Shown here: in pieces, positions 1-64,000 of the stretch
How the letters are laid out: each line of letters begins with the position of its first letter
How positions within the stretch are numbered: the stretch's first letter is position 1
Origin: Psammoneis japonica
Lineage: Eukaryota
DNA length: 64,000 nucleotides
Reading direction: 5' to 3'
Assembly (NCBI GenBank): GCA_008632985.1
Contig: QPGO01000087.1
Coordinates: forward strand, 248,001-312,000
Translations under genes and position numbers: made by a program
The notes under the pieces: generated by a model
Seen by the model: the letters and a program-made list of their open reading frames with translations, nothing else
What the model was told of the DNA's origin: nothing
Database searches by the model: none

Positions 1-1390
1 TAAAGATTTTATCAACCAAGGTTTCAGGGAGGAGAAAGTAATCAAAGAGCCGCAAGATGGGTAAGACAGTACACCCCATCAGTTTCTCCATACAACTGGG
101 AGTATCGGACTCTCTCTCATGAACCATCTGATCAACCGCAACTCGTACTTCGTCTTCACTGTCCATGTTGACGCTCTTGGGTAGCTGCCTTCGAAGCTTT
201 TCCCTGTAAATTCGACGCAGAATTAACTTATGTACAAGGTCGCCATTGTTTAAAGCAATCGTGACAACTGTCACCTGCTTTTCCGCAAACTGACTAAAGA
301 ATTCACGCCACTCCTCGGGATCAAGAGCGTCAGGCGGTGGGTTCTTCACTAAGACACTGTAGTCAGTGCTCGTAAGCTTGTCTTCATCGAATCTGATTTC
401 ACGAAGTCGCTGATACCAGCCAAGTAGGATAACGGACACCATTATGAACAAGAAGGATGCCCAATTGACCATACCCTGCCCCAGCTCTGCTCCCAAGCAA
501 TCGTTGCGAAGGGCAAACACCAACTCGTTCCCTTGACTGTCTTCCCCGATTGCCAAGCGACCGCCGTCTTCGTCGAAGCGGTCTTCAGTGCAGCCTTCTG
601 AGCAGACAACCCATTCAGTTCTAGTACATACCGTTGAGCCATCGAGAGCAAATGGGAGATCACCTGGTCTCTCTCCGCTGTACTCTGTGCTGCTATAGTA
701 CGTGATGTTTGCAATGTTGATTAGCCCAGCGATAAGAAAAATAAACGCCATAATCCTTACGGTAGTAAAGTACACCCCCACTCCGAGTCCCCATTCATTG
801 AGACGGGACTCTGGAGTCATCCATGGCGAGTACAGTTCTGTGTAAATGTTTTTCTCCGGATCATCGCGTTGTCCGGGTTCTGCACGCTGAAGCTCGCCTT
901 GAGAGCCCTCTCCAACGAAATGGCGGGCCAGAGTAATGTGCTCATAATATGCCCAAGCCTTTCTCAAAGAAGGGCCATTTTCGCCAGCAAACTTCTGAGG
1001 AAAGTACCATTTTTTCTGAGAACGAGGTGAAGACAACGGGCAAGAATGTGAGTCGCGCGAACACGAGGCAACGATACGATTCCTTTCTATTCAACCGTTT
1101 GATTCATCTCTATATCACGGCCAAACATCTTTACTCACATCTATCAAGAATTTTTCCACAAATCGTCTCGATAGAGTTTGTCGCTTCGAATCTTCCGTCT
1201 CGGTATCTTGCAACAACCGCTCAATTTCAGCTTCCGAGAGGAATCCGCCACCGGGTGAGCTGAACTGGCCACGGCGAGAAGGGACGTGGGGCTGCGATAG
1301 ACCTGAGGATGGAAGCCGAGTCACATACGGTAACTCGCTGCCGGCCTTGGTTGCCTCGCCGCCGTCTTTTTCCTCTTGTTCCGTTGACAT
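1..1390 (-). CDS. CSC1/OSCA (TMEM63/ERD4-like) or TMC-like membrane channel protein, 5' part; runs off the window edge
   Basis: Exon 1139-1390, GT-AG intron 1016-1138, then an open frame to base 1 reading KKWYFPQ...AWAYYEHITLARHF...LYSPWMTPESRLNEWGLGVGVYFTTVRIMAFIFLIAGLINI...EDKLTSTDYSVLVKNPP. The G-GxxxYF TM start and DYSVxVxNPP motif are typical of this channel superfamily. Not in the ORF track. Confidence 0.7.
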
Positions 1391-1971
1391 GGTCGGTCTA
1401 CGAATCGGGTCGGTAGACTATGCAAGTGTGTGAATGGAATGGCCGTTTGCAGTTAGTTGCGCTTCTGGAGTTCGTGTCCCGGCCGTTGTTCTCGACGTCG
1501 CGGTTCGCGGTCGGTTACGACGGTTTGGTGCGAAGAATGAGTCGTTCGACTCGAATTTGACCGGTTCAAATTGGATTGAAAAGAAATAGACTAGGCTACT
1601 CTAGAAGGACTTTAGAGGCCTTGAAAATCGAAGAACGAAGCTCAATGATCCTTTATCGCGAAGGTAGGTCAGGGAGGATATTCAGTTCCTGCTGCACCTC
1701 AGATGAAAATTGGCACAGTACGACGCATGATACCGGTATTAATCAGTCCATACGCGACATCGTAGCCATACTTGTTGTTCTTTTTGGTGCTCTACTGTAC
1801 CGTAGAGTGATTGTCTAGCTACCACACTCTCGACTACAACTACTTCTACCGTACATTGCAATACCTGCAGAAACATTATCATTTTTTGATGGTTTTTAGT
1901 TAAACATAAGATGAACACAGAGGTATTTACAAGATCAAATATTATGATCCATGAAATGAAGAGCCGCAGTA

Positions 1972-2137
1972 TTGGTCGCCCAATAGAAAACGCCCGAACC
2001 TCCCAGGGTATTTCCGCTCGATGAGTCTCCCAAAGTTACAAGATCATATATGATCCAAGAGAAAGAAGAGCCACGACATTTGTCGCCCAAAAGAAAGCAC
2101 CCAAGCCTCCAAGGGTATTCGCGCTTGATGAGTCTAC
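1972..2137. repeat. Diverged ~60-nt direct repeat (period ~108 nt) duplicating the 3' end of the metalloprotease
   Basis: DSSSANTLGGLGAFFWATN (2080-2137) versus DSSSGNTLGGSGVFYWATN (1972-2030) on the minus strand. Confidence 0.8.
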
Positions 2138-3534
2138 GACCGGGGATGCTTCGATTCTTGCCCGTGCGACACGGTCGCATCCGGTAGTCTCGAGCTTTGC
2201 CAGGACAGTGTCGATGGATGTTTGAGCAATACCATCGGTACCTCGTGACACAAACTCTCTCATGATGAACTGTCCGTGATCGACGACGAGATGTCTAAGT
2301 CCCATGATGTGTCCTGAGAATATATAAGGCGCAAGCATTGCACCAATATTAGTGAGAATGAAAGAAGGATCGCATCGTGCTTCTTCCGAAGTAATGTGCT
2401 TACCTGTCTCGTGAGCGAACATAATCATGCGTCCCCTCAAGTTTCCAAACCGCATATAATCAACAGCTGTAGCCCAGTCCGATTTGCAGAGTTGTCCACG
2501 GTATGCGCATCCAACGGCTGCACTTTCAATCTTTGCTCCAGTGAACAGGTGCACGAGAGCCGCATTATGAATTCCTTGGGAAGCCCTTTCTTTCTGAAGC
2601 CATAACGTGAATCGATTAAGAAGGTTGTTTTGCCCATGGCAGGCTCTTTCGGTGGGAAAAATCTAAAGGGATCAGTTCCAACGTCGCAGTTTCCTTTGAT
2701 GTTCGTAACGACAAACTTCAAACACATATCATTTTCGTAGTATTGAGATGCACCGGCCACAGTTTTGAGAACCTCCTGATACGCTCCACGTGGGCCACCG
2801 TGCATGTTGCAAAACAATGCATCGTACACAATGGCAATTTTAACAGTCTTGAACCTGCTGCAGTCCCTACTATGACCATCACCACGTTTGTACTTCCAAG
2901 TAAGTTCTCGTGAAGTAACATTAATTGTCCCAAGGTCTTCCAACGGTACACTCATTCCCACTGCCGTCGGCGGCTCCATATCATCGTTTTCCTCCGTTTC
3001 CATAGAACGCAGATTGCGTCCACCGTTCTTGGGGGGCATGACCGTATCACCCTTGTAAGCTGTGCCCAGTCCTCCTAGGTCTGTGTCTTCAAAGGTCTCG
3101 AAAGTTTGACCGTCCTTCTTGACCAACAGCGTGGTTGGGATGTGCTTGCCATCGGGGCCCTTACGGTGTACCTCGGCGTATTCGACTTCGCCTTGTTGAT
3201 CGTTATACATTTTGACAACAGCTCCATCGTCATATCTGACTTGAGAGACTGGAATATCAAAAGTTTCACCCGAGCGGACATCTAGCACCTGAGAGCCGTC
3301 GTCGTTGGCAACAAAGTATTCGGAATCAAACATATCGCTTTCAGGCCTGAGTTTTCCTTTAAAGGAATATTTGACACCGTCCGCAGTGGTAATGACGTTT
3401 TCCTTCAGAGATTGTTCAAATGTTTTGACATTTTTCAAGTCAAACTCTTCCAGCAGATGGGAGCTTGCAATGGCATCCGCTCCATGGAAGGTGGAAAAGG
3501 CCGTGAGGAAGAGAGCAGCTCGATGAAACATCAT
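2036..3534 (-). CDS. Secreted metzincin (reprolysin/M12B-like) zinc metalloprotease; one apparent 1-nt frameshift near 2660
   Basis: Signal peptide and long prodomain, then KTVKIAIVYD..FC. Removing the GT-AG intron 2314-2403 gives AHETG|HIMGLRH (HExxHxxGxxH) followed by a FIM Met-turn and a hydrophobic C-terminal tail. Confidence 0.85.
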
Positions 3535-4577
3535 GGCGGACAAACGAATTCACCTCGACACGGACACCTACAGCAAGGTTCCAATGAAGAAATCAAACAG
3601 TGTTAGCGCGGTGATGGTAAAGAGAATAAACTGAAACACAATGGTTGAAAGCAATCCTCAAATCTTAACGAGCCCTTCAATCTGTACGCGGAGGGAGGTT
3701 CAACAAGTTCAATCAACTTTGACGAAGCCTCAGCGACTTGAAAGCTTCTGGCTTCACTTACTTTGCCTTGAAAATTGTGAGCAGAAAAAAGTGGACGCTC
3801 TGTTGGTGGCAGTTGCATCGGCGGTTTTTTCGTCGATTTGTGAACCTGGATTTTCAAAAAAGTTGCGGGTGAAGATAGGGGCAATAGGCTTTATGTATTC
3901 GTTTTCTTTTGATGACCTGACTATAATAATGTTCTGAATAATATATATAAGGTTGTAGCCAGTAAATCAATACTAAAACGGAAACACAACGGTTAGTTGT
4001 TTAACGGATCGATTTTCCCGCTAAAAATCAACGTTCAAGACGTCCTCATACTTGCTCTGTAGACTTCTACACAACGATAGACGGTTTGCGTCTGTTAGTT
4101 GCAGGGACATTTTCGGAAAATTCCCGCCAGTATTGCTACGTAGAATTGTACGCATGCTCGTTTGGCCGTAGCACGTCTGAAGAAGGACTAATCATCGGAG
4201 TAGCTACGACGACTTGTTACGGTCGCTACAGATCTTGTTCCCTGGACTACAAGTCGTTTCTGCTAACTGACATAGCCCTAGTGGGTAACGACAAGATCGC
4301 CTCTAGAGTAGAGTCTAGAGTCTATCCTCCGTACCGGTACCGAAAGTTGGAACAAGTACTGTAGGCCTACTAGTTTAGCTTCTCCATCGTGGGTACAGTA
4401 GGGCGTACAGTACTCACAGGACTTTCGAACAGAACGAAGTTGTGTCGCGTACCGTATCTTTCCAAACCGAAAGAAGTTGCATTGTGTACCCGCGTGAGAC
4501 GACATAGACGGACGGCTTATTGCTAGTTCCTAGTAGTAGTAGTTAAATAACATCCACTGGCTTGAACGTCACCATGA

Positions 4578-5378
4578 CTAATCCACTTTGTTTGGTCTAG
4601 CATACAAATTAATTACAGACTTGGCCATTCTTCTAGGGACCAACTTTGACAGCGTTTCCTCCGCGGATTGGTTCTTGTCACAAAGCTCACGAATCAAAGT
4701 TGAAGATATGTGATTGTATTCTGGTTTACCTTCCAAGTAGTTTGTCGGAACTGGCCACCAAAGGGGACCTAGCAATAGGGGACCCCAGGTATTCAAAATC
4801 TGCAAGCTTCGTTCGTCTTGTCCATCCTTCTCCCAAGTACGAATTCCTCGAAAAAAGGTTGTCCAACCCTGCTTTTTTGCGTGACGCCAAATGTATCCCT
4901 GCACAACTACAATGCCAGAGTAATAACAACAAGTTGAATAAACTATTCCATGCAACACACACATTCCAGTGAAGTACGTTCTCATACCTTCCACACTGAT
5001 GCTATTTGCATATTCACTTTCTTGAATCATTTGTCGAATGAGACCGGCTCTTTCGTCAGGCGTAACTTGATAAGTTTTATCCGGATTGACTCCCACAACC
5101 GCAACGACCCGTTCATACCTGCAAGCCAGGTATTCGAGCATAGCAAGATGGCCGTTGTGCGGTGGGTTGTAGGAACCAGCCAAGACGACAACACGACGCT
5201 TGTCTCGTGATCGCTGACTTGCCGAGTCCGGAAGCTTCCATGGATACGAAACGATTGTGGGCCAAAGGATTGGTGGAATCAGCATCAACACAGCTGTCGC
5301 GAACGATGCCGCAGAAACGCAAGCAACAACCTGCCACCACTCCAGCGATCCCGAAAGAAATGACATGGAGGAACCCAT
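4578..5378 (-). CDS. coaD: Phosphopantetheine adenylyltransferase (CoaD-like cytidylyltransferase) with N-terminal TM segment
   Basis: VLAGSYNPPHNGHL (HxGH), VGVNPDK, FFRGIR, ISSTLIRE motifs. In-frame GT-AG intron 4907-4987. Confidence 0.85.
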   Translation of the reverse strand: MGSSMSFLSGSLEWWQVVACVSAASFATAVLMLIPPILWPTIVSYPWKLPDSASQRSRDKRRVVVLAGSYNPPHNGHLAMLEYLACRYERVVAVVGVNPDKTYQVTPDERAGLIRQMIQESEYANSISVEGMRTYFTGMCVLHGIVYSTCCYYSGIVVVQGYIWRHAKKQGWTTFFRGIRTWEKDGQDERSLQILNTWGPLLLGPLWWPVPTNYLEGKPEYNHISSTLIRELCDKNQSAEETLSKLVPRRMAKSVINLYARPNKVD

Positions 5379-5706
5379 ATCGAGTTTTATCGGCTGGTCC
5401 AACGAGTTCAAAGTGAGCTTCAGAAAACGAAGCCAAATTGCTGTGTACCGGCAAACCTCAGCGTTCAGCGTGTTGCAACTCTTCAACAACTCAACAGCAT
5501 GTCATCGCGCCATGGCCTCAACACGCTGCGCGCGCTACCGGTACCGGCATGGTGCGTCATGCGTCTCATTCGACTCAACATCTTTTCTGCCTTTTCTTGG
5601 CCTCTTGTTGCCTTCTTGTTCGCCATGAGCCATCATACTCAACACCGCAGAGCAAACGCAGATCGCAACAGCAAGCTAAAAAAGCACGCCAATCAATGAC
5701 AGCTTA

Positions 5707-6720
5707 GTGTCGCATGCCACCAAGGAAGACATGGCTCGCCTGGAAGCACCCGATGCTGCCGCGAGAGCTCAAGCCACCGAATCAGGCAAAAGCCATGGGA
5801 AAGTCAAAGGCGGTGTTCGCTGGGTGACAACTCAAGGGTTGCAGAGTGAAGCAGGGAAGAAATTGAATGGCATGCTTGGAAAGGTGCTGACTCAAGAGGC
5901 GAACGATGAAGGACGGCATCAGCTTCAAGTGGACGGCATCAAACAGATGAAGCTTGGCTTTTGTGCACCCGCCAATTCGGAAAATGTCCCACAAGCAGAT
6001 TTGACAAGAGTGTGCCATCTTCCAAGTGATGGAGAACAGGAAATGCAGCAGGTCTTGATCTTCCCAAAAAGCCATCATTTGTTTGGAGGCTGTCCTCCTC
6101 TCATGGTTGAGAAAACCAAACCATGTCGAAGCTTGCATGATTGGGCTGAGTGCAACAATGTGTGGGCAACGTGGCTCAAGATTGAGCCACAGAGTGGCTT
6201 TGCACCTGCCGAATGGCAATCCTTTGCAGGGCCGGTTTGTGTTTGTTGGCCAGGTGGAGCCACTGATTTGTCTGGGGATGGGATGACAAGGATGCCACCA
6301 ATGAGTTCTTGAGTGCACTGTTTTGGATGGGCGACAGGCAGATGGACCAGCATTTGATCCACACACATGGTTGAACCCCGGTTTCTTCCTCAAGTTTCTT
6401 CGGGACCTCAAACATGCGAGGGAGCATTCTAACATGGGCTCAGCTTTGGAGGGTCTGACCATTGTTGATTCATTGGACAGGACAGTTGTGCTGCAGAACT
6501 GGGCTGGCACAGGTTGTGTGGCAGCAGTCTCTTTCCAGAGATGAAAGGCGGCATTGTTGAGGCACTTTGTGATGACAAACTGTTGCACAGCAAGATCTGC
6601 ATTGTCACACTCTTCAACTCCATCATTTGGCAAGATGGTGTTCGTTGGGTGACCATTCAAGGGCTTCAGAGTGAGGTGGGGGGGGACACAGCACCTTTTG
6701 TGAGTTGCTGAATTTCTTTC
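5707..6720 (+). pseudogene. Hypermutated (TpA/CpG-depleted) copy of a hypothetical-protein gene
   Basis: VxxQGLQSEAGKKLNGxLGKV...GRHQLQV and WATWLKIEPQSGFAPAEWQS motifs with no Tyr, broken frames and an internal repeat (5812-5849 vs 6637-6674). Confidence 0.6.
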
Positions 6721-7109
6721 GAACCTTCGCTGGCATCATGAGAGATTTGGGTGTGTTTCGATGAAATGCAAAGAGCGACTTCTGTCAGCTGGCTAACTCT
6801 TCTCTCTCTAGTAGAGAGAGAGGTTACCTCTGCTGCTAGCTAGAGCCACTTCTAGAGTAGAGCTCTAGAGAGCAGCGCTGTACAGTAGAGAGACATCGGC
6901 ACTTCGTTCGTACAGTAAAAGCAGTGGGGCGGCATACGACGCGACGGGCAGACCGACCCGCGATCTGTTTGGTCGTGTTTCCAGTTTTGTGTTTTGGGTT
7001 TGTTCGAAAAGGTGCCGCGAAAACAACACAATCCGTGAGTGACCACAACATTTCACAATACAAGTATTGGACTGCGGTCAAGACAAGATAACCTCAGATC
7101 AGCAAGAAT

Positions 7110-7742
7110 ATGATAATCTTTGGTACAAGGCATTTTGGCGGAACCGACAGGGTGCCCGGACTGTTTCATGTTTCGACACGATTCTTTCACATTGATTTCA
7201 TCCCTCTGGTGCCCATCGGGAGCTACTTGCTACTGGAGGAAGGTTCTACTGGCATGGCCTCAAGGGGTATTGAAATAGAACTGAGTTGCAAGTCCATTCT
7301 AATCGCCTGGGCACGTTTCTTTGGGTTTGCTGCCGCATTTGGCACTTTTTGCTGGTTCCTGATCTGCGTCTCGGACGATGAAGTTAGCGCCTTAAACACC
7401 GGGGTGGCTTTTTGCGCCTTTCTAATGGCCACCATGATTACTATTTTTCTAATGTGCAACAAATGGATGCGAAACGCGAGCTATCAACGTGCCACCGAGC
7501 TCTGTTCAAAATTGGGGCCCACAATTGGGCCGTTGGCGCAGCGAATTGTAGATGACCACTTTGGGCAGGCGGGATTTTTGCCTGTAGCCGTGGAGATCGA
7601 TGATGACAAGGACTCCCTGCCAATTGTTAGAGTTCCAATGAATAATGTAGAGTTGGTGGAGACTGAGGACCAAAACGAAGACACTAAAGCTCCTCCGGAA
7701 AGCACTCAATCACAAGCTGATGGTTCGTTAGAAATTGTCTAA
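7110..7742 (+). CDS. Hypothetical membrane protein (MIIFGT...FFHI.FIPL.P N-terminal family, two further TM helices)
   Basis: Intact 210-aa single-exon ORF with normal codon composition and hydrophobic helices. Confidence 0.75.
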   Translation: MIIFGTRHFGGTDRVPGLFHVSTRFFHIDFIPLVPIGSYLLLEEGSTGMASRGIEIELSCKSILIAWARFFGFAAAFGTFCWFLICVSDDEVSALNTGVAFCAFLMATMITIFLMCNKWMRNASYQRATELCSKLGPTIGPLAQRIVDDHFGQAGFLPVAVEIDDDKDSLPIVRVPMNNVELVETEDQNEDTKAPPESTQSQADGSLEIV

Positions 7743-8273
7743 CTTCAGAGGCTTTGTGATGCCGAATGTTCCCTATCGTAGTCGTTTGTAAATACTGCAT
7801 TGAATACACAAACAGTTTGGTACCTTGTGACTCTAACCTCAAGCTTCACAGATGTAGAATGCACGTACACGTGCAATTAATGTCGTATTTCCTTTTTGTT
7901 TTTGCACAGCCGATTACTCGAAGTAGCCTATAACGCCTTTGATGAAGCGTAATGAATACGAAGATCAAATAAATCGAATCAAATACAGTGTATGGAACGA
8001 AACAATAGGCCCTAGCTAGAGGCTACTAGTAGTAGATAGGAAGGCGGGAAAGGTGAACTGGACGGTGAAGGAGAAAAAAAGGGCGGGATCGTCGTCCATC
8101 CCTCGTCCGCCAGGTTTCTCTCCTCCTTTATTCCCAACGTCCAACGTGTCACGAGACGACGATGACATGAGAGGCGATGCCCTGCAAAATCGACGCCCGT
8201 GATCTGTTTCTGTCATTATCAGAAGCTCGCTAATTCGCTGCTCAAGAGAGTAGCTTATGAAAATGAAAAAAGA

Positions 8274-10384
8274 ATGAGCCAAACTAATGACGACGAGCAA
8301 AACATTTCGACAACTACTTACTCCGGCTATTCTTGTGTGGTGGTCGCCGCCGATGAAGAAACTCCTTTTTCAACCCGAATTGTTGCATCGGCTGAGGAAT
8401 GGTCAATTCTTCTTGATTCTGAATTAGGTGATAGCGTGAAAGTAACTCCTTTGATAAGACCAAGTTCTGGCGACGCTGGTCTTTTTGCCTTTGCCTCCCT
8501 CCCCACAAATCAGAATAGTCTAGAAGACCAAGTTCCAAACACGCGAGCAACATGCTTGGCCATGGCATGTGGGTTGTTCTCTTTAAGGTTCCTCGGGAAA
8601 GTAATTTTGGTTCGCTGTCGTGCGTTCTTGACTGATGAATTCAAGACAATCAAAGATGAGGAGAAATTTGTATCCCTCACGAGCCAAGAAGTTGCGGGCG
8701 CATGCTTGTCACCGGATTTAAGACACAGCATCCAGAAAATTCTTGTCGGTGATTCAATGCGCGATAATCAGACAAGCTTGGCATCACCTTCTTGGCTGGC
8801 GAACGCTTCTCAACCCAACTATCATGATGCCTCCACGATGGCCCGGTTAGCCACCGTCATGTCCCCAACTAATAGTGAGCCTCTCGCAGAGGATGATTCC
8901 AGTGCCACCTCGAGTTCTTCGATTCAGCCAAGCGGAGAAACGAAGGACACTCGGAAGGACGAAACGTATCAGGAACTTGAATCCAACCTCAATGACAATA
9001 AGCACTTTATTGCTCGATCTTCTCTTTGTCTGCATTGTCGCGGTCCAACGAGCGTTCTTTGTCCGGATTGCAAAGGCGCGTATTTCTGTGATAAACCACG
9101 AACATGTCGTGAAACTGGGTAAGATGATACCGCAACGTTTCCATCCAAATACTTCTCAGATGATTGAATCCTTTCTGCTGAAGTATTTAGCTTATACCTC
9201 CAATTCTCTGTCCTTTAAGGTGGTCTCATACTTGCCTTTGTCGCACTTGGAAGCTCTATTGTGATCGTCGGTCTGAATTATCCTTGTTTCCTTTTGATAG
9301 CTGGCATAATGAGCTGTTAGAGCGCCAGTGCCAGCTATCTGAAGAGCCCTATTGTAAATTCCTGGAACGACTGGGAGTTTCATTCGAAACCGGGTGGTGG
9401 ACAACGGAAAGTGATGGATGGTCAGGCGGAGAAAGTCAAAGTGCAAAGACAATTGATATTTCTGTCCGGCGTAGTTTTGCCAATGGGTTTGCTCCTGTCA
9501 AAGACTTTCCTGAAGAACGTTACGTACAGCCGGAGGATGTCGAACGCTGCCAAGGACGGGAACCTTTACATCGAAATCGATGCGGACTCTTGCTCGTGTC
9601 GTCGTGGCAGCAGTATTACGAGTTGAGAAATATACCTCTTTCGAGTCCAGTGGCTCCATTGTTAACATTTCCTCTCACTCTGTACTACGCCATTTCGAAA
9701 TATGGGGAGGTTCCCGTGACGGTGTCGTGTATGCTAAAGCGACCACTTCGTGTTCACGTTGTTGGAATCGAAAAGGAACTCAACTTTATGGACATTTTCA
9801 AGGAAGTTGGCTTTTTGCTTCCAGAGGACGTGCAGGTAATTTGAATCGCGACAAGTTTCAAATGGGCTGGCATATGCTATCTAAGCTTGCCTGACAGAAT
9901 AGATCATTTTCTCACTCAATCATTCTTCAAACTGAACACTCTCTAGGTTGAACTCGTATTTGTCGTGAGAGAAGACATGCTGCCAACAAAGTTGAAGGAC
10001 AGTCAATCTACGATTGAGATTGACCTTACGACAAACCTGACATTAATCCTTGTGAGCGGAACCTACGGTGACAGCTTGGATCCCAATTTTGATTGCGGAA
10101 GTGGTGCGCCCGACATGGTTGTCGGCTTGAATGCGGGTTTGTTTGCATACGAGTCGTGGCGAAGCGTTGTCTCCTATCTGCATCACCACAATGGAGTGGT
10201 GGGCGTTTTCACGGATTACAATGAACACAGTGGACAAAACTGCGCAAGCATTGGTGGTGCCAGGGAGAGTCTTGTTGTCAATCCCTTTCGTCAACCGAGG
10301 GCAATGAAAACATACTGCATGAATCTTCCTCAGTTTAGCAACGGCTTTATCTACGTATACAATGAGCAGGAGCTAGATATGTAG
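8274..10384 (+). CDS. MYND-type zinc finger / MSS51-like (ZMYND15-like) protein
   Basis: CLHC..CPDCKGAYFC..C...W.H.C.C finger across intron 9119-9219. SWQQYYELRNIPLSSPVAPLLTFPLTLY and VHVVGIEKE. Second intron 9836-9946. GLNAGL...W, NPFRQP, SNGF C-terminal motifs. Confidence 0.85.
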
Positions 10385-10461
10385 CTTAAAGGTAGTAGCA
10401 GAACATTGTGTTTCTCTTGCGCCTACTAGCGTTCTTCTAGTTTAGCAAATACACCCGTACA

Positions 10462-11579
10462 CTACTCTTCGTCTGGAAGCAGGCACTTATCTGCGACATA
10501 CGCTCCAATCGGAGCACCAAGAAGGGGTCCAACCACGTACACCCACCATCCCTGAAAGGCAATCTTGCCCCACCCCGCCATGCCGGCAACGATACGGGGG
10601 GCAAAGTCACGAGCAGGATTGAATCCGGCCTGCGTCAGTGGCGCAATCACGCAAATGAGCGCCCCCACCGTGATGCCAACAAGGGGCGGAATCAAACTGG
10701 AGTCCTTGACGGTATCGTTTCGTGGGTTGGTGAGCGAAAAGACAACAAAGGATAGAACCGCGGTACCAAAGGCTTCTGCCAGCAACGCAATCGGCCACGT
10801 GATTGGAGCTCTGTGCACACGAAATGATGTGTAATGCAAAAATTGAAAAATAAGCCGAGGAAATGTATATCAGCAACGAAAACACGTGTGGTTTCCCCGT
10901 ACTCACGCAAAGTACTCCCCAAAGCACTTTGCACTCGCCACACTCGCGGTAGCACCTCTCACAATGCTATTTGCCTTTTCAAATTCTGCAATCTTGCTAC
11001 CAAACAAAACCAGATTCATTCCCGCCGCAAGCACGCCACCGGCCAATTGTGCGAGACAATAGGGAATCACCTTGGTCCAGCCAAACGCCTTGTTTGGTCG
11101 CAGCAGAGCCAGGCAAACGAAATGGCTGGATTCAAGTGAGCACCCGAAACGGACGCTGTGGTGGAGATTGCAACAGTCACGGCAAAGACCCACACGGCGG
11201 CAATTTGAAACAAACCCACCAAAGCATTATCGTACACGACAGACATTACGGATCCAGTGCCGAGCGACACTAAAAGAAAAGTCCCCAGGAGTTCCGCCAG
11301 CATTTCGCGTCCCAGATTGGAATTGTTGGTATTCTCGCTTTCATCCTTTGACCCTGCTCGCAGTCCAAGTGTATATTTTATCAAATTGCTGCCTTGATTG
11401 CGAGTTGTCGTCAGAGGCTCGAATTTGCCTCTATTGGAAGCGTCCTGTTGGATCGATCCGCGATGAGCGGAAGCTTGACGGCAATGCCTCGACGTGACCG
11501 AAAAGGCTGCCGCAGCCGACGATCCATTTGTCACTGCCGCAAGCAGCAGAATACACGATGCCAACATGGACCTCATCAT
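10462..11579 (-). CDS. MIP-family aquaglyceroporin with bipartite plastid-type presequence; apparent 1-nt frameshift near 11112
   Basis: AELLGTF, SGAHLNPA, AEAFGT, GFNPARDFAPR, WVYVVGPLLGA. Intron 10811-10906. Signal peptide followed by AAAF-S. Confidence 0.92.
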
Positions 11580-11814
11580 TTAGCATTTCTCTTTTACAAA
11601 ACCGTCACAACCCCACTGTCATGAATGGCGAGATCGACTGGAAACTAAAATGATGAGTAAAAAAAAAGAGTCAAAAAGATCGCGATCTTTTTGCGATCTT
11701 CACGAGAAACTACTGCTTCACCCGATGATGCGCAGTTGCGCGCCATTGGGATTTGGTGTCGTGGTGGCACTTTTTGTTGTCAATTTGCATGTTGTGCTTT
11801 CCGAAGACAATGTA

Positions 11815-13700
11815 CAGATGGTTGACACACATGTGATGTTTGGATGGAGATGGCTCCACCAGTGCAGTGGATGCATTCTCCCAAACCCAAAGCTGGTGGA
11901 TGGTGGCAGACTGAAACTGTCACCAGCATTTCCTTGTTGTTGGCTCTTGTTCAGAAGAATGTGAGGTGAGCCACCACCAAGGGGCTTTGTCAATCTTCTC
12001 TTGCGTTGGTCTGGGGCACTCTCAACTCATGCATGTGGTCAATGAAGGTTGGGAGGTGTTGTCCATGTCAAGAACAGTGTGGGAGTCTGCTTTTCTTGTG
12101 TGCTGACCCTTGTGTCAAGAGAGCAGTCATCATGTGCGGCAGTCATGTTTGGATCTGGTGAGGCCGGGCCGCCCCACTTCTGTGCCCTCTCCAAAGCCAA
12201 AGTGCAAAGATGACACACATGCAATGTGAGGAGCAGAGACACCTCTGTCTGCCAGCAGAAGCACAGTGCAGGGGGGCACTCCCAAGCTCCCACAAAGCCA
12301 GGGCCACAAGCACACCACGTCCACAATGTGCGCTGGAGACACACAGCTTGTGGGGCAACTTCTTTGCTTGGGAGTCAGGAAATGGGCTGAGCCAGTGAGA
12401 AGTTGTCATGCTGAAGTGAGCCAGGCAAAATTTTGCACAACTGGTCAGCTTGCAGGTGTGCAAACAGCACAGCATCTCATGGATGATGCGACACCTGCTG
12501 CTCTGCAGCCTGTGGCATCACAGCAACTGTGAAAACCTGCAATCTCACAGGAGGGCGGGCACACCCAGCAACAACCTGTGTGCTTCACATGTGATCATCC
12601 AGCACACTGTGCATGTGTTGGGGCAGCAAGAAGGGGTGCTGCAGTTTAAAGCCTCTTGCAGCTTAGAAAAAAAGCTCCTTTTGGTGCAAGGCAACAGTGA
12701 GTGAGCAAACCTCTCCTGGGAGTGCTTGTGAAAATTTTTGGCAACAAACGCCACAGGGCACTGCAAAACATGATGGCACACAAACTGTCCAACTTGTGCT
12801 GATTGATGCACATGACAGCCACTGGCATGTTGTGTTCTGATGACACACCAAAGAAATGCATGTGGCCAGCACTTGAAACTTGAAAGAATTTGGAGTGTGT
12901 GGCTGCAAAATCCACTGTGACCTGAACACATGACATGACTTGAGAGAGCGCCCTTTGAGAGGTGATGCACAACAATCATCACATGGCTGCTCAGACAACC
13001 AGGACAGGCACAGCCATTGGACAGGTGCTCCACCTTGCCAGGTGGCTGTTGGCTGTGCAGGTGGTGGTGTCAAGCACAGCTTGTCCAGGCTGGCCTTGAT
13101 CAGCCTCTTGCAGCTTGGAGAAAAAGCTTTTGGTGCAAGGCAAGGCAACAGTGAGTGATCACAAGAATTCTCCTGGGACATCAGAGGCCCCACAACACAG
13201 TGGTCATTGCTGTTTTTGATGTTCATTTTGCCTTTGAATTTTGTTTGTCTCACTCATTTAAATGTGATGATTAAACTTGAACGGTGTTTGCACAATGCAA
13301 GGTGTTTGCATGTTTCATGAGGAATTTTGTCATCTGTTTGCATTGACAACATGTCCCAAAGCAACTTGCATTTCCAAATGTTTTGTGATTGAATGTTTGA
13401 GTTGCAACAATTGATCCTCTTTGCTTTTGATGCTTTAGATTTCAACTTGGTTTTTACTTTTTACACCCCATTTGTTTGTGTGTCACCATGTGTGCTGGCA
13501 TCGTGTCTGCACCCAAGTCATCTCCACGTGTGCACTCCCTCTTTGCATCTCACTTTTTCCTGGAATTCTGTGCATGTTTCTCCGCCATGTGTTTAGTGCT
13601 TTTTCTACATGAGCCATTTTCTGTGCATTTCACAACAGTGCACCCTCTTCCCAAAATCAATTTTACCAGGCAGAGTGTGTGCTGTTGTGATTCATGCAAT
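11815..13700. mobile_element. Heavily hypermutated repeat-derived sequence, family not identifiable
   Basis: Near-absence of TpA and CpG. Contains a ~380-nt segment (12418-12790) repeated at 18102-18440 and partly at 13100-13180. Confidence 0.6.
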
Positions 13701-14949
13701 TTTTGCATGAGGAGCCACCAACGGATTTCTTCTGGCCATGGCAGTCAATGACTTCACCCCTGTCAGTGGACGAGGTTGACCCTGATCCCTCATTCATCTT
13801 TGCTGATGATGTCAATTTTGATGACACAGAATGTTTCACTGATGGTTTTGGAACGGAGCTTTTTGGGCCCAAGCTCAAGAGCACAACTGCCATGCATGCA
13901 TCCAAAAAGCAGTTTGTGGAGAGAACAAGCTGGTCACCCTCTCCAGCACTCCTTGCACTTCCCTTCCTTTGCCACAAGCCCAAGCTTTGTCACATTCCCT
14001 GCATTGCTGAAGTCATCCGCACAAACAACATTGTCAGGAAAACTTTTGGATGTCCCAATGTTTGGTCCCACATCATGACTCATGGTTGGTCAACAAAGAA
14101 ATCCTGCTGGAACAAAGGTGAGCATGTTCTTTGGCATCAAAATTTGGAGGATGCTCTTTGTTTCTACACCCCACCAGGAGAGACAGAAAAAGAAGAGGAG
14201 CACCATCGTGACCTTCACCGCAACACAAAGGTGATGGTGGAGTTTGTGTGCCAGATCATTGCCAGTGAGGACCTCAATGATCCTGTCTCAGGCAAGCCTT
14301 GTTTCCATTTTTCTACAGTGCAAAAGTCTCCAAGATCTGATTGACAACTGAGCACATGACCTTCACGGTGCACACTTTGTCATCAAAATGGTCATGCATT
14401 GTGTCCACTGCAAACCCCTGGACAGGAGCCATTGGTTCATGCAGATCTTTTGTGAAGTCGCCACCCAAAAGGAGTGGCACATTTTTGTCTGCAGCTTTCT
14501 TGTCATGTGCCAGTTGAGTGAAGTTGGTTCTGAGGAGGAAAAAGTCAAGGGCTTTCTTGGAGACAAACTCTGTTGCACCAAGGACATGGCAACAATGGAG
14601 GGCAATGCCGTTGTCGCCCGAGAGGCACACAACAAAGCAAAAATCAATGCCATGCGACAGCATGCATTTGGGAAGCGTTGTCCAAAGGAGCAACCCAGCA
14701 CATGATCCAGGTGCTCCAAACAGCTCACAATGCTGCATTGCCAAATGCAAGATCAGAGGGCTGGCCACTTGGATGATGACAAAAAAGGGGAGCACAATTC
14801 AAAACCAAACACAAAATTGGAAGGATTTGCAAAGATGGCACCTGCTTGCACGAAGCTGGCAAATGCTTCCTTGTGCCTGCAAAGCTGTTGTTCATTGTTT
14901 TTTTTTTAAGGATGTCTTCTCTGTTCCATTTCTTTCTCTCCAAAAGAGC

Positions 14950-17900
14950 CTCACAAGAAGACCAAGTCTGTTTCACGTGGCAGTTGTGGATTCCTTGTTT
15001 GGAATTTTTGCAACTTCAAACTGTCTGGTTGCCAGGTCAAAATCATCATCAAACATTTTGGGACCACCAGGGAATCTTTTTCCCTTCTGCATGACTTGCA
15101 TGGTCCAATGAGATCCACACACAGGGTCTTTCCCATGGCACTGACTTTGCACACTTGGGAGACAAATGTTGGCATTTGCTTCTTTTGTTTCTTCTTGAAC
15201 TTCTGGAGTGCAAAACATTTTTCAACACATGTTTTCACATGTCTGCACACATGGCAGACCACCACAAGTGTTGTGAGATTGTCTCTTCTGTTCCATTTGT
15301 GCCAGGATCTACCAGAAGGTGCTGCATGTGATGCCAATCTCTGTTGCTGACTTTTGTGACAACTTTGGTGCAACAATTTTGTTCTCCTGACATGTGAGCA
15401 TTTGATCTTGCTTGCCTCCACAAGAAGTCTTCACATGACATGTTACATCCAACAATTTGGAGAGAATGTCTTTGCCACATTTCTGTTTTGTGTGTGTCAA
15501 TGGAAAGACATTGTTGCAGGATTCAGGTGCAACCTTCTCAGCCAATTGTTCAGTGCCAAGGTTTTCTTTCACAGTGAGTCAGCTGATTGCATCTGCAACA
15601 ACACTCACCTTGCCCCTGCAGCAAACAAATTGTGTTGGGGCTGCATTCTTCAAGACTCTGTCTGCAGCAAAATTTTTATGATCCACAACTGTTTTTGTCT
15701 GTTGGCCAAACAACACATTTTGGAACTCCTTGGGGGTTTCCACCACAGACAGCAGTTCTTTTGCCATTGTGCTGGTGTGGCACATCTGTGCTTCATTTGG
15801 CTTTTGGCTGTGGAAGGCCCCAGGTTGGTTGTTCTGTGATGTGGCCACACCAATTGAGAATTGCTTGCACCAGCATGCATCTCAAAGGGTTTGCCAAACT
15901 TTGGACACAATGATGATGTGTCTTTTGACACAGCTTTCTTCACTTTTTTGAAGGCTTTTTGTTCCATGCTCATCCGTTGCCACATGACCTTCTTAGATGA
16001 GGTGATTTTGACTGGAGGAGCAAGTGTGTGAGAATGTTGAGGCCACATGTCTTGATGGCAGTCAATCACGCTAAAACACCCCCACTTTCTCAGGAATTGG
16101 TTGTGTGCCTTTTCATGAAATGTAGAAACCCAGACAGCCTGCTTTGGACTTTGCAAAAAAGGACATTTTTGCACTGACCTTCAAACCGGCTTGTTCAAGC
16201 CACGAGCCACATGAACACCATTTCAAGTTTTTGGAGGTGTCCTTTGAAGTCACCTTTTGTTGGAGTGTGTCATCATCACATGTTTTGACAAACTCTAAAC
16301 CCACCATGAGCTCTCACTTGTGTGCTCTTGGAAAATGTTTGGAGCTTGACAAATTCCCGTTGGTGGGAGTCTGCAGCACTCACATTTCCCCCACGGCATC
16401 ATGATTGTGCACAAACAACACATGCACTTGGTGTCAACTCAATGTGGTGACATCTCATGTTCAAATCAAGTGACATTGCACACATGAAGCCCTTGAGCTT
16501 CTGAAGCATGTCTTGAATGTTGGACAGAGGGTGTGGAGCATGTGCTGCCAAGTCTCCAACTCAGCTGACAAAAGTTGGACAAGAACCAAACTCTGCCATT
16601 TTTCTCAGTTTAAACACAAAGTTTGCAGAGCAGTTTGTTTTTCTTGAGACTCCTGTCTTGCAGAGTCTTTTGACTTCCTTTGAAGCAGTCCCCTTAAGAC
16701 CTGTGGAACAGGAAATGGTTTTGCATGATGTTGGGTTGCACTGAATTTTGGTGCAAGATCTGCCAGTTTCCCTGTCCATGCATCTGAGGCACCATTGAAA
16801 AGATTTTCAAATCTTTCTGGGAGGAAGTTCAATTGCTTCTGTTCCTCTGGAGTGAGGTGTGTTGCTGCTGCAGTTGCATCATTGAGGTCAGCAGCATGAT
16901 GGTCAGAGTCAAGGATCCTGTTGACCCTGTCATTTTAAGAGGACTTTTCATGGCCTCAATGTGATCGGCAATCAGCTTGAAGACCTTGGCACAAAAAATG
17001 CATTGACATTTTTCATTGGTGTGGTTGCATCTTTTTAATTTCCTCATTTGCAAAGTCCAGTGTGACTCCAAGACTGCTCATTGAGTTGTGTCCCATGATC
17101 ATGTCATGCTTGCATGAAGAAGAACACCGTCTTCTCAATCAGTTTGTGCTCATCAAATTCAGGCAATGAGAGCTGAATTTTGCATTTGCTCCCTCCCTTG
17201 GTTTCCCAACTTTTGGTGGCAGATGCGTTGGCTCTTAATCTCCATGCAAATTGTGCAAAATTGTGGTTGACAATGTTCCACATCAAGAAGAACACACAGA
17301 GGCTCATCTTTCTCTTTCCCCAAAGGAAGCCTTCACACAAACAATGATGCTGGACCAGTGCAAATTGCTTTGGCCCTTTTTCCAGGCTTCCCAACATCCA
17401 GCAAGGCATGAGACTCCTTGACAGGTGCCAGTCATTTTTCAGATTTGCTGTGTGTCATTCTGTTGAATTGGCAGTTTTCCTCACTGAGAGCATCAGAGTC
17501 ACAATCTTTGCCTTTGTGCTTTTTGTTGTTGTTCAAGGAACTTGTGTTGAGAGATTTGTTGACTGCCTGTGTGGTCATGGCACTCAACTCTTCCTTGTGA
17601 AAAGCATTTTCAGTGTTGTGACGTGACCCTGTGTGATTGCCATTTGAATGATGCCATTTCAGGTTTGGCTCAGAATTGTCGCGGCATTCCTTTGCCAGCC
17701 TTTTAATGACCCAGCATTCATCCACATGTTGTGAGTGGCCTTTTCACAATGAATGCACCACTTGCAGATTGGCGACCATTTTTGGCACCGTGTTGGGGCC
17801 CACCTTTGGTTTGGGACCAGGTTTGCTGTCAGCATCATTCTTGACATGAGTTTGGTCTTAAACATGCCCTCAATGACCTCCAAACATTCCAAGAACTCAA

Positions 17901-19250
17901 CCAACTTGTTGAGGGCATGGACTGAGATTTCAAAACTGGCTGATGTCACCATCAACAAGGTGCAAGGTTGCAGACGATGTCCTTGAGCTCATGTTCATTC
18001 AGATGCTGCTTTTGCTTGAAGGGAGGACAGAACTTGAAGTCTTCATAAATTTCCTGAGTTCAAGCTGAAATTTCTCAAATCTTCATCATTTCTGGTTTCT
18101 TGAGCCAGGCAAAATTTTGCACAACTGGCTCAGCTTGCAGGTGCACAAATGGCACAACATTTCATGGATGACACAACCTTTGGCATGACAACAAATGTGA
18201 AAACCTGCAATCTCGCAGGGTGGGCACCCAGCAACAACCTGTGTGCTCTTCACATGTGGCAATCCAGCACACTGTGCATGTGTTGAGGAAGCAAGAAGGG
18301 GTGCTGTGGTTGAAAGCCTTTTGCAGCTTGGAGAAAAAGCTTTTGGTGCAAGGCAAGGCAACAGCAAGTGACCAGCCACAAGAACTCTCCTGGGAGTGCT
18401 TGTGAAAATGTTTGGTGCAAAAACATGATGGTGCACAAACTGCTCTGTGAAACAGTTTTCTTGAAGTCTGAAGACATGTGCAAGAACACACAAAACTCTG
18501 ACACATCTCATGCACTGCACTCAAAGAACAAGCGTGCAAACAGAAAGAATCACGAAAAGTGAAAATTGTGAGATCAAATTTTGTTCAGCCATTTGCAGTT
18601 TCTCTGAAGAAGTTCTCAATGGCCCCAGGTCTTTGCACTGTGTCTGCAGATCAAAGGCCATTTGGAGCAAATGATCATGACAACAGATTGCCTGGATGCA
18701 ATCAACATTGACATCTCACATGTCAACATTGTTGGGTGATTGCACCTGCAATTTTTGACAGCATTTCTGATTTTGAAGTGCACTGGTTGTTTTTGAAGGC
18801 TCCATTGGCTTCTTTGTCATCTGCATTCATGGCCTTGGTCTCAAAAACGTGGAGAGCATCTCCCTGCAACAATGCACTTGTGAGACAGAAATCATCAGCT
18901 TGCTTCTGGATGTTCTGTCCAACCAAGACTTGACGGTGTGTCTTGAGGAATTTGATGTGCTTGGGAACGCCTTGCTTGTTGTGGTGCTTGACATTGATTG
19001 CGTGAGTGCAGCTCTTCTTGTTTTCAGGGTGAAAGCACTGTTCCATCTTGAGGCACTGACTCGGTTTGAGCATCTTTGGCTCAGAAATTGACTCCAAAAA
19101 AAGGAAAAAAATTCTCCTGCTCGATGAAAGACATGGCAGCACAGCAACATGAGGTGAAAGCTTCAATTTTTGGTTTTTACAATCTGCGTTGTGTGTGTGC
19201 ACAATGCACCATGCTTGAAGAAATTGTGCAAACAAAAGCAGAAAGAATCA
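14950..19250 (-). mobile_element. Decayed Ty3/Gypsy LTR retrotransposon (gag-protease-RT-RNaseH-integrase), integrase truncated
   Basis: gag (QVLVGQNI...ALLQGDAL.VFE; ELKDIV), RT (AKPFPVPQ..KEVKRLCKTGV; FVKT-CDDD for YxDD), RNaseH (KPFE.H..AS..QL; AF.S.K.N.AQ....KELLSVVET.KEF), integrase (PGTN.TEETISQHLWW; LCVDLIGP; FEVAKIPNK). Domain order RT-RH-INT is Gypsy-type. Confidence 0.92.
18102..18440 (+). repeat. Second copy of the 12418-12790 segment, interrupting the Gypsy gag
   Basis: Colinear match beginning gagccaggcaaaattttgcacaactgg and ending ctctcctgggagtgcttgtgaaaat...gcacaaactg. Confidence 0.9.
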
Positions 19251-20467
19251 CAAAAAGTAAAAAGCTCTCAATGGCCTGAGGCATTTGCGCCATGTTCGCA
19301 GATCAAAAGCCATTCAGAGCATCTGACCATGACAACACAGATTGACCCAGTTGACGCTGACAACTCATGTGCCAACATTGTCGATCAACCATGTTTGCAA
19401 TTTTCAACATCCGATCAAATCTGTGTGATTAATCTGTCCTTCATGTGCGCCCACAATTGCAACATGATCAACATGTGCAACAACATGCAACTGTGATGAA
19501 TGTGAGTGTTTCTTCCTGCGCAACAACACACAATGCATTCATTGCCAAGAAAGGAGCAGCCAGCAATGTTGCCACCTCAGCTGGCTTGTCACTCCGGATG
19601 AAAATGCATGAGCAGCTGGTGTTTCTTGTGAGTGGATGAGATGCTGCAACAAGCACAAGATTGTGCTTTGAGGAAGCCCAGCAATGTCTTGGCGTTGCAG
19701 AGCAGCGCAGCTCTTTTTGGAGAGCTCTGCTCAACATGGTGCCAACAGGAGGGTGGTGCTCTGCCACAAGTGCAGTGTGCAACATGAGCAAAATTTTCCT
19801 TGTGCTCAAAAATGCACGTCAGAGGAGCATGTGCTGGAGCAAGCACAAGGTGTGTGTTGAGGAATGGTCGGTGGGTTGGAGCATGTCTGGTGGTGTGGCG
19901 GACAGCTCCACAAGGTGCACAATGACAGCGAGCCAGACCAACTCACAAGCAGAAAATGTGCTGTCAAGATCTGTGCCCTGGCTCTTGGCTCTCCCAAAAC
20001 ACACATCATTTTTGGGCCCAACAGTTGCATGGTGTGGTGGTGGGCAGCAAATGAGCATGGGGCCCTTCATTTTGGGAGTGCACCCCAGTCTCTCTCAATC
20101 ATGTTGGGAGCCAGCAGTGATGGCAACGAAAGGTTTGGCACTGCGTTCTTGCTCCGTCGGTTTACGACAACCCTTTGGTTGGTAGAGTTTGTGCTTGCAG
20201 TTGCAAATCAGACACTTTGCACATTGTGTGCACACAGTGTGACATCGGCAGAAGATGACCCATGGATTGTCATCATGAGCGAGCTGCTCTCTACTGGCAT
20301 TGCGAAGAACGCACCGGCACGCACATTACATTCGGTGCCGGTGCGGTCCCGCATGCATTGGACAGCACTGTAGAGTTCGTCCGATTGGGCTTAAATCTCA
20401 TTAAACATGGGCTTAAATCCTCGCATGTCTTGTGTCTCCTCAAAGCATTCGCGCGGTACGATGATCG

Positions 20468-22009
20468 ATGATCGCCTCACATAATCCACGAAATCAACAG
20501 CAGCAAGCAATGAGAACGATGCGAACCTCTCTCGCTGTTTTGTTGGTCTTGCTCCTCCTTACAGGCGTGTGTTGGGGAGAAGCTACAAAAAGGGATCTAC
20601 ACTGTCGATACACTGTCGACATCGAGGAAGAAGTTGACGAAGGAGGTCCCCATGACAACGACGGTGGACCGTCGAATGACACTGTTGTGTGCATTGAAAG
20701 TTCCATGGCATCTCATGTGGACAAGATGGCCGAAGTGTTTGTGCTTGAGGTGGATGGATGCCACCAAATTGGGAGAGAGTGGTCGACAGATGGGATCTTC
20801 TTCAGTCAAAACAACAAGAAGATCTCACCAACGGTCCAGAATCACATCATGGCAAAACCAAAAATGTTTCTTGACGGCGAGCTCACTTTCGAAAAGAAAA
20901 TTAGACTAGAAGAAAATGCTGCTGGACACGGGCGATGCTTGGTGCACAATGTAGATGCGACCAAAAAGATTAGAAAAAAACGGAAGAAGAGAAGGACGAG
21001 AAGGCGCAAGTTCTCTCTGAACAACAAGGGGCATTGCAGAAATTGTCTTGCAGATGATGCGGATGCCAGACGGAGAACACTGAAATCTGGATCTTTCATC
21101 CGTAACATGATTCACAGTGTCACGTTTGAAACCTGGATGAACATTCGCATCCAAGAGGTGATGCAAGAAGATTGCTCACTGGTGACAATTTTCAGCACAA
21201 CCTTCTCAAGAGTGGAGAATGGACAAGTGACCCATGCAAGTGGTCCGTGCACTCCTGTAGAGCAAGAGGCAGATCTAGAAATCACTGCTTGCGGGACCAT
21301 GTCACCATCACATGCGCCGACAATCGGCCAGCCAGAAACAGAAGAACCATCAACAACACAACCAACATTCCCACCGACAAAAGGACCGACGGAGTCGCCA
21401 ACAACATTGCCCGCAACTGCACCGACGACATCACCTGCCATTGTCTCGGTCACGTCACCAAAAGCTGCTCGTTGTTCCTCTGAGATTTCAGTGAATGGGG
21501 GTTTTGAAGACGGAAACCTGAATGGTTGGACACAGTTTCCATCTCCGGGCAGCACCCAGACTGTTGGCAGTGGTGTCCCTTTTAACCCCACCGAGGGTAA
21601 TTTTGCAGCAAAAGTGGCAAACCCTGCGCGGGCCAGCGGGAGTGTCATCAAGAATGCCAATCTTGGCATGGGTCTCGTGAAAGCAAACGATCCCATTGCC
21701 GTTTCGTTTGACGCCCGCGCGGACGTGCTGGGCCCTGGCGCCTTGGTCTTTGCCGAGTTTTTCTCCGAGCTTTCGGGTGGCGGGACATCGAGAGAAGAAA
21801 TTCTCGGAGGAGGACCAATTCTTTCCGTGTCTAATCCTGGCAAATGGAAATCATTCTCTTTTAGCACGACTGCAGGAACAGACGTTTCAGGTGGTGTCAC
21901 ACTCCAATTTGTCGTTGTAACCGGAGGAAACCAGAGAAGTAAAGCCACGGCATGCTTTGACAATGTCAGTGTCCGAGTCGGTCACTCTTGTAGCAAATGG
22001 CAAGGTTGA
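20468..22009 (+). CDS. Secreted protein with Pro/Thr-rich linker and C-terminal carbohydrate-binding (CBM4/9-like) domain; open but TpA-hypermutated
   Basis: Signal peptide, CRNC..DD.D.RR motif, PTxxPT linker, VNGGFEDG...GW...FDNVSV domain. Only 1 Tyr in 513 aa. Confidence 0.75.
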   Translation: MIASHNPRNQQQQAMRTMRTSLAVLLVLLLLTGVCWGEATKRDLHCRYTVDIEEEVDEGGPHDNDGGPSNDTVVCIESSMASHVDKMAEVFVLEVDGCHQIGREWSTDGIFFSQNNKKISPTVQNHIMAKPKMFLDGELTFEKKIRLEENAAGHGRCLVHNVDATKKIRKKRKKRRTRRRKFSLNNKGHCRNCLADDADARRRTLKSGSFIRNMIHSVTFETWMNIRIQEVMQEDCSLVTIFSTTFSRVENGQVTHASGPCTPVEQEADLEITACGTMSPSHAPTIGQPETEEPSTTQPTFPPTKGPTESPTTLPATAPTTSPAIVSVTSPKAARCSSEISVNGGFEDGNLNGWTQFPSPGSTQTVGSGVPFNPTEGNFAAKVANPARASGSVIKNANLGMGLVKANDPIAVSFDARADVLGPGALVFAEFFSELSGGGTSREEILGGGPILSVSNPGKWKSFSFSTTAGTDVSGGVTLQFVVVTGGNQRSKATACFDNVSVRVGHSCSKWQG

Positions 22010-24225
22010 GTCGAACTCGAGCTTTTGCGATGACACGAAAACTGTGCCGGCCAGAAATGATTCCGCCACACAGCCATGAAAAAGAAGAACCAGCGTTGAG
22101 TGAGTTCGATCCCCTTGCGGTAAAAAGCAAGCGCACTTGTGCAATGCTCCGCAGTCACTTCCTTGCCCCTCTCAATGCTGCCAGTGCCCAATTCGTGCGC
22201 TCTACCGCATTTCCTTCGTGAGTCCACCTGCATCCTCTTGCGTCGTCCGCTTTATCTTGCAAACTTGTTTCTTGCCGGCAATGTGGTGCGTCACTTTCGC
22301 AGCTTGAAGAACGAAGCCTCCAAGTCCCTCGAGTTGGATTGCATCGAACCTCGACTATGCAGGCTCATTGCAGGCATGGGTGGGGCTGCACAGAGTGACT
22401 GGTAGAATGGATCTCTCAGCCGCTCCTGCCAGACACGTTTTAGTTGGATCCACCCTTCGAATGACTTGATCATGGAATCATGGCATCGCACACATCCTCG
22501 CTGACAGGAGCAACTTCATTTCCTGATCCACTGTCATCGCCTTCTTTCCTTCTCTTGGCGACTCTTTGCATCAGACCGAATTTCTGTTGATCGCAACAGC
22601 TCTCTGGGGCACCACTTTTGACAGCCTTGAACTGGCCATTGGCAGGTGCCTGCCGCTCCGTCTTCTTTGGTTCCACCTCCTCCCCCCTCTGCAGATGCTT
22701 TGTCCATTTGACTCGATCGCATTGCCAAGCACCGCGTCCCTCGCGCGCAAGGACGAAATGATCACACCGTTTTGGTTTTTGTGCATGAGGAGGACGTTGG
22801 ACAAGCATTCCACAAATGTGAAAAAGAGCTGCAACTCCAAATCGTAGTGGGGTCGACGCTGGATTTCCAATGACAGTTCGTGTCACATGAGTTGTTGACA
22901 CATGACATTTATGTCGGCCTGGCATTCGAGTGTAGATTCAGCTGTCTCCTGAGGATTCCAAAACAGCTCACAATTGCACGCCATTCGTTTTCTTTTCCCT
23001 CTTCCAGCACTGACTGAGGCATGGAGCGCTTGCTCGGGAAAATCCGTCACACCGCAGGTTGCGGTTGACCATTTTTTGGGGACAAACTTTGACATCCGCT
23101 CCATGGCGCCTCAACATGGATGTGGTCATTGACCAACGCCGCCAGTGCAAGTGAACAAGTGAGTTCAGTTGAGCGCTGGCATGCGCCGTTGATCTTGAGC
23201 GGCTTTTTTGGCATTCATTTAGTCGTTTGCTGTCAAAGCAAGTAAAATGATTGCAAGCGACAACAAAGCACAAGATGCCAACAAGGACCTCATCATCATT
23301 CTTGATGCATTGTGTAGCTTTCGCCTAACATGCGAAGCTCTTGCCAAAGACCAAAGATCTTGCAAAGATTGCAAAATATCGTTCAATTGATCAACATACA
23401 TTTACTTAGAGTCAATATAAAACATTTAACTGTTCAAGTCCGACCGTTAAAAGTATTTAGCACAGTCGACTTTTCCTTCCACGACCAAATTGTCAACTCG
23501 CAGCGCGGTTACAGTAGCTATGATATGAGGCTACGACTAGCACAATGTGCAAAATAGGCCATAACGAACTGAATATTTTGTATTTTAATATATAGTTAAT
23601 GTCTGGATGATCGGTATGTAAAATGACTGCACATGACTCCTGCTGTAGAATTTGTACCAGTCTACGTAATTAGGGCTCTACGAACTGAAGTCATACAGAA
23701 ATGTCTGGTGTTAAGTAAATTCAAATGTCGGAGCCGCCAAAATGGACCGAAACGCCGGCCACGTCTTTTAATAAAACATTCGAACTTGTTTATTGATTAT
23801 GAAGCAGTCGGAGTTGAAAAAGTAATATCAAAATTTGAGTTACAATTTGAATAGGAAACATTCAAAATCTTCTAATTGTGTTGCGAGTATCGATGTTTGA
23901 GTACAAATTGTATGGTTACATCTGTAAAAATGCCTAAATACTTGCTAAAAACCGTTATCGTTAAATATCGATGTACAAAAAAAGCTATACGGGTGTTCGG
24001 GACGTTTTTTACAGTTCACATTGTGCTAGGCGTAACTCCATATGACTGCTGGCGCTGTGAGCTGTGACAAAAACGAAGAGGAAGGAGGAAGCAAGAGTGT
24101 GTGGGTCCGTGTGTGTTTGTTCTCGAGCCGCTTATCAATCGGTCGTTTCGCCACTAACTATTCGTTACCCGGTTTGATTGATCAAAAAATTGACAAAACG
24201 CACAAAACAAGAATATAACACAACT

Positions 24226-24864
24226 ATGCAGCGTCGCAAAGTGGATGGAGCATCCCACACTGCCGCTGCGACATTGCAGCATCCGCAGGACGAGAAAAAT
24301 AAGCGACCTCGATCATCTCGATCCGTCATTCGTATTGTCAATCCCAACCGCATCTTGACGTGCCTCTTGGCCGTGGCGGCATTTTTGGCAATTGGAACGA
24401 TTTTGTTTCCAAAGGAATTAAGACAAGTCGAAGACACCACGGCACAAACCACAAAGGATCTCGTCAACAATGCCTACCGCGTGGAACAGAAAATGGAAGG
24501 ATGGCTTATTGACCATGAATTGCCAGCTGCAAAGCAATTGCAACAACAACAAGAACAACAACAAGATCCTACTGCAGCTATGCAAAAACAAACATCCTCG
24601 TGGGTAGACGGCGAAAAGAAACTAAAACAGCAGCTTCAAGTATTGGCCAAGCGACAAGAAGAAGGAATCGATGTGGGCGTTCCCGTATTGACACGCTATC
24701 TTGGCGAAGATTTTCCTGCGTGGGCCGGCAAGGATGTTGATGAAAAAGAGTGGACGGCCAAGGTAAAGGCAAAGTACGAAGAAATGGCGCAAGAAGAAGT
24801 GAAATGGAAAGAACGAGTGAGGTTATTCATGGAAGAAGAAAAAAAGAAAAAGCAGAGACGCTGA
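24226..24864 (+). CDS. Hypothetical single-pass membrane protein with coiled-coil C-terminus
   Basis: Intact ORF with TM ILTCLLAVAAFLAIGTILF, poly-Q and WVDGEKKLK..L..L...Q..G...GVPVLTRYLG. Confidence 0.75.
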   Translation: MQRRKVDGASHTAAATLQHPQDEKNKRPRSSRSVIRIVNPNRILTCLLAVAAFLAIGTILFPKELRQVEDTTAQTTKDLVNNAYRVEQKMEGWLIDHELPAAKQLQQQQEQQQDPTAAMQKQTSSWVDGEKKLKQQLQVLAKRQEEGIDVGVPVLTRYLGEDFPAWAGKDVDEKEWTAKVKAKYEEMAQEEVKWKERVRLFMEEEKKKKQRR

Positions 24865-24989
24865 GACATTATAGTTCGTCTTTTTGTTTACGTAACTACC
24901 CACCGCTACACATTTTTGTCTTGCTACCTTTTTAATGTTGACACCAATGAAAACTACAAAACGATTTAAGGTTAAGTAGAAGTCGCTCT

Positions 24990-26085
24990 CTAGCTTCGGT
25001 TCTTGTTGTGGTTCTTGTAATCGGGCAAGAAAGGAGCAGCTGTGGCGAACAGCTCGGTGAAGAAGTTATAGGGGAGGAAGAATGTACCCATTCTCGTACC
25101 AACGGACATGCCTATGGATGAGTCAGTTTCAATAGAAGAAAGATAAGAAGCAAAAGACAGTGAGAAACGACGTTCTCGAAAAAGACAGATCATCAAACGG
25201 AACAATATCAAACTCACCTCCCACATCCCGCAGGGCACAAACACCAATGCTACGGAAAATCTCATTGGGAAGAGCCTCGGGAGGCACTGCTGACTTTTGA
25301 GCCGATTCCATCATTTCGATCTTGTGCTCCACCTTGGCATAAAAGTTGCTATCAACGGGCGACGGATGAATGGCACAAACATCGATACCCAAATTCTTCA
25401 CTTCAATGTGCATGCAGCACGCCAACTGCGACACAAACGCCTTGGTGGATGCGTACATGGCGGCAAAGGGCGTGGGAATAAAGCCCGCCATACTAGATGT
25501 AAAGACAATGCAGCCCTTTTTCTTGCCGGAAACAAGCTTTTGCACAAAGTGGTGAGCAATATTCACGGCCGCCGTGGCGTTGCACTCCATATTGGCCTGA
25601 ATTTTCCCAATGGGAGTCTGGTCAATAAAACCCGTGACAATGAAACCAGCGTTATTGAAAACAATGGGTATTTCAATGTCTTTTGTGGCCTTTTCGATTT
25701 GATCCATGTACTTGACGCCGGGGCTAAAGGTGCAGGCGACTGACCGGAATTCCAAGTCGGGAAAATGCTCTTTCAATTCCTTCATGGTTTGTTTGAGAAA
25801 CTCGTCATCCAAAGACACAATCACCACGTTTAATCCTTGACTGGCAAGTTTAAAGGCGAGTGCTTTTCCAATACCACTACCGCCTCCTGTGACGAGCGCC
25901 CACTCGGCATTGTACCGCTTTTTCAAGTCCGGAACGGGCCGAAACGCCATATAGAGCTGAGGTAAGCTGTACAAGATGAGCCAAATCGTCGTGGGAAGCG
26001 CAAGTACGCATAGTGCTATAAGCATTGGGGAAAAGCTTGCACTTGCAGCACAAGTATCGGCGTCGACCGCCGCGGCAATCATCAT
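24990..26085 (-). CDS. Short-chain dehydrogenase/reductase (3-ketoacyl-CoA reductase / 17beta-HSD-like)
   Basis: WALVTGGGSGIG, FNNAG, TSS, YASTK. Intron 25112-25217. Confidence 0.92.
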
Positions 26086-26331
26086 GGTCAATCGCGAAAA
26101 GCTTCAACCAAAAAATGACGATGCAAGAAACAGCACAAAGATCGATGACGTCACCATGAGCCAATCAAAAGCCAACAAAAAGTTCCCGCCAAAACGTCTG
26201 CTCTTCTACCGGTACGATACCTCAAACACTCAAACACCGAACACAACAACATCAACATCATCGACTGTTCACCGGTATCAAGCGAAGATTAAGCTATCTC
26301 GACGACGGAACAAAAGCCCAGAATTTCAAAC

Positions 26332-27143
26332 ATGCTAAAGATTGTTTGTCCGATTTTATTGATGAATGCTACTTTTGTGGTATCCGCGCTGATTCAACCA
26401 GCACCCACTAGACCTACTGCGTTTCGCTCTCTGTCGTCGTCGCCGCATTTTTATCCTAGAAGAATCGACCACACAAGACTATACGCCAAAAAGAAGAAAC
26501 AAAAATCCAAGAAACAATCTTCCTCCTCCTCATCAGGTTTTGGTGGTGCCGCGGTGGGACCCTGCCCATGCAATTCCGGATTGGCCTATATGAAGTGCTG
26601 CGGCAAGCTCCACAAGGATCCCGAAGCGTATGCGGCTGCCACGGCCGAGCAAGTCGTTCGAGCACGGTATTCGGCCTATGCCAAACGGGAGGTGCGTTTG
26701 CATGTTGTGAAATACAATGCTTTGCTTGTTCTTCAAGGACCCATTTTACTTTTTGTGCTTTTTAGATTGACTTCATCATTGGATCAACTCATCCACTGAA
26801 TAAGAATTTCATGTCGGATATTCAACATTGGAAAGAGACTATCGAAAACAATTGTTATGACAATTTTGAATTGACAAAGTGTCAAATTCTCAGTGAAAGT
26901 TACGAAGGCGAGGGTGACAAGGAGGTGGCCACGGTTCAATTTGTAGCAAACATGATTCAGGTAGATTCGCGAGAAAAGACGGCATTCATGGAAACATCAA
27001 CCTTTGAACGAGGCGGCAAACACATTCGAAACGGCGCGTGGTTGTATCGGGACGGTGTCATTGAGACTCCTCCAGATGGAAACGACAGTGATGAGCAAGA
27101 GTCTTTAGAAACGGCACAACAAGAAGCAGCCAAAGCGGACTAG
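26332..27143 (+). CDS. SEC-C motif / YchJ (UPF0225)-like protein with plastid-type presequence
   Basis: PCPCNSGLAYMKCC, TAEQVVRARYSAY, E.S.FER...WLYRDG. Intron 26692-26765. Confidence 0.88.
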
Positions 27144-27861
27144 AGAGAGAGAGAAGCTAAGGTGGAAAAAGATTGGAAATGAGGTTCCTTCGCTTTTTGA
27201 TTGTTCCCGAGAAAGCTGCTTCACCTCAATGATGTAACAAGTCACCAAAAACGCGAATAAGACACAACACTGCACCATTATGCCACAACTTAGAATGTGA
27301 TCCTTCAAAAAGTAAAACTGCCTCCTGCTAATCTATCATGTTTTGATCAATCTTTTCTGGCGTACTATGTCTCTCGTAGACACTTCAAAAGACGTTCCGT
27401 GTATTACAGTTGCTTTCATAAACAAGCGGAGCGAGTAGCTTAGACTCAACGAATACAGAGCTAGAGAGGCCGTCCCTTCACATTTCTTTTTTCGAGGCAG
27501 CAGCCAGCCAGGACCCCACCCTAATGTGTCTGTCCGTCCGCCCCCATTTCTATCCCTCTGTCCTTGCTTTGCCCGTTGCGCCTCTGGCCACCGCACAATC
27601 TTTTCCCGCGCAAATCCAAAATCTGCAGACCCAGGCAGACTGGACGGACCGCTCACTTTTTCTTCTCTGAACGGCGAGGAGTCGTCGTCGCGTCGTCGCC
27701 GCAACTGCAGAACTGACTCACATTGATAACAATCTTATTCCGTGGCCGCTGTGAAACAGAATTGCAGTGGCCTCACAATGTTCGAGCCTGGTTTCGTTAT
27801 ACCTAGAGGTGATCCGATTCGGGGCGAGGAAATGCGAAAAAGTCCGTAGAGAACGTCGATC

Positions 27862-28877
27862 ATGAGAATCTCCACTCATCAGTGGGTGATCGTTTGGCTC
27901 ATCTTGGTTGTAGCGACCACTCGTAGTCTTTGCCTTCCAGGAAGGGCCACAGCAAGATGCACTGCTTTCAGTAAGACTACTCGCGGTGTGTCGCTTGTGT
28001 TAGGCATTTCAAGGGGCGGTGGGAGCCTTGATACGAGTAGCGCCGAGAAGACAATCAAGACATTTCTGGATACGGACGGAGGACACCAAGGCAAGTTCTT
28101 TATTCAGGGTTGGCGCTGGCATACAATGGCCTTGGTACGTGATGCTCGACGTCTGGAGAAACTAGCAAAACGAATGCAAAAACACGCGGGTAATGGTGAA
28201 ACACTCGAAAAAGCTGCGCATCACGTGGTCAATTTCAACATGAAGGGCCTGCATCGAATCGAGAACGATTTGTTCTTTCCGTGGCTACGAAAAAAGCTAA
28301 CGACAGATGTGGACAAGCAAGTCGGTAAAGCTTTTTCTACTGTAATGGACGAAATGACGGCGGAGCGAAAGAAGATTGCTCAAATGGGAGTTGCTGTGGT
28401 GCGTTTCGAATACACTCAAAATGTGTTCTCTTCGCTGTCCTCCTTGGCTAACAAACTTTATTTTCCTTCTCCCTTTCCCTTTTTCTCCAGATGGACGAAG
28501 CGAAGACTGCTTCTCGTCCAGACATCTCGGACGAGAAACGAGCCGAGGCTGTAGCGCATGTGGCACAGCTCTCGGCTGCTCTTGCTTCAAGAACCCGTGG
28601 GCTTCTCTCGAGGCAAGAGAATATACTGGTGCCGGCGGTTGCAGCGCTCGTTCCCGATTCTGAACAAAAATCATTCAACAGCAAGGTGATTCGAAAGCTC
28701 GGGCTGCTCGATTCTCGCATCCATCTCGTTGGAATGCACGATGCCGTGTGGGAACTTGACGATGCTTCGGAGAGAGAGCTGTTTCAAGAATCCATACCAA
28801 AGATTCCTCGACTCATGATTCCAAGGTGGAGGAAGAAACTTTACAACCCTCAAGCGAGTATGCTTGAAGAAAAGTAG
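27862..28877 (+). CDS. Hemerythrin-like (HHE) domain protein with N-terminal targeting peptide
   Basis: GWRWHTMALVRD, GLHRIENDLFFPWL, QENILVP. Intron 28399-28490. Confidence 0.7.
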
Positions 28878-29544
28878 TGCCATTGCTCATTTTTAGATGA
28901 TCAGACAACAAGAAGCGTGAAATACTTCACGCATCGGGTGAGTTTGCCATACGTATCGTTCTGTGTTGTTTATTGTTGTTGTTACTTGTATTGGTTTGAT
29001 TGTTGTTTGCGTTGGTATTTTTGTTGATGAAAATGAGCTCGGCCTGCGCGTGTACATCTTCACAGTTTGTACGCATGATTGCAGCGTCCACCTGCATATG
29101 AATCCGCGCTGAACATTCATGTTTTTCACTTGAATGATACCTTGAGGTATAAGCGGTAGCTAAAAGCTCTAGATAACTTGACGGGCGTTGAGAGCTTGTT
29201 CGGGTTCGTCCTGACGCTCTCCGTCTCTTTGTCGGATCTACATTCCCACTCCTGGGCGTTGAGCGCTCTGGTGCTATTGCGCAACGGGAGATAACCGTAG
29301 AACGCACATTTCTTGTCGTCCTCAGGCGGTTGCTGTCTGTGTGGCGTGAAACTCACACATACTTGCCGTTTGCTTTGTTTTTCAGAGCAGTTCCTGGTAG
29401 TATCGGACAGTAACATGACTCTCATTTTGTAAGCAGAACGTGGAGGACCGATATAATTTGAAATGTGAAGTTGCATTCTTAGTTAGCAACATCAACCTTC
29501 CCCTATAAAGAATTCCTAAGTACGCGAAACATATAACTGTAGTT

Positions 29545-30564
29545 CTACTCTTCCATTGGCACGGGATCTGACGCGTTTTCTTCTGTTTCATCCTTTGCTT
29601 CTTCGGCCGCGGGTGTAGGACCTGACGCATTTTCCTCCGTAGTTACCTTTGCCTCGTCTTCGGCCACGGGTTCAGGATGTGACGCGTTCTCCTCTGCATC
29701 CTCCTTAGCGACATTGGTGGCGGGTTCTTCCTTGGCGGGTTCTTCCTTGCCCTCGGATTCTTTGGACGGATCAGGCTTGATGTCTTTGCTAGCATTGTCC
29801 TCCTTGACGTTTGTTGGATCCTCCGCTTCTGTTGCCGGTGTCTTGTCTGCTGGTGCCCCAGTCGCCTCGTCATCCATCTTGGCCTTTTTCGCAGGAGGTG
29901 GAGAAGTCGCCTTGGATTCTACATCCTCGTCCGCGTGATCGTCGTCATCACCCTGTGCATCTGCTTTGGCATCTTCTTCCTTGGCCTTGGCTTTGGCGTC
30001 CTTTTTGCTCTTTTCTGCGGCACGGTGCTTCTCCAGAAATGTCTTGAGCTGAGGCGTAAACTCATCAAAATCCAATTCCTGACAGCACAAAAAGGATGCG
30101 AATAAGCAAAAAGTCAGTAAAAGGGCTTTCACATGACAGAAAGAGAAGTAAAATATACGTAAAATTGCATCTCTGGAAAGGTAAGCCTACATCTAGCAAA
30201 GCCCTTTGATCTCAGCAAGCTCTGGGTTGCAGAGAAACATAAACGAAAGACATAATCCCGATAACGCTGCATTCGAAAGACAGACTCTTACCTTTACAGC
30301 CGCAAGGACATCGTTTGCAGTAATGGTCTGCCTCTTGTTCTCTCTGGCAAAGTCATTGGCACACGCCGTAAGGTAAATGACAAAAATACCAGCCGCTCGT
30401 GAAAACGCCGACGATGCGTCTTTGCCCACATTGGTCGACGACGGCAGCGAGTTTTTCAGGATTCTCCGGACACATGCCAAGGGAGGTTCAAATTCAACAG
30501 CCGCTGTGGATGCTGCTGCTGGCTTGGTTGGTTCTGCCGACGATGCTGCTGCTGCAGATGTCAT
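29545..30564 (-). CDS. DPB4: Histone-fold protein, DNA polymerase epsilon subunit 3 / CHRAC17-like, with long acidic tail
   Basis: PLACVRRILKNSLP...VGKDA...FSRAAGIFVIYLTACAND.A....RQTITANDVLAAVK|ELDFDEF. Intron 30079-30291. Confidence 0.85.
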
Positions 30565-31353
30565 GGTGAAAGCAGATAGAAAGTGGATGATGAAGCAAGG
30601 CATTATGAAAGTCGGGAGCCGGGAAGCGCGCCATTTTGCTGTGATCGCGCATCATCTGCGCGCCCCGAGTAGTGCCCATGCCCTCTTTTTTGGTCCTGCT
30701 TCAGCTTATTTGCTCTCCAATATAACTTCAGCTTTATCTATAATGGGGCTACAGTAGCTAGTAGGCCTACTGCTGCTGTAGAAGTATTCTAGAGAGGTTG
30801 CTCCCTGTGTCAGCAAAATCAAATCACAGAAAGGTGCGACTCCTTTTCTGCGGTCACTTGTTGAACTACACGCTTTGAAACCAGGCATTTCCCTCTTTGG
30901 CTTGCTCGACGTTTGCCACGCATGGTCATGACATTTCACTCTAGCCGCCACGACTTGTGAAACTCCAGATCTAACCAAACCCCATCCATCGATACAGCGG
31001 GACCACGAGTCGGAGTTCTCTTTCCTCCTCAGATTTATTTTTCTGATGGTAAGAGGTACCCTCTAGTCGCTCTCTAGCTACTAGGACGAACTTGGCAGCG
31101 ATCCAGGAGTCATCGCAGAGTCCAGTCGCGCGAGAAGCGTGCAGAAGCACAAAGCATATCCTAAGAGTCGGTGTTGCATCCCGTGAGAATAGAAGTATAT
31201 AGAACTTTGTTGTAAGTCAGTGTTAGTTTCTCTCAACATCTATTCTGTATTCGTCGATGATCTAGTTTCAAGTCGTTTTGTGAGGGAGTCTATATCTAAC
31301 AACTAGTAGTTATTCCGTTCAAGCTCTTGAGATATCCTGTTTGTCTTGATATG

Positions 31354-33135
31354 TCATGAAGCATTCATAGTATTCCAAGCATCGTGAATCTGAACAAGCA
31401 CCACACCCAGTGAGAACGTGGCAAAAATCATTACTGGGTAGGCGAAAAGGGATCGAGAGTACCATCCATGGTACACGGTACGCTCCATTGTTGTAGATTG
31501 TCGACTGCTCGCAAGCTGTAATAGAGAGGGAGCAAAGAACGCAACATACAGCCCGGCGACTCCTGCCAGCAGAAAGGAAAACGATAGATCTGTAGCCCAC
31601 AGGGATCCAATCAATGGTGGAATAGCCGCCGCGAGCCTCCAAAAGATGGAGGCAATCTTGGATGCCTCCAATGTGAGAAGTTTTTTTTCGTCCATGGTCA
31701 AAACACTGTATGTGGGAGGCGAATTAACTTGCGCTCGCGCCATGGATTTCATAATGTGTCGATACTTTGGAAGATGCCGAGCAATCCACCTGACAAATGT
31801 GGGATTGGACGCGGCAAATAAATTATTTCCCAATGTATTCGCAATCAGTGGAAACACACTGAGTGTATCAAGAGCCGGAAAAATCACAACAATGTTGGAC
31901 GCCACCTTGAATATCGCCAAGAGCACACTGGAAGTCGTGTCGGGGTCAAAACCAAAGGTGAAGTCAGCAAAATTGAGATTGACGCTGGATCGTGTGTCGG
32001 AACCAAAGTAGGCTGCTGCGGTTGTACCGAGAAGCAAGTAAAAGGAACACGTTGTAAAGAGGGACGCTGCAAAGACCATTGGCACTTTTGGAATCATATA
32101 AGTCTGTTCTTGGAGCGGCCGTAGCAGTCCCGGTATCGAATGCTGAAACAATTGCGAAAACAGCGCTGCAGAGAAGGCTACACCGAATCCGGAAAAACAC
32201 GCTGTGTAGCTCATTTGACAGCCTTCGGATTCGGGTGAAGAAAAGTATGGAGGGTGATCGCGATTGCCATTCATGTCATCGATCCACAAGGCAAGCACAC
32301 ACCCCGCAACCATGATAAAAATGGCCACGAACCGAACGATCGCCATTATGGATTGAACAGCAACTTGTTCATCTAGTTCCATGCATGACAGAGGTATGAC
32401 AACCGCGCCGAAAAGGAGTTGCGGCAGACCCATAAGTCTTGTGCTTTTGTCGCTGCTTCCCCATATCAATTCAGCGAGTGCACCACAGAATACTTGTGTG
32501 TACGCCAACAAACCAACAAACATGAGTGACATGAGTGAGACTTGATAGATGATTTGATGCATGTGCCCCAAATAATGTTCCACAAGATCCACCACCTCGT
32601 ATCTTTCACCGTATTCAAAACTCGAACTTGATGACGATTGCATTGAATCGCTACGATGAATCAGTGACGATTTCTCGGATACAATCTGTAACGAATGATC
32701 ATCCACCAAGTAGGTGTTGTTGGATGACTCGGTCTTTTTCCTTGCGTTTTCGGCAAAGCGTTCTCCTGTTTCTGCAACCCACATTACCGTCATGAAGCTC
32801 AAAAGCGAGACGGTAACGAGAATGGCGGCGCACAGGATGAAACCGGCTCGTGCAAACGCGTAGGATATGCCCAAACACCCCACGCCTAAAATATAGTTAA
32901 TCGACAAGTAATAAAGAGCCTTGAGCGTGTAGGATGGTTCTTCAAAAGTCAAGTTCCAAAGACGATGATGCACAACCAGATCTTCATCGTCATTTATGCC
33001 ATTATGATGATGGTGATGATGATGATAGACTCTGGAAACGAGCCGCGACAGTCGAGGTTGTGTTGATGCTGCCATCAGATGAGGAAGAATAAGATCTTCC
33101 TCTCCGCTCTCGTCATAGACCGAAGTCCAGTCCAT
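31354..33135 (-). CDS. Amino-acid transporter (AAAP/Aa_trans, TMEM104-like)
   Basis: 593-aa single-exon ORF with NYILGVGCLGISYAF, FSQLFQHSIP, FPALDTLSVFPLIA.TLGNNL and many TM helices. Confidence 0.9.
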   Translation of the reverse strand: MDWTSVYDESGEEDLILPHLMAASTQPRLSRLVSRVYHHHHHHHNGINDDEDLVVHHRLWNLTFEEPSYTLKALYYLSINYILGVGCLGISYAFARAGFILCAAILVTVSLLSFMTVMWVAETGERFAENARKKTESSNNTYLVDDHSLQIVSEKSSLIHRSDSMQSSSSSSFEYGERYEVVDLVEHYLGHMHQIIYQVSLMSLMFVGLLAYTQVFCGALAELIWGSSDKSTRLMGLPQLLFGAVVIPLSCMELDEQVAVQSIMAIVRFVAIFIMVAGCVLALWIDDMNGNRDHPPYFSSPESEGCQMSYTACFSGFGVAFSAALFSQLFQHSIPGLLRPLQEQTYMIPKVPMVFAASLFTTCSFYLLLGTTAAAYFGSDTRSSVNLNFADFTFGFDPDTTSSVLLAIFKVASNIVVIFPALDTLSVFPLIANTLGNNLFAASNPTFVRWIARHLPKYRHIMKSMARAQVNSPPTYSVLTMDEKKLLTLEASKIASIFWRLAAAIPPLIGSLWATDLSFSFLLAGVAGLYVAFFAPSLLQLASSRQSTTMERTVYHGWYSRSLFAYPVMIFATFSLGVVLVQIHDAWNTMNAS

Positions 33136-33524
33136 TGTGGTGAATATTAAGAGCGTCTACTCATTGAGCCATGGTTCGCATAACTTGTGACTTCCCTCTG
33201 TTGGGACGAGTGCAACGTGTGGCTGCCTGGTGTTGCCTGGTGAAAGATACAGAGAGATGATGAAGCGAGTGAGTCGTGTTTTGGTGGTGTTTTGCGGCTT
33301 GCACGACTTACGTGCGGTGGCGGCAGTGGAAGCAAGTAGCAATCTTGGTAGCAAACACGCGTAGATTTCTACGCGAATTCTTCGATCTTCCCACCGATGC
33401 AGATCATCGGAACGAACGCAACGAACTCTCTTTCGATTCACTTCTTTATATTTCTTTCCTGTGTTTGCTGTCACTTTCGTGCTATTCGTATCGTCACTTC
33501 TTACCCGTCTCACTTACGCGCAAG

Positions 33525-36500
33525 ATGCTGCGGGTTGTTGCATCGTCGTCCCATGGTGGGCGGCTGGTGAGACCTCGACTAGTTGAACCTGGCAGTTTCA
33601 TGCTGGGTGGGAAGCGCACGTTCTTTTTTGGTGGTGGCAAAGGAGGTGATGATAATGATGACAAGAGTACAAAAGCAGATTCATCATCGAAACCGAAAAC
33701 TACCACGTCGTCTTCATCTTTGGCTCCTTCCAAACTTGGTGTCGGTGACCAAGCTCCGAGATACCCACATATTATCGCACTGCCCGTCATCTCCAGACCG
33801 CTTTTTCCAGGCATTGCGACGCAAGTATCACTTACAGATCCGGTAAGTGTGTTTCAAGCTTTGGGTATAAAAGTCTACACAAAGTTGACGAATTCTCTAA
33901 CGCTTCAGAAAACCCTTTTTCTCCCCCCTATAGGCAACGATAGAGGCGTTTGACAATTTGACAAACAACAATCAAAGCGGCTATGTCGGCGTGTTTTTGC
34001 GAAAGGCAAATTCTAGTGGCGTGTCGGAGGGTGGTGTCATTATTGACCAACCCGAGCTTATTACCGACCAAAAGGACTTGCACTCTGTTGGTACCTTTGC
34101 GCAGATTCATCAAATGACGCATGGATTGCCATCTCCTCACCTTCCTCCTCAAGACGCACTGGGATCCACGCAACAACACGGGCAGGAAGAAAAGAAACCG
34201 GATTCAGCGTCTGTGCTTCTCATGGGACAGAGAAGAATTAACTTACTATCTGTGGACGAAGTGGGACCTCCTATTGATATCACGGTGTCACACTGGGATC
34301 GACTCGAATACGAAGGAAGCGATGATACCATTCGTGCCCTTAGCAACGAGATTCTCAGCACAATTCGAGAGGTGGCACAGGTGAACCCCCTGTTTCGTGA
34401 AAACCTACAATTCTTTCCAGTCAGGGTGGATGCCACGGATCCGTACCGCCTCGCTGACTTTGCGGCTTCCATCACCACAGGGACGCCGGAAGATTTACAG
34501 GCGGTGCTGGAGGAGAAAGACGCTGAAATGCGCCTTCACAAATCGCTAGTGCTCTTGTCCAAGGAACGAGAAGTTTCAAAGTTACAACAGGAAATCAGTG
34601 CCAAGGTTGAAGAGAAAATGTCCGAAGCACAGCGAAAGTATTTCCTGACGGAACAGCTCAAATCAATTAAAAAAGAGCTGGGTATGGAGAGAGACGATAA
34701 GGAAGCCTTGATTGAGAAATACCGCAAAACCCTGTCCGAGTACCCAAGCGTTCCAGAGGAAGTGATGGAAACAATCGATGCGGAACTCGAAAAGCTATCT
34801 ACTTTGGAAAAGAACTCATCAGAGTTTAACGTCACTCGTAGCTATCTTGACTGGCTCACTGGCATCCCTTGGGGTGTGACATCGGAAGAGAACTTTGACA
34901 TTAAAGACGCACGGCGTGTCCTGGATAGAGACCATTACGGTCTGGATGAAGTCAAGGATACAATCTTGCAGTTTATTGCGGTTGGAAAGCTCAAGGGATC
35001 GGTCCAGGGTAAAATCTTGTGTCTTGCTGGTCCTCCAGGAACTGGCAAGACCAGCATTGCCGAGAGCGTGGCGGATGCACTCGGGCGCAAATTTTATCGC
35101 TTTAGTGTTGGCGGTCTTTCCGATGTGAGCGAGATCAAGGGACACCGTCGAACGTACATTGGTGCAATGCCTGGAAAACTTGTACAATGCCTCAAGAGTA
35201 CAGGCACAAACAACCCGTTGGTGTTGATTGATGAGATCGACAAACTTGGTTCTGGGTACAGAGGTGATCCGGCGAGTGCATTGTTGGAAGTGCTTGATCC
35301 GAGCCAGAACTCCACGTTTCGGGATCACTTTTTGGACGTTCCGACAGACATGAGCAAGGTGAGATTGCAGGATAGTTTTCATGGAAGTTAGTGTCAACCC
35401 ATTACTCTTCTCGGCCCACTCATCCGTGTTTCATTTTACAAAATAGGTTCTTTTCATGTGTACAGCAAATGACCTGGAACGTATCCCGGGTCCTTTGCTC
35501 GATAGGATGGAGGTGATCCGCTTGTCTGGTTATGATGTTCCTGAAAAGATTGCCATTGCCGAGCAATACCTGGTTCCAAAAGCATTTCGCGAAAATGGGT
35601 TAATGGTGAAGAAAGACGAGGTAGACGACAAAGAAAAGGACGAAGAAGGCAAAGATGCACCAGCCGACATTAACGCGGACGATGCAATCGACTCTACTCC
35701 ACTTGCAAATTACGTTCATGCCGAGAACATACCAGAATCAATGAGTATCACACGGAAGGCCATAGAAAGCCTAGTGAGATGGTATTGCAGAGAAGCAGGT
35801 GTGAGAAACCTGAACAAGCATATTGACAAAATCACGCGAAAGTTAGCTCTTCAGGTTGTAGCAGAAGATGAAGGAGCAGAACTAACGTACAAGAGCAAGA
35901 GGAAATCAGAAACATGGGAAATCACTGATGAGAATCTCGCTGATTACGTCGGGAAGCCAGTGTTCACATCTGATCGACTGTACGAGAAGGACCCACTTCC
36001 TCACGGAATTGTCATGGGCTTGGCCTGGACTTCAATGGGAGGTTCGGCGCTGTATATTGAGACTCAAGGAATCATGCGGGGGAAAGACGCAGAGGGAAAG
36101 CAACTGGGCGGTGGTACTCTCAAGGCAACTGGGCAACTTGGGGACGTTATGAAAGAGTCAACTCAAATCGCGTACACCGTAGCTCGAGCACGTCTTGCAG
36201 AGGTTGATCCCGAGAATCGCTTTTTCGACGAAAACGACATTCACATGCACGTGCCAGAGGGGGCTACACCAAAGGATGGCCCATCGGCGGGAATTACAAT
36301 GGTAACTTCAATGTTGTCGCTTGCTCTCGACAAACCTATCAGGAATGATCTAGCGATGACGGGAGAGATATCTTTAACGGGCAAAGTACTTCCAGTAGGC
36401 GGTGAGTGAAAATGTGCGCACTCATACTTGGGGGGATTGTTCGTGATCTCAAACTGCCTTCTTACTTCAAACAGGAATCAAAGAGAAGACGATGGCGGCC

Positions 36501-36644
36501 CGGAGAGCAGGTATCAAATGCATAATTTTTCCAGCGGCAAACAAGCGAGACTTTGACGAAATCCCTGAATACTTGAAAGAAGATCTTGAGGTGCACTACG
36601 CAGAGGATTATGCCACTGTTTATGAAGTTGCCTTTGGATCCTAA
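33525..36644 (+). CDS. LONP1: Mitochondrial ATP-dependent Lon protease
   Basis: LON N domain, [47 protein letters not shown]. Introns 33843-33933, 35359-35446, 36402-36474. Confidence 0.97.
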
Positions 36645-36781
36645 AACCAATTTTTTAAACCACAGTAGATTCTTCGCTCTCAAGTTACCTTCACATAAGA
36701 CGGCCATTTTGTGCATGAATCGAACGTGTAGCCCTGAAGCAGCATATCGAATACACAACTGAAGCGGTACTCCTATCTTTT

Positions 36782-39060
36782 CTATTCCAACAAGCCTTCT
36801 TCTCGAAGAACCTTCTCTGCAATCGGTCTCCATGCTTTTGCAACACTCCGACTTTGATGTAGGCTATGAGCTAATCCGCGCAACATGATCGAGCAACGCG
36901 AGACAATCATATAATCTCTGGGTAACTGTTCGATTGGATCTTTGCTCTCTAAATCCTCCATAAACACTTGTATATGCTTCCCACCAGTCAATTCGTCATT
37001 GTCTTCATCATACCCAACTTTGGCGTACAAGTAGATGTTATCTGCGTCCATTCTTTGTGATTTATATCTGAGCGAGAATACGAATTCTCTAGATTGAGGT
37101 ATGGTGGATACAAAACTTGAGAATTCTGTGATCCATGTCTACTTACCCAGCTTCTTTCATGAGGCTTACAATCTTTTCCTTATCATCGTCAGCGAGCGCA
37201 ATCACAAGTTTACAAAAGAGAAGTCTTTGCTCCTTGGACAAAACTTTGACTTGCCCGTAATCGATCAGACCAAGATGTGGCTCACCATCTTCGACACCTA
37301 GCAGCAAGATGTTACCTAGCAGTCGAGCAAAAAACAAAATGAGACAAAAAGCTATCAACTTCCATCTCAACAGATATCGCAAATACCAACTCACCAGGGT
37401 GCGGATCGCCGTTGAATTCTCCATCAACGAGGACCTAGATCGTTAAAGACAACAAGTTCCATTGTGCTTAGTACTCGCTACCCAGCAAGAGTGATCCGTA
37501 CTTTGTGTTGGTCAGCTTACCTCGTGCCCATGAACGTAAATGAGATCGTCCACTATTTTCGCATGGTTGATTGGAAGAGAAGTCTCTGGCTCGTAATCCT
37601 TCTTGTTCACCCCAGGCAAAAGCCCAAATGAAAGGTTGTAACCCATCCGGACCGCATTTCCCAACTGACGCTTCCTATTGAGAATTTTGATATATCTACT
37701 GTACTGCTCGGATGTCGGTCCTTCCATTTCCGCCCCGTGCTTCTTGAGCTCTTCTTCTTTTGCCTTTTGCTGCGCCATGAATTCCTCCGGCGTCATTCCA
37801 GCTCGTGCGGCATTATGTTGTAGATCCTCTTTGAGGCCGACGGCAAGTTTGTTTCCTTTCAACTCCTCCATGACAAGCACACGTTTTGTACAGAGATCGA
37901 GATATGGCTTTGGTACGGAACACCACTTGCTGTTGCCGTCCCCAATCAATCCCGCCTTTAACAAATTGCTGCGTACGCTCGCTAGTTGCTTTGCTTCTTT
38001 CTCATAATCGAATTCCGTCATGAATTGTTTTTCAATTTCTTAATGGATAAATATCCATGAGAGCAATTGAGTTGAATGAAGCATGATGAATACGTCAAAA
38101 ATGCTGAACCATCCTAGCCTACAGCCAGCAAACTTTCAAACTTACCGTTAAGTGCCGGTACATGTACAGGTTGAGCGAGTTGGGCAAACAACTTGATTGT
38201 TCGCACATCGCCGCGGAACAACGATTCAACCTCGGGATACATTACTTTTACAACGACTCTACAAGAAAGCAATCACACAATTGTATCCGCGTTTGAGATG
38301 AAAGAACAATAGGATCACAAAACGATGACGTAAAAGCACTTACTCAGTTCCGTCTAACAAAGTGGCTCGATGCACTTGGCCGATCGAAGCAGAACCGATT
38401 GGTTCCTTTTCAAACGTCGCAAATACCTCTGAAATATTCTTACGATAGTCAGATTCAATGATTTCCTTTACAACCTCAAAATCTTTGGGAGGCACTTCAT
38501 CCTGCAACACAGACATTGTATCTTGCCAAATCTTGGGAAACGCATTGCCAATGTTTGCCGCACACAATTGACCAGACTTGATGTAGAAGCCTTTCAATTC
38601 CAATATTTTATCCAATCCGTGTTTGCTTGTTTCAGTATGTAGCTCATCCCAAACCTCATCGGGCGAGTCTTTCCACATGTGCATTCGATACTGACAAAAA
38701 AAACAAAAAGAGACAAAAAGTGAGCCGCGCAAATCACCTCCAAGCAAAACATCAAGAATAACAAAACCTACCTGCACATAACGCGGAATAGCCAAGGAAT
38801 AAAATGACGCCGATCGTTTGAGACCCTCGGTTCCTTCAAACAAGTCATGCAAATACTTGAGTCCACCCACGACTGTCACAGCCAAACCACCCACCACGCC
38901 GTACCAAAGCGGAATGGATGACGAGTCATTATTATTGTTGTTTTGTCCCGCCTGGTCGATGCTGCAAGCGCCTGTTATTATTGTTGTTCAACAAGCCAAT
39001 CCCACGCTGCAAGGTGGTACGACTACTACTTCTGGATAGCCTCAGTGACGCTGATATCAT
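36782..39060 (-). CDS. ABC1/ADCK (UbiB-family) atypical kinase; multi-exon, apparent 1-nt frameshift near 38942
   Basis: [70 protein letters not shown]. Several GT-AG introns between 37070 and 38770. Confidence 0.93.
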
Positions 39061-39396
39061 GGTCAACCATCAACCACGTTTCCTTTGTGCTTTGTCTCAC
39101 TTTTCGAAAAATGCAAAAATGCTAAATCGATGATGTCATCAGTACAAATCTTAGTACATTCTACGTTAGTATTGCCCTTCCGTTGCAGCCTTTCGAAGGA
39201 CAGACAAAAACAGTTCTTCCATCTGTACGTCGTACGTGGCAGTGTGACGTGTTCGCGATCTTTTTTTGGCTTCGACGATGTGGATCGATCGCGCGCCAGC
39301 TTGGCAACCGCCGTTGGTCGGGCATCTTACTCATTACATCCATCACTCGACACAAACCAACTCATAGCATCAGTAAAAGAAGTGTGCCTTCGAAGA

Positions 39397-41396
39397 ATGG
39401 GCTTTCAAAACGCACCATTCGCCGTCCTTTTTCTTTCACTGGTGACGGTTTCCCTGGCGTACGCCCCACTTGCGGGTGTCAAGGTCAAGTCCGTATCGTC
39501 GGGCGAGAGTGTCGACTTGGGAGAGTATCTTAGTAGTAACAACAATGATCGAGCCATGCTGGTGTTGGGCACATATGCTGCCGATTTTAATGCTATTGAA
39601 TACGCTCAGCGTCTTCGCTACTACACTCCCAAGCTTCGACAAGAATGCGGTGTCTCCAAGTTTGGATTTGTCCTCAATTGCAAACCCGAGGCAGCGATTG
39701 CCCTTGCCGATGAAGCCGACCTGGATACCAACGAGGTGGAGCTCCTGGTAGATCCGACCGGAGAGGCGGGAAGAGTATTTGGAGTGGAACGGGGATGGAG
39801 GCCTGACGACAAGGAAATGTCACCCTTTGTTAAGCTCTTTGGCATGCTGTGGGGCTTGGGTGCGTGGGCGACCTTGCCGGCAGTCATTAGCGGGTACATT
39901 GGCAATCCCTTTTACGGACAACCGTGGATTCAAGATGCGCTCGCCGTTGGACAAAAAAAGGGGCGGTGGCCGGGTAATGCCTTGGAAATTCCGACGATGG
40001 AACCGTTGTGAACAAATTCAGTGAATTGCCTCTTGTTGGTGATTGGAAGAGGCGACCACTCGAGTTGGCAACGCTGCGACTCCAAAACATGATTGGTATT
40101 TCTTTGAAACGATGGAAAGAGTTGGCTCCCGATGAAGAAGCGCTCAAGGCTGGTGTTTTGACCCAGTTGGGTGCCTGCATTGTGGTGGATTGCATGACGG
40201 GAAATGAACTTTATCGATGGAGAGATCCTGGAATTTGTGCTGTTAGCAACTTTGAAGATATTATTAAAGCATTGAATAAAGTTCCCGATGATGGATCAGA
40301 CGCGCCTATGCCAGCGACTCTGGAAACACCCGCCCCAGAGACTGAGGAAACAGTTTCGACTCAGGAACCACCTACCGCAAAGGCTGAGGAGCCAGTGGTG
40401 GAGGTAGACGAGGCCAAAGCTGATGTCTCTATCCCCTATGACGCCGCCGCTCGTTTGGCATACGAGGCAAGTGACAAATCTGTAAACTACGATGACTTCA
40501 AAACTTCGTATGAAGCTGCAGCGATTGCGGATGTCATTATGAAGAACAAGGGACCCGAGGTCGAAAAGAAAGAGGAAACAGTGACTATCGACGTCTCGAT
40601 ACATTATGATGCCGCCGCTCGTTTGGCATATGAAGCAAGTGACAAATCTGTGAATTACGATGACTTCAAAACTTCGTATGAAGCTGCAGCGATTGCAGAT
40701 GTCATTATGAAGAACAAGGGGCCCGAGGTTGAACAAGACGAAGAAGCTGTGAGTGTTGACGTCTCGATTCCCTATGATGCCGCCGCTCGTTTGGCATACG
40801 AGGCTAGTGACAAGTCCATGGACTACGATGCGTTCAAAACTTCCTATGAAGCTGCAGCGGTGGCCGATGTCATTATAAAAAACAAAGGGCCTAAAGAGGA
40901 AGAAGCTGTAAAGGTTGACGTCTCAATTCCGTATGATGCCGCTGCTCGTTTGGCATACGAAGCTAGTGACAAATCCTTGGATTATGATTCATTCAAAACA
41001 TCTTATGAGGCTGCAGCGGTGGCCGATGTGACTGCCAAGAACAAGGGACTCGAGATTGAAGAAGATGCTGTGAGTGTCGACGTCTCGATTCCATACGATG
41101 CAGCTGCACGTTTGGCCTACGAGGCTAGTGACAAATCCATGGATTATGGTGAGTTTAAAACGGCGTATGAGGCTGCTGCTATAGCCGATGTGATTGCCAA
41201 AAACAAGGGACCCGAGAAGGAGGAGAAGGACGAAGAGGCAGGAAGTGTGGACCTCTCGATTCCGTATGATGCCGCCGCTCGTCTGGCTTACGAGGCTAGT
41301 GACAAGTCCATGGATTATGATGCGTTCAAGAAAGAGTACGAGGGCCGAGCTGTGGTTGATGTCATTGCTAAGAGGATTGCAAAGCTAAACAAGTAG
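39397..41396 (+). CDS. Plastid-targeted AhpC/TSA-like (thioredoxin-fold) protein with six C-terminal tandem repeats; apparent 1-nt frameshift near 39990
   Basis: Signal peptide + [52 protein letters not shown]. Frames join as [14 protein letters not shown] if one T is restored. Confidence 0.8.
40420..41385 (+). repeat. Six ~55-codon coding repeats ([45 protein letters not shown])
   Basis: Directly visible in translation and DNA, period ~160-170 nt. Confidence 0.97.
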
Positions 41397-41502
41397 ATGC
41401 TAGACTATTAGAAGAGAGCTTTCTAAGCGCGTTAATGCTAAGAGATTGCAAAGCTAAACAAGTAGATGCTAGACTATTAGAGAGAGCTTTCTAAGCGCGT
41501 TA
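41367..41502 (+). repeat. Near-perfect ~68-nt tandem duplication spanning the stop codon and 3' UTR
   Basis: gctaagag(g)attgcaaagctaaacaagtagatgctagactattaga(a)gagagctttctaagcgcgtta occurs twice. Confidence 0.95.
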
Positions 41503-41942
41503 GTGTGTTTGACCGAATGCCACCACAACATCGGATGAATGCGTTTTCGTTGTTGCAAGGGACTTTAGACATGATGCTTCCGCTTCCACCAACTCTATTT
41601 GCGCCATGCGTGCGCGCGTGGCTCGTTTAGTGTATAGCATGGGCAACTAAAGTCGATACGCAAGACTACAGGAGCGAAAAAAACGCGCCGCAAACGACCA
41701 ACACAACCATGATGTTGATGGTTTGAAACGTTTTGAAAAACGAATCGATACAGCACCCGTGCCATTGCCACACGATGACAAAACTTGCTTTTACCACGGG
41801 AATGCCCCTTCTTCGAGCTTCACACGGTACGTACTTTCTACGAGACTTTTGTACCAAAGACTGATGATAGATGCGCACCGAATCTCCTTCCTCGGTCGAG
41901 TCGCCATAATTTTCAGAATCGCTTCTGGTTCACAGGTCAACC

Positions 41943-43163
41943 ATGAAAGTTATTCATAGCATCCTTTTCTTCACGGCCGTCGTCTCTACCATGAGCACTG
42001 GTGCCGTCGCCAACCCTCTTCCTGCCTCGCTTGTCAACGCTGCAAAGCGGGGTGCAAGCTCGTTTGCGATCAAGGCGACCGAGACTGTTGCAACGATCCG
42101 TAAAGACATCCAAGGCAAGTTTATGGCTGCGATCACTCCCGTGGATATCGAAAGCATCTCCAACGACTACAACAACATCGTCAGCGATGCCGCTCCCAGC
42201 ACTTCGCCCTTTGACGAAACTCTCGTCGACTCGAGCTTCTGCGTTTCGTTTGATGACGCCGAGTCGCCCAACAGTTGGGTCCAACAACTCCTTCGTAATA
42301 CTACCCCCACGATTGTACCAGTGGAAGCTTCAAACACGTTTTGCGTCTATTTTGAGCATGACAATGGTGATTCCATCGCCGCCAGTCTCCCGCAAATCTT
42401 CTACAACAACACTCCGCTTCGAGAACCAACCGCATCGTCACTCAAGACCAGCACTTTTTTGGAAATTGTTTGGGAAATCAAGTCGGAAATGGCATCAGAC
42501 ACGTTCAGCACGGTTCTTTTGGATATCAAGTCAGGAATGGATCGTATTTGGAACCTTGTAGACGACATGTCGACACGCTTTGTCACGGAATTGCAGACTC
42601 AAGCGACCGTTTTGCAATTGCGCAATACGACTACTACGCTACTTCAGAAGCCAACTTTGTGGAAGCCCGATGATATCGAGTTCGGGCCGAGCAATTGGTG
42701 GAAGAGAGTCGAAGATGTGTCAAAGTGGGTTCAGACTAGCGTTTCGCAAGGATTCAGGACGACTGCTGCGTCGTTGGGACAGAAAACCTTGTCGACGATC
42801 GACGACTTTGGGTTGAATGGGCGCAAGTGGTGGAAGAGAATCCAAGACTTGTCGGAGTTGCTTCAAACCAGCATTTTGCAAGGAGGCAAGACGGCTGCTA
42901 TGTCGTTTCGGAAGCCCGACGAATTCGAGTCGACGCTTGACAATTGTTCGAAGAGAATCAACGACATTCAGGCTGCCGTCATGAAAGACATCAAGACGTT
43001 TTCGCGGCTTTTAGAACCCATTTCTGTGAAAGAGGTCATTGACAATTTGTGGAAAAGAGTAGACGACGTGTCCGAGCGGATTGCATCTGTTTTGGGCTTT
43101 TTACGAATCTCAACCCTGCAAGTGGGATGGAATGCAACCGAAGCGGTTGGGAGTCTCGGTTAG
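41943..43163 (+). CDS. Hypothetical secreted protein with degenerate WKR(V/I)xD(V/L)S helical repeats
   Basis: Intact 406-aa ORF with signal peptide and repeats WKRVEDVS, WKRIQDLS, SKRINDIQ, WKRVDDVS. Confidence 0.7.
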   Translation: MKVIHSILFFTAVVSTMSTGAVANPLPASLVNAAKRGASSFAIKATETVATIRKDIQGKFMAAITPVDIESISNDYNNIVSDAAPSTSPFDETLVDSSFCVSFDDAESPNSWVQQLLRNTTPTIVPVEASNTFCVYFEHDNGDSIAASLPQIFYNNTPLREPTASSLKTSTFLEIVWEIKSEMASDTFSTVLLDIKSGMDRIWNLVDDMSTRFVTELQTQATVLQLRNTTTTLLQKPTLWKPDDIEFGPSNWWKRVEDVSKWVQTSVSQGFRTTAASLGQKTLSTIDDFGLNGRKWWKRIQDLSELLQTSILQGGKTAAMSFRKPDEFESTLDNCSKRINDIQAAVMKDIKTFSRLLEPISVKEVIDNLWKRVDDVSERIASVLGFLRISTLQVGWNATEAVGSLG

Positions 43164-43676
43164 CAACTTGGGACGCATAGTACTAGTTAGTCACGAGGGG
43201 GAATATAGAGCAATATTAATCATGGACCGTCGCTGCTTTAGCTAGTTGGAATGCACAGTACGACACTTGTAATCGCAGAAGGATCCCGCCCTCAGCAAAT
43301 TTAATTGAGCTAGTACTGAGAACTAGAGATTTATTCTATAGAGAGAAAACCATAGTGTACCCTGGTAATTTGGTTGCTCAATTGGAAGAAATGGATGATG
43401 CTACTGAAAGATCTAGTTTAGTGCCCATCAAGATATTATGCAATACCGGTACGGGATGGTGTAGCGAATGTCCGATTCCTTTTGTAGGTGCATGAAAGCC
43501 GCAGCGGCTCAAGGAATTGTAAGCGGGTCCAATGGTATGGGTGAACCCTGAAGCAAGACAGCAATTGCTTGAAAGGAAACACAGCTTGTGCAATGCTGAC
43601 AATTAATGATGTCAACTATTTATTTGCCTTACTGAAATAGACCCCCCCCTCTCTCTCCTCTTGGTGTCCTAGTTTT

Positions 43677-46200
43677 CTAAGAGGTTGATCCATACCCACC
43701 CGTATCAGAAGCAAGCAAAGGTGACTTCTCATCGGGCATGTATTCGTCCGAGGTCTGAATCATGTGACCCGAAAGAAACTGCCCAACTTTCCTGGACACC
43801 ACTTTCCCATGCTCGGTCTCGGATTCGTGGCGGGTGGCCGTCGACGATGGTAGCGGGAAATCGAAATGGCGCGCGGAATTCAAATCTACTCTAGAACATT
43901 CACAATTAACTTGAACATTCTTATATCTCTAAGTTTCGTCGCATCTTCTTTCTTGAGCTGAGAATGTTTTGAAGCCACTACCATGCTCTCGTACTTCACT
44001 TTCAGCTCTGCTTTGTGTTTTGCATCCTCTTCTCCATCGGTCACTTGACTCCTCCTCTTAAAGTAGACTATGTCAACCAGCTTCATCCACGGACCAAGAT
44101 GAGCCATACAACTTCCAGTTGGCTTCACTCAGGCAATGTCCCTGTTGATCCTGTATCATTTTGGTCCCTCTTCATTGTTCCAAGTGCCAGCACAGCCTCC
44201 GCCAAACCCAGAACAGCGCTCCTTGACGAGTCAGGAGATTCGTATCTATGCAGCTAGGCAAAAGAAATGGCAAGAACGTCATGACTAGGTGTCCAGCGGC
44301 ACAAAACCGGGGTCAGAGCCTGGGACTCAAGCTTTCGAATATCAGCGTCCCACAATAGAAGATCTTGACGGTACAGGTGGTGAATGATTGGCCCTCGGTA
44401 TTCTTCAGACTACTGACCGACCTGCTGTGCGACTGACGTGTAGGCGTCGTTTCGATTCCCCAAAGAGTAGTAGTCTGGGCGGTAAGAATGGAAACGCCGT
44501 GCTCGAAGTTCTGCAGATATGAAAGAACAAGAAAAAGGGTCAACATGATGAGTGCAACTAATATCGCAAGTCATCTAACATGTCGCCACCCACACTACTT
44601 ACATGAGCACCCTGTCGTCCAACCCATTCCTGAAAGGCCGCATTCGCCGCTCGGCGAAAAAATGATTTCTCGATCAAACAAGCACGCTACAACTATGGAT
44701 TCACAAATCCGCAACGTCTGGTTTTAAGACAGAGGGAGCATAGGCTAGGCTCGTGCAAACGCCCGGTATGCGTAGCATGCCACATCTCTTGCGTGCGCTC
44801 CAACGCTGCTGTGGCATCGAGGGACATCTTACTGCACAACAACAACAAAACGAAGGACAAGCTAGTGAACACCAGCGAGCACCTCCAAACCATCATGACT
44901 CAAAAAACATCACGCTCTTCACCAATCTCACCTGTATCACTTTTATGACGGGCAGGAGAAGCCCCCGTCACGCCAATTCAGCCTGAGCAAGACAACAGCC
45001 CACACCATCCTTTCTTGGATCTTCAAACTTTATCAACAAGGCCTAAAGACAACGTTGGCACAAACCAAGGGTAATCTCTCTGTGATGATTCTACCCTTCG
45101 CTTCCGACCATCCAATAACGGTATCCGCATCCGTGACTCGTCGTTGCGAACCTACTCTTCCAGCGGCGGTGACGCTACTGTTCGACAAGGTTTCCACCAG
45201 TGAAAACCTTCCCAATCATGGCGGCTTTAGTGAGCACATGCCATGCGAGCAAACCACTTTGTTCGGAGCTTTCATAAAGTAACATTGCGCCGTGGATTCT
45301 TGCCGCAAAAGCGTATCCCACGCGTGCGTTTGCATGAGCTCCAATGTTAGAGATCAATTGGAGCATGTTTTGCAAATACCCACCATGCAGTGCATGACTC
45401 CCATTTTTAGGAAAGATTAATCCGGTTCTTGAAGAATGATGTTTTGGGAATAGCACAAGAGTTCTTAGGTGAGATTGCAAGTCCGGTCTCGACATTCAAG
45501 AAACCAAACACGAGGCTTCCGTTTTACATGTAGGACCTTCTTGTTCCAAATGCTCCTTGGCTAGAGAAATCAGAGACGAAACAATTTCGTTTGCTCCGTC
45601 CAAGACTATGACACAGATTTTCCAGCCACATGAACAAGATACACAGATCCCCAAGCGGGCGGTTCCGCATCTTGTTGCTGCTGTAAAGACTTGTTGTGCT
45701 CCGTCCTTAGCACGGCTCAACATCGCCCAACTCGTGTGGTAGAACAGCGTCGAATTTGTTTGCGGCCTCGCACTTTGGAATGGCATAGAGCGCCGACAGC
45801 AGAAAGCGTCATGGCTTTCGAGCTGCTTTGTTGTAGAAACCATTTTTTCAATAGGAGTTGCGTACTGTAGTAAGGGCTTGGCCTGGAATATCTTGTGATG
45901 CCTCGCGTAATTTTCTTCTTTCAACAACATTTCAATGCATTATTCATAGGCTTGAGAATACTCCGAATACAGTGTTGCTTCGGAAAATGACATGCTTCAG
46001 TAACTATGGTCGCCCAAAAACTCAGCGTCGAGGCTCTGAAAGTCACGTCATTGTTGCGCAAAATGAAACGAAATAAAGAAAATAATGGTGAGCCCGTAGA
46101 GCACGCACGCCTGTACACAATTGACAAGGGGGTCTTCATCACATCATATCGCAAAAAGCCCAAAACATCGCATCGTCAAAATGGCAATGGCGTCAACAGA
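43677..46200 (-). pseudogene. Fragmented coding-like remnants, product unidentified
   Basis: Consecutive short protein-like minus-strand frames with stops, frameshifts and splice-like sites, but no long ORF. Confidence 0.35.
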
Positions 46201-46290
46201 CGACAGCGTCCCAGTCTCACACGTCCATAATCAAAAGTCAATGAAAAGTCTTTCTCTTTAACGCAGCACTATTTTTATGTGAATCACGAA

Positions 46291-47106
46291 ATGCGCACCG
46301 ATCGGAAGGTTGCTGTTGCGGGTGTACTTTTGCTGCTTGGCGAGACATTGTCTCTCAGTTCTTTGTTCGGTGCCAACAACAACAACAACGACAATCGCCG
46401 CGCATTTTTGAACCAAGGTGCGGTACTTGCCTCTGCCATGGCCGGAGCTTCTTCATGCAACGCCGCCGCCGCCATCGGTGGAGGTTGTGGATGTGTATTT
46501 TGGCTGCGGTTGCTTTTGGCACGTTCAACACGAATTCGTTCAAGCCGAACGCCCCATTCTCGGACGCCGTGATTCAGACCTTTCTGCTCGAGCGGGCTAT
46601 GCCGGAGGAAAAGCTGGGAGTCTTGACAACAAGGTATGTTACCACAATTCCTTGCAAGTATCCGACTATGGCAAACTAGGTCACGCCGAAGTGGTGCGTT
46701 GCAAATTCCGACCTGGTCCTACAAGGACTTTGCAACCGAGTACTGTCGACTCTTTAGCGACAAGGGATACCGGCCAGATCAGTTTGGTGATCGCGGTCCG
46801 ATATCGCAATCTTGTGGGTATACCCGGTGGTGTCGACAGTCCGCTTGCCCGCATCTTGGTGCAACAATCACAAGCATCTGGGGACAAGCTCAACTTTGCC
46901 GAGGGAAACGGCAATGACGCCGACTATCGGGCTCTGGTTTGGATTATGGATTCCAACCGATTTCCTTTTTTGTAGCTGAACAATACCACCAATTCCATGA
47001 TGGTTTTAATCTTGGCGAAAACTATCCCAGCGATTACAACGTCTTGGCCTCTGTACTGCAGCGACAAGGCACACTCGGCAAGTCGGATTGTCCCAACAAT
47101 GTTTGA
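46291..47106 (+). pseudogene. msrA: Peptide methionine sulfoxide reductase A-like gene with several frameshifts (pseudogene or assembly errors)
   Basis: VYFGCGCFWHVQ, AGYAGG, VCYH, GHAEVV, YR, AEQYHQFHD spread over different frames. Confidence 0.8.
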
Positions 47107-47673
47107 TTGAAACGATTCATTAGTGCGTAGCGATACTATGAAGCAAAATGAGAACGACAGCACCGAGTCCTTTAAACGTCAGGACTGGGACCAAGAGCAA
47201 GCGAAGAAAGCTGCAGGAACAAGAAGGGATGAGAACCGTTGCATCAGGCTTCTACGTAGTACGGTATGCAACATCTGATTCGGCGAAAGCTACTTAAAGT
47301 AGTTCTCGTCGCTTACATGGCATGTAAACCATTGATTCTTCGATTCTTTCGCGAACTGCGGCCCAAAGCCAGTGACCATGCCTTTATTCGTATCAAGGCG
47401 GTCGGCTTCACCGAGCATTCTCAGTTGCTGTTTTGCATCATCAAAACTAGAGAATATTGCAATAAGTGCCATGGCAAGTGCAGCAGCTCGCATATGCGAA
47501 GGCCCTCATAAAATACGAGAAACAGCATCTTTGTCCGAACCATCTGTTCTTACGGAAGAAAATTGACTTTGGAATATATGCCGTGAGTACTTATACGGCT
47601 ATGGTATCTTGCGGCAGGGATAGTTCTTTTGTTGACAACATTCGGTTAGATCAAGATATTGTGAATAGCTAGA

Positions 47674-49438
47674 TTAAGTATAGGAAAAACTCAGCCGCGA
47701 CCAACCACCAGGGCAAGGATTCACCAAAACAACTGGCTGAATTCGGGGCGTTTGTTGTAGAGTTTCGGGCGACGTACGGGCTGAAGTTGGGGTGTTTGTT
47801 GGAGGGGATTGAGGAGACGCACTGGCTAAAATAGGGGCGTTTGTTGGAGGAGATTGTGGCGCCGTGGTTTGCCCCCCATTGGTGTCTGTAATGCACAGCC
47901 CAAGCGAACAGACCAGATCAGAGACACAGTCCGCGTTCACCGCGCATGGTTCACCAACACTGGCGACAAAGTCCGTTTCACATGTATTCGTTGCACAGCA
48001 ATCAGCAACATTTTTCGTTGGATCGCGTTCCCAATCAGACACAAAGATATCCCCGCCCAAGTCAAAGGTGGCAAAAGAAGATGAATCATCGTATCCTGCA
48101 AACTTTGGGTTCAAGCCTATCTCAAAAGTCGCGCACGCTGTAAACAAGTTTGGTTCATTCTCTCCCACCCACGGATAAAACGTGAGGTAATTGTCACACA
48201 TTTCTTCCGTCGTTGATTCTCCTCCAGGAACATCGTTTGCAATGTCGCTCGTGTCGTATGTGCATTTCGTTACGAGTGCGTCTCCTGGTAAAATTTTGAC
48301 TGGCGGGTCTAGTCGGTAGGACTGCTGGTTGTCAAACTCAAAGTCCTCGATTCTACCAATCTCCCCAATCTTGGTGCCGCAACGATAGTGTTCCGTGACG
48401 AGCTTTTTCCCGTACAGGTGCATGTGTGGGTTCCAAGAATACACAAACACGGGTCTCGGAAGAAGCTTGGTCATAGACGTGGGACAAAGGTTCGACAGTG
48501 ATGTAACAGCTTGTCCTCCAGGAACCAGAACTGTCGGTCCCAATAGTCCATACCGAGTACAGATAGCCCGCAGACAAGGGCGTGGTGTTGACGTCAAGGA
48601 CAGGCGCATTCCTGACTGATCCGTTGATCCGTACCTTGTGAATTATCATAGTGTGCTTCAATCTTGAAAACCTTTTGTTGAAAATCAATGAAGGCCCCAA
48701 CATTGGGCGGCTCACAATATTCCTCGGGACCAACCGCCCAACCGGCAATGATTTGACAATTAGCCTCCATTCCGTTGCATTCGTACGGTCCCTGTCCAAC
48801 ACGGTTCCCGTCGGAGCTATCGCCGTTTATGCAATGGTAGATCCATATGTGGTGTAGTACGTTTGAATTGTCAAGGATAACTTGCGTCTTGATTTGCTCC
48901 CAACTCATCAAGGGATTCGGAGAACTGACCTCTAATTGTTCGCATCGGTAGTGGGTGCGACTGGCATTCATCTCGTTGCGAATCGAAAAGGACATGTCAA
49001 GCAGCTGCATGTCATCCGACTCGACAAAATCCTTACAGGAATCACTCCGAGGGTCCGTTGTTATTGGAGTATCAACAATTCCAGGATGCGACGATGCCGG
49101 TAGGGCGGGTTCATCACCTTCAGTCCAAACGCAATCCGGATCACCCAATTCTTGGCCATTGGTTCGACCATCACCATCAGAATCTTTCATGCAGAGTTCT
49201 GTGGTCCATTCAAAATTGTTTCTCATAAAGTCCAATCCAAAGGGTTCCGTGGGCCACCTCCGGCCGCATTCTCATGTCCGACACCTGCCCACACACCTCC
49301 TTGAGAGCCCGGATTTGGCACGGATCTTCCGTTTGGTATCAAGTCAGCGTACTGCGGTCTTGCAAGGATGCTTATCGCACAAGATGATAGAGCAATCGCC
49401 AGGCAATAAGTTCTGTTGTTGTAGGGCTTCATGATCAT
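47674..49438 (-). CDS. Secreted temptin-domain + copper type II ascorbate-dependent monooxygenase (DBH/MOXD-like); two apparent 1-nt frameshifts (~49239, ~48624)
   Basis: IPNG..V...W.GVGH....GGG.RNP(F)GLDF...W...LC..DSDGDGRTNGQELGDPDCVW (temptin), then LHH, GWAVG, EAHYDN, PHMHLYG, FEFDNQ, PGD.L.T.C.YD, GGESTTEEMC. Confidence 0.88.
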
Positions 49439-49857
49439 GATTGGATGTAGCAGTCACTTCTTTTCTTTGTAAGTTGTTTGTGAGAGCATTTAGAGACTTG
49501 TGCAAAGTGTTTACTCGTGTCTCTTGTCTAAGTCGTGCGGCTGGGTAGGATTCAGCAATGCATTAATGCTCCGTATTTTCGTGATAGGATTTTGGAATCG
49601 AATGAAAAGTTCACTTTGTCTGTCTTGGAGTAGGTCGTGCCGGTGAGTAGGATTCAGCAATGAAGCGCAACAAAACCGGTATTGACTTCACCTCATCATG
49701 TCGTCATCAAACAGCACTGCCTCGGCAGATCACAGAAAGCTCCTACAATGATCCTCTGCTTGTAACGCAGGCTTTGAATTTCACATTTCACCAAGTGAAG
49801 TTGGATTGTTCTGTCACTTCTACTTCTCCGGTAATACTCTCTACGGCGGTGAACGAC

Positions 49858-49942
49858 GAACGCATCGCATCGCACTACGCACTATTCATACTCGTACTAC
49901 TTCGAAGTACATCGCACATCGCACATCGCACATCCGCACATC
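49858..49942. repeat. Short (ACATCGC)n-like simple repeat
   Basis: gcatcgcatcgc...acatcgcacatcgcacatcgcacatccgcacatc. Confidence 0.7.
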
Positions 49943-49963
49943 CCCTAACAAATGCTGTAACAC

Positions 49964-51785
49964 ATGTTCATGAAACGTCTCCCGTCATGTCGTTGCTGCC
50001 TGCACTATTGCTCTACTACTTTTGACCATGACCTCCTCCCGTGCCACGCATTAGCGTTGGCATCATGATCTTCTCCGCTCTCCGCATGCCGTTGCGTGAA
50101 CACAATTGCCGGATCGGATTCGGGTGGAGGCGCTGGAATCCAAGCCGATTTGCATGCCATTCATGCCATGGGAGGACACGGATGTTCGGCCATCATCTGT
50201 CTTGCGGCTCAAAATGCAGTGGGCATGACGGACGTTCACACTCATCTCGCAACTGAAAACACTCTCGAGTGACATGCCGCCACGAGCCATCAAGATTGAA
50301 ACGTTGGGTGCGAGGGAATTGACAGAGGCTGTGGGTGCTTTTGTCAAGGAGAAGGAGATATTTTCTCGAGAGAAGGACCGACCCTTTATCGTTTTGGATC
50401 CCGTCATGATTTCCACTACAGGGCACAAACTCATCAAAAATGAAACCAAACAAGCCATGATGGACCAAATCTTTCCGTGTGTCGACATTTGTTGACACCC
50501 CCTACAAATTTGGAGCCGAAGCTCTATTGGATCGACAATTGCAAACATCTTGAGATGTCATAAAAGGTGTGTACGAGTCCGTGCAATTTCCTGTTTATGA
50601 TCGTCTTCTGTGGTCGGGGTTGACAAAATAGTAAACTAACATACTTAGTGCGCGTGTAGGCTCACGCGACATGCTTGCCATGGGTGTCAAGGCCGTTCTC
50701 ATCAAGGATCAAGGGTGGTCATACCTTGGCGGAATCCTCGACAAATAATGTAGAAGCATCAGAAGGTGTAAAGGCGACCTTGGGATATGCTCAAGACTAT
50801 CCTCTTTCGACTAACGTTCGCACGAAGAAGCAGAAAAAGAAGAAAGATTGTGTGATTGGCATTTGGGTGTATGGCTTCGGACCAATCGGTAATAGTCGAA
50901 TCGTTGGTGGGTTGGTTTATCATTTACGTGGGTCGATTCATAAAGCTCATACTTATAATCCTCTCCCTTCCATTGTAGCTACGATACAGAGCACACTCAT
51001 GGAACGGGTTGTACCTTGTCGTCCGCCATTACTTGCTCACTGGCGCTCGGGCACCCTGCACGAAGCAAAAGCCAATGGTAGTAGTAGTAGTGGAGCCACG
51101 AGTGCAATATTTTCTGGAGATGCTTGTTGCTTGGCCAAGGCCTCTATGTGACAAAGGGTATTTTGGTTGCAAGGGGTGTAAGTACTGTAAATAACTGGCG
51201 AGAGTAACGACTGAAGCCGACCGTCACCGGGCTGAGGACATTTTTGATCGGCTGAAGGACATGTCTGAAGGCACGCATAATTACCAGTCTTGTGCCTTTT
51301 GAGCCTACTGGACCAGTAATTCATACAGAATTCCCGTCCTCCGTTCGGTACTTTTCTTCAATTCACTTCTTCTGATGATGCCACACTGCCGTTTCGACCC
51401 ATGTCTCCTTGGAGTAGTAGTTATCCTTGGGCCGCAATCTTCCCATGTCGACACGGTGGAAATGGGTAGAGCGTTTGGCTACGACAGAGGGGACGGACAT
51501 TCAATTGCGTTTCCAAGACACCAAAAAGATCCGCAACAAATACTGAAACGGGCCCGAAAATGTTAAGACGTTTGCAAGAGTGCCGGTGGTGTCCGATTGT
51601 GGATCAACGACCACTGAGACGCGGCTTACCAAGCCGGATGCTTTGGTGTTCATTTGGGTCAAGAAGACTTGCACAAATGCGTCCAACAAGGTGTCTTGGA
51701 AAGCTTGAAACGAAACAACATGGCCCCGGGTATTTCGACTGATTTCTATGGAGAGCTAGCAGTCGCACTCGGAGTGATGCCGTCC
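49964..51785 (+). pseudogene. thiDE: Bifunctional HMP-P kinase / thiamine-phosphate synthase (ThiD-ThiE) pseudogene
   Basis: [37 protein letters not shown] (ThiD). DIQLR, LWINDH, GVHLGQEDL, GIST (ThiE). In-frame stops, frameshifts, unrelated sequence ~50860-51430 and truncation near 51785. Confidence 0.88.
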
Positions 51786-52073
51786 GCTAGAGCCACTAGA
51801 GCAGCAGCAGCGCTTTTCAAAAGGTCCCCGACGAACGACGAAGCATGACGGAACCGACCTGAGCTGCGTCGGTTCTCAGATGAACGCATTGCACAACACC
51901 AGTGGAGAGCTGCAGTTTTCTCAATGCTTCAAACTAAACTAATTACTGATCATCTACTCTAGTGCCCCTCTCTAGAGAGTTTTTGCTGTGCTGGTTTGAG
52001 AGTTTGTTCTGCTTCACATCACTGCTGGACCGGATTCCGAAAGTGCCGGCAACAGATTCAATGGCTGCTGCAG

Positions 52074-54420
52074 TCACGGGTCAACGTATTCGCCAATTGT
52101 TCGGTAGAAGGCGCTCTTGAACGGGTCACTGAGGATCTCCTTGGCAGCATTCAGAAGCTGCGAATACTGAAGAGCCCAACAGCTCAAACGGTTGTGGTCC
52201 GTGTGGTATCGAAGACTATTAACCCGCCAAGCAGTCGTGACATCTAGAGGCGTGGGATCATCCCCTAAACCCAAGAAGCCTTTGGGTGTCTGGAGTTTGA
52301 TGGTATGGATGAGGCCTGCCAGAAGAGAATTTTTGAAGTTTGCAAGACCATTCAGGTTTGAATGGTCAAAAAGACCGAAGGTCTTCAAAGGGGAATGGTC
52401 GCAAAGGTTCAGCAGGAGGATGTAATCCCACTGGGCCTCTCGGTATCGTTGAACTGCAACAAGATGAGTCACTCGTGCGTATACAACTCGTGCCGTGAGG
52501 CTTGGCACACCCTCCCATGGGTGAGCCTCCTGCTGCATGATAGGACAGATTTCGTTAGACAAGTCAAGTGCCTCCTGATAATCCGGCATGCGCCAAATGG
52601 CGGAACTCTCGTCCTTCCGAAAAAACTTGTCGGCCTTCTCCTGGACATTTGCATCGTGAAGAAGGCTTTCCGTGGCTTCTAGAAGACGGCCTGCCGTGCT
52701 GGACCAATCCGACCTCAAGAAATGAGGCCAGCGAAGCATTTTACACACCTTCAACTCCATTTGAGCATGAGAGGCGTCACTCTGGAGTGCCTTGGATGCA
52801 ACGTTGAAACGGTTCTGGAAAATCTTGATTCGCGCAAACTCTTCGAGTCGCCAATTGTCCCAATCTGGCTCGCGGTCGTCGAAATACAAGCTAGAGGCCT
52901 CCATGGACAAAAGAGACTTGGCAGTTTCCAACTTGTTGTTGAAGACCAAAGCCCGGACAAGGGACTTGGCAAGACAGGAGTTGCCGAGGTGTGTCGCAAA
53001 ACTGTCCTCATTGGGTTGGACGCTGATGCAAATTCTTCCGCGACACCCTTGAAACGATCGAAGTCAGCCATGTCCCCGACAACTGGCCCATCCCAATGCT
53101 CCACTCGACGAGCAAAATTCTCTAGCACTCCCACAACGCATGTCCAGTTGTTCCCGTCTGCATGCAAGCAGACCAGCTTGCGAAGTACAACAGTCGAGAA
53201 ATGTAGAGAGGTGAGCGATTCCATCGTTGGCGCGCCGTGCGAAAACACAACATGATGAAGGTCGTTCAATTCACGCTGTGTTTTGAGGTCCCCTTTTCCC
53301 TCGCCAAGCTGGTCGTCAAGCCAAGCTTTATGTTGAAGGCAGCTTTCTTTGTCATCCTGGGCTAGAGCACACAAGGCGAGGCACAGCTAATTCGGTGCTT
53401 CAGTGAGCTTTTCAACGACTGCACCTGCAAAAGGGCCAGACACTCGTTGGCCGCAAGATCGTGCAGGGAAAGCACGCGCAAAGCTTCGGCCCGGCACAGT
53501 CGGGCCTCGTGATTGTCCTCGTGTTCAAGACACCGGCTTGCCACACTGACGAGAGTCTTGGCAACGCCGCACATGCGATCATCCGTGGCCTCACAAAGCT
53601 CCTTGAAATGGGCTTGGGTGTTCTCTAGCTGCTCAAGCTCCTCAAGGAGAGCGGCAAACCCATTGGTGACTGAAGTGTTGGTCGGGGAGATGCCAGCACC
53701 GGTCGAGACTTCCAACGTGTCGTCGGCAACCGAAGGCGTGACGTCCAACTTGGCAGGAGCAGATGTGTCTTCTGACTTCTTGGTGGTGGCAGGAACGTCA
53801 TCCATTGAGGTTGAGGCGACAGCGGCAGTGCAATCTTCGGTGGGGGCTTCCATCTCCTCGGTGGGCTCCTCAACATCAGAGACCACATTGCCGCGAGGAT
53901 TCGTGTGTTGTGGGCATCGATGGGGGCTTCGTCAGTGGCGCTGTTGGTCTTGGCTTCGGCGGCAGCATCTTCCGAGTCAGTGGGGGCATTCGTGAGGTCG
54001 AGCCGCCAGCATTCTCCGAGTCGGCAGGGGCGTTGGTCGAGTCGGCATCGGGAGAGGCACCTCCTTGTGGCAAATCATTGTGCGCTTGATTGTTGGTCTC
54101 GCCGTTGATTCGACGACATGGATGCCAACCTTTTTCATTTTGTTTGCACGTGAGTTGGCAAAAACGAAAAGTCTGAAAAAGGTGTTTGAAGCGTTGCTTC
54201 AACTTCTTGTCCACCAGCCACGCTTCCAGGTTCTGGCAGAGTTCGTGGAATGCAAATGCTTCGTCATGTGATTCCGGCCTTGGAAGAAAGCCAAGCTTTC
54301 TCTCCAAAGAATCTCCATTTCATCTTGGGTGGGACCTCGACCTTTTTGTTTGGAGGACGGGGTGACCAGTGGCTGCTGTAAAGCTCGCACAGATTTAGCG
54401 GTGCCGTGTGACCCATGCTG
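52074..54420 (-). pseudogene. TPR-like + C-terminal J-domain gene, frameshifted and progressively TpA-hypermutated toward its 5' end
   Basis: FLGL.......V..AWR..SLRYHTD.N.......SQLLNAAKEILSDP (J-domain, HPD->HTD). Helical TPR-like segments upstream and several frame changes. Confidence 0.65.
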
Positions 54421-55099
54421 TCCTTCAACTCACAGAAAACCAATGCTCGACGTTGCCATTTCTTGAGGACAGACAATGGCAATGATGATGGCGGAGAGCC
54501 AGGAGGAGGGCCGCGGTGTGCACGAGGACCATGATGATGAGCGGGGGATGGCGAACCCGGCTGCTGCTCATGCGGACGCCGCCGCTGGCTCTGTCGAGTG
54601 CTACGACGACGAGTGACGGACCGAGTTGTTCTCTTTTCCATGGTTCGTTGTTGTGTCCGGCAAGTCGGGACACCTTGCCAAGAGCGCTGTTTCGATCTTG
54701 TCGCTCTTTCTGTCGATCTCTTTTGAGGAGACAAGTTGAAGGTGGCACCAACAAGAGCAACGAAACAATGACTGTGAAAGTGGAAGAACGACAGCCATGG
54801 CCACAGCGAAATCTTTCGCTGATCCTCTATGAATTTTCAAATTTGGCGGTCCGGCGCGCTGCAGTTGGCAGCACATGCAGAAGATTCATCGTTGACAACA
54901 AAAATGTCGGTAAAATGTCGTTGAAAAGGCCCGCGACATTTTTTGACTCTCACACTCACGAGCCGCAAACTTCAACAAACTCAATGTGTTGGGCTACGTT
55001 CAGTGGGATCGTGCTGGCCGGGGACCAGCAGGAAGAGCGTGCGTGAGAACAATCATCGCTTGCCCAGTCGAGTTGCCAGTCCAAGCCTGGTGGGCCCCA

Positions 55100-58000
55100 G
55101 CAATGACAATCAAGTCCAGAACGAGCGGGACAAACAACAGCAACAGCTGCTTCTTTGCAGGGGCATCATTGGCTGTTGCTCGCAATGAGCAGTTCAAGAA
55201 GGAGTTTGCCAGATGGCAGGGAATGAACCCTGCAAAACAAGCAGTGCAGGAATCTCACAAGGTCAGCGAATCCCCTGCAGATGATCTTCTGAGATGACAG
55301 AAGGAGACTCATTTGAATGCTGCAAATCACATTGAATGACCAAGAATGGATGAAGCAAAAGAGGTGTCAGATTGCACAGGTGTGAGCCATTGTCTGTTCA
55401 ACAAATGCAAGGAGCAAGACACAGAACAGCCACAAAGGCCTGCTGGAAGCACATTTGTCATCAGCTGTGCGGAAGAGAAGGAAGCAGATCTTGGAAAAGG
55501 TGACACATGAATCAAAAGTGCGAGGTGTGGATGCATTCCAGCTCCAGCTGGGTGATGCCTTGTGCTGCTGAGCTGTGACAACATCAACAGTTTTCTTTAG
55601 ATCACACCTGTGCTGCACACACACAATTCTGCATGTGACTTTCTATGAAATCATTTCATGCTCCCACTTTGCAAAGCCAAACACTTTCTGTTTTCTCCTT
55701 TTGTGAAAATGAAAATTGGTGGCTGGGTGTGTTCTTCAATGTCTGCAGAACTTGTTGTGGCAAACTCTGAATGACGTTTGCAAAATTGCCTCTTTTTCTG
55801 TTGGCAATCACTCACATGTTCATTGCTTGATGATTTCACTGGTGGTGTGGAGCTTGCATGTGGAATTTCATGGGCCCAATGTCACACACAGTCCCACCTG
55901 GGGCTGGAACTCATCTGTGGCAGGTCTGGGATTTTCTGCATTGCAATTTCCTGGGACCTGGGGACTGTGGAGGCAGCCAAAGACGTGGCAGTGGTCTGAA
56001 GCATGAGATGCAGATGTGGCATTCATGAAGAAAGTCAATGAGGAGCAAAATGATGTGGAGCTAGCCCACAAACTTGTCAAGCTGCTTGCCCAACATTGTG
56101 ACTCCCAAGACACTCGAGTCAAGGAGGACACATGCCCAGATCAGTGCACTTCTGTCCTGCCAGCACTCACCCACCAGGTGAGCTGCATGCCATGGACACT
56201 CCAAGTGACTGTCTTAAGAGCTGCCATGACAAGTCCTGTGCTGCTGTGAGGAGACTCATGTGATCAACCAATGTTCTTTGGCAGGGCAAGCTCTAGAATG
56301 CAACCCTTGCAAATCAACTTGATGGAGTGAGACTTCAGCTGGTCCTCTGGAACATTCTTTGGCAGGTTGGCCTGCACTTTGTTTGTCATCAGCCTTGCCG
56401 CCACTGACCCATCTTGCATGCTGTGAAGGTCAAGAAAGCTGCTGAATGCATGATGGAAATCACAACAAGCACAGTGATCATGGTTGGGGACTTGCACCAT
56501 GGCATGTTGCCAGATGGACTTGAGTTCCTGCCTGGTTACATCAATGACTTCAAAACCAGGGATCCAAGACCACTTGCTGCATTGTTGGAACTTTGCCACC
56601 CTGGCCAATCACACAATGCAAAAGAGTCAATTGGAGTCACCTCTGCATGAGACAAGACAGATGATGGAAATCACAAGCACAGTTGTCATGGTTGGGGACT
56701 TGCACCATGGCATGTTGCCAGATGGACTTGAGTTCCTGTCAGGTGTCACATCAATGATTTCAAAACCAGGGATCCAAAACCACTTGCTGCATTGTTGGAA
56801 CTTCACCACCCTGGCCAACTGCACAATGCAAAAGAGTCAATTGGAATCACCTCTCCATGCAACAAGACAGCTTGCCAGCCAGCAGGTCATTGCTGGTCAC
56901 AAGCTCCTGGAACAACACTGCACATGTTTGTTTTGACAAGAGACTGGTTGAGTTTGTCTCTGCACTCTTCTGCCCTGCAAAGTGGCTGGCAGTTCAACTC
57001 ATCCTTTTTAGAACTGCACATGTCTGCATGCCACATGTGACAGCTCTCCTTCCAACTCCTCAGACTGGGGAAAGGTGTCCAAGTTCTTCTTTGATTTTTC
57101 CAAAGCACCTGAGGACTGACATTGTCAAGAGGTGCTGCAGCAGGTCAGAAGAAGGCTCCACAGCACCACCCATTTGAAATTCAGGAATTGGACAATCCAC
57201 AGGCCATTGTGCAAACATCAGAAGAAGGGCAATCACACAGTCACCTGTGACATGCTCAGAGATGTGACCTCCACCAAAGTGGGGCCTTTTGTGACAGTTT
57301 TCTGGTGCAAATCAAAAATCTCAATGGCAGCATCATGCCCTGAGCAGTGCTTTTTGCTTCCCCAAATTTCAGAGTTTGGCCCATTGTTGTTGCAGAGGGT
57401 CAAATTGAAATTGCACATGGGACAGCAGAAAGAACATTGTCTGGTTGAACTGCAGAGTGTGACTTTGGAAGGGTTGCAATTGCCATCATCATCTCATTGA
57501 TGAATGAATGCAACACAACACATGCTGACTCTTCACTGCACTGCAAAATGCAGAGTTGGTGCTGCCGCAGATCACAGTGCTGTTCCTGCATTGGCAAGGT
57601 TTTGCAACTTTCTTTTCTTGAAAGCTCACACTCAAGTCTGGAAAAGTGCACAGCACATGCAAAAGATCAGCTTCAAAAACTCATCACAGACATCTGCACT
57701 CCTGTTGCCATTGGGGGCAGGAAAAGATTGATGAGTTGCCGGGGAGGCAAAAAGAATGTGGAGCTTGTTGTGCCACCTTCATCTGATTTGTTTGTTGATG
57801 AGGAAAGACCACAGCAGAATGCAGCTGGACAGCTGCTGCCACTGACAAAATCAAAGCTGGATGACATTTGTTCTTGCAGCAGGGCACCACAAACAAGCAA
57901 AGCCAGGGCAGGACTGGCACGTCAATCTCAACTGCGATGTGTTTCCACTGGCATTGCTGCCATGCCCACAAATGCAGCATCCATCATTGAAGTTTATTCT

Positions 58001-60950
58001 TGCAGTTGTGTGAGCCAGATTCAGAGAACCATTTCCAATTCTGCATTTTTCAAGCTTGTTTTGCCCTGCCATCTCTGTCATCTGTGATCCCTTGGTTCTT
58101 GAAAAATGCCATGGCAGCTGTTTGCGTGATGAGTGGGTTTGTCCAGAGAAAGCTGTTGACTGGTCTCGTGAAGCACTGGTTGACACCCATTGTTGCATGC
58201 CATGCTTGTTTTGCTCCTCACATGTTTCTTCCTTGACAAAAAAACCTCTGCACTGTTCCCACTTTGTCAAATCAACTGCTTCCAGCATTCCATCAGTGCT
58301 GCCCACCACCAGGCAGTTTCCGTCCAACTTGTCAAATGATGGCATCAATCTAACTTGTCACATTTGGTCAGACCCCAGGTTTCAGTGCAGTTGTGCCAAG
58401 CACATGATGATGCCTTGTCTCTGCGCCAGATGCAACCCATCTCATTTGCTGCCCATCCTGACTGCAAGTGTCCCAAGTCTAGAATGGAGACAGCACCATC
58501 ATCACCAACAGCGACAGCCAAAATTCCATTGCTGCAGTCCAGTCTGTGTCACACACAACCCCAGCATGTGGAACTGTTGCATTGCCAAGCATCTCAGGTT
58601 TCCGCAAGAGAACACAAAGATCAAAGCAAAACAGTGGCTTGAGAAAACAAAACAATTGATTCAATGGAGTCCATCACTTGTGAACACACCCATCAAAATG
58701 TCTTTCTTGGAACATCCCTGCACAGCTTTTTCACACTGTGGATCAACAGAGCACAAAAAGTCATCTGTGAAATGCACCTGGATGGCTCTGGGCATGCAGG
58801 GGTTGTTCAGATGCAGCACTGACAGATGGTGTGTGTGTTGTCAGTGGCATTGTGTGACAGCCCTTGTTTCCTTTCCTGTTGAGTGACACCCAATGGACAG
58901 CAAAATCAAACAACTGTTCACAAATGATTGCACGTGTGTCTTTGCTGCCCACCATTGCTGGACATGTGCCTGTGGCATTTTGCAATGCTGCTTCACATTT
59001 GCATTCAACATCGTGAATGCCTGAACAATTGACAATTTTTTCTGCAGGGTGTGGCCAGTTGCACAGCTGCGTTGAACCCAGATCATGTGCATGACCAGCT
59101 GGCCCTGCCCTGGCCAACTTCACATGTGTGTGTGCACAAAAGAACTGCTGAGGACCAGCCAAATGCGCACTTTTGAGTTCTTTGGTCTCATTTTGCGCCA
59201 AATGCACAAAAATGCGCCACTGCACAGAAACACAACAGGATCCTGCATGGTGTCACACTGAAATGTTGCATGCACTCATCATTGTGAGCGGGCAACTGCA
59301 GCTGCAACAGAAGCAATTGGCCCTCCACTCCACAGTGGAGACAAGAAGTGACAGCCACTGAACTCACCATTGCATGCATTTACAGCTGTCACCTGCTCAA
59401 GCAAGTGACAGCACTTGCTGTTCAGTCACTCAAATGTGCAATCTCAAGAATGTTGCACAGGATCTTGGTCACGGTTGTTGAAGCTCACAGCAGCTGTGGG
59501 GCCCAATGCCATGCTTCCACGTGCAATCACAACCCCCCCAATTTTTGCCAAAATGCATTTCCAGCCAACTGATGTTGTGCCAATGCAAAGTTCTTGACAA
59601 CTCATGGGGTTGCAAGGAGAGAGTTGCATCAGCCAGTTGCAGAGCTGTTGCTGAAATTTGTCCCTTGCACTTTCCTGTGCAATGGAGGTCATGCCCCATG
59701 AAAAGCTGCTTCCATTTTCAAATGCCCAATGCCAGGAACAGCGTGCACCTGTCACATTCTTGCAAGACACTGGTTTGGAGCACATGAGACCAAAAATGCT
59801 TGCATCTTGGGTGTTTCCATGTCTCCAGCTGACAGAGGGTCAAAGTCCAGCTAAACAAGTGGGTCACAGCACAGGATTCAAGACTCATCATTCAGGGCAC
59901 AACAAAGGGGAAAATTGAACCTTTCTCTCAACACCAAGGCAGTCTGGACAATGACATTAAAGCACAACCCACTTCATGGCTGTGCTCCATTTGTGAGTCA
60001 TTGCTGACCTCATGATGACTGTGTTTCACCTCTTTCATGCCAAAAATGTCCTTGAGTCCAGTCAAAGCCAACACAAAAATTGTTCTCCTGAACAGTTCAC
60101 AGTGCAAATTTCACATAAAAAAAAGGGTGTGGACACTTTCTGGACATGGACACAAGGAGACATGCCACACAATCCACAAAGATTCGCTGCAAAAGCCACA
60201 CTTTTGTGCTTTCACATCTCTGTGATTTGTCTGGAGTCTAAAGCAGACATGCACAAGGGAGAACTTCTGTTCACAAAAATTTTCATTCTGCAGGACAGCA
60301 GCATCAATGCAATTTTGTCACTGTGGTTGGCTGCTTTTTTTTTTGAACCACGCGCCAAGAATTTGTCAACAAAATCAATTCTCTTTGTTGTCTCAACAAT
60401 CTGACTCCCTCCAAATCAAAAGCGCAAGGGTGGAACCACTGAAGGCACTTCCTCAAAGTCTCAAAGTGTTGTTTTGAACCAAACAGTTGCTCTGTGCATG
60501 TGAACCCTGGCGCAGTGTCCCTTGCTTGTGTGATGATGGGCCAGAGCTGTTCTTGAGCCATCTCACTCTTGGTCCAAACAAATCCAACCTCCTGCACCAG
60601 CAATGTCTCACACTGCCACAACTTGATTGTTCATTGGTTTTTCTTGTGTTTCCATTGGCTTTGACTCAGCGGGTGCTCAAAACACAGATGGTGTTGGGTG
60701 CATGAAGAATCAGCACATGATGTGGCATCATGAATGTGACCAAAACAGCATGTTTCAAAACATCCCACCAAAATGCTTGTCTCTGATTGGACAATTGCAG
60801 TCACATGATGCATGGAGTTAGACAGAGCAATGGCTGCAAATGTCCAAAAAAGATGATGGTTCAGGCACCCATTGAAGCAACGCAATTGTTGCCATTGCAG
60901 TCAAAACATCAAAGTCATTTCAGACATTCACAAATGTTGCTTGCATCATC
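55100..60950. mobile_element. Heavily hypermutated, probably repeat-derived sequence, family not identifiable
   Basis: Almost no TpA or CpG over ~6 kb, coding-like remnants and an internal tandem duplication. Confidence 0.55.
56450..56860 (+). repeat. ~200-nt tandem duplication (period ~211 nt)
   Basis: atgatggaaatcacaa...gagtcaattgga.tcacctct at 56450-56648 and 56661-56858. Confidence 0.95.
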
Positions 60951-61629
60951 GAGATTCAAATCATCTCCTCTCTTCTCACAAATCTGATCAAAACCGATCG
61001 TTGAGATCTCTCTTCAGTTTGCACTCATAATTTCTCCGTGGAGAACTTTGACAACGACTTCTGCCATTCTGTTGCAACCTTGAGCTCTTGCTCTCACTGA
61101 CACAAGCTGCTTTGTTGCATCTTTAGTGGTTGCGAGTCCCAACATCGCACAGCGTTCGTTCCACCACCGGGAAAGCGCTGTCGACTGGGTCATCAAAGCT
61201 TCCATCCACCACCAACGTCGATTTGTTCGTTTCAACCAAACGGCCGCATTGTTTCACGTTCTGAACGACACCTCCAGTCGATGTCAGACACCACCTACGT
61301 CTCCACTAGCCGCCATCATTCGCTGACAAGCTGGCAGTTCACAACGCGTCAAGGACTCAACCTGCAATCTCCAACGCGTTCCGAATTTGAAACCACAACG
61401 TCCGTGCGTTTCAAACCAAACCCGGATCGAGTTCCTTCGACTCTCCGAGTCCCCCATCCCTCAAGAACAGCTCCTCAAGTGACGTCGCTGGTCACTTCTG
61501 TTGCACCATTGATTGTCGTAGTTGTTTGGCACGGTTCTGCAAGTGTTTTGACTCAAGAACGTTCCATTGCTCCATTGTCAAGTTGACTGCGTACATTTGG
61601 CACTGCAGCCACACAAAGTCATCTCTGCC

Positions 61630-64000
61630 ATGACGAGTGCCAACCCCTCTCCGCCCAAGACTCCACAATCGGGCACTCCTCCGCCTCCGCCTCCTCCTGC
61701 GGTTCCACAGAATCCGGCGCCGACGTCGCCCGGTTCACAATCTTGGACACAACCAATTCGTGGCGGAACTCACAAGGAACATGGTCGCTGCATGGGTGGA
61801 TCCCCGTTGGACGATGACCATCTCCCAAAACTCAAGCGGACCCATCGCTCTACCAACCAGTCTCGCGACAAGAAGATTCTTCCACACACAGAACGCAATC
61901 TCCGAGACGCTCGCAACAGAACCAACGTCATCAAGTTCAACGGAAACTTGGAGCTTCCCAACGGCAAGACAAATGAGCTCGACAAGGACCACTTCGTTCA
62001 ATCGGTCCACATGTTAGTTCACGAACATGGAATGGAACATTTCTTTGTCATGAAGCTCGGAGAGAAGGTCGTAGACCTCTTCGATCACCTCCACAGCTTC
62101 ACCGTCGACGAGGTCATTGCTGAGTGTGACGAACGCGTGAACAAAGCGACAGACGATTCGGCATACGATGAGCACGAGCATGACGACATCAACCTTGCCC
62201 GTCTCATCGTCGAGTCTCGTGTCACTCACCAGTTCCGCGAGAAAATTGAAACCCAGTTTGGCCATCGGGACCTCTTCCGTTACTTCCCTGGCCAAGTTAT
62301 TTTTATGATGGCGCTCGAAACCTGCAATGCCTCCGCCGTGCATGATGTCGCTCAAGCTTCTGACGATTTTGACGCTTTGACGCTTGATTCCTGTCCTGGC
62401 AAAGACTTTGCCGAATTTGCTGCCGAAGCGCTCTGTCTCACCAAGATCCTCCAAACAGGACATGCGCTGCCTGTCTCTCTCGGGTCCGATCTCCTTCGGA
62501 AGTGCTACAAGACCTCTGGCGAAGCGTTCAATCAAGCAATGTACGCCAAGTTAGATGACGTGACAGCCATGGAACGGAAATGTCGTTTAACGGACCCAGC
62601 GCCACTTGCCAAGGACAAGGATTGCTTCACTCTCGGTCCAACCGCATGCACCACATTCCTTCAGACGAAGCATCGCCACTTTGTCACCAATGAGGGCTGG
62701 CCTGGTCTTTCCACCAAGCTGCCTCAGGGCAACCACACTGAAGGCAAGGGCGCCTGCAATGCTTGCGGTGCTCTAGTCCATTGGGCTGACGATGAGTCAT
62801 GTCCCAAGTGTGCGGAACGTCAGCGCCTCAAGAAGCTTGCCCGTCAAAAACGGAAGGGTCAACAGCCATCAGGTGCTCCGTCACCTCCCGCTGCTGCTCC
62901 TGGTGCCATTGCTCCAGCGAATGCACCTGCGGATAAACAAGCAAAATTCAAGGAACTGTTGGCAAACGAGCCTCATCGTTGCACCCGTCCGGCCGATCTC
63001 AATCAAGCGGTCGTGAACAAGCATGGGTCGACTGCTCACTTTTGCACCAAGTGCACGTGCCGTCACACCGGTGTCAAAGGGTTTTACACTGGACACAAGG
63101 ATGCCGCCCATGCCAACAAGCCACCCAAGAAGGAACAGCCAGATGCCAATCTTGCATCCGTTGCTGATCCAGACTCTGGCGTGCCGGCTGGACCACCAGC
63201 TCAGACCACTCCCGACCCTTCGTCCACCAAGTCCGATGAATCGTCCGACGATGATGAGTCTCCCGTTTCTGAGGATGAACCAGTCTGGACCGGGGCCGGG
63301 ATTCATTGCTGTCCTGTTGAGGATGCATCCGATGATGCTGCTCCCCTTGCACGAGTCTCCGTCCTTTTGGGTCCTTCCGTCCAGAGGGAGCGGCCAGTGA
63401 TTTTGGTTGAAACAGTTGAACCAGAAGACGCTGACGATTTCAGCGAGTGCTGCGACACTTGCGACAATTTGGATTGGGGTGATTCTGTCATCCTCTTTCC
63501 GGCTTCGATGTTCCCAAAGGAGCCTCCTATCTTGGACGATCCACCACCTCCTGTCGAGTCCACTGACCTTGATGACGAGTTCTACGATGCAATCTCTGAG
63601 CCTGCTCCAAATGTCCTTGACCTGGAACCTCAGCCTGCTCATTGCTGGCTCTGGTCCCTCCTCAAGATCCCCATCTTCTGGCTCTCTGCACTTCTTTGGG
63701 AAGGCATGCTGTGGCTGGCAGGTGCTGGTGGTGATCCGCCGCCGCCCTCGCATTGCTGTCGCCGTCTCAAGCGCAAGCCCACTCCATTCAGTTGCCCGTG
63801 TTGGTGGGGCGTGATCTCATGTGCGATTGCGCTTTGGCTCTCCGTCTGTCTTGGACGAGCCCCGCCCCATCCGAGCGTTCCCTTGCAGCGCCCATGCTCT
63901 CAGACCCACAAGGTTGTCCAGGCTCTTGACGATCATGTCGTCTTGACTCCTGGCACCCTGCTGCAGTGTCATCATTTGAAGATCAAGCAGTTCAAGCATG
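61630..64000 (+). mobile_element. Ty1/Copia (CoDi-type) LTR retrotransposon gag(-pol) ORF, open to the window edge; presumptive LTR/leader upstream from ~61000
   Basis: 790 uninterrupted codons from ATG 61630 (not in the ORF track): PGQVIFMMALETCNAS, LTLDS(C)PG.DF.EFA.EAL, TG(H)ALP, GWP, zinc knuckle CNACG..VHWA....CP, FCTKC. These match my recollection of diatom Copia gag motifs; pol is not in the window. Confidence 0.8.

Follow-up and report, generated by a model that had tools for sequence, protein, structure and literature searches.

In ascomycete fungi, repeat-induced point mutation (RIP), which sequence duplication triggers before meiosis through RID/DIM-2-type methyltransferases, converts C to T mainly at CpA, which creates TpA and lowers GC content. 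The window analysed here, a 64-kb stretch of DNA, contains domains that resemble RIP products in several respects: mutation is dense and consists of transitions only, it lies in transposon DNA, it affects both strands within a dinucleotide context, and the mutated blocks adjoin normal genes (RIP is said to leak into flanks) and hold elements left dead. The two strands are affected alike, with TG approximating CA in all zones and Cys matching His 5:5 at conserved tyrosine positions of one retroelement reading frame, ORF B. Unlike in RIP, however, TpA is destroyed and CpA and TpG are made at unchanged GC (TpA observed/expected 0.04–0.2, GC 0.46–0.54); the polarity is opposite. Since the conversion of TpA to TpG or CpA makes no stop codons, frames stay open. 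The RIP features compared here are drawn in part from PMC7882544.

Methyl-CpG decay forms a second layer at this locus. The two cores, 11815–20200 and 55001–60900, have lost CpG (O/E 0.13–0.16) and gained TpG and CpA, but such decay cannot remove TpA and accounts for the CpG share of the change only. ADAR-type hyperediting, which has been described for retroelements and retroviruses, likewise gives a net A→G change. Heritable changes by ADAR are, however, restricted to the sense strand, whereas here A→G equals T→C, and ORF B carries five Tyr→Cys and five Tyr→His replacements. Adenines preceded by a 5′ A are ADAR targets too, whereas AA is untouched here. APOBEC3 is a host deaminase that mutates retroelements in a dinucleotide context (PMC4866542), but its C→U activity on the minus strand gives strand-biased G→A, in contrast to the symmetric A:T→G:C change in the window. 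According to PMC4041421, human TDG removes T paired with a damaged adenine in a TpG context; the resulting change is similarly a context-specific T→C, fixed by aberrant repair and not by replication error, yet its context is TpG and its product CpG.

We find that the locus is best explained by TpA→TpG/CpA hypermutation on both strands, which we read as an in-place, RIP-like process, likely involving adenine deamination (probability about 0.55). The first-pass annotation of this DNA knew of no description of such a process, and a full-text literature search likewise returned no description of TpA-removing hypermutation.

Dinucleotide pattern, mass balance and strand symmetry

Dinucleotide frequencies are given as observed/expected ratios (O/E), with 24100–52000 of the window as the reference background. 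The features discussed below are as follows.

5710–6790: small domain; 1 TA per 1081 nt (O/E 0.02), CpG O/E 0.41
11815–20200: core domain 1; TA O/E 0.05, CpG 0.16, TG/CA 1.76/1.93
12417–12787, plus strand: LTR-like direct repeat, left copy (repeat alignment with 18101–18442)
15582–16180, minus strand: RT-associated RNase H remnant in two overlapping ORF pieces (Pfam)
18101–18442, plus strand: LTR-like direct repeat, right copy (repeat alignment with 12417–12787)
20201–23390: mildly affected zone, poor in TpA with CpG mostly kept; TA O/E 0.20, CpG 0.83
20465–22006, plus strand: ORF for a secreted-looking protein with a CBM_4_9-like, bacterial-type C-terminal domain (homologues)
23516–24050: young multi-copy MITE-like element; TA-rich, unaffected
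52750–55000: zone with TpA loss only; TA O/E 0.12 and CpG 0.91 in 53000–55000
55001–60900: core domain 3; TA O/E 0.04, CpG 0.13, TG/CA 1.94/1.87
56450–56660 and 56661–56870: tandem duplication inside core domain 3
60901–64000: TpA-only zone holding the probable 5′ part of a Ty1/copia-type retroelement; TA O/E 0.13, CpG 0.88
61552–63999, plus strand: ORF B, probable gag part of a copia-type polyprotein, 816 codons, running past the window end (homologues)

The background has a TA O/E of 0.56 (CpG 0.99, TG/CA 1.19/1.16), and the lowest TA O/E across its 71 1-kb windows is 0.34. The TpA-poor domains reported by the first-pass annotation are real, with O/E of 0.02–0.20, and the two stretches in which it had seen no TA by eye indeed contain none: 11815–12646 has 0 TA per 832 nt, alongside 103 TG and 103 CA, and 58482–59380 has 0 per 899 nt. 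The longest TA-free runs measure 1132, 986, 901 and 834 nt, whereas gaps in the background average 26 nt and never exceed 307 nt. Across 53000–64000 there are 51 TA (O/E 0.08), and across 11815–23390 there are 73 (O/E 0.09; CpG O/E 0.37, TG/CA 1.67/1.77). This latter interval had been described as one domain. The TpA loss holds throughout, but the interval is not a single unit: 11815–20200 has lost both TpA and CpG, whereas 20201–23390 has lost TpA only.

In both cores, a TpA O/E of 0.04–0.05 and a CpG O/E of 0.13–0.16 are accompanied by an almost twofold excess of TG and CA. In contrast, 53000–55000 and 60901–64000 combine a TpA O/E of 0.12–0.13 with a CpG O/E of 0.88–0.91. Because some zones are TpA-poor with CpG kept, the process that removes TpA is separable from CpG loss; the second process besides methyl-CpG decay that the first-pass annotation had proposed is supported. 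The edges of the two depletions also differ. CpG changes sharply near 11750, 20250, 55000 and 61000, while low TpA begins near 52750, to the left of core domain 3, and extends to 23250, to the right of core domain 1; TA density falls off gradually from about 51500 toward 52750–55000. The loss is specific to TpA. AA/TT O/E is 1.18–1.26 in the domains and 1.17–1.18 in the background and, being the same inside and outside, indicates that AA is untouched. GC content is 0.46–0.54 in the TpA-poor zones and 0.48 in the background.

The gain of TG and CA approximates the loss of TpA and CpG in every zone. Per kilobase, gain and loss are 88.5 and 84.7 in the cores (47.9 of the 84.7 being CpG), 21.8 and 25.3 in the TpA-only zones, 32.1 and 31.7 in 20201–23390, and 59.4 and 69.4 in 5710–6790. 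The loss of TpA amounts to 33–37 per kb, including where CpG is intact. The two products are similarly frequent in each zone, with TG/CA counts of 969/908, 677/745 and 229/269. Survival depends on the flanking bases: surviving TA relative to background counts number 6/318 at RTAY, 38/575 at mixed and 44/186 at YTAR sites (chi-square P 2.6e-16), giving a footprint with a strict 5′ T and a 3′ neighbour preference, by survival ranking, of T > C > G > A. We infer the direction of mutation from this mass balance and from one protein family (12 columns, see below), as opposed to copy-versus-consensus alignments.

Core domain 1 contains a degenerate, multi-copy Ty3/gypsy-like retroelement. Its RNase H remnant matches PF17917 (E 4.2e-07, 15582–15881) and PF17919 (E 0.0062, 15653–16180), and a Pfam search of 143 and 92 ORF pieces from the depleted domains recognised nothing besides it; in particular, no protein domain was recognised in the ORF pieces of core domain 3. 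The aligned LTR-like copies are identical in 294 of 386 columns and have 33 mismatches. Five of their six adjacent double mismatches are CA↔TG, and these differences are post-insertion changes, although they could all derive from CpG and not from TpA. Double differences of the same kind separate the window from contigs derived from read set X1 at 15033/4 and 19567/8. The stretches 52750–55000, 5710–6790 and 11700–12417 may consist of unique sequence or of the debris of old transposons. Scanning the window for Rfam families and tRNAs gave no matches.

The comparison with reads covered 5001–25000, with the third domain, including ORF B, lying outside. X1, which may be the sample behind the assembly, yields contigs with a k-mer depth of about 57 that reproduce the first domain. 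These show 1 difference per 776 nt against 11669–12444, no other letters and 2 gaps against 15572–16601, and 2 differences against 17252–18130, and they contain 84% of the sampled words of 11001–20000 as exact 31-mers. For the first domain, the TA-poor sequence is thus reproduced by reads, at 0–2 differences per about 800–1000 nt. Of 464 read differences, 40 were listed; within the core most of these are CpG↔TpG/CpA changes and TA↔TG/CA does not occur, so they give no sign of ongoing TpA loss. X1 depth is 240–1400 across 13005–19674, and stretches at single-copy read depth are also TpA-depleted. Run X2, which looks like RNA although its record does not state so, has depth 0 across 11671–20341 and across 5710–6790. 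No RNA run is among those listed as matching 11001–20000.

To the right of core domain 1, ORF 20465–22006 is an ordinary-looking, non-transposon gene. Its O/E for T|A across codon boundaries is 0.30, compared with 0.37–0.74 in 10 control ORFs. Alignment of 120 homologues gives a single Tyr-consensus column, occupied by Phe in the window; the family is naturally Tyr-poor (1.2%). The expressed relative that is 97% identical to 21175–23306 was not found in the protein database (at 'near' and 'shorter' lengths), where the best identity was 56%. We note that the neighbouring MITE-like element is multi-copy yet TA-rich, so not all repeats are affected.

Tyrosine columns of a probable copia-type gag

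ORF B consists of 0.7% Tyr, 4.0% Cys and 4.9% His. At the 12 columns where the consensus of its homologues is Tyr, it has Cys in 5, His in 5, Val in 1 and Tyr in 1, while the pooled family has 69% Tyr, 18% Phe, 5% His and less than 1% Cys at the same columns. The binomial probability of at least 10 Cys or His in 12 is 1.8e-11 (p = 0.056). None of the 43 homologues has more than 2 Cys or His at these columns, and the counts in 32 ORF pieces taken from independent metagenome loci are 0–1 Cys and 0–2 His. The equal yield of Cys and His indicates that TAY codons became TGY or CAY equally, that is, on both strands.

An otherwise intact element has been hit, with little other decay. ORF B matches 75.3% of the 174 non-Tyr consensus columns, where its homologues average 72.8% (18 of the 43 score higher), and keeps consensus Phe at 11/12 columns, Pro at 11/11, Lys at 6/7, Asp at 8/9 and Asn at 4/5. 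About 80–90% of its TpA is gone at a CpG O/E of 0.88. The first-pass annotation had also pointed to Ile→Met or Thr and Leu→Pro in conserved motifs. The Tyr→Cys/His part of that observation stands for ORF B; the others are present but few (Ile→Thr in 5 columns, Leu→Pro in 2, Ile→Met in 1).

The gag relatives, including loci in a metagenome collection, have normal composition, which answers the concern that the family might itself be poor in TpA and Tyr: the family mean is 3.7% Tyr with 0 of 151 relatives below 1%, and in none of 45 environmental relative loci does TpA O/E fall below 0.3 in any 1-kb window. Ty1/copia elements encode gag followed by protease, integrase and an RVT_2 reverse transcriptase in a single polyprotein, and only the gag part lies in the window. 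RVT_2, gag_pre-integrs, SH3_retrovirus and Pol_BBD are present in three full-length relatives (L012, L009 and L003), whose gag regions match ORF B with E of 1e-52 to 1e-90. When the ORFs of the 45 metagenome loci were compared with the window (tblastn, E ≤0.05), ORF B was the sole match, so the 12–19 kb and 53–61 kb domains are not tied to the gag family.

Candidate processes behind the TpA loss

In the hypermutation reading, A:T→G:C transitions would have occurred at TpA, on either strand equally, across transposon-bearing, untranscribed stretches, through a process distinct from methyl-CpG decay and much faster. Methyl-CpG decay would additionally have emptied the older element cores of CpG. 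Duplex DNA would be acted on in place, as in RIP, with effects reaching 2–3 kb past the CpG-depleted cores, and RTAY sites would be preferred and YTAR sites relatively spared. As to chemistry, an enzyme would most likely deaminate the adenine of the palindromic TpA step; the hypoxanthine formed pairs as G. The data show the dinucleotide pattern, its mass balance, strand symmetry and TpA specificity, and the hit on an otherwise intact element, whereas we infer the in-place action, the enzyme and a connection with silencing or repetition. More tentatively, and clearly below even odds, the enzyme might recognise TpA in the duplex of repeats that are newly arrived or silenced, and deaminate adenine on either strand, which would make it a RIP-like defence of opposite polarity and a natural A-to-G editor of DNA. 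Such a deaminase would inactivate elements by erasing Tyr and other TA-dependent codons, never by making stops.

The strongest competitor, which we nevertheless consider unlikely, is a slow regional bias of mutation or repair in silent chromatin and its edges, its effects building up over many generations, as opposed to a dedicated defence. Either a thymine glycosylase or repair polymerase might fix T:G or T:hypoxanthine as C:G at TpA, or a TET/JBP-type enzyme might introduce a mutagenic thymine modification (hmU or fU). Very-short-patch repair has been proposed to deplete CTAG in E. coli. The TpA-loss domains are soft-edged, running 2–3 kb past the CpG-depleted cores, and the MITE-like insertion, which is young, has been spared, which fits a slow process. 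In contrast, ORF B has lost 80–90% of its TpA yet kept CpG and its non-Tyr residues; consequently, if the element is methylated, the TpA rate must be many-fold higher than the methyl-CpG rate. PMC4041421 provides a precedent in aberrant base-excision repair with context-specific T→C, but describes human TDG as weak or inactive at TpA.

Somewhat less probable is editing during retrotransposition, an A-editing analogue of APOBEC3 restriction in which an adenosine deaminase would act on single-stranded element RNA and minus-strand cDNA so that copies arrive already mutated. The clearest case, ORF B, and the core with the RNase H remnant both belong to retroelements, ORF B looks mutated in a single burst with CpG intact, and TadA/ADAT-type enzymes act beside a 5′ U. 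However, RNA and cDNA would have to be edited equally to give Cys:His 5:5 and TG approximating CA, and TpA loss also covers the non-transposon gene zone 20201–23390 and DNA lying beyond the LTR-like repeats. Moreover, the two LTR-like copies acquired their CA↔TG differences after insertion.

It is highly improbable that the elements or a donor genome intrinsically avoid TA, for example under pressure from an RNase that cuts UA, or from a nuclease or transposase that targets TA. RNA viruses show a milder suppression of CpG and UpA, and since both dinucleotides are palindromic, avoidance would be strand-symmetric. An O/E of 0.0–0.05 far exceeds the avoidance known from such viruses, though, and the replacement of 10 of 12 conserved Tyr by Cys or His would be intolerable under selection for a working protein. 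Relatives have normal Tyr and TA, and the depletion is common to unrelated adjoining sequences.

Of two further candidates, GC-biased gene conversion was rejected, as the change is limited to TpA and GC content is the same. The other, Pol-eta WA mutagenesis, known from somatic hypermutation, is disfavoured: it gives A→G at TA but should also hit AA, and AA/TT O/E is unchanged, with Lys (6/7) and Asn (4/5) kept in ORF B; the doubt first raised about Pol eta because AA runs looked untouched is therefore upheld. Least probable of all is an artefact of sequencing, base calling or polishing where the DNA is modified: methylation of the domains is probable and long-read callers make errors at modified motifs, but X1 contigs at a depth of about 57 match the TA-free sequence of the first domain, and an artefact would not convert conserved Tyr codons into Cys and His equally.

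Meaning for transposon biology and annotation

To our knowledge, transposon-directed point mutation has been known as fungal RIP (C→T), APOBEC action on cDNA (C→U) and ADAR editing of RNA. Domain-wise removal of TpA through A:T→G:C changes on both strands would be a fourth form, with a different chemistry. If a duplex-DNA adenine deaminase lies behind the process, it would be the first natural one of which we are aware, and of direct interest for base editing.

For annotation, elements that have been hit keep long open frames because the TpA process cannot make stop codons, and dead copies consequently mimic intact genes that are rich in Cys and His and free of Tyr. As GC is unchanged, GC-based and RIP-index screens miss TpA erasure, whereas a scan of TpA O/E would detect such domains. 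Should the gradient into neighbouring genes be confirmed, genes beside transposons would be subject to accelerated change.

TpA and CpG loss in bounded domains

Dinucleotide counts in sliding 1-kb windows, together with exact counts at the coordinates proposed in the first-pass annotation, bear out the three TpA-poor domains described there, as well as the absence of TA claimed for two shorter stretches. One domain, 11815-23390, is TA-poor throughout but falls into two parts, the first having lost both TpA and CpG and the second, more mildly, only TpA.

Dinucleotide composition of the domains and their parts (O/E, observed/expected)
5710-6790: 1081 nt, one TA; CpG O/E 0.41
11815-23390: TA O/E 0.09; CpG O/E 0.37
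11815-12646: 832 nt, no TA; CpG O/E 0.14; TG 103, CA 103
11815-20200 (core): TA O/E 0.05; CpG O/E 0.16
20201-23390 (TpA-only loss): TA O/E 0.20; CpG O/E 0.83
53000-64000: TA O/E 0.08; CpG O/E 0.53
53000-55000 (TpA-only): TA O/E 0.12; CpG O/E 0.91
55001-60900 (core): TA O/E 0.04; CpG O/E 0.13
58482-59380: 899 nt, no TA; CpG O/E 0.18
60901-64000 (TpA-only): TA O/E 0.13; CpG O/E 0.88
24100-52000 (background): TA O/E 0.56; CpG O/E 0.99; TG/CA O/E 1.19/1.16

The longest TA-free run measures 1132 nt, while gaps between TAs in the background average 26 nt and reach at most 307, and TA O/E never falls below 0.34 in the 71 background 1-kb windows. AA/TT O/E is about 1.2 throughout the window, inside and outside the domains. 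Domain 3 is nested like domain 1, with a CpG- and TpA-poor core flanked by TpA-only zones. The CpG edges are sharp (near 11750, 20250, 55000 and 61000), and low TpA extends 2-3 kb past them; within the window, CpG depletion does not occur without TpA depletion, whereas the reverse does.

The principal features of the domains and their surroundings are as follows.

12417-12787 and 18101-18442: LTR-like direct repeats
15582-16180, minus strand: RT-associated RNase H remnant (PF17917, E 4e-7)
20465-22006, plus strand: non-transposon ORF with a signal-peptide-like start (by eye), a Pro/Thr-rich linker and a C-terminal CBM_4_9-like domain
23516-24050: MITE-like element, TA-rich and CpG-normal; its terminal inverted repeats are 34 nt long and 79% complementary
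61552-63999, plus strand: ORF B, 816 codons, continuing past the window end; gag part of a large family

A Pfam scan of 143 ORF pieces (11.1-20.6 kb) places a transposon domain in two overlapping minus-strand pieces at 15582-16180. Because of this RNase H match and the LTR-like direct repeats, the core 11815-20200 is read as a degenerate Ty3/gypsy-like element with other debris. No transposon domain was found by Pfam in 92 ORF pieces, mostly from 52.7-61.6 kb. The gag family of ORF B comprises 411 representative clusters at E <= 0.001, and its full-length environmental members are Ty1/copia-type polyproteins with RVT_2, gag_pre-integrs, SH3_retrovirus and Pol_BBD. The C-terminal domain of ORF 20465-22006 shares ~50% identity with CBM_4_9 / PEP-CTERM-associated proteins of bacteria (Planctomycetota, Flavobacteriia), a resemblance that suggests a bacterial origin for this eukaryotic gene. 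We note that, in the background, ORF 39978-41393 (without a clear Pfam family) contains tandem repeats at 40421-41373, with a period of ~168 nt and 75-80% identity.

The MITE-like element is multi-copy (depth about 325-760 in the public sequencing run X1) and adjoins a TA-poor zone, yet is unaffected. An X1 contig skips 23519-24040, and the insertion is therefore polymorphic or recent. This leaves two options: repeats that are short or very recent are spared, or the process depends on time or on a certain stage of the life cycle.

Read-derived X1 contigs (k-mer depth ~57) were placed on 5001-25000, on the domain 1 side of the window. X1 contains 84% of the 31-mers sampled from 11001-20000, and its contigs show 1 difference per 776 nt over 11669-12444, no other letters and two gaps over 15572-16601, and two differences over 17252-18130. 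The domain 1 sequence is present in the X1 reads, X1 possibly being the assembly's own sample from one isolate; 13005-19674 is multi-copy (X1 depth 240-1400). A second run from the same sample, X2, is RNA-like, since it leaves out 10811-10906, a segment bounded by CT..AC, and varies in depth from gene to gene, its RNA nature being unstated in the record. X2 covers the flanking genes and has depth 0 across 11671-20341 and 5668-7001. The skipped segment is a 96-nt intron of an aquaporin (MIP) gene (CT..AC on the plus strand, GT..AG on the minus), absent from an X2 contig at depth 248. At the domain 1 edge inside this gene (11050-11568), 6 of the 8 listed X1/X2 differences have A/T in the window and G/C in the reads, with only 11229 at a TpA.

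Direction and specificity of the change

Four independent lines, namely mass balance, a protein test, specificity and family composition, say that TpA was turned into TpG or CpA. Measured from the gene-rich background as the initial composition, TG+CA gain and TA+CpG loss per kb are 88.5 and 84.7 in the cores, 21.8 and 25.3 in the TpA-only zones, 32.1 and 31.7 in 20201-23390, and 59.4 and 69.4 in 5710-6790. Gain matches loss in all zone classes, and the total of the four pyrimidine-purine (YpR) steps is conserved, as transitions among these steps predict.

Tyr (TAY) has Cys (TGY) and His (CAY) as its single-transition neighbors. In an alignment of ORF B with 48 relatives, 12 columns carry Tyr in at least half of the relatives, and at these ORF B has Cys 5, His 5, Val 1 and Tyr 1 (P = 1.8e-11 for the Cys/His excess). 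The relatives pooled have Tyr 69%, Phe 18%, His 5% and Cys <1% at the same columns; each of 43 well-covered homologues has at most two Cys/His there, and 32 ORF pieces from independently fetched metagenome loci have Cys 0-1 and His 0-2. The replacement of conserved Tyr by Cys or His noted in the first-pass annotation thus holds at 10 of 12 columns. Its further substitutions are also present in ORF B, with Thr where the relatives' plurality is Ile at five columns, Leu to Pro at two and Ile to Met at one; though few, they are consistent with the same process.

Elsewhere ORF B carries the consensus residue at 75.3% of the 174 columns with a consensus other than Tyr (homologue mean 72.8%; 18 of 43 homologues are higher), retaining Phe at 11/12, Pro at 11/11, Cys at 7/8, His at 7/8, Lys at 6/7 and Asp at 8/9. 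Consequently, A without a preceding T is unaffected, and in other respects this copy is no worse preserved than its intact relatives.

Nor is the gag family, judged by its members' sequences, TA-poor by nature, a point on which the hypermutation proposal depended. Mean Tyr content is 3.7%, with none of 151 relatives below 1%, and none of 45 metagenome loci has a 1-kb window with TA O/E <0.3, the minimum being 0.31. That minimum belongs to L011, a 1658-nt metagenome contig and the sole locus of the 45 leaning toward the window's pattern (TpA O/E 0.40, CpG 0.37, TG/CA 1.65/1.55); its two ORF pieces have His at 1/8 and 1/2 Tyr columns and no Cys.

By the genetic code, TA to TG/CA inside an ORF makes no stop codon, while CpG decay may (CGA to TGA). 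The long frames in the TpA-only zones (816 and 514 codons) against the short pieces in the cores are explained by this.

Strand, context and timing

TG and CA counts are similar in all zones and the Cys:His ratio in ORF B is 5:5, so both strands were changed equally, which excludes inheritance from the sense transcript alone. The change is a TpA-specific, strand-symmetric A:T to G:C conversion, regional and separable from CpG decay.

The surviving TAs differ in their flanks from the background (surviving/background: RTAY 6/318, mixed flanks 38/575, YTAR 44/186; chi-square P 2.6e-16). The flanks of TG/CA within the domains are roughly even, and TAs newly arisen from these should therefore lack an RTAY/YTAR bias. 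With background counts standing in for ancestral ones, we tentatively suggest that the base 3' of the target A is preferably a pyrimidine (T > C > G > A).

The LTR-like repeats of the gypsy-like core show 18 non-YpR differences over ~327 aligned sites, at a core CpG O/E of 0.16. ORF B retains 17 TA in 2448 nt, ~80-90% of its TpA being gone while its element's CpG O/E is 0.88. If this element was methylated like its neighbors, TpA loss would be many times faster than methyl-CpG loss, a rate that suggests a burst of enzymatic activity and not a slow decay.

An RNA-like X2 contig on 21175-23306 has 62 differences from the window, and the TpA deficit of this 2.1-kb stretch is also ~60 sites. All X2 contigs pooled, window C is read as T 32 times and G as A 31 times, against 8 for T to C and 9 for A to G. 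This is a strong lead: should TA in the contig stand opposite CA/TG in the window, the window would carry a hypermutated duplicate of a gene that is expressed. The copy represented by the contig was not found in the protein database. Within 22481-22851, X1 (depth 50) and X2 (26.5) contigs lack two segments with non-canonical ends, 22482-22704 (223 nt) and 22751-22850 (100 nt), so the DNA also contains a copy or allele in which these are missing.

Proposed action in place, and candidate mechanisms

Between the LTR-like repeats, 5 of 6 adjacent double mismatches are CA<->TG, the pattern left when a single palindromic YpR step takes a different outcome in each copy after insertion, which favors action in place. 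Double differences of this type are also seen at 15033/4 and 19567/8, where the window is compared with X1 contigs of single-copy depth. However, all of these could stem from CpG; among the 40 listed of 464 window-versus-read differences, those inside the core are mostly CpG<->TpG/CpA, with no TA<->TG/CA. Action in place is further favored by the low TpA reaching beyond the sharp CpG edges and by TpA loss in the non-transposon ORF 20465-22006, whose synonymous codon-boundary T|A O/E is 0.30, compared with 0.37-0.74 in 10 control ORFs. Against it, the zones without assigned content might be old retroelement debris.

We favor, with a probability of about 0.55, a directed hypermutation that acts on DNA in place. 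Adenine would be deaminated enzymatically at TpA, a palindromic step, in duplex DNA that is silenced or repeated; that the agent is specifically a deaminase is a tentative proposal, less likely than not. The first-pass reading is partly supported: strongly as a mutational TpA to TpG/CpA change, with its "defence system" and enzyme as candidates.

A slow repair or modification bias specific to heterochromatin is unlikely as the cause. Oxidised thymine causes T to C changes. TET-type enzymes are known to oxidise thymine (PMC11804724). In the TpG context there is a precedent for aberrant excision of thymine, but human TDG shows little or no activity at TpA (PMC4041421). We consider it somewhat less probable still that RNA and cDNA were edited during retrotransposition. 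Composition or selection, set beside a gag family of ordinary Tyr content, is very improbable, and an artefact, with domain 1 recovered in X1 reads, even more so. Each of Pol-eta WA mutagenesis, ADAR, APOBEC, GC-biased gene conversion and RIP proper departs from the pattern in a feature that defines it.

The literature check called for in the first-pass annotation, covering openly accessible papers, returned fungal RIP, ADAR/APOBEC and unrelated work, and no description of transposon-associated TpA loss in the portions available. The process is taken as a form of transposon-directed point hypermutation, and there is a real chance that its chemistry is categorically new.

Follow-up and report, generated by a model that had tools for sequence, protein, structure and literature searches.

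Fungal RIP changes C to T on both strands of repeats, which creates TA, inactivates transposons and leaks into neighbouring sequences. To our knowledge, the known mutational defences against transposons act via cytosine. In the literature, a TA-specific process that changes A:T into G:C was found only in a single 2026 preprint, whose main text describes, for the rhizarian alga Bigelowiella natans, TpA hypermutation of viral DNA that has become integrated (Mettrop et al., bioRxiv 10.64898/2026.01.13.699255). In addition, diatom transposons are described as CG-methylated by DNMT5 (PMC9998398), and the engineered TadA ABE8e as causing genome-wide A>G changes, chiefly at TA (PMC13225742).

Depleted blocks and a duplicated segment in the window

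The window, i.e. the whole stretch of DNA that was analysed, comprises 64,000 nt of the diatom Psammoneis japonica (assembly GCA_008632985.1, contig QPGO01000087.1, positions 248,001-312,000, forward strand). Block 1 (11750..20250) is marked by a sharp loss of TA and CG and a gain of TG+CA, with 4.0 TA, 8.9 CG and 230 TG+CA per kb versus 40.8, 56.0 and 144 per kb, respectively, in genic DNA. Block 2 (55250..61000) contains 2.8 TA and 6.4 CG per kb. The TA depletion is confined to foreign or repetitive blocks with sharp edges, and leaks into flanking single-copy DNA. Block 1 includes a decayed member of a repeat family that has no name (13180..14950, forward strand), of which 30 out of 30 fetched loci are TA-poor in the matched part, and decayed Ty3/gypsy pol and gag regions (14980..18104, reverse strand). 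Belonging to the same gypsy type, LTR-like pieces (18510-18760 and 19205-19459) and a 5' portion (18790-19263) lie on the reverse strand within 18510..19459. Independent public contigs agree with the depleted block over 11669-12444 (one other letter), 15572-16601 (none) and 17252-18130 (two). Where run X1 departs from the assembly, the position is mostly not a TA: among 35 positions checked, from the 40 listed out of 417, one is a TA to TG change. Run X2 skips two intron-like pieces and has no cover over 12007-20000, a gap that is left out of the evidence.

Block 1 is adjoined by a gene of host type that weakly matches CBM_4_9 (20465..22009, forward strand) and that contains 12 TA and 50 CG per kb, encodes a single tyrosine in 514 residues, and carries a cysteine (TGC) at a position where 118 of 146 homologues have Phe or Tyr. 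In the single-copy stretch adjoining block 2 (53400..55000, reverse strand) TA falls to 4.4/kb with CG intact at 68/kb; such single-copy TA-poor DNA could stem from leakage out of a repeat. A copia-type element with an open gag-like frame (61552..64000, forward strand) has its integrase-region and RVT_2 domains directly past the end of the window. Its frame combines 6.9 TA/kb with 63 CG/kb, indicating that TA was lost ahead of CG; a search limited to longer proteins found no homologues of its gag. TA is also scarce in a 7-base satellite and in duplicated methyltransferase genes.

The first-pass annotation had claimed a duplicated pair at 12418-12790 and 18102-18440 and had taken it as evidence that chromosomal DNA is hit on both strands, with TA becoming TG or CA. 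The pair is real and aligns at 12417..12787 and 18101..18443 (both forward strand) over 327 ungapped columns with 32 differences, of which 22 are transitions. Copy 1 contains 2 TA, 3 CG and 94 TG+CA in 371 bases, and copy 2 contains 0 TA and 1 CG; a partial third copy (13089..13178, forward strand) is nearer to copy 2 than to copy 1. Since the start of copy 2 coincides with the break of the Ty3/gypsy alignment at 18104, this copy is a piece inside the element and not an LTR. An assignment of the two copies as the LTR pair of the neighbouring gypsy element was rejected by comparison with that element. All four reciprocal TG/CA sites that had been listed are present (12459/18144, 12465/18150, 12642/18307 and 12698/18365), together with a fifth at 12777/18432. 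Random scatter of the 22 transitions gives 0.34 such sites on average and did not reach five in any of 200,000 runs. The assignments of gctTAg/gctTGg (12664/18329) as TA/TG and of gggCGgg/gggTGgg as CG/TG are likewise correct, while that of ctCAcag/ctCGcag as CA/CG stands or falls with the placement of a 3-base gap. The proposed TA/TG site gttTAaag/gttGaaag (12647/18312) is in fact a T/G transversion (TTTAAA versus TTGAAA), so that the pair contains one true TA/TG site, not two.

Neither a less-changed nor a full third copy of the segment was found in the assembly by DNA search or with a degenerate pattern in which TA or CG was permitted at every TG/CA; the two copies and the fragment are lower bounds. 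As a consequence, the ancestral state of the five reciprocal sites is not readable. About half of them may derive from old CG, to judge from copies as decayed as block 1, where the reciprocal sites comprise 212 TA columns, 201 CG columns and 329 unassigned columns. As the pair has a single valid TA/TG site and lacks a less-changed counterpart, it does not itself prove change on both strands; this part of the claim is borne out instead by other copies, namely by young LTR pairs with target-site duplications, by a locus present in two contigs and by conserved tyrosine codons.

Direction, timing and context of the TA changes

The Ty3/gypsy copy in the window was compared with 120 outside protein homologues at 20 tyrosine columns conserved among the latter, which are best matches and therefore biased against changed copies. 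At the 14 readable columns the window copy has no tyrosine, but seven cysteines and seven histidines, whereas conserved phenylalanines are retained at 13 of 14 positions; in 107 of the 120 homologues these columns contain neither Cys nor His. Changes of Tyr to Cys or His are not producible by CG decay, and an explanation by CG alone therefore fails.

In 15 young Ty3/gypsy elements TG or CA is found at 58% of the TA sites, versus 10% of CG sites changed. The 296 TA sites in these copies are represented by TA (1816), TG (1324), CA (1262), CG (16) and transversions (11), and the 290 CG sites by CG (3907), CA (226) and TG (199); some of these changes are common to the copies L034, L042 and L045 and thus not all independent events, and the detailed counts all come from this one family. 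The change at TA is almost exclusively A:T to G:C (2586 TG/CA versus 11 transversions), and the strand symmetry proposed as a check by the first-pass annotation is observed, with a TG:CA ratio of 1324:1262 and the two products interspersed at about 1:1 within every copy. The count of ancestral states, which it had likewise proposed for copies of the duplicated segment, gave for 196 reciprocal columns of the young family TA in another copy at 132, CG at 37, both at 5 and neither at 22, so that an origin of all reciprocal sites from CG, with TA/TG pairs formed by TG to TA changes, fails in this family. CG-site states are changed in 425 of 4350 cases in the young copies and in nearly all cases in old copies; the least-changed copy, L045, shows about the same CG change as heavily changed ones.

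Inside the changed patches, about 40% of TA adenines are changed per strand (2229/5576), compared to 0.51% of AA adenines distant from TA sites (36/7058), an approximately 80-fold preference. The base 3' of TA affects the changed fraction (C 0.51, T 0.50, G 0.32, A 0.22), i.e. TAY is preferred, while off-target adenines show no order by their 5' base (A 0.51%, G 0.45%, C 0.39%). Non-TA A>G changes amount to 0.70% inside patches (157/22399) and 0.09% outside (4/4495), CG loss to 7-8% inside and ∼2% outside, and non-CG C>T changes inside patches to 0.05-0.3%.

The timing of the changes can be read from the 15 LTR pairs, most of which have visible 4-base target duplications. Their differences (401 bases) comprise 73 TA/TG, 98 TA/CA and 81 reciprocal sites, the rest being CG/TG or CG/CA (37), TA/CG (2) and other (27). 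When the elements are aligned jointly, other elements show TA at 81 of the 85 reciprocal sites found in LTR pairs, and only one of these sites is CG-class. Two contigs share a nested locus at 98.8% identity and differ there at 94 positions, with 33 TA versus TG/CA differences, nine reciprocal sites (18 positions), 34 CG differences and nine others. It is practically certain that the change from TA to TG or CA followed insertion, affected the two strands equally, was restricted to sharp-edged patches of about 1-3 kb and took place ahead of CG decay. The reciprocal sites of the duplicated segment are the joint end product of TA change and later CG decay.

Non-TA adenines at a distance of 1-2 nt on the edited strand are changed in 6-7% of cases (43/702, 6.1%, at position -2; 25/363, 6.9%, at +1), versus ∼0.7% generally. 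With the opposite strand edited, the corresponding counts are 3/841 and 7/645, and beside intact TA they are 3/199 and 0/708. The excess relative to native TG controls is significant (p = 2e-9 at -2 and 5e-12 at +1) and was replicated in six further copies (13/174 at -2, p = 0.0008; 5/83 at +1, p = 0.0006), where the +1 control with the opposite strand edited lies above near-zero (5/136). These same-strand bystander changes point to hits on one strand. In addition, TATA pairs are changed on the same strand in 163 of 232 cases (permutation 0.53, z 6.1); at wider spacings the agreement drops to 0.48-0.56, with a weak long-range excess persisting (0.52, z 2.6), and no long strand-coordinated tracts were found in the Ty3/gypsy copies.

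Possible mechanisms and candidate enzymes

We favour, with a probability of about 0.58, a chromatin-directed mutator that turns TA into TG or CA in chromosomal DNA following repeat insertion. Its chemistry is probably, with odds slightly better than even, adenine deamination, in which a deaminase of the TadA/ADAT fold or of another type produces inosine in a single strand that is opened for a short time. At each contact one TA would be modified, with TAC and TAT as the best and TAA as the worst targets, and at times also an adenine of that strand at a distance of 1-2 nt; replication would then make the deaminated site permanent, and ordinary CG decay would later contribute further TG and CA in the same patches. 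Many independent encounters on either strand would leave TG and CA interspersed. The mutator would be targeted to silent, probably CG-methylated chromatin rather than by homology pairing, inactivating transposons and leaking into adjoining genes. The TA preference of ABE8e and the activity of amphioxus ADAT2 on DNA favour this reading; the missing 5' base order among off-target adenines, the CG change of L045, the raised +1 control in the six further copies and the weak long-range excess count against it. Deamination of A and a lesion on the paired T have the same sequence outcome and are indistinguishable at that level. Were the T of RTA altered in silent chromatin, by enzymatic oxidation or in some other way, to miscode as C, with translesion errors at nearby template T, the same A:T to G:C outcome, strand symmetry and short same-strand clusters would be expected; oxidised thymine miscodes, and Y-family polymerases insert dG opposite T. 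However, the bystander changes are exclusively A>G and nearly equal before (-2) and after (+1) the site in the direction of synthesis, and we regard such a lesion as unlikely. A Tet_JBP search gave no match in the genome, but its control was likewise silent, so that the result does not imply absence. A scheme in which the adenine in TA is first marked in silent chromatin, for instance by methylation, and then deaminated or miscoded would account both for the domain edges and for the strictness with which one dinucleotide is targeted, like 5mC decay at CG. We consider it distinctly improbable, as its second step must far outpace CG decay (58% versus 10%) and marking alone leaves the changes at unmarked nearby adenines unexplained.

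The occurrence of CG loss and TA loss in the same patches, and the abundance of C5-methyltransferase domains in the genome (27 matches), would fit error-prone repair synthesis of the polymerase-eta type (A>G at TA/AA) triggered by the repair of deaminated 5mC. For polymerase eta the A to G rates at TA and at AA differ by no more than a few-fold, unlike the ∼80-fold preference observed here; the scarcity of transversions and the lack of long same-strand tracts also speak against this explanation, as does the finding that several of 80 metagenome relatives lost CG (o/e <0.1) yet kept TA (0.72-0.97), so that we give it little credence. None of these 80 relatives has a TA o/e <0.3, the lowest not being under 0.42, but they were retrieved with exact peptides, three of six containing Tyr, so that changed copies are disfavoured by the search and absence is not implied. 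An origin at an RNA or cDNA stage, by A-to-I RNA editing or reverse-transcriptase error during retrotransposition, could be invoked since the best-studied targets are retroelements and some changes are inherited from copy to copy. It is nonetheless extremely improbable, and its dismissal by the first-pass annotation holds: paired LTRs and the DNA-level copied locus differ both ways, TG and CA are interspersed without one-strand bias in any copy, and the TA-poor single-copy DNA, satellite and methyltransferase genes are affected likewise. There is hardly any more room for CG decay at all reciprocal sites, with TA/TG pairs arising by RIP-like TG to TA changes, or for a sequencing artefact. CG decay may apply to some of the five sites of the segment, given that about half of the assignable reciprocal sites in fully decayed copies are CG-class, but the young LTR pairs and the lost tyrosine codons contradict it as a general explanation, and the independent contigs agree with the assembly in the depleted block.

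A sequence search for candidate deaminases gave ten PF00383 matches in the genome, which look like an ordinary set of dCMP deaminase, TadA-like, ADAT2-like, RibD-like and guanine-deaminase-like proteins. The predicted ADAT2-like protein (G000:C26) has the HxE and PCxxC motifs and an Asn at a position linked to DNA editing, a widespread residue that is described as common in eukaryotic ADAT2 (PMC10354150). Amphioxus ADAT2 is described in the same source as deaminating A in DNA with a preference for GAA rather than TA.

Comparison with known systems

This second case, in a diatom, strips tyrosines from whole element families and suggests a wider eukaryotic system. Its graded series of copies permits the specificity, window size and domain edges to be read, and it renders the enzyme searchable in an alga. 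In such genomes ages derived from LTR divergence are inflated, TA-stripped frames often remain open and risk annotation as genes, and host genes adjoining repeats acquire Tyr to Cys or His changes.

As far as the preprint's main text describes it, the process in B. natans resembles that in the diatom in changing A:T to G:C at TA, to TG or CA, on either strand of foreign-DNA regions, and an ADAT2-type deaminase is likewise proposed there. B. natans is a rhizarian, with new mutations in two virus-derived regions and partial TA depletion, whereas the diatom shows near-saturation in LTR retroelements and other repeats, kb-sized patches inside elements and subsequent CG decay. That main text (10.64898/2026.01.13.699255) does not contain the words diatom, LTR, trinucleotide, adjacent or context, and thus describes neither a preference for a 3' pyrimidine nor bystander changes on the same strand. 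It is conceivable, though we advance this only tentatively, that diatoms and chlorarachniophytes share an ancient defence built on a natural deaminase of adenine in DNA that is directed to silent chromatin. Such a defence would edit TA in a window of ∼4 bases on one strand, as a natural adenine base editor and a mirror image of RIP; the same-strand bystanders, the TAC/TAT preference and the recurrently spared zones would then be its first biochemical and targeting fingerprints.

RIP shares with the diatom process the dinucleotide-specific transitions on both strands of repeats and the leakage into neighbours, but its chemistry and direction are the reverse, as the diatom process destroys TA; moreover, unlike RIP, the latter affects single-copy DNA and leaves unhit zones in some repeat copies. 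CG methylation by DNMT5 and the ensuing decay account for the slower change of CG to TG or CA in the same patches, but are powerless on TA, which is lost earlier and whose loss in young copies has gone about six times further. The TadA base editors, as described, similarly change A to G mainly at TA (PMC13225742), with bystander editing in a small window. These editors are engineered, whereas the approximately 80-fold specificity for TA over AA in the diatom is natural.

Ancestral state of the reciprocal sites

The two copies of the duplicated segment (12417–12787 and 18101–18443) differ at 32 of 327 columns, including five reciprocal sites (TG in one copy, CA in the other) against 0.34 expected; five were attained in 0 of 200,000 random runs. 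From such sites and two TA/TG examples the first-pass annotation had proposed that TA is changed to TG on either DNA strand. The observation is mostly right and the process behind it real and strong, but the cited pair is weak evidence: the example at 12664 is valid, and that at 12647 is a T/G transversion. The two surviving TA steps are followed by A and by G (TAA, TAG), which elsewhere are the least affected contexts. DNA and degenerate-pattern searches of the assembly found no further full copy of the segment, and the pair alone therefore cannot tell TA from CG ancestry. In four old gypsy copies, including the decayed Ty3/gypsy element of the window (14980–18104, minus strand), reciprocal sites fall at 212 TA-class and 201 CG-class columns (329 unassigned), so that a CG origin for about half of the pair's sites is a fair guess. 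The copies were also considered as LTRs of the gypsy element between them, which was rejected; copy 2 begins where the alignment of the element to its relatives ends.

A search with the core of this element, with 40 of 296 candidates scored, yielded at least 30 gypsy loci, 17 of which form a young family, 92–97% alike, with 23 to 143 TA per copy and a steady 133 to 150 CG (∼2.9 kb). When ancestral states were counted in these copies, as the annotation had suggested, 196 reciprocal columns had TA elsewhere at 132, CG at 37, both at 5 and neither at 22. Fifteen of the 17 copies had both LTRs in the DNA compared and were used for site counts: TA sites read TA 1816, TG 1324, CA 1262, CG 16 and transversions 11, and CG sites CG 3907, CA 226 and TG 199. 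These detailed counts come from one element family, with site classes defined from the same 15 copies as scored, and over-count events because some changes were inherited between copies. Copies L034, L042 and L045 have several TA changes in common in their 3′ half; thus, a lightly changed ancestor still made copies. The older copy L032 keeps 19 of 150 TA and 94 of 157 CG sites, and the window's copy 3 of 147 and 5 of 148; TA is lost first, CG after.

The direction of change is evident from 20 tyrosine columns conserved in 120 outside homologues, 107 of which have no Cys or His there. At the 14 columns readable in the window's element, 7 Cys and 7 His are found, while Phe is retained at 13 of 14; 29 other gypsy loci have 272 Cys, 151 His and 117 Tyr at the same columns. 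Cys requires TA to TG and His TA to CA, so neither is explicable by CG decay or by TG to TA.

Chromosomal targets and patch structure

A newly inserted element carries two identical LTRs. Fifteen LTR pairs, at most of which a 4-base target duplication can be seen, show 401 base differences: TA/TG 73, TA/CA 98, reciprocal sites 81, CG sites 37, TA/CG 2 and others 27, some of the latter being edge artefacts. When the elements are aligned jointly, 81 of the 85 LTR-pair reciprocal sites have TA in other elements, with 1 CG and 3 unresolved; two older pairs gave 17 TA, 8 CG and 9 unresolved. Contigs C295 and C26 share one nested locus, 98.8% alike including flanks, that has 94 differing positions: 33 TA versus TG/CA, 18 in 9 reciprocal sites, 34 CG changes and 9 other. 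The LTR pairs, this locus and the TG and CA totals (1324 versus 1262) bear out the earlier claim that both strands of chromosomal DNA are affected.

The assembly comprises 91.4 Mb in 597 contigs; one host gene was compared with its 120 best homologues, and those with species names are all from diatoms. Genic DNA contains 40.8 TA and 56.0 CG per kb, and the blocks at 11750–20250 and 55250–61000 contain 3–4 and 6–9, with TG+CA at ∼230, up from 144. Beside the blocks (21000–23000, 53400–55000 and 61500–64000) TA is lost with CG intact. A single-copy region at 52074–55000, containing a broken gene that weakly matches DnaJ, has steady CG and TA dropping gradually toward the second block, and a small isolated island amid ordinary genes (5600–6750) has 3.5 TA per kb and halved CG. 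A 210-base tandem duplication (56450–56870, 90% alike) carries two reciprocal sites.

Within single elements, stretches of ∼1–3 kb with 70–90% of TA sites changed abut stretches with 0–10%; CG loss is 7–8% within patches versus ∼2% outside. By eye, spared zones in 21 gypsy copies (L104–L117 among the loci compared) lie mid-element (∼10), at the 3′ end (∼7) or in the 5′ LTR (∼4), and the same positions are spared repeatedly in copies whose TG/CA patterns are independent of one another, possibly marking promoters or chromatin borders.

TA-poor DNA also reaches into flanks and non-retroviral sequence: a single-copy stretch, a CBM-type gene (1 Tyr in 514 residues), duplicated C5-methyltransferase genes (L136, L137 and L138; G000:C301, C297) and a satellite with a 7-base unit. 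For these the change is read from composition, because they are without an unchanged copy. The methyltransferase genes have CG intact, TA lost and 0–2 Tyr per frame, with stops in some. The ∼9.6 kb satellite (L054:5250–10000 and L055:1–5000; G000:C86, about 317300–327000) has 352 CG and only 3 TA; its unit endings (CA 422, CG 180, TG 159) look like those of a TA- or CG-ending unit part-way through change. The unnamed repeat family at 13180–14950 (L061–L089) has long open frames of up to 704 aa with 0–3 Tyr; no TA-rich copy was present among 30 loci, and the two window pieces scanned had no Pfam match.

Fingerprint of the mutator and rival explanations

Inside patches ∼40% of TA adenines are changed per strand, depending on the following base (C 0.51, T 0.50, G 0.32, A 0.22). 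Non-TA adenines are changed at 0.70% inside patches and 0.09% outside, and these changes cluster next to a TA whose edit lies on their own strand: 43/702 at −2, 25/363 at +1 and 9/377 at +2, against 3/841, 7/645 and 4/433 where the other strand is edited, and 3/199, 0/708 and 5/592 where TA is intact. Past 3 nt the rate is ∼0–1.5% whatever the TA state. Neighbours of native TG change at only 1.45% and 0.84% (p = 2e-9 and 5e-12), and new context alone therefore does not account for these bystanders. A second search supplied six copies that had played no part in defining the sites; their bystander counts were 13/174 and 5/83 (p = 0.0008 and 0.0006; one control 5/136). TATA pairs agree in strand in 70% of cases versus 53% by permutation, wider spacings being near chance. 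Together with the same-strand bystanders, this means that one event spans ∼4 bases of one strand; many events on either strand would accumulate into the interspersed TG/CA pattern.

Judged from these sequence patterns, a deaminase that would work on a small opened DNA stretch fits best. A less likely alternative, a thymine lesion followed by translesion synthesis, would give almost identical data. The 80-fold preference for TA over AA speaks against plain polymerase-eta repair. RNA or cDNA editing is excluded as a general explanation, and so is pure CG decay. Metagenome gypsy elements L157, L177, L182, L184 and L197 are nearly CG-free (o/e 0.02–0.05) yet keep TA (o/e 0.72–0.97), so CG decay alone does not strip TA. 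A base-calling artefact is argued against by public contigs (library type unrecorded), which agree with the assembly inside the first block apart from 0–2 letters per 0.8–1 kb. At an aquaporin-like gene beside that block (11050–11239), the assembly has 7 close differences from both public runs, only 1 of them at TA.

A genome search for PF00383 gave 10 matches, none of which was singled out as a candidate; we take them to be ordinary, one being an ADAT2-like gene, which carries the relevant Asn. In L094 (G000:C79:87006–90176) one frame joins a deaminase-fold and a 2OG-Fe(II) dioxygenase domain, probably serving small-molecule metabolism. L099 (G000:C151:67565–67717), a deaminase-like gene fragment in TA-poor DNA, apparently has Tyr to His and Tyr to Cys changes near the motif. 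From the shared patches and the DNMT5-dependent transposon methylation described for Phaeodactylum (PMC9998398), we infer that the mutator would be tied to methylated chromatin.

Comparison with known systems

None of 80 metagenome gypsy relatives shows the TA loss seen in this genome, in a search biased toward unchanged copies; L145–L147 and L159 have 3–4 Cys/His at the Tyr columns. The literature searched, mostly outside subscription journals, yielded no diatom report of the process. An engineered TadA is described as causing genome-wide A>G changes mainly at TA (PMC13225742), and a natural ADAT2 as able to deaminate A in DNA, but at GAA (PMC10354150). A TA to TG/CA signature is reported in two virus-derived regions of Bigelowiella natans in a preprint (bioRxiv 10.64898/2026.01.13.699255) whose main text mentions neither diatoms, LTRs, trinucleotide context nor adjacent changes. 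As far as that text describes the Bigelowiella system, the diatom process works alike and agrees with its tested sequence features, but its host and targets are different, as are its degree of saturation, its patch structure and the bystander signal.

Follow-up and report, generated by a model that had tools for sequence, protein, structure and literature searches.

A dead Ty3/Gypsy element in a diatom chromosome, probably mutated after insertion by CpG- and TpA-specific transition processes

Fungal RIP converts CpA to TpA, raises the TA and AT content of the affected DNA and makes TAA and TAG stop codons; it also spreads into single-copy flanks. In vertebrates, LTR elements are edited by APOBEC enzymes, while ADAR enzymes prefer an A with a U or T as its 5' neighbour. 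Indices of RIP are found in PMC7884421, and in the consulted portions of PMC7884421 and PMC12994199 the indices are CpG and ordinary RIP indices only. For diatoms, the Ty3/gypsy elements GyDi1 and GyDi2 have been described from T. pseudonana, with relatives in Pseudo-nitzschia (Maumus et al. 2009, PMC2806351), and the consulted portion of the same source reports that LTR retrotransposons of P. tricornutum are CpG-methylated.

Here we analyzed a stretch of 64,000 nucleotides from the diatom Psammoneis japonica, referred to as the window. A diatom host is supported by Lon: its named relatives at about 70-76% identity are almost exclusively diatoms, hits without a name reach 79%, and two named plant entries have lower identity. 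Protein Atlas gave no information on the host for Lon or for the amino-acid transporter. Its features are collected in Table 1. The part carrying the catalytic motifs is probably the pol region (reverse transcriptase, RNase H and integrase) of a Ty3/Gypsy LTR retrotransposon that is old and dead, sits in minus-strand orientation in a diatom chromosome and was mutated after its insertion by two dinucleotide-specific transition processes.

Table 1. Coordinates of the depleted regions and element features in the window
Feature	Position	Strand	Remarks
Block 1	12001..20000		TA and CG depleted
Gypsy element and other degraded repeats	inside 12001..20000		Other degraded repeats at 18.5-20 kb
3' LTR, left copy	12406..12800	-	Direct repeat with 18060-18470
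Integrase core start, CVDLIGPCK	15068..15121	-	Tyr -> Cys (TGC); P0071 has CVDTIGPY there
Integrase zinc-binding (H2C2) relic	15118..15390	-	tblastn, P0057 residues 390-454 and P0071 residues 241-332
RT connection and RNase H relic	15582..16069	-	Contains CPKFGKPFEMH and AFHSQKPNEAQMCH..KELLSVVETPKEFQN
Reverse transcriptase relic	16120..16612	-	Aligned to P0014 residues 217-374; frameshifts and TGA stops
YxDD box	16269..16280	-	Reads C-D-D-D (TGT GAT GAT GAC); relatives Y-L/I-D-D
Protease end and stretch into RT	16674..17108	-	tblastn, P0078 residues 187-328
5' LTR, right copy	18060..18470	-	Direct repeat with 12406-12800; outer end approximate
TA-only zone right of block 1	20001..23300		TA o/e 0.10-0.37, CG 0.68-0.91
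CBM_4_9 ORF	20510-22006		Inside TA-only zone right of block 1
TA-only zone left of block 2	52501..55000		TA o/e 0.05-0.24, CG 0.8-1.13
Block 2	55001..61000		TA and CG depleted; no sequence relation to block 1, no recognisable coding domain
TA-only zone right of block 2	61001..64000		TA o/e 0.04-0.25, CG 0.59-1.19

The assignment to Ty3/Gypsy rests on co-linear tblastn matches to the proteins P0014, P0057, P0071 and P0078, whose own Pfam order is RVP, RVT_1, RT_RNaseH, Integrase_H2C2 and rve. The pol order of this group, protease - RT - RNase H - integrase, is thus found, flanked by direct LTRs. The aligned span of the RT relic matches the RVT_1 domain of P0014 (residues 215-374); in P0078, Pfam places aspartyl-protease domains at residues 94-213, and the Integrase_H2C2 domains lie at residues 375-431 of P0057 and 253-309 of P0071. 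The LTR copies, spaced by about 5.67 kb, are 79-89% identical in pieces. The left one is accompanied by an additional partial LTR-like duplicate reaching to about 13182, and the decay is too strong for an exact placement of the LTR ends. When 12 stop-free pieces of the element were compared with Pfam, only RNase H families were matched. The initial annotation had pointed to the RVT_1, RT_RNaseH and rve profiles; the RT_RNaseH profile indeed matched 15582-15881 (E=4.2e-7, 30.5 bits, cut-off 24.8), whereas RVT_1 and rve were not detected, so that RT and the integrase core are recognised only via alignment to relatives. A 159-aa integrase piece had no homologous protein at E<=0.001, and a 176-aa piece found only distant relatives among protein representatives (at best 47% identity over 73 residues). 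No further Gypsy copy was found by tblastn with Gypsy proteins in the window outside 12-20 kb.

Four motif strings quoted in the initial annotation were all found on the minus strand where it had placed them, and they align to natural Ty3/Gypsy Pol proteins. The RT string lies in VKTCDDDTL at 16263-16289, its Cys codon TGT at 16278-16280 as claimed; the first RNase H string, CPKFGKPFEMH, belongs to ...SLCPKFGKPFEMH, which spans the YP.F.KPFEIH motif; the second reads AFHSQKPNEAQMCHTSTMAKELLSVVETPKEFQN inside 15708-15830; and the integrase string DLIGPC is part of CVDLIGPCK at 15095-15121. The canonical motifs were compared with natural relatives, whose aligned readings are VRTYLDDLL, AYPDFNKPFIIHTDAS, AFYSRKLNDAQTRYTTTERELLSIVETLKEFR and CVDTIGPY, respectively. 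The active-site box of RT thus survives as a CDDD relic with its catalytic tyrosine substituted. One feature is out of line: the x position of the box is occupied by D (GAT), against L or I in relatives, and this is not a channel-type change.

The codon record was read against 55 intact relatives, a column being counted as conserved if at least 20 of them were aligned with at least 70% agreement. Judged by such columns, taken from relatives with no more than 25-40% identity and not from a close intact copy, none of the 22 conserved tyrosines survives (10 are Cys, 9 His, 2 Phe and 1 Ala), as compared to 220 of 363 conserved columns kept among residues other than Tyr and Arg (Fisher p=3.4e-9). 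The proposed destruction of tyrosines, 19 of them by conversion to Cys or His, is therefore confirmed. Tyrosine makes up 0.1% of the 942 aligned codons of the element, versus 3.3% in homologues of at least 300 aa and 3.0-3.8% in intact relatives. Twenty intact relatives keep 543/573 conserved tyrosines, and ten CpG-depleted relatives keep 18-28 of 20-29 each. Conserved arginines are kept at 4/25 columns, and 14 of the 21 changes are CG-channel outcomes. Because every Tyr codon contains TA and every CGN Arg codon CG, loss of these dinucleotides changes Tyr to Cys or His, and Arg to Cys, His, Gln, Trp or stop; loss of TA further appears in the protein record as ATA-Ile to Met or Thr and CTA- or TTA-Leu to Pro or Ser. 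Both mutational channels can be told apart by codon, as had been suggested. The bias towards TA transitions at Tyr, Ile and Leu, on which that suggestion turned, is present: 37 of 75 changed Tyr, Ile, Leu and Val columns are channel-type, versus 15 of 90 changed columns of residues other than these and Arg (odds ratio 4.9, p=9e-6). Since 120 of the 186 changed conserved columns show non-channel changes, ordinary divergence is large too. Stop triplets on both strands of 12001-20000 amount to 427 TGA, 38 TAA and 11 TAG, and CGA>TGA is the sole source of new stop codons. The description of the process as an efficient inactivator is correct only in part: the TA channel as such is only missense and removes TAA and TAG.

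The signal first noticed at the catalytic motifs is present there, but it is not specific to them and extends over two entire blocks, 8 kb and 6 kb long, together with the sequence flanking them. With expected counts taken from the rate in the rest of the window, block 1 has 31 TA versus 329 expected and 68 CG versus 444, against 943 TG versus 574 and 888 CA versus 578. Block 2, which gave no blastn match to block 1, has 16 TA versus 247 expected and 46 CG versus 333. The region 52.7-63.8 kb supplied 33 ORF pieces, and in 32 of them Pfam recognised no family; a DUF2172 match on 56478-56933 was sub-threshold (E=0.0041, 17.9 bits, cut-off 27) and was taken as noise. In the blocks, TA is down to about 8% and CG to about 15% of normal, with 114 CG in both blocks versus 777 expected and a CG o/e of about 1 outside. 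Over the 14 kb of blocks, o/e is low for TA (0.05) and CG (0.15) and high for CA/TG (1.87), and no other step is strongly shifted: AA, AC, AG, GA and CC do not differ from their values elsewhere in the window, and small shifts are seen for AT (down, 0.83 versus 0.92) and GC (up, 1.24 versus 1.04). WA mutagenesis of the Pol-eta type was rejected, AA/TT being undepleted (AA o/e 1.22 versus 1.17).

The deficit of 529 TA and 663 CG in the blocks, 1192 in all, is matched by an excess of 1237 TG and CA. As both channels end in TG or CA, TA and CG drop without a change in the combined number of the four pyrimidine-purine steps. Per kb, this sum is 241.3 and 247.4 for the two blocks, 238.2 for the TA-only zones and 240.6 elsewhere in the window, and on the sense strand of the element it is 235.9 per kb versus a median of 240.1 in the 55 relatives. 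In a 500-base profile of the window, TA o/e outside the depleted regions is mostly 0.4-0.9 (extremes 0.23-1.16); its top values fall in windows that are poor in long ORFs by eye (1.16 at 4001-4500, 0.96 at 23501-24000), and between 23001 and 23501 it rises sharply from 0.37 to 0.96.

The mutation occurred in place on DNA, after insertion of the element, as the LTRs and the strand symmetry show. The LTR alignment of 355 columns has 58 mismatches, of which about 38 columns are non-channel differences and nine are TG<->CA doublets; none of 20000 random placements reached nine (maximum 6). Two other repeat pairs have 2 and 5 such doublets. Changes on the sense strand are balanced within both channels (TA>TG 25 versus TA>CA 21, CG>TG 11 versus CG>CA 13). 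Furthermore, the locus was followed in X1, the single DNA run listed for it (share of words 0.83), which may be the assembly's own sample; no RNA run containing the locus was listed in the sequencing-run search. In this run, block 1 is high-copy in its interior (summed depth 450-2200 versus about 60 in the flanks), and the Gypsy family is covered by about 1100 contigs with a similarity of 80% or more. Among the 40 of 1143 variant places listed, contigs of the same locus show 17 difference events, 15 of them channel-type (6 TA, 5 CG and 4 doublets; P=8e-4), and seven differences are clustered within 95 bases at 20312-20406. Of the eight long pieces listed, seven agree with the depleted sequence apart from 0-3 differences per 560-1030 bases, and in the remaining one (19064-20500) 17 differences fall in 1439 bases. 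The differences between these contigs and the window suggest recent activity, the run being perhaps not independent of the assembly.

Loss of TA extends 1-3.5 kb past the doubly depleted cores. In 20001-23000, for instance, TA is 37 versus 123 expected and CG 153 versus 166. The TA channel thus operates without CpG loss. Long open frames of 514 and at least 816 codons lie in these zones, with 0.2% and 0.7% Tyr; the longer one, in the zone right of block 2, continues past the end of the window and contains 4.0% Cys and 4.9% His. The CBM_4_9 ORF appears functional, Gly being kept at 19/22 and Glu at 5/5 conserved columns. As a check on leakage into a host gene it offers one conserved Tyr/Phe column, which is Phe here, and its homologues have only 1.33% Tyr. 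Genes have a TA o/e of 0.4-0.6. Since a single-copy flank (depth 58.8) and a functional-looking ORF are among the TA-poor sequences, targeting of repeats is not strictly established, and selection could contribute there.

None of 78 related metagenome loci shows TA loss (TA o/e median 0.77, minimum 0.52), although several are low in CG (down to 0.09), with Tyr retained. Thus, TA depletion is not native to the family. Among the nearest public proteins, 18/137 keep no conserved Tyr, a fraction favoured by the hypermutated query, which attracts look-alikes. They come from JGI/IMG, ENA, NCBI and Logan. In P0031 tyrosine is lost (0/21) and arginine kept (17/24), while P0104 has lost both (Tyr 0/11, Arg 3/15).

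Four rival explanations were considered. Genome-wide hypermutability of TpA and CpG, with only old, unconstrained DNA at equilibrium, would require no targeting; it is very unlikely, though the least so of the four. The element is old by its non-channel differences, and TA is already reduced in genes, as this account would have it. It is at odds with stretches outside the blocks that are ORF-poor by eye and have the top TA o/e (0.9-1.16) at a CG o/e of about 1 throughout, with the sharp zone edges, and with the packing of seven X1 differences into 95 bases. Next comes editing before integration, in which element RNA or cDNA would be hyperedited in an ADAR-like (A>I) or APOBEC-like manner and the edited copy inserted. 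A>G change next to a 5' U or T fits the preference of ADAR, and the precedent of APOBEC on LTR elements goes along with a high-copy family here. Both LTRs should then inherit identical edits, yet they differ by nine TG<->CA doublets, and a strand bias would be expected where the changes are in fact equal. DNA other than the element, namely the single-copy flank and the unrelated block 2, is hit as well, TA and CG sites vary among contigs of this locus, and ADAR is to our knowledge a metazoan family, whereas the element resides in a diatom. This account is already largely refuted by the doublets between the LTRs and by the balance of changes on the strands, and we consider it very improbable.

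Adaptive avoidance of TA (and CG), a matter of native composition and selection and not of mutation, is less probable still. It would agree with the nearly tyrosine-free long open frames of the TA-only zones and with the CBM domain, which looks conserved and has Phe at its one conserved Tyr/Phe column. Such frames are expected regardless of selection once TAA and TAG are erased, and in intact relatives Tyr amounts to 3.0-3.8% and TA o/e does not fall below 0.52. At 19/22 conserved columns of the Gypsy element, catalytic and structural tyrosines have become Cys or His, and its frames are broken by shifts and stops; this loss of tyrosines in a plainly dead element refutes native composition for block 1. 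The least probable of the four is an artefact, in which long-read base-calling would have systematically misread heavily modified CpG and TpA bases in repeats. Errors linked to base modification in nanopore assemblies tend to be transitions, and the record of X1 gives no library type; such errors are sparse, however, and would not be expected at some 90% of all TA and CG sites. The X1 contigs reproduce the depleted sequence, with 0-3 differences in 7/8 long pieces, the tyrosine-free pattern recurs in predicted proteins of JGI/IMG, ENA, NCBI and Logan, and the element also bears indels, frameshifts and many non-channel changes.

Under the preferred reading, mutation in place by two channels, the inserted element DNA has gone through CpG to TpG/CpA and TpA to TpG/CpA transitions, both processes being dinucleotide-specific, strand-symmetric and presumably limited to repeat blocks and near flanks. 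The CG channel appears to be ordinary methyl-CpG decay, in which, with high probability, 5-methylcytosine deaminates spontaneously in repeats that are silenced and CpG-methylated. For the TA channel, we infer that an enzyme or a DNA modification acting on silenced or repeated DNA drives it; it may serve specifically to defend the genome or may arise as a side effect of a chromatin mark. As to its chemistry, we tentatively prefer that adenine at 5'-TA-3' is deaminated to hypoxanthine, which would be read as A>G on its own strand and as T>C on the opposite one; mispairing with G by a modified thymine similar to 5-hydroxymethyluracil is ranked second and seems rather doubtful, and there is a considerable chance, short of even, that the chemistry is something else. 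In the openly available full texts searched, hypermutation of repeats directed at TpA was not described for diatoms or any other organism, and the TpA to TpG/CpA channel looks like a previously undescribed type of repeat mutation.

As a speculative extension that we regard as unlikely on present grounds, some diatoms might possess a genome defence that resembles RIP with the sign reversed. An activity directed at DNA, in the simplest case a 5'-TA-3' adenine deaminase, would mark repeated or foreign DNA and its flanks and convert TpA to TpG/CpA in bursts, before and independent of the slower methyl-CpG decay. ATAT, ATAC/GTAT, ATAG/CTAT and GTAC would be hit most and TTAA least, and all tyrosine codons would be erased without stops being created. 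Loss of TA ahead of CpG decay would account for the TA-only zones, the tyrosine-free, open Gypsy ORFs in public sets and the seven differences in 95 bases between two versions of the locus.

If TpA-directed A:T>G:C hypermutation of repeats is real in diatoms, it would be a second, independently evolved defence of the RIP type, outside the fungi and with opposite chemistry, and it would imply a natural activity for A:T to G:C change in double-stranded chromosomal DNA. In such genomes, dead transposons without TAA and TAG stay open over long distances, so gene finders predict spurious tyrosine-free proteins, several of which are apparently already in public sets. Decayed RT and integrase escape profile searches, dating by LTR divergence would yield excessive ages, and genes adjoining repeats may lose tyrosines and other TA-containing codons.

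With the GyDi elements, as described, the present element shares a diatom host and the order RT-RNase H-integrase; the consulted text of PMC2806351 contains no mention of hypermutation or dinucleotide loss. Decay of methylated CpG in silenced transposons resembles the CG channel in its CpG o/e (0.15), the matching excess of TpG/CpA and the confinement to repeats, but it gives no account of TpA loss, and CpG-depleted relatives retain their tyrosines. ADAR and APOBEC editing share the A>G change with a 5' T/U neighbour (ADAR) and the inactivation of retroelements by deaminases; they act, however, on RNA or one cDNA strand before integration and with strand bias, whereas the changes here are symmetric, later than insertion and include the flanks. 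Like RIP of Neurospora and other fungi, the process described here consists of transitions at one dinucleotide per channel, on both strands and in situ, which affect repeats, skew the dinucleotide content strongly and kill transposon genes. The RIP signature of C:G>T:A at CpA with TpA excess is reversed: TpA is destroyed (o/e 0.05), CA/TG is raised (1.87), A:T becomes G:C, TAA and TAG vanish and the TA channel is missense only. RIP acts on duplicated DNA; here the interior of block 1 is high-copy, yet one single-copy flank is TA-poor. Finally, the host of RIP is a fungus, and that of the present element a diatom.

Catalytic motifs of a Gypsy-like element lie on the minus strand of the first of two dinucleotide-depleted blocks (12001-20000 and 55001-61000), and all four motif strings quoted in the initial annotation were found there (table). 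When 12 stop-free pieces of the element region were scanned against Pfam, RT_RNaseH was recognised (E=4.2e-7, 30.5 bits at a cut-off of 24.8), and no families other than those of RNase H. An exhaustive HMMER search with a 176-residue piece returned 162 proteins at E<=0.001, the top match showing 47% identity over 73 residues. The longer matches have the domain order RVP, RVT_1, RT_RNaseH, Integrase_H2C2, rve, and match the minus strand co-linearly over 17120-14980, spanning several frameshifts and TGA stops. These co-linear pol relatives, together with the flanking direct repeats, identify an old, broken Ty3/Gypsy LTR retrotransposon. The host is a diatom; the Lon protease matches bearing names lie at about 70-76% identity and are nearly all from Bacillariophyta, with two plant entries at 43-48%.

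Features of the window, with position and strand
Feature	Position	Strand	Remark
VKTCDDDTL	16263-16289	minus	Cys codon TGT at 16278-16280
...SLCPKFGKPFEMH	downstream of VKTCDDDTL	minus	
AFHSQKPNEAQMCHTSTMAKELLSVVETPKEFQN	within 15708-15830	minus	
CVDLIGPCK	15095-15121	minus	
Direct repeats (LTRs)	12406-12800 and 18060-18470		either side of pol region
MIP/aquaporin gene, 5' part	11070-11579	minus	adjoins block 1; Pfam MIP E=4.9e-16
CBM_4_9 ORF	20510-22006	plus	signal-peptide-like start, Pro/Thr-rich linker, CBM_4_9 domain
Lon protease gene	35447-36409		matches up to 79% identity
Repeat ORF	39978-41396	plus	472 codons
Tandem duplication, block 2	56465-56880		208-210 bases; copies differ by 2 TG<->CA doublets
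816-codon ORF	61552-63999	plus	open past window end

The initial annotation had compared the motifs with canonical forms, which proved essentially right when judged by aligned natural relatives. The window reads VKTCDDDTL where relatives have VRTYLDDLL, MRCHHIEL for MGYYHIEL, WGKCECCRLP for WGKYEYQRLP, VIDCHQDMW for VNYYRDMW, LCPKFGKPFEMHAGAS for AYPDFNKPFIIHTDAS, AFHSQKPNEAQMCH for AFYSRKLNDAQTRY, VETPKEFQN for VETLKEFRN and, in the integrase, CVDLIGPC for CVDTIGPY. At the x position of YxDD the window has Asp (GAT) and relatives have Leu or Ile, a change outside both mutational channels considered here, TpA to TpG/CpA (TA channel) and CpG to TpG/CpA (CG channel).

Conserved columns were defined with relatives of the public protein P0014. 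A scan of metagenome contigs yielded 78 loci, 55 of them with an open frame of 900 codons or more and a Tyr content of 3.0-3.8%; a column was counted if 20 or more of the 55 had a residue aligned with a window codon and agreement was 70% or higher, which gave 410 columns. None of the 22 conserved Tyr was retained (10 Cys, 9 His, 2 Phe, 1 Ala), as compared to 220 of 363 columns conserved for residues other than Tyr and Arg (Fisher p=3.4e-9); a smaller test on 150 HMMER matches alone gave 0/8. Conserved Arg was retained in 4 of 25 columns, the rest being 3 His, 3 Cys, 4 Gln, 2 stop, 4 Lys and 5 others. As controls, 20 intact relatives, each left out in turn, retained 543 of 573 conserved Tyr, and 10 low-CpG relatives retained 18-28 of 20-29 each. 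Starting from a codon of the conserved residue, the two channels alone can account for 66 of the 186 changed columns: 37/75 at Tyr, Ile, Leu and Val, 14/21 at Arg and 15/90 at the remaining residues (Tyr/Ile/Leu/Val against the latter: odds ratio 4.9, p=9e-6). A further 120 changed columns fall outside the channels; they reflect the plain age of the element and the distance to its relatives. The TA-transition bias at Tyr, Ile and Leu codons put forward in the initial annotation holds, and its observation and two-channel interpretation are upheld apart from one correction: the TA channel does inactivate the element, but by missense only.

The cause of the Tyr loss is regional and not motif-specific. 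Over the two blocks, the observed/expected ratio (o/e) is 0.05 for TA, 0.15 for CG and 1.87 for CA/TG; AT stands at 0.83 versus 0.92 and GC at 1.24 versus 1.04 in the rest of the window, and most remaining dinucleotides have rest-of-window values. At rest-of-window rates, the blocks would contain 529 more TA, 663 more CG and 1237 fewer TG+CA. TA, CG, TG and CA steps together number 241.3 and 247.4 per kb in the two blocks, 238.2 in adjoining TA-poor stretches with retained CG (TA-only zones) and 240.6 elsewhere; on the pol sense strand the figure is 235.9, the median of the 55 relatives being 240.1. A constant pyrimidine-purine sum with a TA/CG deficit matched by a TG+CA excess is the mark left when TA and CG are converted into TG/CA. 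Within 12001-20000, both strands together contain 427 TGA, 38 TAA and 11 TAG triplets. Since TGA is almost the sole remaining stop triplet, long spurious frames abound in block 1 (the interval 11-21 kb is overlapped by 175 stop-to-stop frames, each of 40 codons or more), and gene finders would over-call there. Block 2 has no sequence relationship to the Gypsy block (16 TA versus 247 expected, 46 CG versus 333 expected); its tested ORF pieces contain no credible Pfam domain, one sub-threshold match being to DUF2172.

In the TA-only zones (20001-23300, 52501-55000, 61001-64000 and about 5501-6000), TA o/e is 0.04-0.37 and CG 0.59-1.19; with the last zone extended to 6500, CG is mostly 0.6-1.2. 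Over 8 kb of these zones, 72 TA were counted versus 329 expected, and 477 CG versus 444 expected; the TA channel thus operates where CpG is not lost. The zones have fairly sharp edges and a G+C content of 0.529 versus 0.473; they could have arisen by spreading outwards from the repeats, or could be DNA that is younger or foreign. A context order is already visible in them: with the rest of the window as reference, ATAT stands at 0, ATAC/GTAT at 0.04, ATAG/CTAT at 0.08 and GTAC at 0.15, while ATAA/TTAT, CTAA/TTAG, CTAC/GTAG, CTAG, GTAA/TTAC and TTAA remain at 0.2-0.4. In the saturated blocks TTAA is the most resistant context (0.57). Undepleted AA/TT argues against polymerase-eta-type WA mutagenesis.

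Several open frames were also recorded. The CBM_4_9 ORF has 1 Tyr in 514 residues and TA values by codon phase of 0.05, 0.18 and 0.28, versus 0.53, 0.42 and 0.56 in nine control ORFs; named homologues of its C-terminal third are all bacterial (45-52% identity), most matches being nameless, and it could have been gained by horizontal transfer and be subject to mutation pressure directed at TA. The 816-codon ORF (0.7% Tyr, 4.0% Cys, 4.9% His, normal CG) matches no Pfam family and may be another mobile element at the TA-only stage. The MIP/aquaporin gene lies in a gradient of TA loss (o/e 0.53, 0.35 and 0.20 in 500-base windows towards block 1). The repeat ORF, with about seven tandem repeats of about 55-60 residues that share a 20-letter motif, is Tyr-rich (5.3%), unlike the depleted zones.

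Editing of RNA or cDNA before integration was considered as the main cause. Both LTRs of one insertion are identical at the start. In this pair, 58 of 355 aligned columns are mismatched and 9 mismatches are TG in one LTR versus CA in the other, as expected if an ancestral TA or CG was resolved separately in each LTR; among 20000 random placements with the same transition and transversion numbers, none reached 9 such doublets (maximum 6). Two other repeat pairs contain 2 and 5. Inferred sense-strand events are 25 TA>TG, 21 TA>CA, 11 CG>TG and 13 CG>CA. Thus, the process acted on integrated DNA and on both strands alike, which excludes editing before integration as the main cause.

One public sequencing run, X1, contains 0.83 of the words sampled from the window and may be the assembly's own sample. 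Its contigs repeat the depleted sequence: 7 of the 8 long pieces listed have 0-3 differences over every 560-1030 bases, the eighth 17 over 1439 bases. On the element, 1103 X1 contigs are at least 80% alike, and summed depth is 450-2200 as compared to about 60 in the flanks; the Gypsy family is therefore high-copy. Variant places comprise 761 transitions and 381 transversions. From 40 of 1143 variant places, 17 same-locus events were drawn: 6 with TA in X1 versus TG/CA in the window, 5 with CG versus TG/CA in either direction, 4 TG<->CA doublets and 2 of other kinds. At least 15 channel-type events among 17 have P=8e-4, as 48.7% of bases fall in such steps. Furthermore, 7 letters differ between X1 and the window within 95 bases of single-copy flank (20312-20406). 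The sharp zone edges, the context hierarchy and this one-flank cluster speak, short of proof, for a directed process that may have acted in bursts and against slow decay across the genome.

Among the 78 related loci, median TA o/e is 0.77 and none falls below 0.52, while CG reaches down to 0.09. CpG decay is thus common in relatives and TA loss special to the host. Three or more conserved-Tyr columns are covered by 137 of the 150 nearest public proteins; among these 137, 18 retain no conserved Tyr and have Cys or His instead, a number that gives no frequency since a hypermutated query favours such matches. These Gypsy-like ORFs of up to 699 residues (P0031, P0001, P0110, P0104, P0002, P0080 and 12 others) come from JGI/IMG, ENA, NCBI and Logan records. 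Arg is retained in P0031 (699 residues; Tyr 0/21, Arg 17/24) and P0001 (Tyr 0/12, Arg 13/16) and lost in P0104 (Tyr 0/11, Arg 3/15). The TA pattern is present beyond the window's own assembly.

The CG channel would most simply be 5-methylcytosine deamination in silenced repeats; CpG-methylated LTR elements are reported for P. tricornutum (PMC2806351). The TA channel might be A>G, with adenine deaminated to hypoxanthine at the self-complementary TpA, or T>C, with a modified thymine pairing with G. As a lead, we prefer an activity that deaminates adenine where a T precedes it. In tRNA, the TadA/ADAT enzymes modify A34, always after U33, and trypanosome ADAT2/3 can deaminate DNA too.

Full-text searches of the main texts of openly available papers turned up no description of TpA-directed repeat hypermutation. 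Fungal RIP is the closest system known; there, too, repeated DNA undergoes transitions in place, on both strands and in a specific sequence context. However, RIP creates TpA by G:C>A:T changes, whereas the element loses TpA by A:T>G:C changes without making stops, and this opposite sign rules out membership in RIP proper.

Follow-up and report, generated by a model that had tools for sequence, protein, structure and literature searches.

In the genome of the pennate diatom Psammoneis japonica, a mutation process specific for the dinucleotide TpA and converting A:T into G:C pairs has probably acted on discrete blocks of DNA, namely on old, saturated, CpG-decayed retroelement cores and on a single-copy block at 20621-23310; all positions refer to the window, i.e., the whole stretch of 64,000 nucleotides that was analysed (contig QPGO01000087.1, positions 248,001 to 312,000 of the forward strand). 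This reading is built on direct observations, which comprise the shift in composition, its mass balance, the symmetry between the strands, the context rule, the borders of the blocks and the single-copy status of the block at 20621-23310; the direction of the mutations is deduced from composition, since no ancestral or orthologous DNA was found for the gene that lies in this block.

The block, 2.7 kb long, is depleted of TpA at near-normal CpG: it holds 25 TpA sites, none of which is RTAY, with an observed/expected ratio (o/e) of 0.15 for TpA, 1.40 for CpA+TpG and 0.80 for CpG, and its composition lies beyond all of the 307 background windows of equal size, in which TpA o/e ranges from 0.46 to 0.72 and CpA+TpG from 1.04 to 1.30. 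It begins inside an ORF (20468..22009, plus strand) and continues through 1.3 kb of non-coding DNA 3' of the stop codon (22010..23310), where 11 TpA sites remain (o/e 0.14) and no family match is obtained. Between the Gypsy core described below and the block lies a normal-TpA stretch of 370 bp (20251..20620; 12 TpA, o/e 0.53, normal CpG), comprising the region upstream of the ORF and its first ~50 codons. On its right the block breaks off abruptly at about 23310, 4 nt from the place where a contig (21175-23306) of an RNA-like run, X2, ends; this contig spans the 3' half of the ORF and the downstream part of the block. No terminal repeats or duplications bounding 20621-23310 were found. Further to the right, at 23516-24050, lies a MITE-like insert.

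The ORF as a whole (TpA o/e 0.20, CpA+TpG 1.37) falls outside the ranges of 13 host ORFs (0.34-0.63 and 1.07-1.29, respectively), keeping 19 TpA sites, whereas the rate of the host ORFs would give about 50 (Poisson P=3.9e-7); 5 of these 19 lie within the first 150 nt, and 4 of those 5 are TAC. By codon phase, 1, 6 and 12 sites are observed against 22.3, 34.3 and 40.2 expected, the pooled host ratios being 0.55, 0.45 and 0.56. The preliminary description of this DNA had reported an open frame of 513 amino acids with a single Tyr, and 14 TpA sites in 20640-22000, all of them TAG or TAA; both counts hold, the only Tyr codon being the TAC at 20609 and the 14 sites dividing into 8 TAG and 6 TAA, with zero TAC, TAT or ATA. 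Its remark that the gene has retained CpG is likewise borne out, o/e being near normal in the ORF (0.80) and 0.15 in the adjoining retroelement cores; since CpG in the block stands at 0.80 where TpA stands at 0.15, TpA loss and CpG decay are separable in space. The preliminary description had also suggested that the activity could diversify secreted proteins by new Cys/His; Cys and His (13 residues each) together make up 5.1% of this protein, a share inside the range of host ORFs (1.1-7.5%).

Two retroelement-like cores are depleted of both dinucleotides. Core 1 (11750..20250; TpA o/e ~0.05, CpG ~0.15, CpA/TpG ~1.9), multicopy by depth, contains a decayed RT-RNaseH on the minus strand (RT_RNaseH fragments with E 4.2e-7 at 15582-15881 and with E 0.0062) and LTR-like repeats (12417-12741 and 18101-18415) of 79% identity; it may be a Ty3/Gypsy LTR retroelement, though too decayed for a firm class. 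At a loose end in this core (15257), by-eye alignment of the DNA run X1 reveals another copy that, within 30 nt, keeps three CpG and two TpA at positions reading CpA/TpG in the window. Core 2 (55000..61000), depleted in the same way, gave no family match, and is flanked on the left (52750..54999) and on the right (61001..64000) by DNA depleted of TpA only. The right flank carries an open frame of 816 amino acids (Y 6, C 33, H 40), whose resemblance to zf-CCHC clusters is a lead only; a viral-contig scan with this frame returned no relative. An isolated TpA desert (5705..6794), with 1 TpA in 1.09 kb, lies between two host genes. Sharp domain borders are found at 5705/6794, at 11750 and at about 23310. 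In a Pfam search with 257 stop-to-stop frames of the depleted regions, the only matches were the fragments of RT_RNaseH and domains of host genes nearby. The CpG loss of both cores (o/e 0.15) is due to deamination of 5-methylcytosine, which likewise yields TpG/CpA but cannot remove TpA. Repeat pairs within the window differ at 35 isolated positions, of which 13 are transversions, 10 are A/G differences following A, 4 are C/T differences preceding T and 2 are of the type TA/TG or TA/CA; the near-lack of TA/TG differences is what saturation predicts, and it lends the process no positive support and is uninformative on direction.

The missing TpA is recovered as CpA and TpG. Loss of TpA and CpG predicts a CpA/TpG rho of ~1.84 in the cores and ~1.46 in the block, and 1.87 and 1.40 are observed; the two products are gained about equally (1.41-1.47 vs 1.35-1.48 per kb-window), with 198 CA and 175 TG counted in 21175-23306. 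By composition only TpA is affected, AA (1.22-1.26 vs 1.17) and AT (0.83-0.91 vs 0.92) being unchanged. ApA was considered as a secondary target and is not supported by composition (AA rho 1.22 vs 1.17).

The loss depends strongly on the neighbouring bases, as the preliminary description had proposed in ranking RTAY as the most sensitive and YTAR as the most resistant context. In the cores, 1 RTAY site is observed against 257 expected, 20 mixed sites against 515 and 29 YTAR sites against 257, the background o/e being 0.72, 0.61 and 0.42; uniform loss is rejected by a likelihood-ratio test (chi2=70.2, df 3, p=4e-15). The block has no RTAY among its 25 TpA sites, and RTAY constitutes 30% of background TpA (P=1.1e-4). 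This enzyme-like preference reduces to a per-strand rule, T-A-Y being sensitive and T-A-R resistant: survival relative to background in the cores increases in the order TAT (0.016), TAC (0.048), TAG (0.092) and TAA (0.217), and in the block in the order TAT (0.05), TAC (0.20), TAA (0.35) and, about equal to the latter, TAG (0.36). A per-strand T-A-N model describes the cores well (goodness of fit p=0.37) and the block poorly (p=0.009); in the coding sequence the survivors are strand-asymmetric (7 RTAR, 0 YTAY), for which coding selection may account. The claim that the gene shares the TpA-loss signature of the retroelement is supported by its TpA o/e, by its CpA/TpG gain and by the 0/25 RTAY, and the signature reaches 1.3 kb into the non-coding DNA downstream.

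Two ways in which the gene might have been reached had been suggested at the outset, i.e., an activity aimed at multicopy gene families and leakage from transposable elements into their neighbours. The former is contradicted by copy number: over the block, run X1 has a summed depth of 55-76, single-copy DNA lying at ~57 and the Gypsy core at 150-1100, which makes the block single-copy. According to the latter, an activity aimed at the Gypsy cluster would spread passively with distance, and damage to the gene would be due to proximity; indeed, the depleted block lies near the Gypsy, each of the three zones depleted of TpA only (the block at core 1 and the two flanks of core 2) directly adjoins a doubly depleted core, and when core 2 is approached from the left the density of TpA drops in steps from 2.4 through 1.0 to 0.4 per 100 bp. 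Leakage is, however, not general. The 370-bp normal stretch (o/e 0.53) is interposed between core 1 and the block, so that depletion is weakest in the DNA closest to the Gypsy, and the right border of the block, 4 nt from the end of the RNA-like contig, is abrupt; moreover, two host genes abutting other depleted domains, the aquaporin gene and a gene by the desert, are unaffected. The aquaporin gene, 170-750 bp to the left of core 1, keeps RTAY at 5 of 16 TpA sites (o/e 0.35), and the genes on the two sides of the desert (TpA o/e 0.51 and 0.65; RTAY 16/39 and 9/44) are normal up to its sharp border. Passive leakage is, in our judgement, rather unlikely, and on balance we incline to the view that the blocks are chosen by chromatin or by RNA-guided silencing.

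The protein encoded by the ORF is composed of a hydrophobic, signal-like N-terminus, an orphan region of ~290 amino acids, a Thr/Pro-rich linker and a C-terminal domain of the CBM_4_9-like, beta-sandwich type (21482..21982; residues 339-505), which is the sole part with relatives; the putative signal peptide (20510..20578), read from the translation on account of a second/third Met and a Leu-rich core, lies within the normal-TpA part. Pfam CBM_4_9 (PF02018) matches residues 339-475 with 19.7 bits (E 0.0011), under the gathering threshold of 25.9; PF02018 is present in the precomputed annotation of many homologues at 40-56% identity, and the domain is therefore best named CBM_4_9-like. Its relatives, 40-56% identical, are bacterial or metagenomic, the named ones being all bacterial. 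No relative of the N-terminal 330 amino acids was retrieved by word-index protein searches or by an exhaustive HMMER search, and an Atlas look-up of this region scored 0.79, under any useful level; the same protein searches, together with metagenome locus searches, returned no allele or orthologue of the gene, only relatives of the C-terminal domain at up to 56% identity, and no solved structure matched the ORF domain by sequence. The earlier designation as a host-type gene is consequently doubtful, as relatives exist for the C-terminal domain only and the named ones are bacterial; the block, whose only recognisable domain this is, might be of foreign origin.

Part of the Tyr poverty may have nothing to do with mutation, and it could be asked whether the gene has been hypermutated at all, low TpA and low Tyr being intrinsic consequences of family composition, codon usage or a bacterial donor. 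The number of Tyr per homologous domain ranges from 0 to 5 (median 2) and is zero in 4 of 62, so that, judging from the alignment, the scarcity of Tyr comes in part with the family. The preliminary description had pointed to ATACFDNVSV as a place where an aromatic residue is expected: Cys496 does occupy a column with Tyr in 27 and Phe in 23 of 62 homologues, but Cys is found there in 3 of the 62, and in the remaining four aromatic columns this protein has Phe, a normal state that many relatives share. The purely synonymous signal in the coding sequence is weak (Leu/Val xTA:xTG 6:27 vs 93:297 in host ORFs, p=0.53; T3|A1:C3|A1 12:50 vs 206:419, p=0.03), and the host ORF at 41910-43163 is likewise Tyr-poor (3 Tyr in 418; TpA o/e 0.34), with no CpA/TpG excess. 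Against an intrinsic origin stand the equal depletion of the 1.3 kb 3' of the stop codon, a CpA+TpG ratio above that of every background window and the context signature of the retroelement; in addition, DNA encoding related domains is not TpA-poor, since, out of 14 metagenome loci (identity of 31-66% over 14-100 residues, and in one case an exact match of 14 residues), 13 have TpA o/e of 0.82-0.91, RTAY sites included, these being distant relatives and not orthologues. When TG/CA is reverted to TA, 5 (A384V, M401I, A411T, A469T, C496Y) of the 43 nonsynonymous candidates regain a residue of the family majority, one carried by at least 20 of the 62 homologues, and five control reversion rules restore 1-2 out of 32-60 sites. 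A purely intrinsic origin is therefore, in our opinion, very improbable.

The two sequencing runs bear on the age of the mutations and on the reliability of the assembled letters. Run X1, whose library type is off record, may share its source organism with the assembly and is not fully independent. Run X2, labelled "DNA?", behaves like RNA, as one contig skips 10811-10906 (GT..AG ends, minus strand) and the retroelement core has zero depth. Compared with the window, 65 of the 91 X2 differences listed are C>T or G>A, i.e., C/G in the window and T/A in the run; the contig at 21175-23306 has 62 differences, at least 45 of which must, by arithmetic, be of this kind. In number, these 45-62 directional differences agree with the deficit of ~48 TpA in the same stretch at the host-ORF ratio. 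It is possible, though doubtful, that the hypermutation is recent and confined to one haplotype or strain: ~50 TpA would have been lost in 2.1 kb, the copy transcribed in X2 would keep them together with a normal Tyr content, and the cause would be an active, block-targeted editing of DNA adenines with preference for T-A-Y, its borders set by transcript or chromatin and single-copy genes being hit as well. If so, one border could lie where convergent transcripts overlap, with an end at 23306. The same T/A letters might be taken as a sign that modified TpA bases in silent chromatin were miscalled as G/C in the reads of the assembly; such an artefact is hardly credible, since the X1 contigs whose depth is single-copy are nearly identical to the TpA-free core (differing at 1 of 776 nt, 0 of 1028 and 2 of 879) and agree with the two ends of the block as well (17 differences in 1653 nt, 7 in 772 nt).

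In the TpA-specific process that we favour, the activity would operate at the DNA level and on both strands, TpA to TpG on one strand being TpA to CpA when read on the other, and the base 3' of the target adenine would modulate it, with sensitivity T > C > G >= A; this hierarchy puts RTAY at the sensitive end of the tetranucleotides and YTAR at the resistant end. The codons of Tyr (TAY), which lie in the context hit hardest, would be lost first. Because TpA to TpG/CpA makes no stop from a sense codon, the frame would stay open whether the protein is functional or not, and the still open frame, mentioned in the preliminary description, is uninformative as to function. The tRNA target of ADAT2/3 and TadA is U33-A34, in which the adenine follows U, and ADAR prefers a 3' G, i.e., the triplet TAG; we know of no established action of ADAT2/3, TadA or ADAR on double-stranded chromosomal DNA. 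The process seen here resembles all three in that the target adenine follows U/T, and differs from ADAR in that a 3' pyrimidine is preferred, TAG is resistant and CpA is gained as much as TpG, on both strands. The least probable explanation of all, that the block is a retro-copy of A-to-I hyper-edited (ADAR-like) RNA, can be set aside, since editing of a sense RNA gives TpG only on the coding strand whereas CpA is up as much as TpG (CA 198, TG 175), TAG, the triplet favoured by ADAR, belongs to the resistant contexts, and for the block, itself single-copy, no parent copy is seen at 90% likeness or more. What agrees with it is the lack of introns in the ORF, the adjoining retroelement with remnants of a reverse transcriptase and a 5' U preference that resembles that of ADAR (bioRxiv 10.64898/2026.01.13.699255).

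The closest known parallel to the TpA-specific process is the chlorarachniophyte Bigelowiella natans, in which Mettrop et al. have described TpA hypermutation that strikes viral DNA and other foreign sequences integrated in the genome (bioRxiv 10.64898/2026.01.13.699255). According to that preprint, every change in mutation-accumulation lines falls on TpA (A->G/T->C) and is confined to local regions, where the mutation rate is ~1000-fold above that of the rest of the genome; among TpA-poor coding sequences, domains of reverse transcriptase and transposase are over-represented, the long-term signature is a low TpA content together with raised CpA+TpG, a giant-virus insert has a Rho of 0.45, and ADAT2-like enzymes are cited as acting on DNA in amphioxus and trypanosomes (bioRxiv 10.64898/2026.01.13.699255). 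By analogy, the chemistry at work in P. japonica may be the adenine deamination by an ADAT2/TadA-like enzyme proposed for B. natans. The two cases have in common TpA-only loss to TpG/CpA, on both strands and in discrete regions, and the foreign or mobile character of the regions would apply to the cores, which are retroelement remnants, less evidently to a single-copy block with a bacterial-related domain. They differ in the host, which here is a stramenopile-type diatom and there a rhizarian, in the saturated targets, which here are LTR-retroelement remnants depleted of CpG too, in the depth of depletion (o/e 0.03-0.15 here, far below the Rho of 0.45 given for the giant-virus insert) and in that a single-copy transcribed gene block is hit here; here, moreover, the base on the 3' side sets a clear hierarchy (T>C>G>A), and none of the terms "context", "flanking" or "trinucleotide" appears in the main text of the preprint. 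Fungal RIP, which changes C to T at CpA, raises TpA and needs duplicated sequence (bioRxiv 10.64898/2026.01.13.699255), is similar as a genome-defence-like set of dinucleotide-specific transitions riddling repeats and able to reach adjacent DNA; unlike RIP, the process described here destroys TpA and has hit a single-copy block.

In literature searches no diatom report of TpA to TpG/CpA hypermutation was found, and the B. natans preprint (bioRxiv 10.64898/2026.01.13.699255) was the sole report of this kind; P. japonica is thus likely to represent the second algal lineage in which such hypermutation occurs. If this is true, the same signature in a diatom would mean that the process is old and widespread among algae, or that it has arisen repeatedly; compared with B. 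natans, it would here be far more saturated, would affect LTR retroelements and would be spatially separable from CpG decay. The T-A-N rule (T>C>G>A) would provide a fingerprint of the enzyme, which every candidate deaminase would have to match. For genome annotation, it would follow that a long open frame, a lack of Tyr or a surplus of Cys/His in such blocks is a by-product of mutation and no evidence of function. Finally, the hit on a single-copy transcribed block would imply a cost to genes on the host side, and would make this locus a place where the rules of targeting may be tested.

Background DNA of the window has a TpA observed/expected ratio (o/e) of 0.5–0.7 and a CpG ratio of about 1.0; the best named relatives of its Lon-protease exon (33934–35391) belong to pennate diatoms (Cylindrotheca, 73%; Pseudo-nitzschia and Fragilariopsis, 71%), and this eukaryotic DNA is accordingly taken to come from a pennate-diatom-like genome. 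Two cores, 11750–20250 (core 1) and 55000–61000 (core 2), are depleted in both TpA (0.05) and CpG (0.15) and carry CpA/TpG at 1.87 (strand-symmetrised rho). Core 1 is probably an old, multicopy cluster of LTR retroelements, with RT-RNaseH fragments on the minus strand (E = 4.2e-7), LTR-like repeats of 79% identity and a summed depth in the DNA sequencing run X1 of 150–1100, against a single-copy baseline of ~57. In three further zones TpA alone is depleted and CpG is kept: 20621–23310 beside core 1, and 52750–54999 and 61001–64000 beside core 2. An isolated TpA desert of 1.09 kb (5705–6794; one TpA, CpG rho 0.40, CpA/TpG 1.63), possibly a solo LTR or a piece of an element, has borders sharp to within tens of bases, with a cytidylyltransferase-like gene on one side and a second host ORF on the other; the minus-strand frame 5782–6735 of the desert, without a family match, holds no Tyr, 19 Cys and 18 His in 318 residues.

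Beside core 2, an open plus-strand frame of 816 aa (61552–63999; 6 Tyr, 33 Cys, 40 His) runs off the window within the TpA-poor, CpG-normal zone; a Pfam search with it gave no match, while its Atlas features match at 0.90–0.91 clusters partly annotated with zf-CCHC, one of them from Bacillariophyta, a lead towards its being Gag-like and part of a further retroelement whose CpG has not decayed. In the minus-strand ORF 52074–53063, the C-terminal end (52103–52274), where TpA is normal, weakly matches DnaJ, and the N-terminal ~100 codons lie within the depleted zone left of core 2; the TpA-loss process may here have invaded part of a second gene.

The ORF of the CBM-like protein (20468–22009, plus strand) was found exactly as first counted, with 513 aa and a single Tyr, to which 13 Cys and 13 His can be added, and with 14 TpA in 20640–22000 (8 TAG, 6 TAA, and no TAC, TAT or ATA). 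It is an outlier among the 13 host ORFs of the window used for comparison, in TpA (0.20 vs 0.34–0.63), in CpA+TpG (1.37 vs 1.07–1.29) and in Tyr content (0.2% vs 0.4–5.3%); every codon phase is depleted (1/22.3, 6/34.3 and 12/40.2 observed/expected; pooled host-ORF ratios 0.55, 0.45 and 0.56). As the depletion continues past the stop codon (11 TpA in 22010–23310, o/e 0.14), the affected unit is a 2.7-kb block, 20621–23310, with TpA 0.15, CpA+TpG 1.40 and CpG 0.80; none of 307 block-sized background windows (TpA 0.46–0.72, CpA+TpG 1.04–1.30) comes near it. Low Tyr together with low TpA is not by itself diagnostic of hypermutation; indeed, the host ORF 41910–43163 (plus strand), with a signal peptide, has 3 Tyr in 418 aa and TpA 0.34, with CpA/TpG at 1.12, without excess, and CpG at 1.21. 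An internal contrast is offered by the plus-strand ORF 39978–41396, in which a ~55-aa unit is repeated in tandem about six times and 25 of 473 residues are Tyr; this Tyr-rich coding stretch is intact 18 kb from a depleted domain.

Relatives of the CBM-like protein were found only for residues ~335–505, a CBM_4_9-like domain whose Pfam score is below cut-off, although many homologues carry the family; they are 40–56% identical and all named ones are bacterial (Planctomycetota, Jejuia, Wenzhouxiangella, Woeseiaceae, Myxococcales), many being short PEP-CTERM proteins. For the N-terminal 330 aa, no relative appeared among 1.8 billion representatives. The homologous domains contain 0–5 Tyr (median 2; none in 4 of 62), and at five Tyr/Phe columns the ORF carries four Phe and one Cys (Cys496; the relatives show Y 27, F 23 and C 3 times); given a Tyr-poor family and aromatic columns that are mostly Phe, the lack of Tyr in the domain carries little weight by itself. 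When TpG/CpA is turned back into TpA, five sites regain a family-majority residue (A384V, M401I, A411T, A469T, C496Y), compared with 1–2 for each of five control substitution rules, a result that is suggestive but not decisive. Purely synonymous tests are weak: xTA:xTG is 6:27 in the ORF vs 93:297 in host ORFs (p=0.53), and T3|A1:C3|A1 is 12:50 vs 206:419 (p=0.03). Under the genetic code, TpA→TpG/CpA keeps stops (TAA→TGA) or removes them (TAG→TGG/CAG, TAA→CAA) and never turns sense into stop, so that function cannot be read from the open frame.

The loss depends on flanking bases. The proposal that RTAY is the sensitive context and YTAR the resistant one is borne out by the class counts of the cores against background, and can be simplified: RTAY is observed once against 257 expected (background o/e 0.72), the mixed classes 20 times against 515 (0.61) and YTAR 29 times against 257 (0.42). 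Per-strand survival relative to background is 0.016 for TAT, 0.048 for TAC, 0.092 for TAG and 0.217 for TAA in the cores, and 0.05, 0.20, 0.36 and 0.35, respectively, in the block. A Poisson model with independent contributions from the two strands, each governed by the base that follows the adenine, agrees with the core counts (per-strand survival A 0.76, G 0.33, C 0.16, T 0.05; goodness of fit p=0.37), and uniform loss is rejected in its favour (chi2 70.2, p=4e-15); in the block the order is the same (A 0.77, G 0.75, C 0.40, T 0.11; p=5e-4) and the fit is poor (p=0.009), probably through coding constraint, the survivors within its CDS comprising 7 RTAR and no YTAY. RTAY makes up 0 of 25 TpA in the block and 30% in background (P=1.1e-4); Tyr codons, being TAY, fall in the sensitive context, and Tyr is therefore lost first.

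If all lost TpA and CpG became CpA or TpG, the rho table predicts CpA/TpG of ~1.84 in the cores and ~1.46 in the block; 1.87 and 1.40 are observed, and the remaining dinucleotides hardly shift. CpA and TpG rise equally, which indicates a process acting on both strands and argues against a fixed sense-strand RNA edit. At 15257 a loose X1 contig end, from another element copy, shows 3 CpG and 2 TpA within 30 nt (aligned by eye) at sites that read CpA/TpG in the window. Only 2 of 35 isolated differences between repeat pairs of the window are of the TA/TG or TA/CA type, as expected once both copies are saturated, and they are uninformative for direction. At 13988–13989, 15033–15034, 19567–19568 and 19633–19634 both bases of the dinucleotide differ between window and X1 contig, TG against CA; such swaps would arise if one ancestral TpA (or CpG) had been converted on opposite strands, independently, in two copies or haplotypes.

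A second run, X2, labelled 'DNA?', behaves like a transcriptome, as one of its contigs leaves out 10811–10906, a gap bounded by GT..AG on the minus strand, and the retroelement core has zero depth. Its 2132-nt contig over the block (21175–23306) differs from the window at 62 positions (2.9%; other X2 contigs 0–1.7%). In 65 of the 91 X2 differences listed, a C of the window is T in the run or a G of the window is A; by subtraction, the same holds for at least 45 of the 62. At the host-ORF ratio this stretch lacks ~48 TpA (20 present vs ~68 expected), and it offers 114 CpG sites; the number of differences is compatible with a transcribed copy that kept its TpA, and no less so with CpG decay in that copy.

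As to what exposes a sequence to the process, we lean towards targeting in blocks that are delimited by chromatin or transcript borders, ahead of passive leakage; the X2 contig ends 4 nt short of the right border of the block, at ~23310. Passive, distance-dependent leakage from the cores would account for the fact that each TpA-only zone adjoins a doubly depleted core and for the stepwise drop in TpA density towards core 2 from the left, but is unlikely: between core 1 and the block there is a 370-bp spacer of normal TpA (20251–20620, o/e 0.53), in which the sequence upstream of the ORF and the codons of its putative signal peptide lie; an aquaporin gene that starts 170 bp to the left of core 1 and is strongly transcribed keeps RTAY (5 of 16 TpA; o/e 0.35), and so do the genes on either side of the 5705–6794 desert (16 of 39 and 9 of 44; o/e 0.51 and 0.65). 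The leak into neighbours proposed in the preliminary description is thus not general, and its alternative, targeting of multicopy families, does not hold for a block that is single-copy (X1 depth 55–76 vs ~57). Copy number alone is not the trigger either, as a MITE-like element 200 bp beyond the block (23516–24050, 535 bp, 34-nt terminal inverted repeats 79% complementary) is high-copy (summed X1 depth ~1000) yet TpA-rich, without TpA loss; in one X1 contig the element is absent and 23518 is followed immediately by 24041, so that the insertion is polymorphic. RIP is ruled out because TpA is here destroyed, not made, CpG decay because the block kept its CpG, and ADAR-type retro-copying because both strands changed alike and TAG is resistant.

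A full-text literature search returned a single relevant work, a 2026 preprint on the chlorarachniophyte Bigelowiella natans. According to its main text, 231 of 302 de novo substitutions fell in two integrated viral regions, where every GC-biased substitution was TpA→TpG/CpA, with rates of ~6e-7; TpA-poor CDS are enriched in reverse transcriptase and DDE endonuclease domains, an ADAT2-like enzyme is named as candidate, and flanking-base context is absent from that text (Mettrop et al., bioRxiv 10.64898/2026.01.13.699255). Compared with what is described there, the present locus has the same TpA signature, but belongs to another algal supergroup, is much more saturated, involves LTR retroelements in which CpG has decayed as well, follows a 3'-neighbour rule that is given in numbers, and has a single-copy gene block among its targets. 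Of the preliminary description, then, the observation, the TpA-loss signature and the context rule stand, and multicopy targeting and a general leak do not. The locus is best filed as targeted TpA hypermutation of a very recently described kind, in a diatom-like genome, to which it adds the T-A-N preference and the impact on a single-copy, transcribed block.

Follow-up and report, generated by a model that had tools for sequence, protein, structure and literature searches.

The RIP process of ascomycete fungi changes C to T, mainly at CpA. It raises TpA, lowers GC content, creates stop codons, and needs duplicated sequence. Methylated transposons lose CpG through 5-methylcytosine deamination. 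In animals, APOBEC3 and ADAR edit retroviruses and retrotransposons on single-stranded cDNA or RNA, marking one strand. The Copia elements of diatoms are called CoDi. A hypermutation restricted to TpA has been described in Bigelowiella natans, where it affects integrated NCLDV and virophage DNA (Mettrop et al., bioRxiv 10.64898/2026.01.13.699255). According to the sections of that preprint used here, 230 of the 231 mutations found in two integrated viral regions of mutation-accumulation lines were A>G or T>C, with all GC-biased ones on TpA, and the hypermutation rate was about 6e-7 per site per generation, roughly 1,000-fold above background. The same sections report that coding sequences low in TpA are enriched for reverse transcriptase and DDE domains, read the process as a defence against foreign DNA, and name RIP as an analogy in the Discussion. 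As this 2026 preprint makes clear, TpA-only hypermutation of foreign DNA is not new. Literature listings for the same process outside B. natans yielded only bioRxiv 10.64898/2026.01.13.699255 as relevant, and a term match against PMC12344493 found no TpA content.

We analysed a window of 64,000 nucleotides. Its right-hand end (positions 60951 to 64000) probably corresponds to the leader and gag at the 5′ end of a Ty1/Copia-type LTR retrotransposon that was rewritten in place by a TpA-directed host process. An uninterrupted frame of 816 codons extends from 61552 to the end of the window. Counted from the ATG at 61630, the gag-like open reading frame (ORF; 61630 to 63999, plus strand) has 790 codons, has no stops, and runs past the window end. 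It encodes exactly 6 Tyr (0.76%), with 4.7% His and 3.9% Cys, and its observed/expected ratios (O/E) are 0.14 for TpA and 0.86 for CpG. The preliminary description, which had reported 790 codons without a stop, about six Tyr and plentiful CpG, was accurate in each respect. Across 60951 to 64000 there are 22 TA (O/E 0.14) and 193 CG (O/E 0.88), and TG (1.37) and CA (1.31) are both raised. The corresponding values in a reference stretch at 24001 to 52000 are 0.56 for TA, 0.99 for CG, 1.19 for TG and 1.16 for CA. At the host ratio, 85.8 TA would be expected in 61001 to 64000, where 22 were observed (Poisson P = 2e-16). The locus at 60951 to 64000 has thus lost about 75% of its TpA and about 11% of its CpG, figures that describe its state and are not a measured rate. 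GC content is slightly up in TpA-depleted DNA. Among 1,000 composition-matched sequences of 3 kb generated with a first-order Markov model, the longest ORF averaged 202 codons and never exceeded 439. Tyr makes up 0 to 5.3% of the 15 other long ORFs in the window. The lowest values are in ORFs 5782 to 6735 (0%), 20465 to 22009 (0.19%) and 41910 to 43163 (0.72%), the first two of which sit within other TpA-poor blocks. As a separate observation, frames of 200 to 300 codons are at chance level at such a composition, and a 311-codon antisense frame exists.

Homology supports the assignment of the 61630 to 63999 frame as the N-terminal gag part of a Ty1/Copia-type polyprotein, as the preliminary description had proposed. 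The encoded protein (P0001) shares 36% identity with its homologue P0002 (E = 2e-82) and matches residues 11 to 514 of a 2,299-residue Copia polyprotein, P0003 (E = 4.4e-64). Pfam domains in P0003 have the Copia order: Pol_BBD (1040 to 1119), gag_pre-integrs (1189 to 1240), SH3_retrovirus (1448 to 1517) and RVT_2 (1802 to 2036). Its layout is a protease barrel, pre-integrase/integrase and RVT_2, with a gag region of about 1,000 residues ahead of the protease. The best relatives of P0001 share at most 48% identity with it. A Pfam search of P0001 returned no families at E ≤ 1, gag families included, and a related-locus search with P0001 as the sole query returned no loci. An alignment of 19 sequences offered no conserved stretch suitable for such a search. 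For a stored homologue (P0004), the nearest Atlas clusters were recorded mostly from Bacillariophyta.

A putative capsid-like conserved domain (P0001 residues 66 to 400; 61747 to 62751, plus strand) carries the eight altered Tyr-column codons described below. Its AlphaFold2 model (pLDDT 89.6, pTM 0.78) is predicted to be two-lobed and helical. A VIA-align comparison with 48,161 chains placed the Drosophila Copia capsid (8vvw_A) at rank 2, with Z = 7.8 and 175 of 184 residues aligned; in helical proteins, Z below 8 may reflect a common arrangement. Other matches, all with Z below 8, were PNMA2 (7.5), Ty1 Gag CA-CTD (7.4), PEG10 (7.3) and dArc (6.8 and 6.4), and the dArc/Arc/MOAP1 range was 5.7 to 6.8. 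A Foldseek search of the model against the PDB found nothing at E ≤ 0.001. The clustering of capsid entries among the VIA-align matches is supportive of a predicted retroelement capsid-like fold. Downstream is an intact CCHC-type zinc knuckle, CX2CX4HX6C (P0001 residues 402 to 417; 62755 to 62802, plus strand). It aligns with the CX2CX3-4HX4-6C knuckle of the family, and several members share its X6 spacing. The strict form, CX2CX3-4HX4C, occurs in 23 of 153 family sequences, P0001 not being one of them. The segment upstream of the ORF (60951 to 61629, plus strand; 6 TA, O/E 0.14; CpG O/E 1.01) is the putative 5′ LTR and leader. Summed contig depth in a sequencing run, X1, was 387 in the bin at 60822 to 61222, about 100 over the ORF and about 53 to 56 in single-copy flank. 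The peak fits an LTR that is more repeated than the interior of the element.

We aligned 153 family members with MAFFT and took columns with at least 25 other sequences and Tyr in at least half, which gave 11 columns. In order, P0001 has C, H, H, Y, H, F, C, H, C, H and E there (His 5, Cys 3, and Tyr, Phe and Glu 1 each). The eight codons concerned are now CAT/CAC or TGC/TGT and start at 61789, 61819, 61843, 62173, 62392, 62461, 62623 and 62671. Control columns were largely retained in P0001: Phe 9/9, His 7/7, Cys 7/7, Asp 9/9, Pro 15/16, Gly 14/16 and Leu 21/28. The Tyr share of P0001 is the lowest of the 153 members (0.74%, against a median of 3.56%). His plus Cys averages 5% at these columns in the 132 other members with at least four of them, and for 10 of the 11 it stays at or below 5.7% in the rest of the family. 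The family's own alternative is Phe (5 to 46% in 9 of the 11 columns); column 374 is an exception, with His common. The surviving conserved Tyr is residue 205, the most conserved one, in a YD motif, and five other Tyr remain. The one transcript-derived relative, P0003, has Tyr at the His/Cys columns of P0001, but its identity is just 33%.

Several motifs had been read beforehand as former Tyr positions, and most of these readings stood. DSCPG, TGHALP, DKDCFTLGP and TKHR fall in Tyr-majority columns, and the Cys of ERKCRL faces Tyr in both P0002 and P0003 in a three-sequence alignment. HEHG falls just short, in a column with 49% Tyr. The reading of TKHR is ambiguous, since His is found at that column in 38% of the family. 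Both DNA strands are marked, since the five His correspond to T>C and the three Cys to A>G in the sense strand. The earlier view that the copy is probably dead is favoured by these data: 8 of 11 conserved Tyr/Phe columns hold His or Cys, and the protein of the Copia-type copy is probably non-functional, judging from its sequence. The intact conserved non-Tyr residues and the surviving Tyr would also suit a living element, and the His/Cys codons may stem from this copy or from a still-mobile ancestor.

Enumeration of all codons upheld another earlier claim, that TA>TG/CA changes never make an in-frame stop. They can only remove stops (TAA>CAA and TAG>CAG/TGG). CpG decay, enumerated in the same way, can create one (CGA>TGA). 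This bears on an alternative explanation, that the element is alive. Its lineage would have evolved or come to tolerate a nearly TpA-free sequence, for example to escape a TpA-directed defence, with His/Cys inherited from an active master copy and the open frame kept by selection. The 816-codon frame does exceed the longest ORF of every simulation, the tested Phe, His, Cys and Asp columns are kept along with the zinc knuckle and Tyr 205, and summed depth over the ORF is about 2 to 5 times that of single-copy flank. However, because TA>TG/CA cannot close frames, openness is weak evidence of selection. Furthermore, the substitutes for Tyr are His and Cys, the residues closest to it by mutation, and not the family alternative, Phe, and neighbouring DNA that is non-coding and decayed has the same TpA loss. 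We consider a living element unlikely.

That neighbouring DNA was examined across the window, which contains seven blocks with TpA O/E of 0.04 to 0.15 and TG and CA of 1.25 to 1.96. Directly to the left of the Copia-type element is core B (55181 to 60950), with 16 TA (O/E 0.04), 35 CG (O/E 0.11), TG at 1.96 and CA at 1.88. A core lacking both TpA and CpG had been reported at 55.1 to 60.9 kb, with an abrupt switch near 60950 to 61000, and both observations hold: CpG changes between 60881 and 60995. Core B is old decayed sequence with no assigned family. It contains a 210-bp tandem duplication (56450 to 56870). Its 42 ORFs of at least 70 residues gave no credible domain against Pfam (two chance-level rows, E = 0.004 and 0.047), and it had no tblastn match to P0002 or P0003. 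In fact, the sole region of the entire window with tblastn matches to P0002 and P0003 is 61753 to 63222, so the other TpA-poor blocks do not belong to this family. Left of core B, a single-copy block (52701 to 55180; depth 52.6 to 75) is TpA poor (O/E 0.12) and CpG normal (O/E 0.87), with no recognisable domain except the end of a weak DnaJ-like ORF. Core A (11760 to 20150, minus strand; TpA O/E 0.05, CpG O/E 0.16) is a decayed Ty3/gypsy-type LTR element (PF17917, E = 4.2e-7). It has an RT RNase H remnant at 15582 to 16180 and LTR-like direct repeats at 12417 to 12741 and 18101 to 18415 that are 79% identical. Cores A and B are unrelated at the DNA level.

Two more blocks involve ORFs. The block at 20610 to 23300 (plus strand; TpA O/E 0.15, CpG O/E 0.80) holds most of a secreted-protein gene. 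Its ORF, 20510 to 22009, has 1 Tyr in 515 codons and is apparently intact. The C-terminal CBM_4_9-like third is 37 to 52% identical to other proteins, of which the organism-named ones are all bacterial. The Tyr test has little purchase here, the median Tyr of homologues being 1.3%, with just 2 Tyr-majority columns, both Phe in this ORF. A small block at 5551 to 6800 (TpA O/E 0.07) has reduced CpG (O/E 0.46) and a 317-codon minus-strand frame with no Tyr, 5.7% His and 6.0% Cys. For 58 ORFs of the TpA-poor blocks other than core B, the sole Pfam matches were to MIP and, weakly, to DnaJ and DUF1440. The depleted blocks thus include the Copia-type element, the gypsy-type remnant and a gene with a bacterial-like CBM domain, and the genes at 24 to 52 kb were spared. 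Foreign or mobile DNA may be what is targeted, but the apparently intact secreted-protein gene among the targets, at 20.6 to 23.3 kb, speaks for caution over a restriction to foreign DNA.

These blocks confirm that TpA loss is separable from CpG loss. Three blocks (about 8 kb in total) are TpA poor and CpG normal (O/E 0.80 to 0.88), two are depleted of both dinucleotides, and CpG-poor blocks with normal TpA are absent. Methylation-driven CpG decay was rejected as the cause at 60951 to 64000, where CpG O/E is 0.88 against 0.99 in the background; loss of that kind was found only in the cores (0.11 and 0.16). We also mostly dropped the idea that TpA loss leaks from methylated cores into their flanks. 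Both signals end together at the left edge of core A (11.76 to 11.81 kb), which adjoins a non-depleted aquaporin gene, and a stretch of normal TpA (20163 to 20609, 14 TA) lies between core A and the next block. The CpG retained in the Copia-type copy may simply mean that it is unmethylated. The TpA process may also be faster than CpG decay. The insertion may be young, to judge indirectly from the retention of Phe, His, Cys and Asp at all of their conserved columns; the window stops short of the 3′ LTR and of any sister copies.

Both losses might instead come from a single deaminase of dual specificity whose substrates are C and A at pyrimidine-purine steps. Both cores lost TpA and CpG together and ended with TG/CA at O/E 1.8 to 2.0, and no block of the window is CpG poor with normal TpA. 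Moreover, the Results section of the B. natans preprint cites ADAT2 enzymes that deaminate A and C in DNA (bioRxiv 10.64898/2026.01.13.699255). However, the three blocks that kept CpG mean that a second condition would be needed for CpG loss. The relatives in other hosts are a further difficulty. In 21 of 21 environmental loci encoding gag relatives, the matched part has CpG O/E of 0.06 to 0.62 and TpA O/E of 0.44 to 0.77, so that these lose CpG alone. Also, in the B. natans data reported in the sections used here, the 230 of 231 hypermutations were A:T>G:C on TpA and none was reported at CpG. We rate a single deaminase as less likely still than a living element. The same loci show that TpA depletion of the P0001 frame is not a family trait, because the pattern in the relatives is reversed (TpA normal, CpG low). 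This argues against selection on TpA/UpA, through a UpA-cutting RNase or a TA-specific nuclease, and against donor genome composition in place of directed mutation. Host genes in the window do have TpA O/E of about 0.5 to 0.6, but values of 0.04 to 0.05 were reached in decayed non-coding cores, on both strands, and conserved Tyr codons were sacrificed. Selection or composition is very unlikely, the more so as copies diverge by the double differences described next.

A CA<->TG double difference between copies needs a TA (or CG) ancestor that was resolved independently in each. The LTR-like repeats of core A have 6 such doubles, against 0.65 expected, and none of 5,000 permutations reached 6. 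The tandem duplication of core B has 2, against 0.15 expected (P = 0.008). Run X1, which is one sample with library type not recorded, allowed a second comparison. Among 40 of 100 differences listed between X1 and the window, at least 5 were CA<->TG doubles (0.10 expected; 0 of 5,000 permutations), and 3 of these 5 fall in 52701 to 55180. At 4 more of the listed sites X1 has TA and the window CA or TG, and one of these (61207) is inside the Copia-type element. The first of the listed differences is at 53384, which is within the depleted zone, and no substitution precedes it in the contig over 52000 to 53569, an indirect hint of a raised mutation rate. Therefore, TpA>TpG/CpA change occurs in place on integrated DNA, by a strand-symmetric, DNA-level A:T>G:C process at TpA.

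X1 also bears on whether the pattern is an assembly or base-calling artefact, in which a modified base at TpA in silenced DNA is misread as G or C. The depleted blocks do have sharp edges, which a domain of modified DNA might also show, and the sequencing technology of the window is not on record. However, an X1 contig reproduces 61459 to 62311 with 0 differences, and five X1 contigs over the core have 1 to 6 differences each. X1 differs from the window at about 100 other places and is therefore not copied from the assembly. Apart from the 4 listed sites, X1 has no TA at TG/CA positions. An artefact is the least probable of the explanations that we considered. A scarcely more credible alternative is ADAR-like A-to-I editing of element RNA, fixed through reverse transcription before integration. 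The target is a retroelement, and the 5′ U preference of ADAR, as given in the Discussion section of the preprint, would yield UA>UG. But RNA editing predicts sense A>G only, and hence Tyr>Cys, whereas His outnumbers Cys 5 to 3 and CA and TG are both raised. It is also hard to reconcile with the same signature in single-copy, non-retroelement DNA at 52.7 to 55.2 kb, or with change that accumulated between LTR-like repeats after insertion.

We return to a TpA-directed host process as our preferred explanation. Its A:T>G:C transitions, confined to TpA and possible on either strand of the DNA, would yield TpG or CpA, and in the Copia-type element they would have taken away about three quarters of the TpA that the genome leads one to expect. 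Conserved TAY Tyr codons would become CAY (His) or TGY (Cys). Because this chemistry cannot create stops, the frame would stay open around a protein that is most likely non-functional. CpG loss would be a second, independent process, which we take by inference to be 5-methylcytosine deamination in methylated repeats. It would have hit the older cores (55.18 to 60.95 kb and 11.76 to 20.15 kb) and not, or not yet, the Copia-type copy; CpG would be untouched at 60951 to 64000 because its loss is a separate process. In kind, the TpA process matches that of B. natans, for which the proposed enzyme is an ADAT2-like adenine deaminase with DNA as its substrate.

More tentatively, it is possible that a TpA-directed DNA-editing defence also exists in another lineage, which would be unrelated to the first, poor in introns and probably a diatom. 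The defence would be near saturating on LTR retrotransposons and single-copy foreign genes, active at the scale of strain divergence and independent of cytosine methylation, and it would leave open "zombie" frames. Should the host be other than B. natans, hypermutation aimed at TpA would be a recurrent means of genome defence in eukaryotes and more than a single-species oddity, and its target range would grow from integrated giant viruses to retrotransposons. A TpA process separable from CpG/methylation decay would provide two independent clocks or marks for each transposon copy. As the frames cannot be closed, annotation pipelines would call hypermutated copies intact, and counts of intact transposons would be inflated. 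Two cheap diagnostics could be applied to any genome: at the protein level, Tyr>His/Cys where aromatic residues are conserved, and, between copies, CA<->TG doubles.

How does this locus compare with known systems? The gag region resembles Ty1/Copia Gag (Drosophila Copia capsid, PDB 8vvw; Ty1 Gag CA-CTD, 9rxy) in polyprotein homology, the capsid-like model and the CCHC-type knuckle. It differs in its unusual length, the CX2CX4HX6C spacing, the lack of a Pfam gag match, and His or Cys at 8 of 11 conserved aromatic positions. Like RIP, the process acts at the DNA level, through dinucleotide-specific transitions that riddle mobile DNA in place; RIP leaves host genes alone, as the TpA process may. 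Fungal RIP itself was rejected, since TpA is lowered, GC is slightly up, no stops are possible and a single-copy block was hit. CpG decay has its counterpart in both cores and in the 21 environmental gag relatives, with the attendant TG/CA gain, but 61 to 64 kb keeps CpG at 0.86 to 0.88, so CpG decay did not change the Copia-type gag. APOBEC3 and ADAR share deaminase-type retroelement hypermutation with a neighbour-base preference, and the 5′ U of ADAR resembles the TpA context. However, both strands are marked here and integrated DNA keeps changing. A close likeness is that to B. natans as described in the preprint sections used here, where single-copy DNA is also affected and TpA loss is matched by CpA plus TpG gain in discrete blocks. 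The main text of that preprint has 0 occurrences of the terms CpG, Copia, LTR and tyrosine, and so leaves Tyr>His/Cys and the relation to CpG untreated. B. natans averages 8 introns per gene (PMC13746701, Table 1), whereas 19 frames in this window reach 250 codons or more, so its host is probably a different, intron-poor one. Finally, the target here is a Copia-type LTR element together with old LTR remnants, and TpA O/E falls to 0.04 to 0.14, compared with a Rho of 0.45 given for the NCLDV region of B. natans.

The window is eukaryotic and gene dense. Nineteen of its frames run for 250 codons or more without a stop, and whole-domain matches among these included a Lon protease, a short-chain dehydrogenase, an amino-acid transporter, and a copper monooxygenase. 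With 24-52 kb as the background reference (TpA O/E, 0.56; CpG O/E, 0.99), TpA is nearly absent from several blocks. Two of them, core A (11760-20150; TpA O/E, 0.05; CpG O/E, 0.16) and core B (55181-60950; 0.04 and 0.11), have lost both dinucleotides, and each has about twice the expected TG and CA. Three have lost TpA and kept normal CpG: 20610-23300 (0.15 and 0.80), 52701-55180 (0.12 and 0.87), and the Copia gag region, 60951-64000 (0.14 and 0.88), in which 22 TpA remain. At 5551-6800, a 1.25-kb block, TpA O/E is 0.07 and CpG O/E is intermediate (0.46). This block holds a minus-strand frame of 317 codons with no Tyr, 5.7% His, and 6.0% Cys, and its sole match was a weak one to DUF1440 (E, 0.001). 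No kilobase across the whole window is CpG-poor with normal TpA. The preliminary description had proposed a TpA process separable from CpG decay, and the three TpA-poor blocks with normal CpG bear this out. The abrupt CpG switch that it saw at 60950-61000 was placed between 60881 and 60995. The loss of CpG would mark older repeats that were silenced and in which methylated cytosine was deaminated.

Core A is an old, decayed LTR element of the Ty3/gypsy type. It contains a reverse transcriptase RNase H remnant (15582-16180, minus strand; E, 4.2e-7), flanked by LTR-like repeats (12417-12741 and 18101-18415) that share 79% identity and start with TG. No domain was recognisable in core B, which carries a 210-bp unit in tandem duplicate (56450-56870, 90% identical). 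Simple leakage of TpA loss out of such cores was considered and does not fit: on the left of core A, both signals end together at its edge (11.76-11.81 kb), and a stretch of normal TpA (20163-20609) lies before the next block. The end of a minus-strand aquaporin (MIP) gene, in two frames (10465-10869 and 11070-11579) some 200 bp apart, directly abuts that left edge, and its TpA is only mildly low. Contigs of a sequencing run, X1, were also compared with the window. At 55609-56009 (loose ends, 55775-55830), their summed depth was about 24,568 versus about 55 nearby, so the short piece there belongs to a repeat with hundreds of copies. The block at 52.7-55.2 kb had a depth of 52.6 to 75 versus 53 to 56 in the adjoining flank. 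This is single-copy depth, and therefore multiple copies are not required for TpA loss. Tandem repeats of about 170 bp (40421-41505, 75 to 80% identical) lie inside a host open reading frame (39978-41396) and are of normal composition.

The frame at 61552-63999 runs for 816 codons without a stop and reaches the window end; counted from its ATG (61630), it has 790 codons. First-order Markov simulation at matched composition, run 1000 times, gave longest frames with a mean of 202 codons and a maximum of 439. Therefore, the length of the real frame is not due to chance; frames of 200 to 300 codons were common by chance at this composition. A Pfam search with its protein, P0001, returned no families at an E of up to 1. 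An exhaustive homology search found 419 cluster representatives at an E of ≤0.001, all at most 48% identical. One relative, P0002 (718 amino acids), is 36% identical (E, 2e-82). Another, the transcript-derived P0003 (2299 amino acids; E, 4.4e-64), aligns with the frame over its first 500 residues, and the rest has a protease barrel, a pre-integrase, an integrase SH3 domain, and RVT_2, which is the Copia order. P0001 also has a CX2CX4HX6C knuckle directly after the capsid domain (residues 402 to 417). Among the Atlas clusters nearest to a further homologue, P0004, two have members mostly recorded from Bacillariophyta, and one has zf-CCHC in 41% of its members. An AlphaFold2 model of residues 66 to 400, built from 40 sequences, had a pLDDT of 89.6. 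Foldseek found no match to this capsid-domain model in the PDB at an E of ≤0.001. A structural scan of 48,161 chains ranked the Drosophila Copia capsid second (Z, 7.8; 175 of 184 residues aligned), and further matches, with Z of 5.7 to 7.5, were PNMA2, the endogenised Ty1 Gag CA-CTD, PEG10, and dArc/Arc. The model suggests a capsid-like fold, which we take as supportive only, with Z scores that are middling for a helical protein. The domain order of P0003, the CCHC knuckle, and the zf-CCHC cluster, with the fold as support, uphold the identification of a Copia gag.

As first described, this long open frame combines low TpA and plentiful CpG with very few tyrosines: there are 6 Tyr in 790 codons (0.76%), with 4.7% His and 3.9% Cys. 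We aligned 153 family members, with P0003 trimmed to its first 1100 residues, and considered the 452 columns that had at least 25 other sequences. Tyr occupies at least half of 11 columns, at which P0001 has C, H, H, Y, H, F, C, H, C, H, and E (five His, three Cys, and one each of Tyr, Phe, and Glu). The His and Cys codons there are CAT/CAC and TGC/TGT. In the family, these columns alternate between Tyr and Phe, and His plus Cys make up 0 to 5.7% in 10 of them and 38% in column 374. The Tyr share of P0001 is the lowest among the 153 sequences. Control columns were retained for Phe (9/9), His (7/7), Cys (7/7), Asp (9/9), Pro (15/16), Gly (14/16), and Leu (21/28). In this alignment, P0001 is thus otherwise undecayed, with its conserved aromatics replaced by the two residues that are one TpA transition away. 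Tyr to His is a sense-strand T>C change, and Tyr to Cys is a sense-strand A>G change. Both are present, so the change is strand symmetric and took place in DNA rather than in a transcript.

Enumeration of all codon pairs confirmed that conversion of TA to TG or CA turns no sense codon into a stop. It abolishes stops instead (TAA>CAA and TAG>CAG/TGG), whereas CpG decay does make them (CGA>TGA). The stop triplets of the region, over all frames, are 57 TGA, 7 TAG, and 3 TAA. Therefore, an element hit by the TpA process alone stays open despite a damaged protein, and in such genomes openness is a weak sign that a copy is young or active. The loss of conserved aromatic residues to His and Cys makes it probable that this copy is dead, in agreement with the preliminary description. 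Its proposals that the insertion is recent and that TpA loss is faster than CpG decay are plausible, because TpA sites alone changed and other conserved residues were kept.

We scanned metagenome contigs with a four-sequence alignment, which gave 21 loci that encode relatives of this gag. The contigs are low in GC (36 to 46%), and all are CpG-depleted with ordinary TpA. At 21 of 21 loci, the matched part had a TpA O/E of 0.44 to 0.77 and a CpG O/E of 0.06 to 0.62, the reverse of the window copy. Outside this host, the gag family undergoes ordinary CpG decay. Since all 21 relatives have ordinary TpA, TpA loss belongs to this host and is not a family trait.

Where one copy has CA and another has TG, the double difference is explained by one TA resolved independently in each, although a CG ancestor can yield such doubles too. 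The LTR-like repeats of core A have 6 doubles among 41 differences (0.65 expected; none of 5000 permutations reached 6), and the 210-bp tandem duplication of core B has 2 (0.15 expected; permutation P, 0.008). Between the window and the contigs of X1 (the only public run that contains the stretch, from one sample and possibly of a strain closely related to the assembled one; share of the stretch, 0.79), there were 5 among the 40 listed of 100 difference rows (0.10 expected; 0/5000). Three of the five listed doubles lie at 54.3-54.7 kb, in a CpG-normal block, where a TA ancestor is likelier than a CG ancestor. The same 40 of 100 rows include four sites with TA in X1 and CA or TG in the window (one, 61207, inside the element), 10 differences between CpG and TG/CA (5 at the few CpG remaining in core B), and 16 other changes. 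Over 52000-64000, 77 of 95 change places are transitions. The listed differences start at 53384, already within the TpA-poor zone, and the X1 contig over 52000-53569 has no earlier substitution. This pattern suggests hypervariability of the whole zone among strains or culture lines. These comparisons indicate that the TpA change occurs in place. A base-calling artefact is argued against by the X1 contigs, which reproduce the window without a difference over 61459-62311.

Most of a signal-peptide (secreted-protein) gene (20510-22009, plus strand) falls in the TpA-poor block at 20.6-23.3 kb. Tyr occurs once in its 515 codons, and TpA is normal over its first ~100 bp and on the promoter side. Its CBM_4_9-like C-terminal third is 37 to 52% identical to 63 database proteins, and the organism-named matches among them are all bacterial (Bacteroidota, Planctomycetota, and Gammaproteobacteria). 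The gene may be a horizontal acquisition. The Tyr-column test had only two Tyr-majority columns to read in it, and both are Phe.

Full-text literature searches found one relevant paper, a 2026 preprint on Bigelowiella natans, in which the TpA process is already described. It reports that two integrated viral regions took 231 of the 302 nuclear mutations in mutation-accumulation lines; A>G and T>C changes make up 230 of these 231, and every GC-biased one was on TpA, at a rate of about 6e-7 per site per generation (bioRxiv 10.64898/2026.01.13.699255). It also reports an enrichment of DDE and reverse transcriptase domains among 324 low-TpA coding sequences, 124 clusters of windows low in TpA and high in CpA plus TpG, and a Rho of only 0.45 in the NCLDV region, and it proposes an ADAT2-like deaminase as the agent (bioRxiv 10.64898/2026.01.13.699255). 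Its main text makes no mention of CpG, Copia, LTR, or tyrosine (bioRxiv 10.64898/2026.01.13.699255). B. natans genes average 8 introns of 182 bp (PMC13746701, Table 1), which is hard to reconcile with the many long uninterrupted genes of the window. Therefore, the window is probably of another lineage, perhaps a diatom, to which the recorded taxa of the gag family point. Compared with TpA hypermutation in B. natans, the case in the window is far more saturated, and its target is a retrotransposon. It is a new instance of the TpA process, probably in a second lineage.
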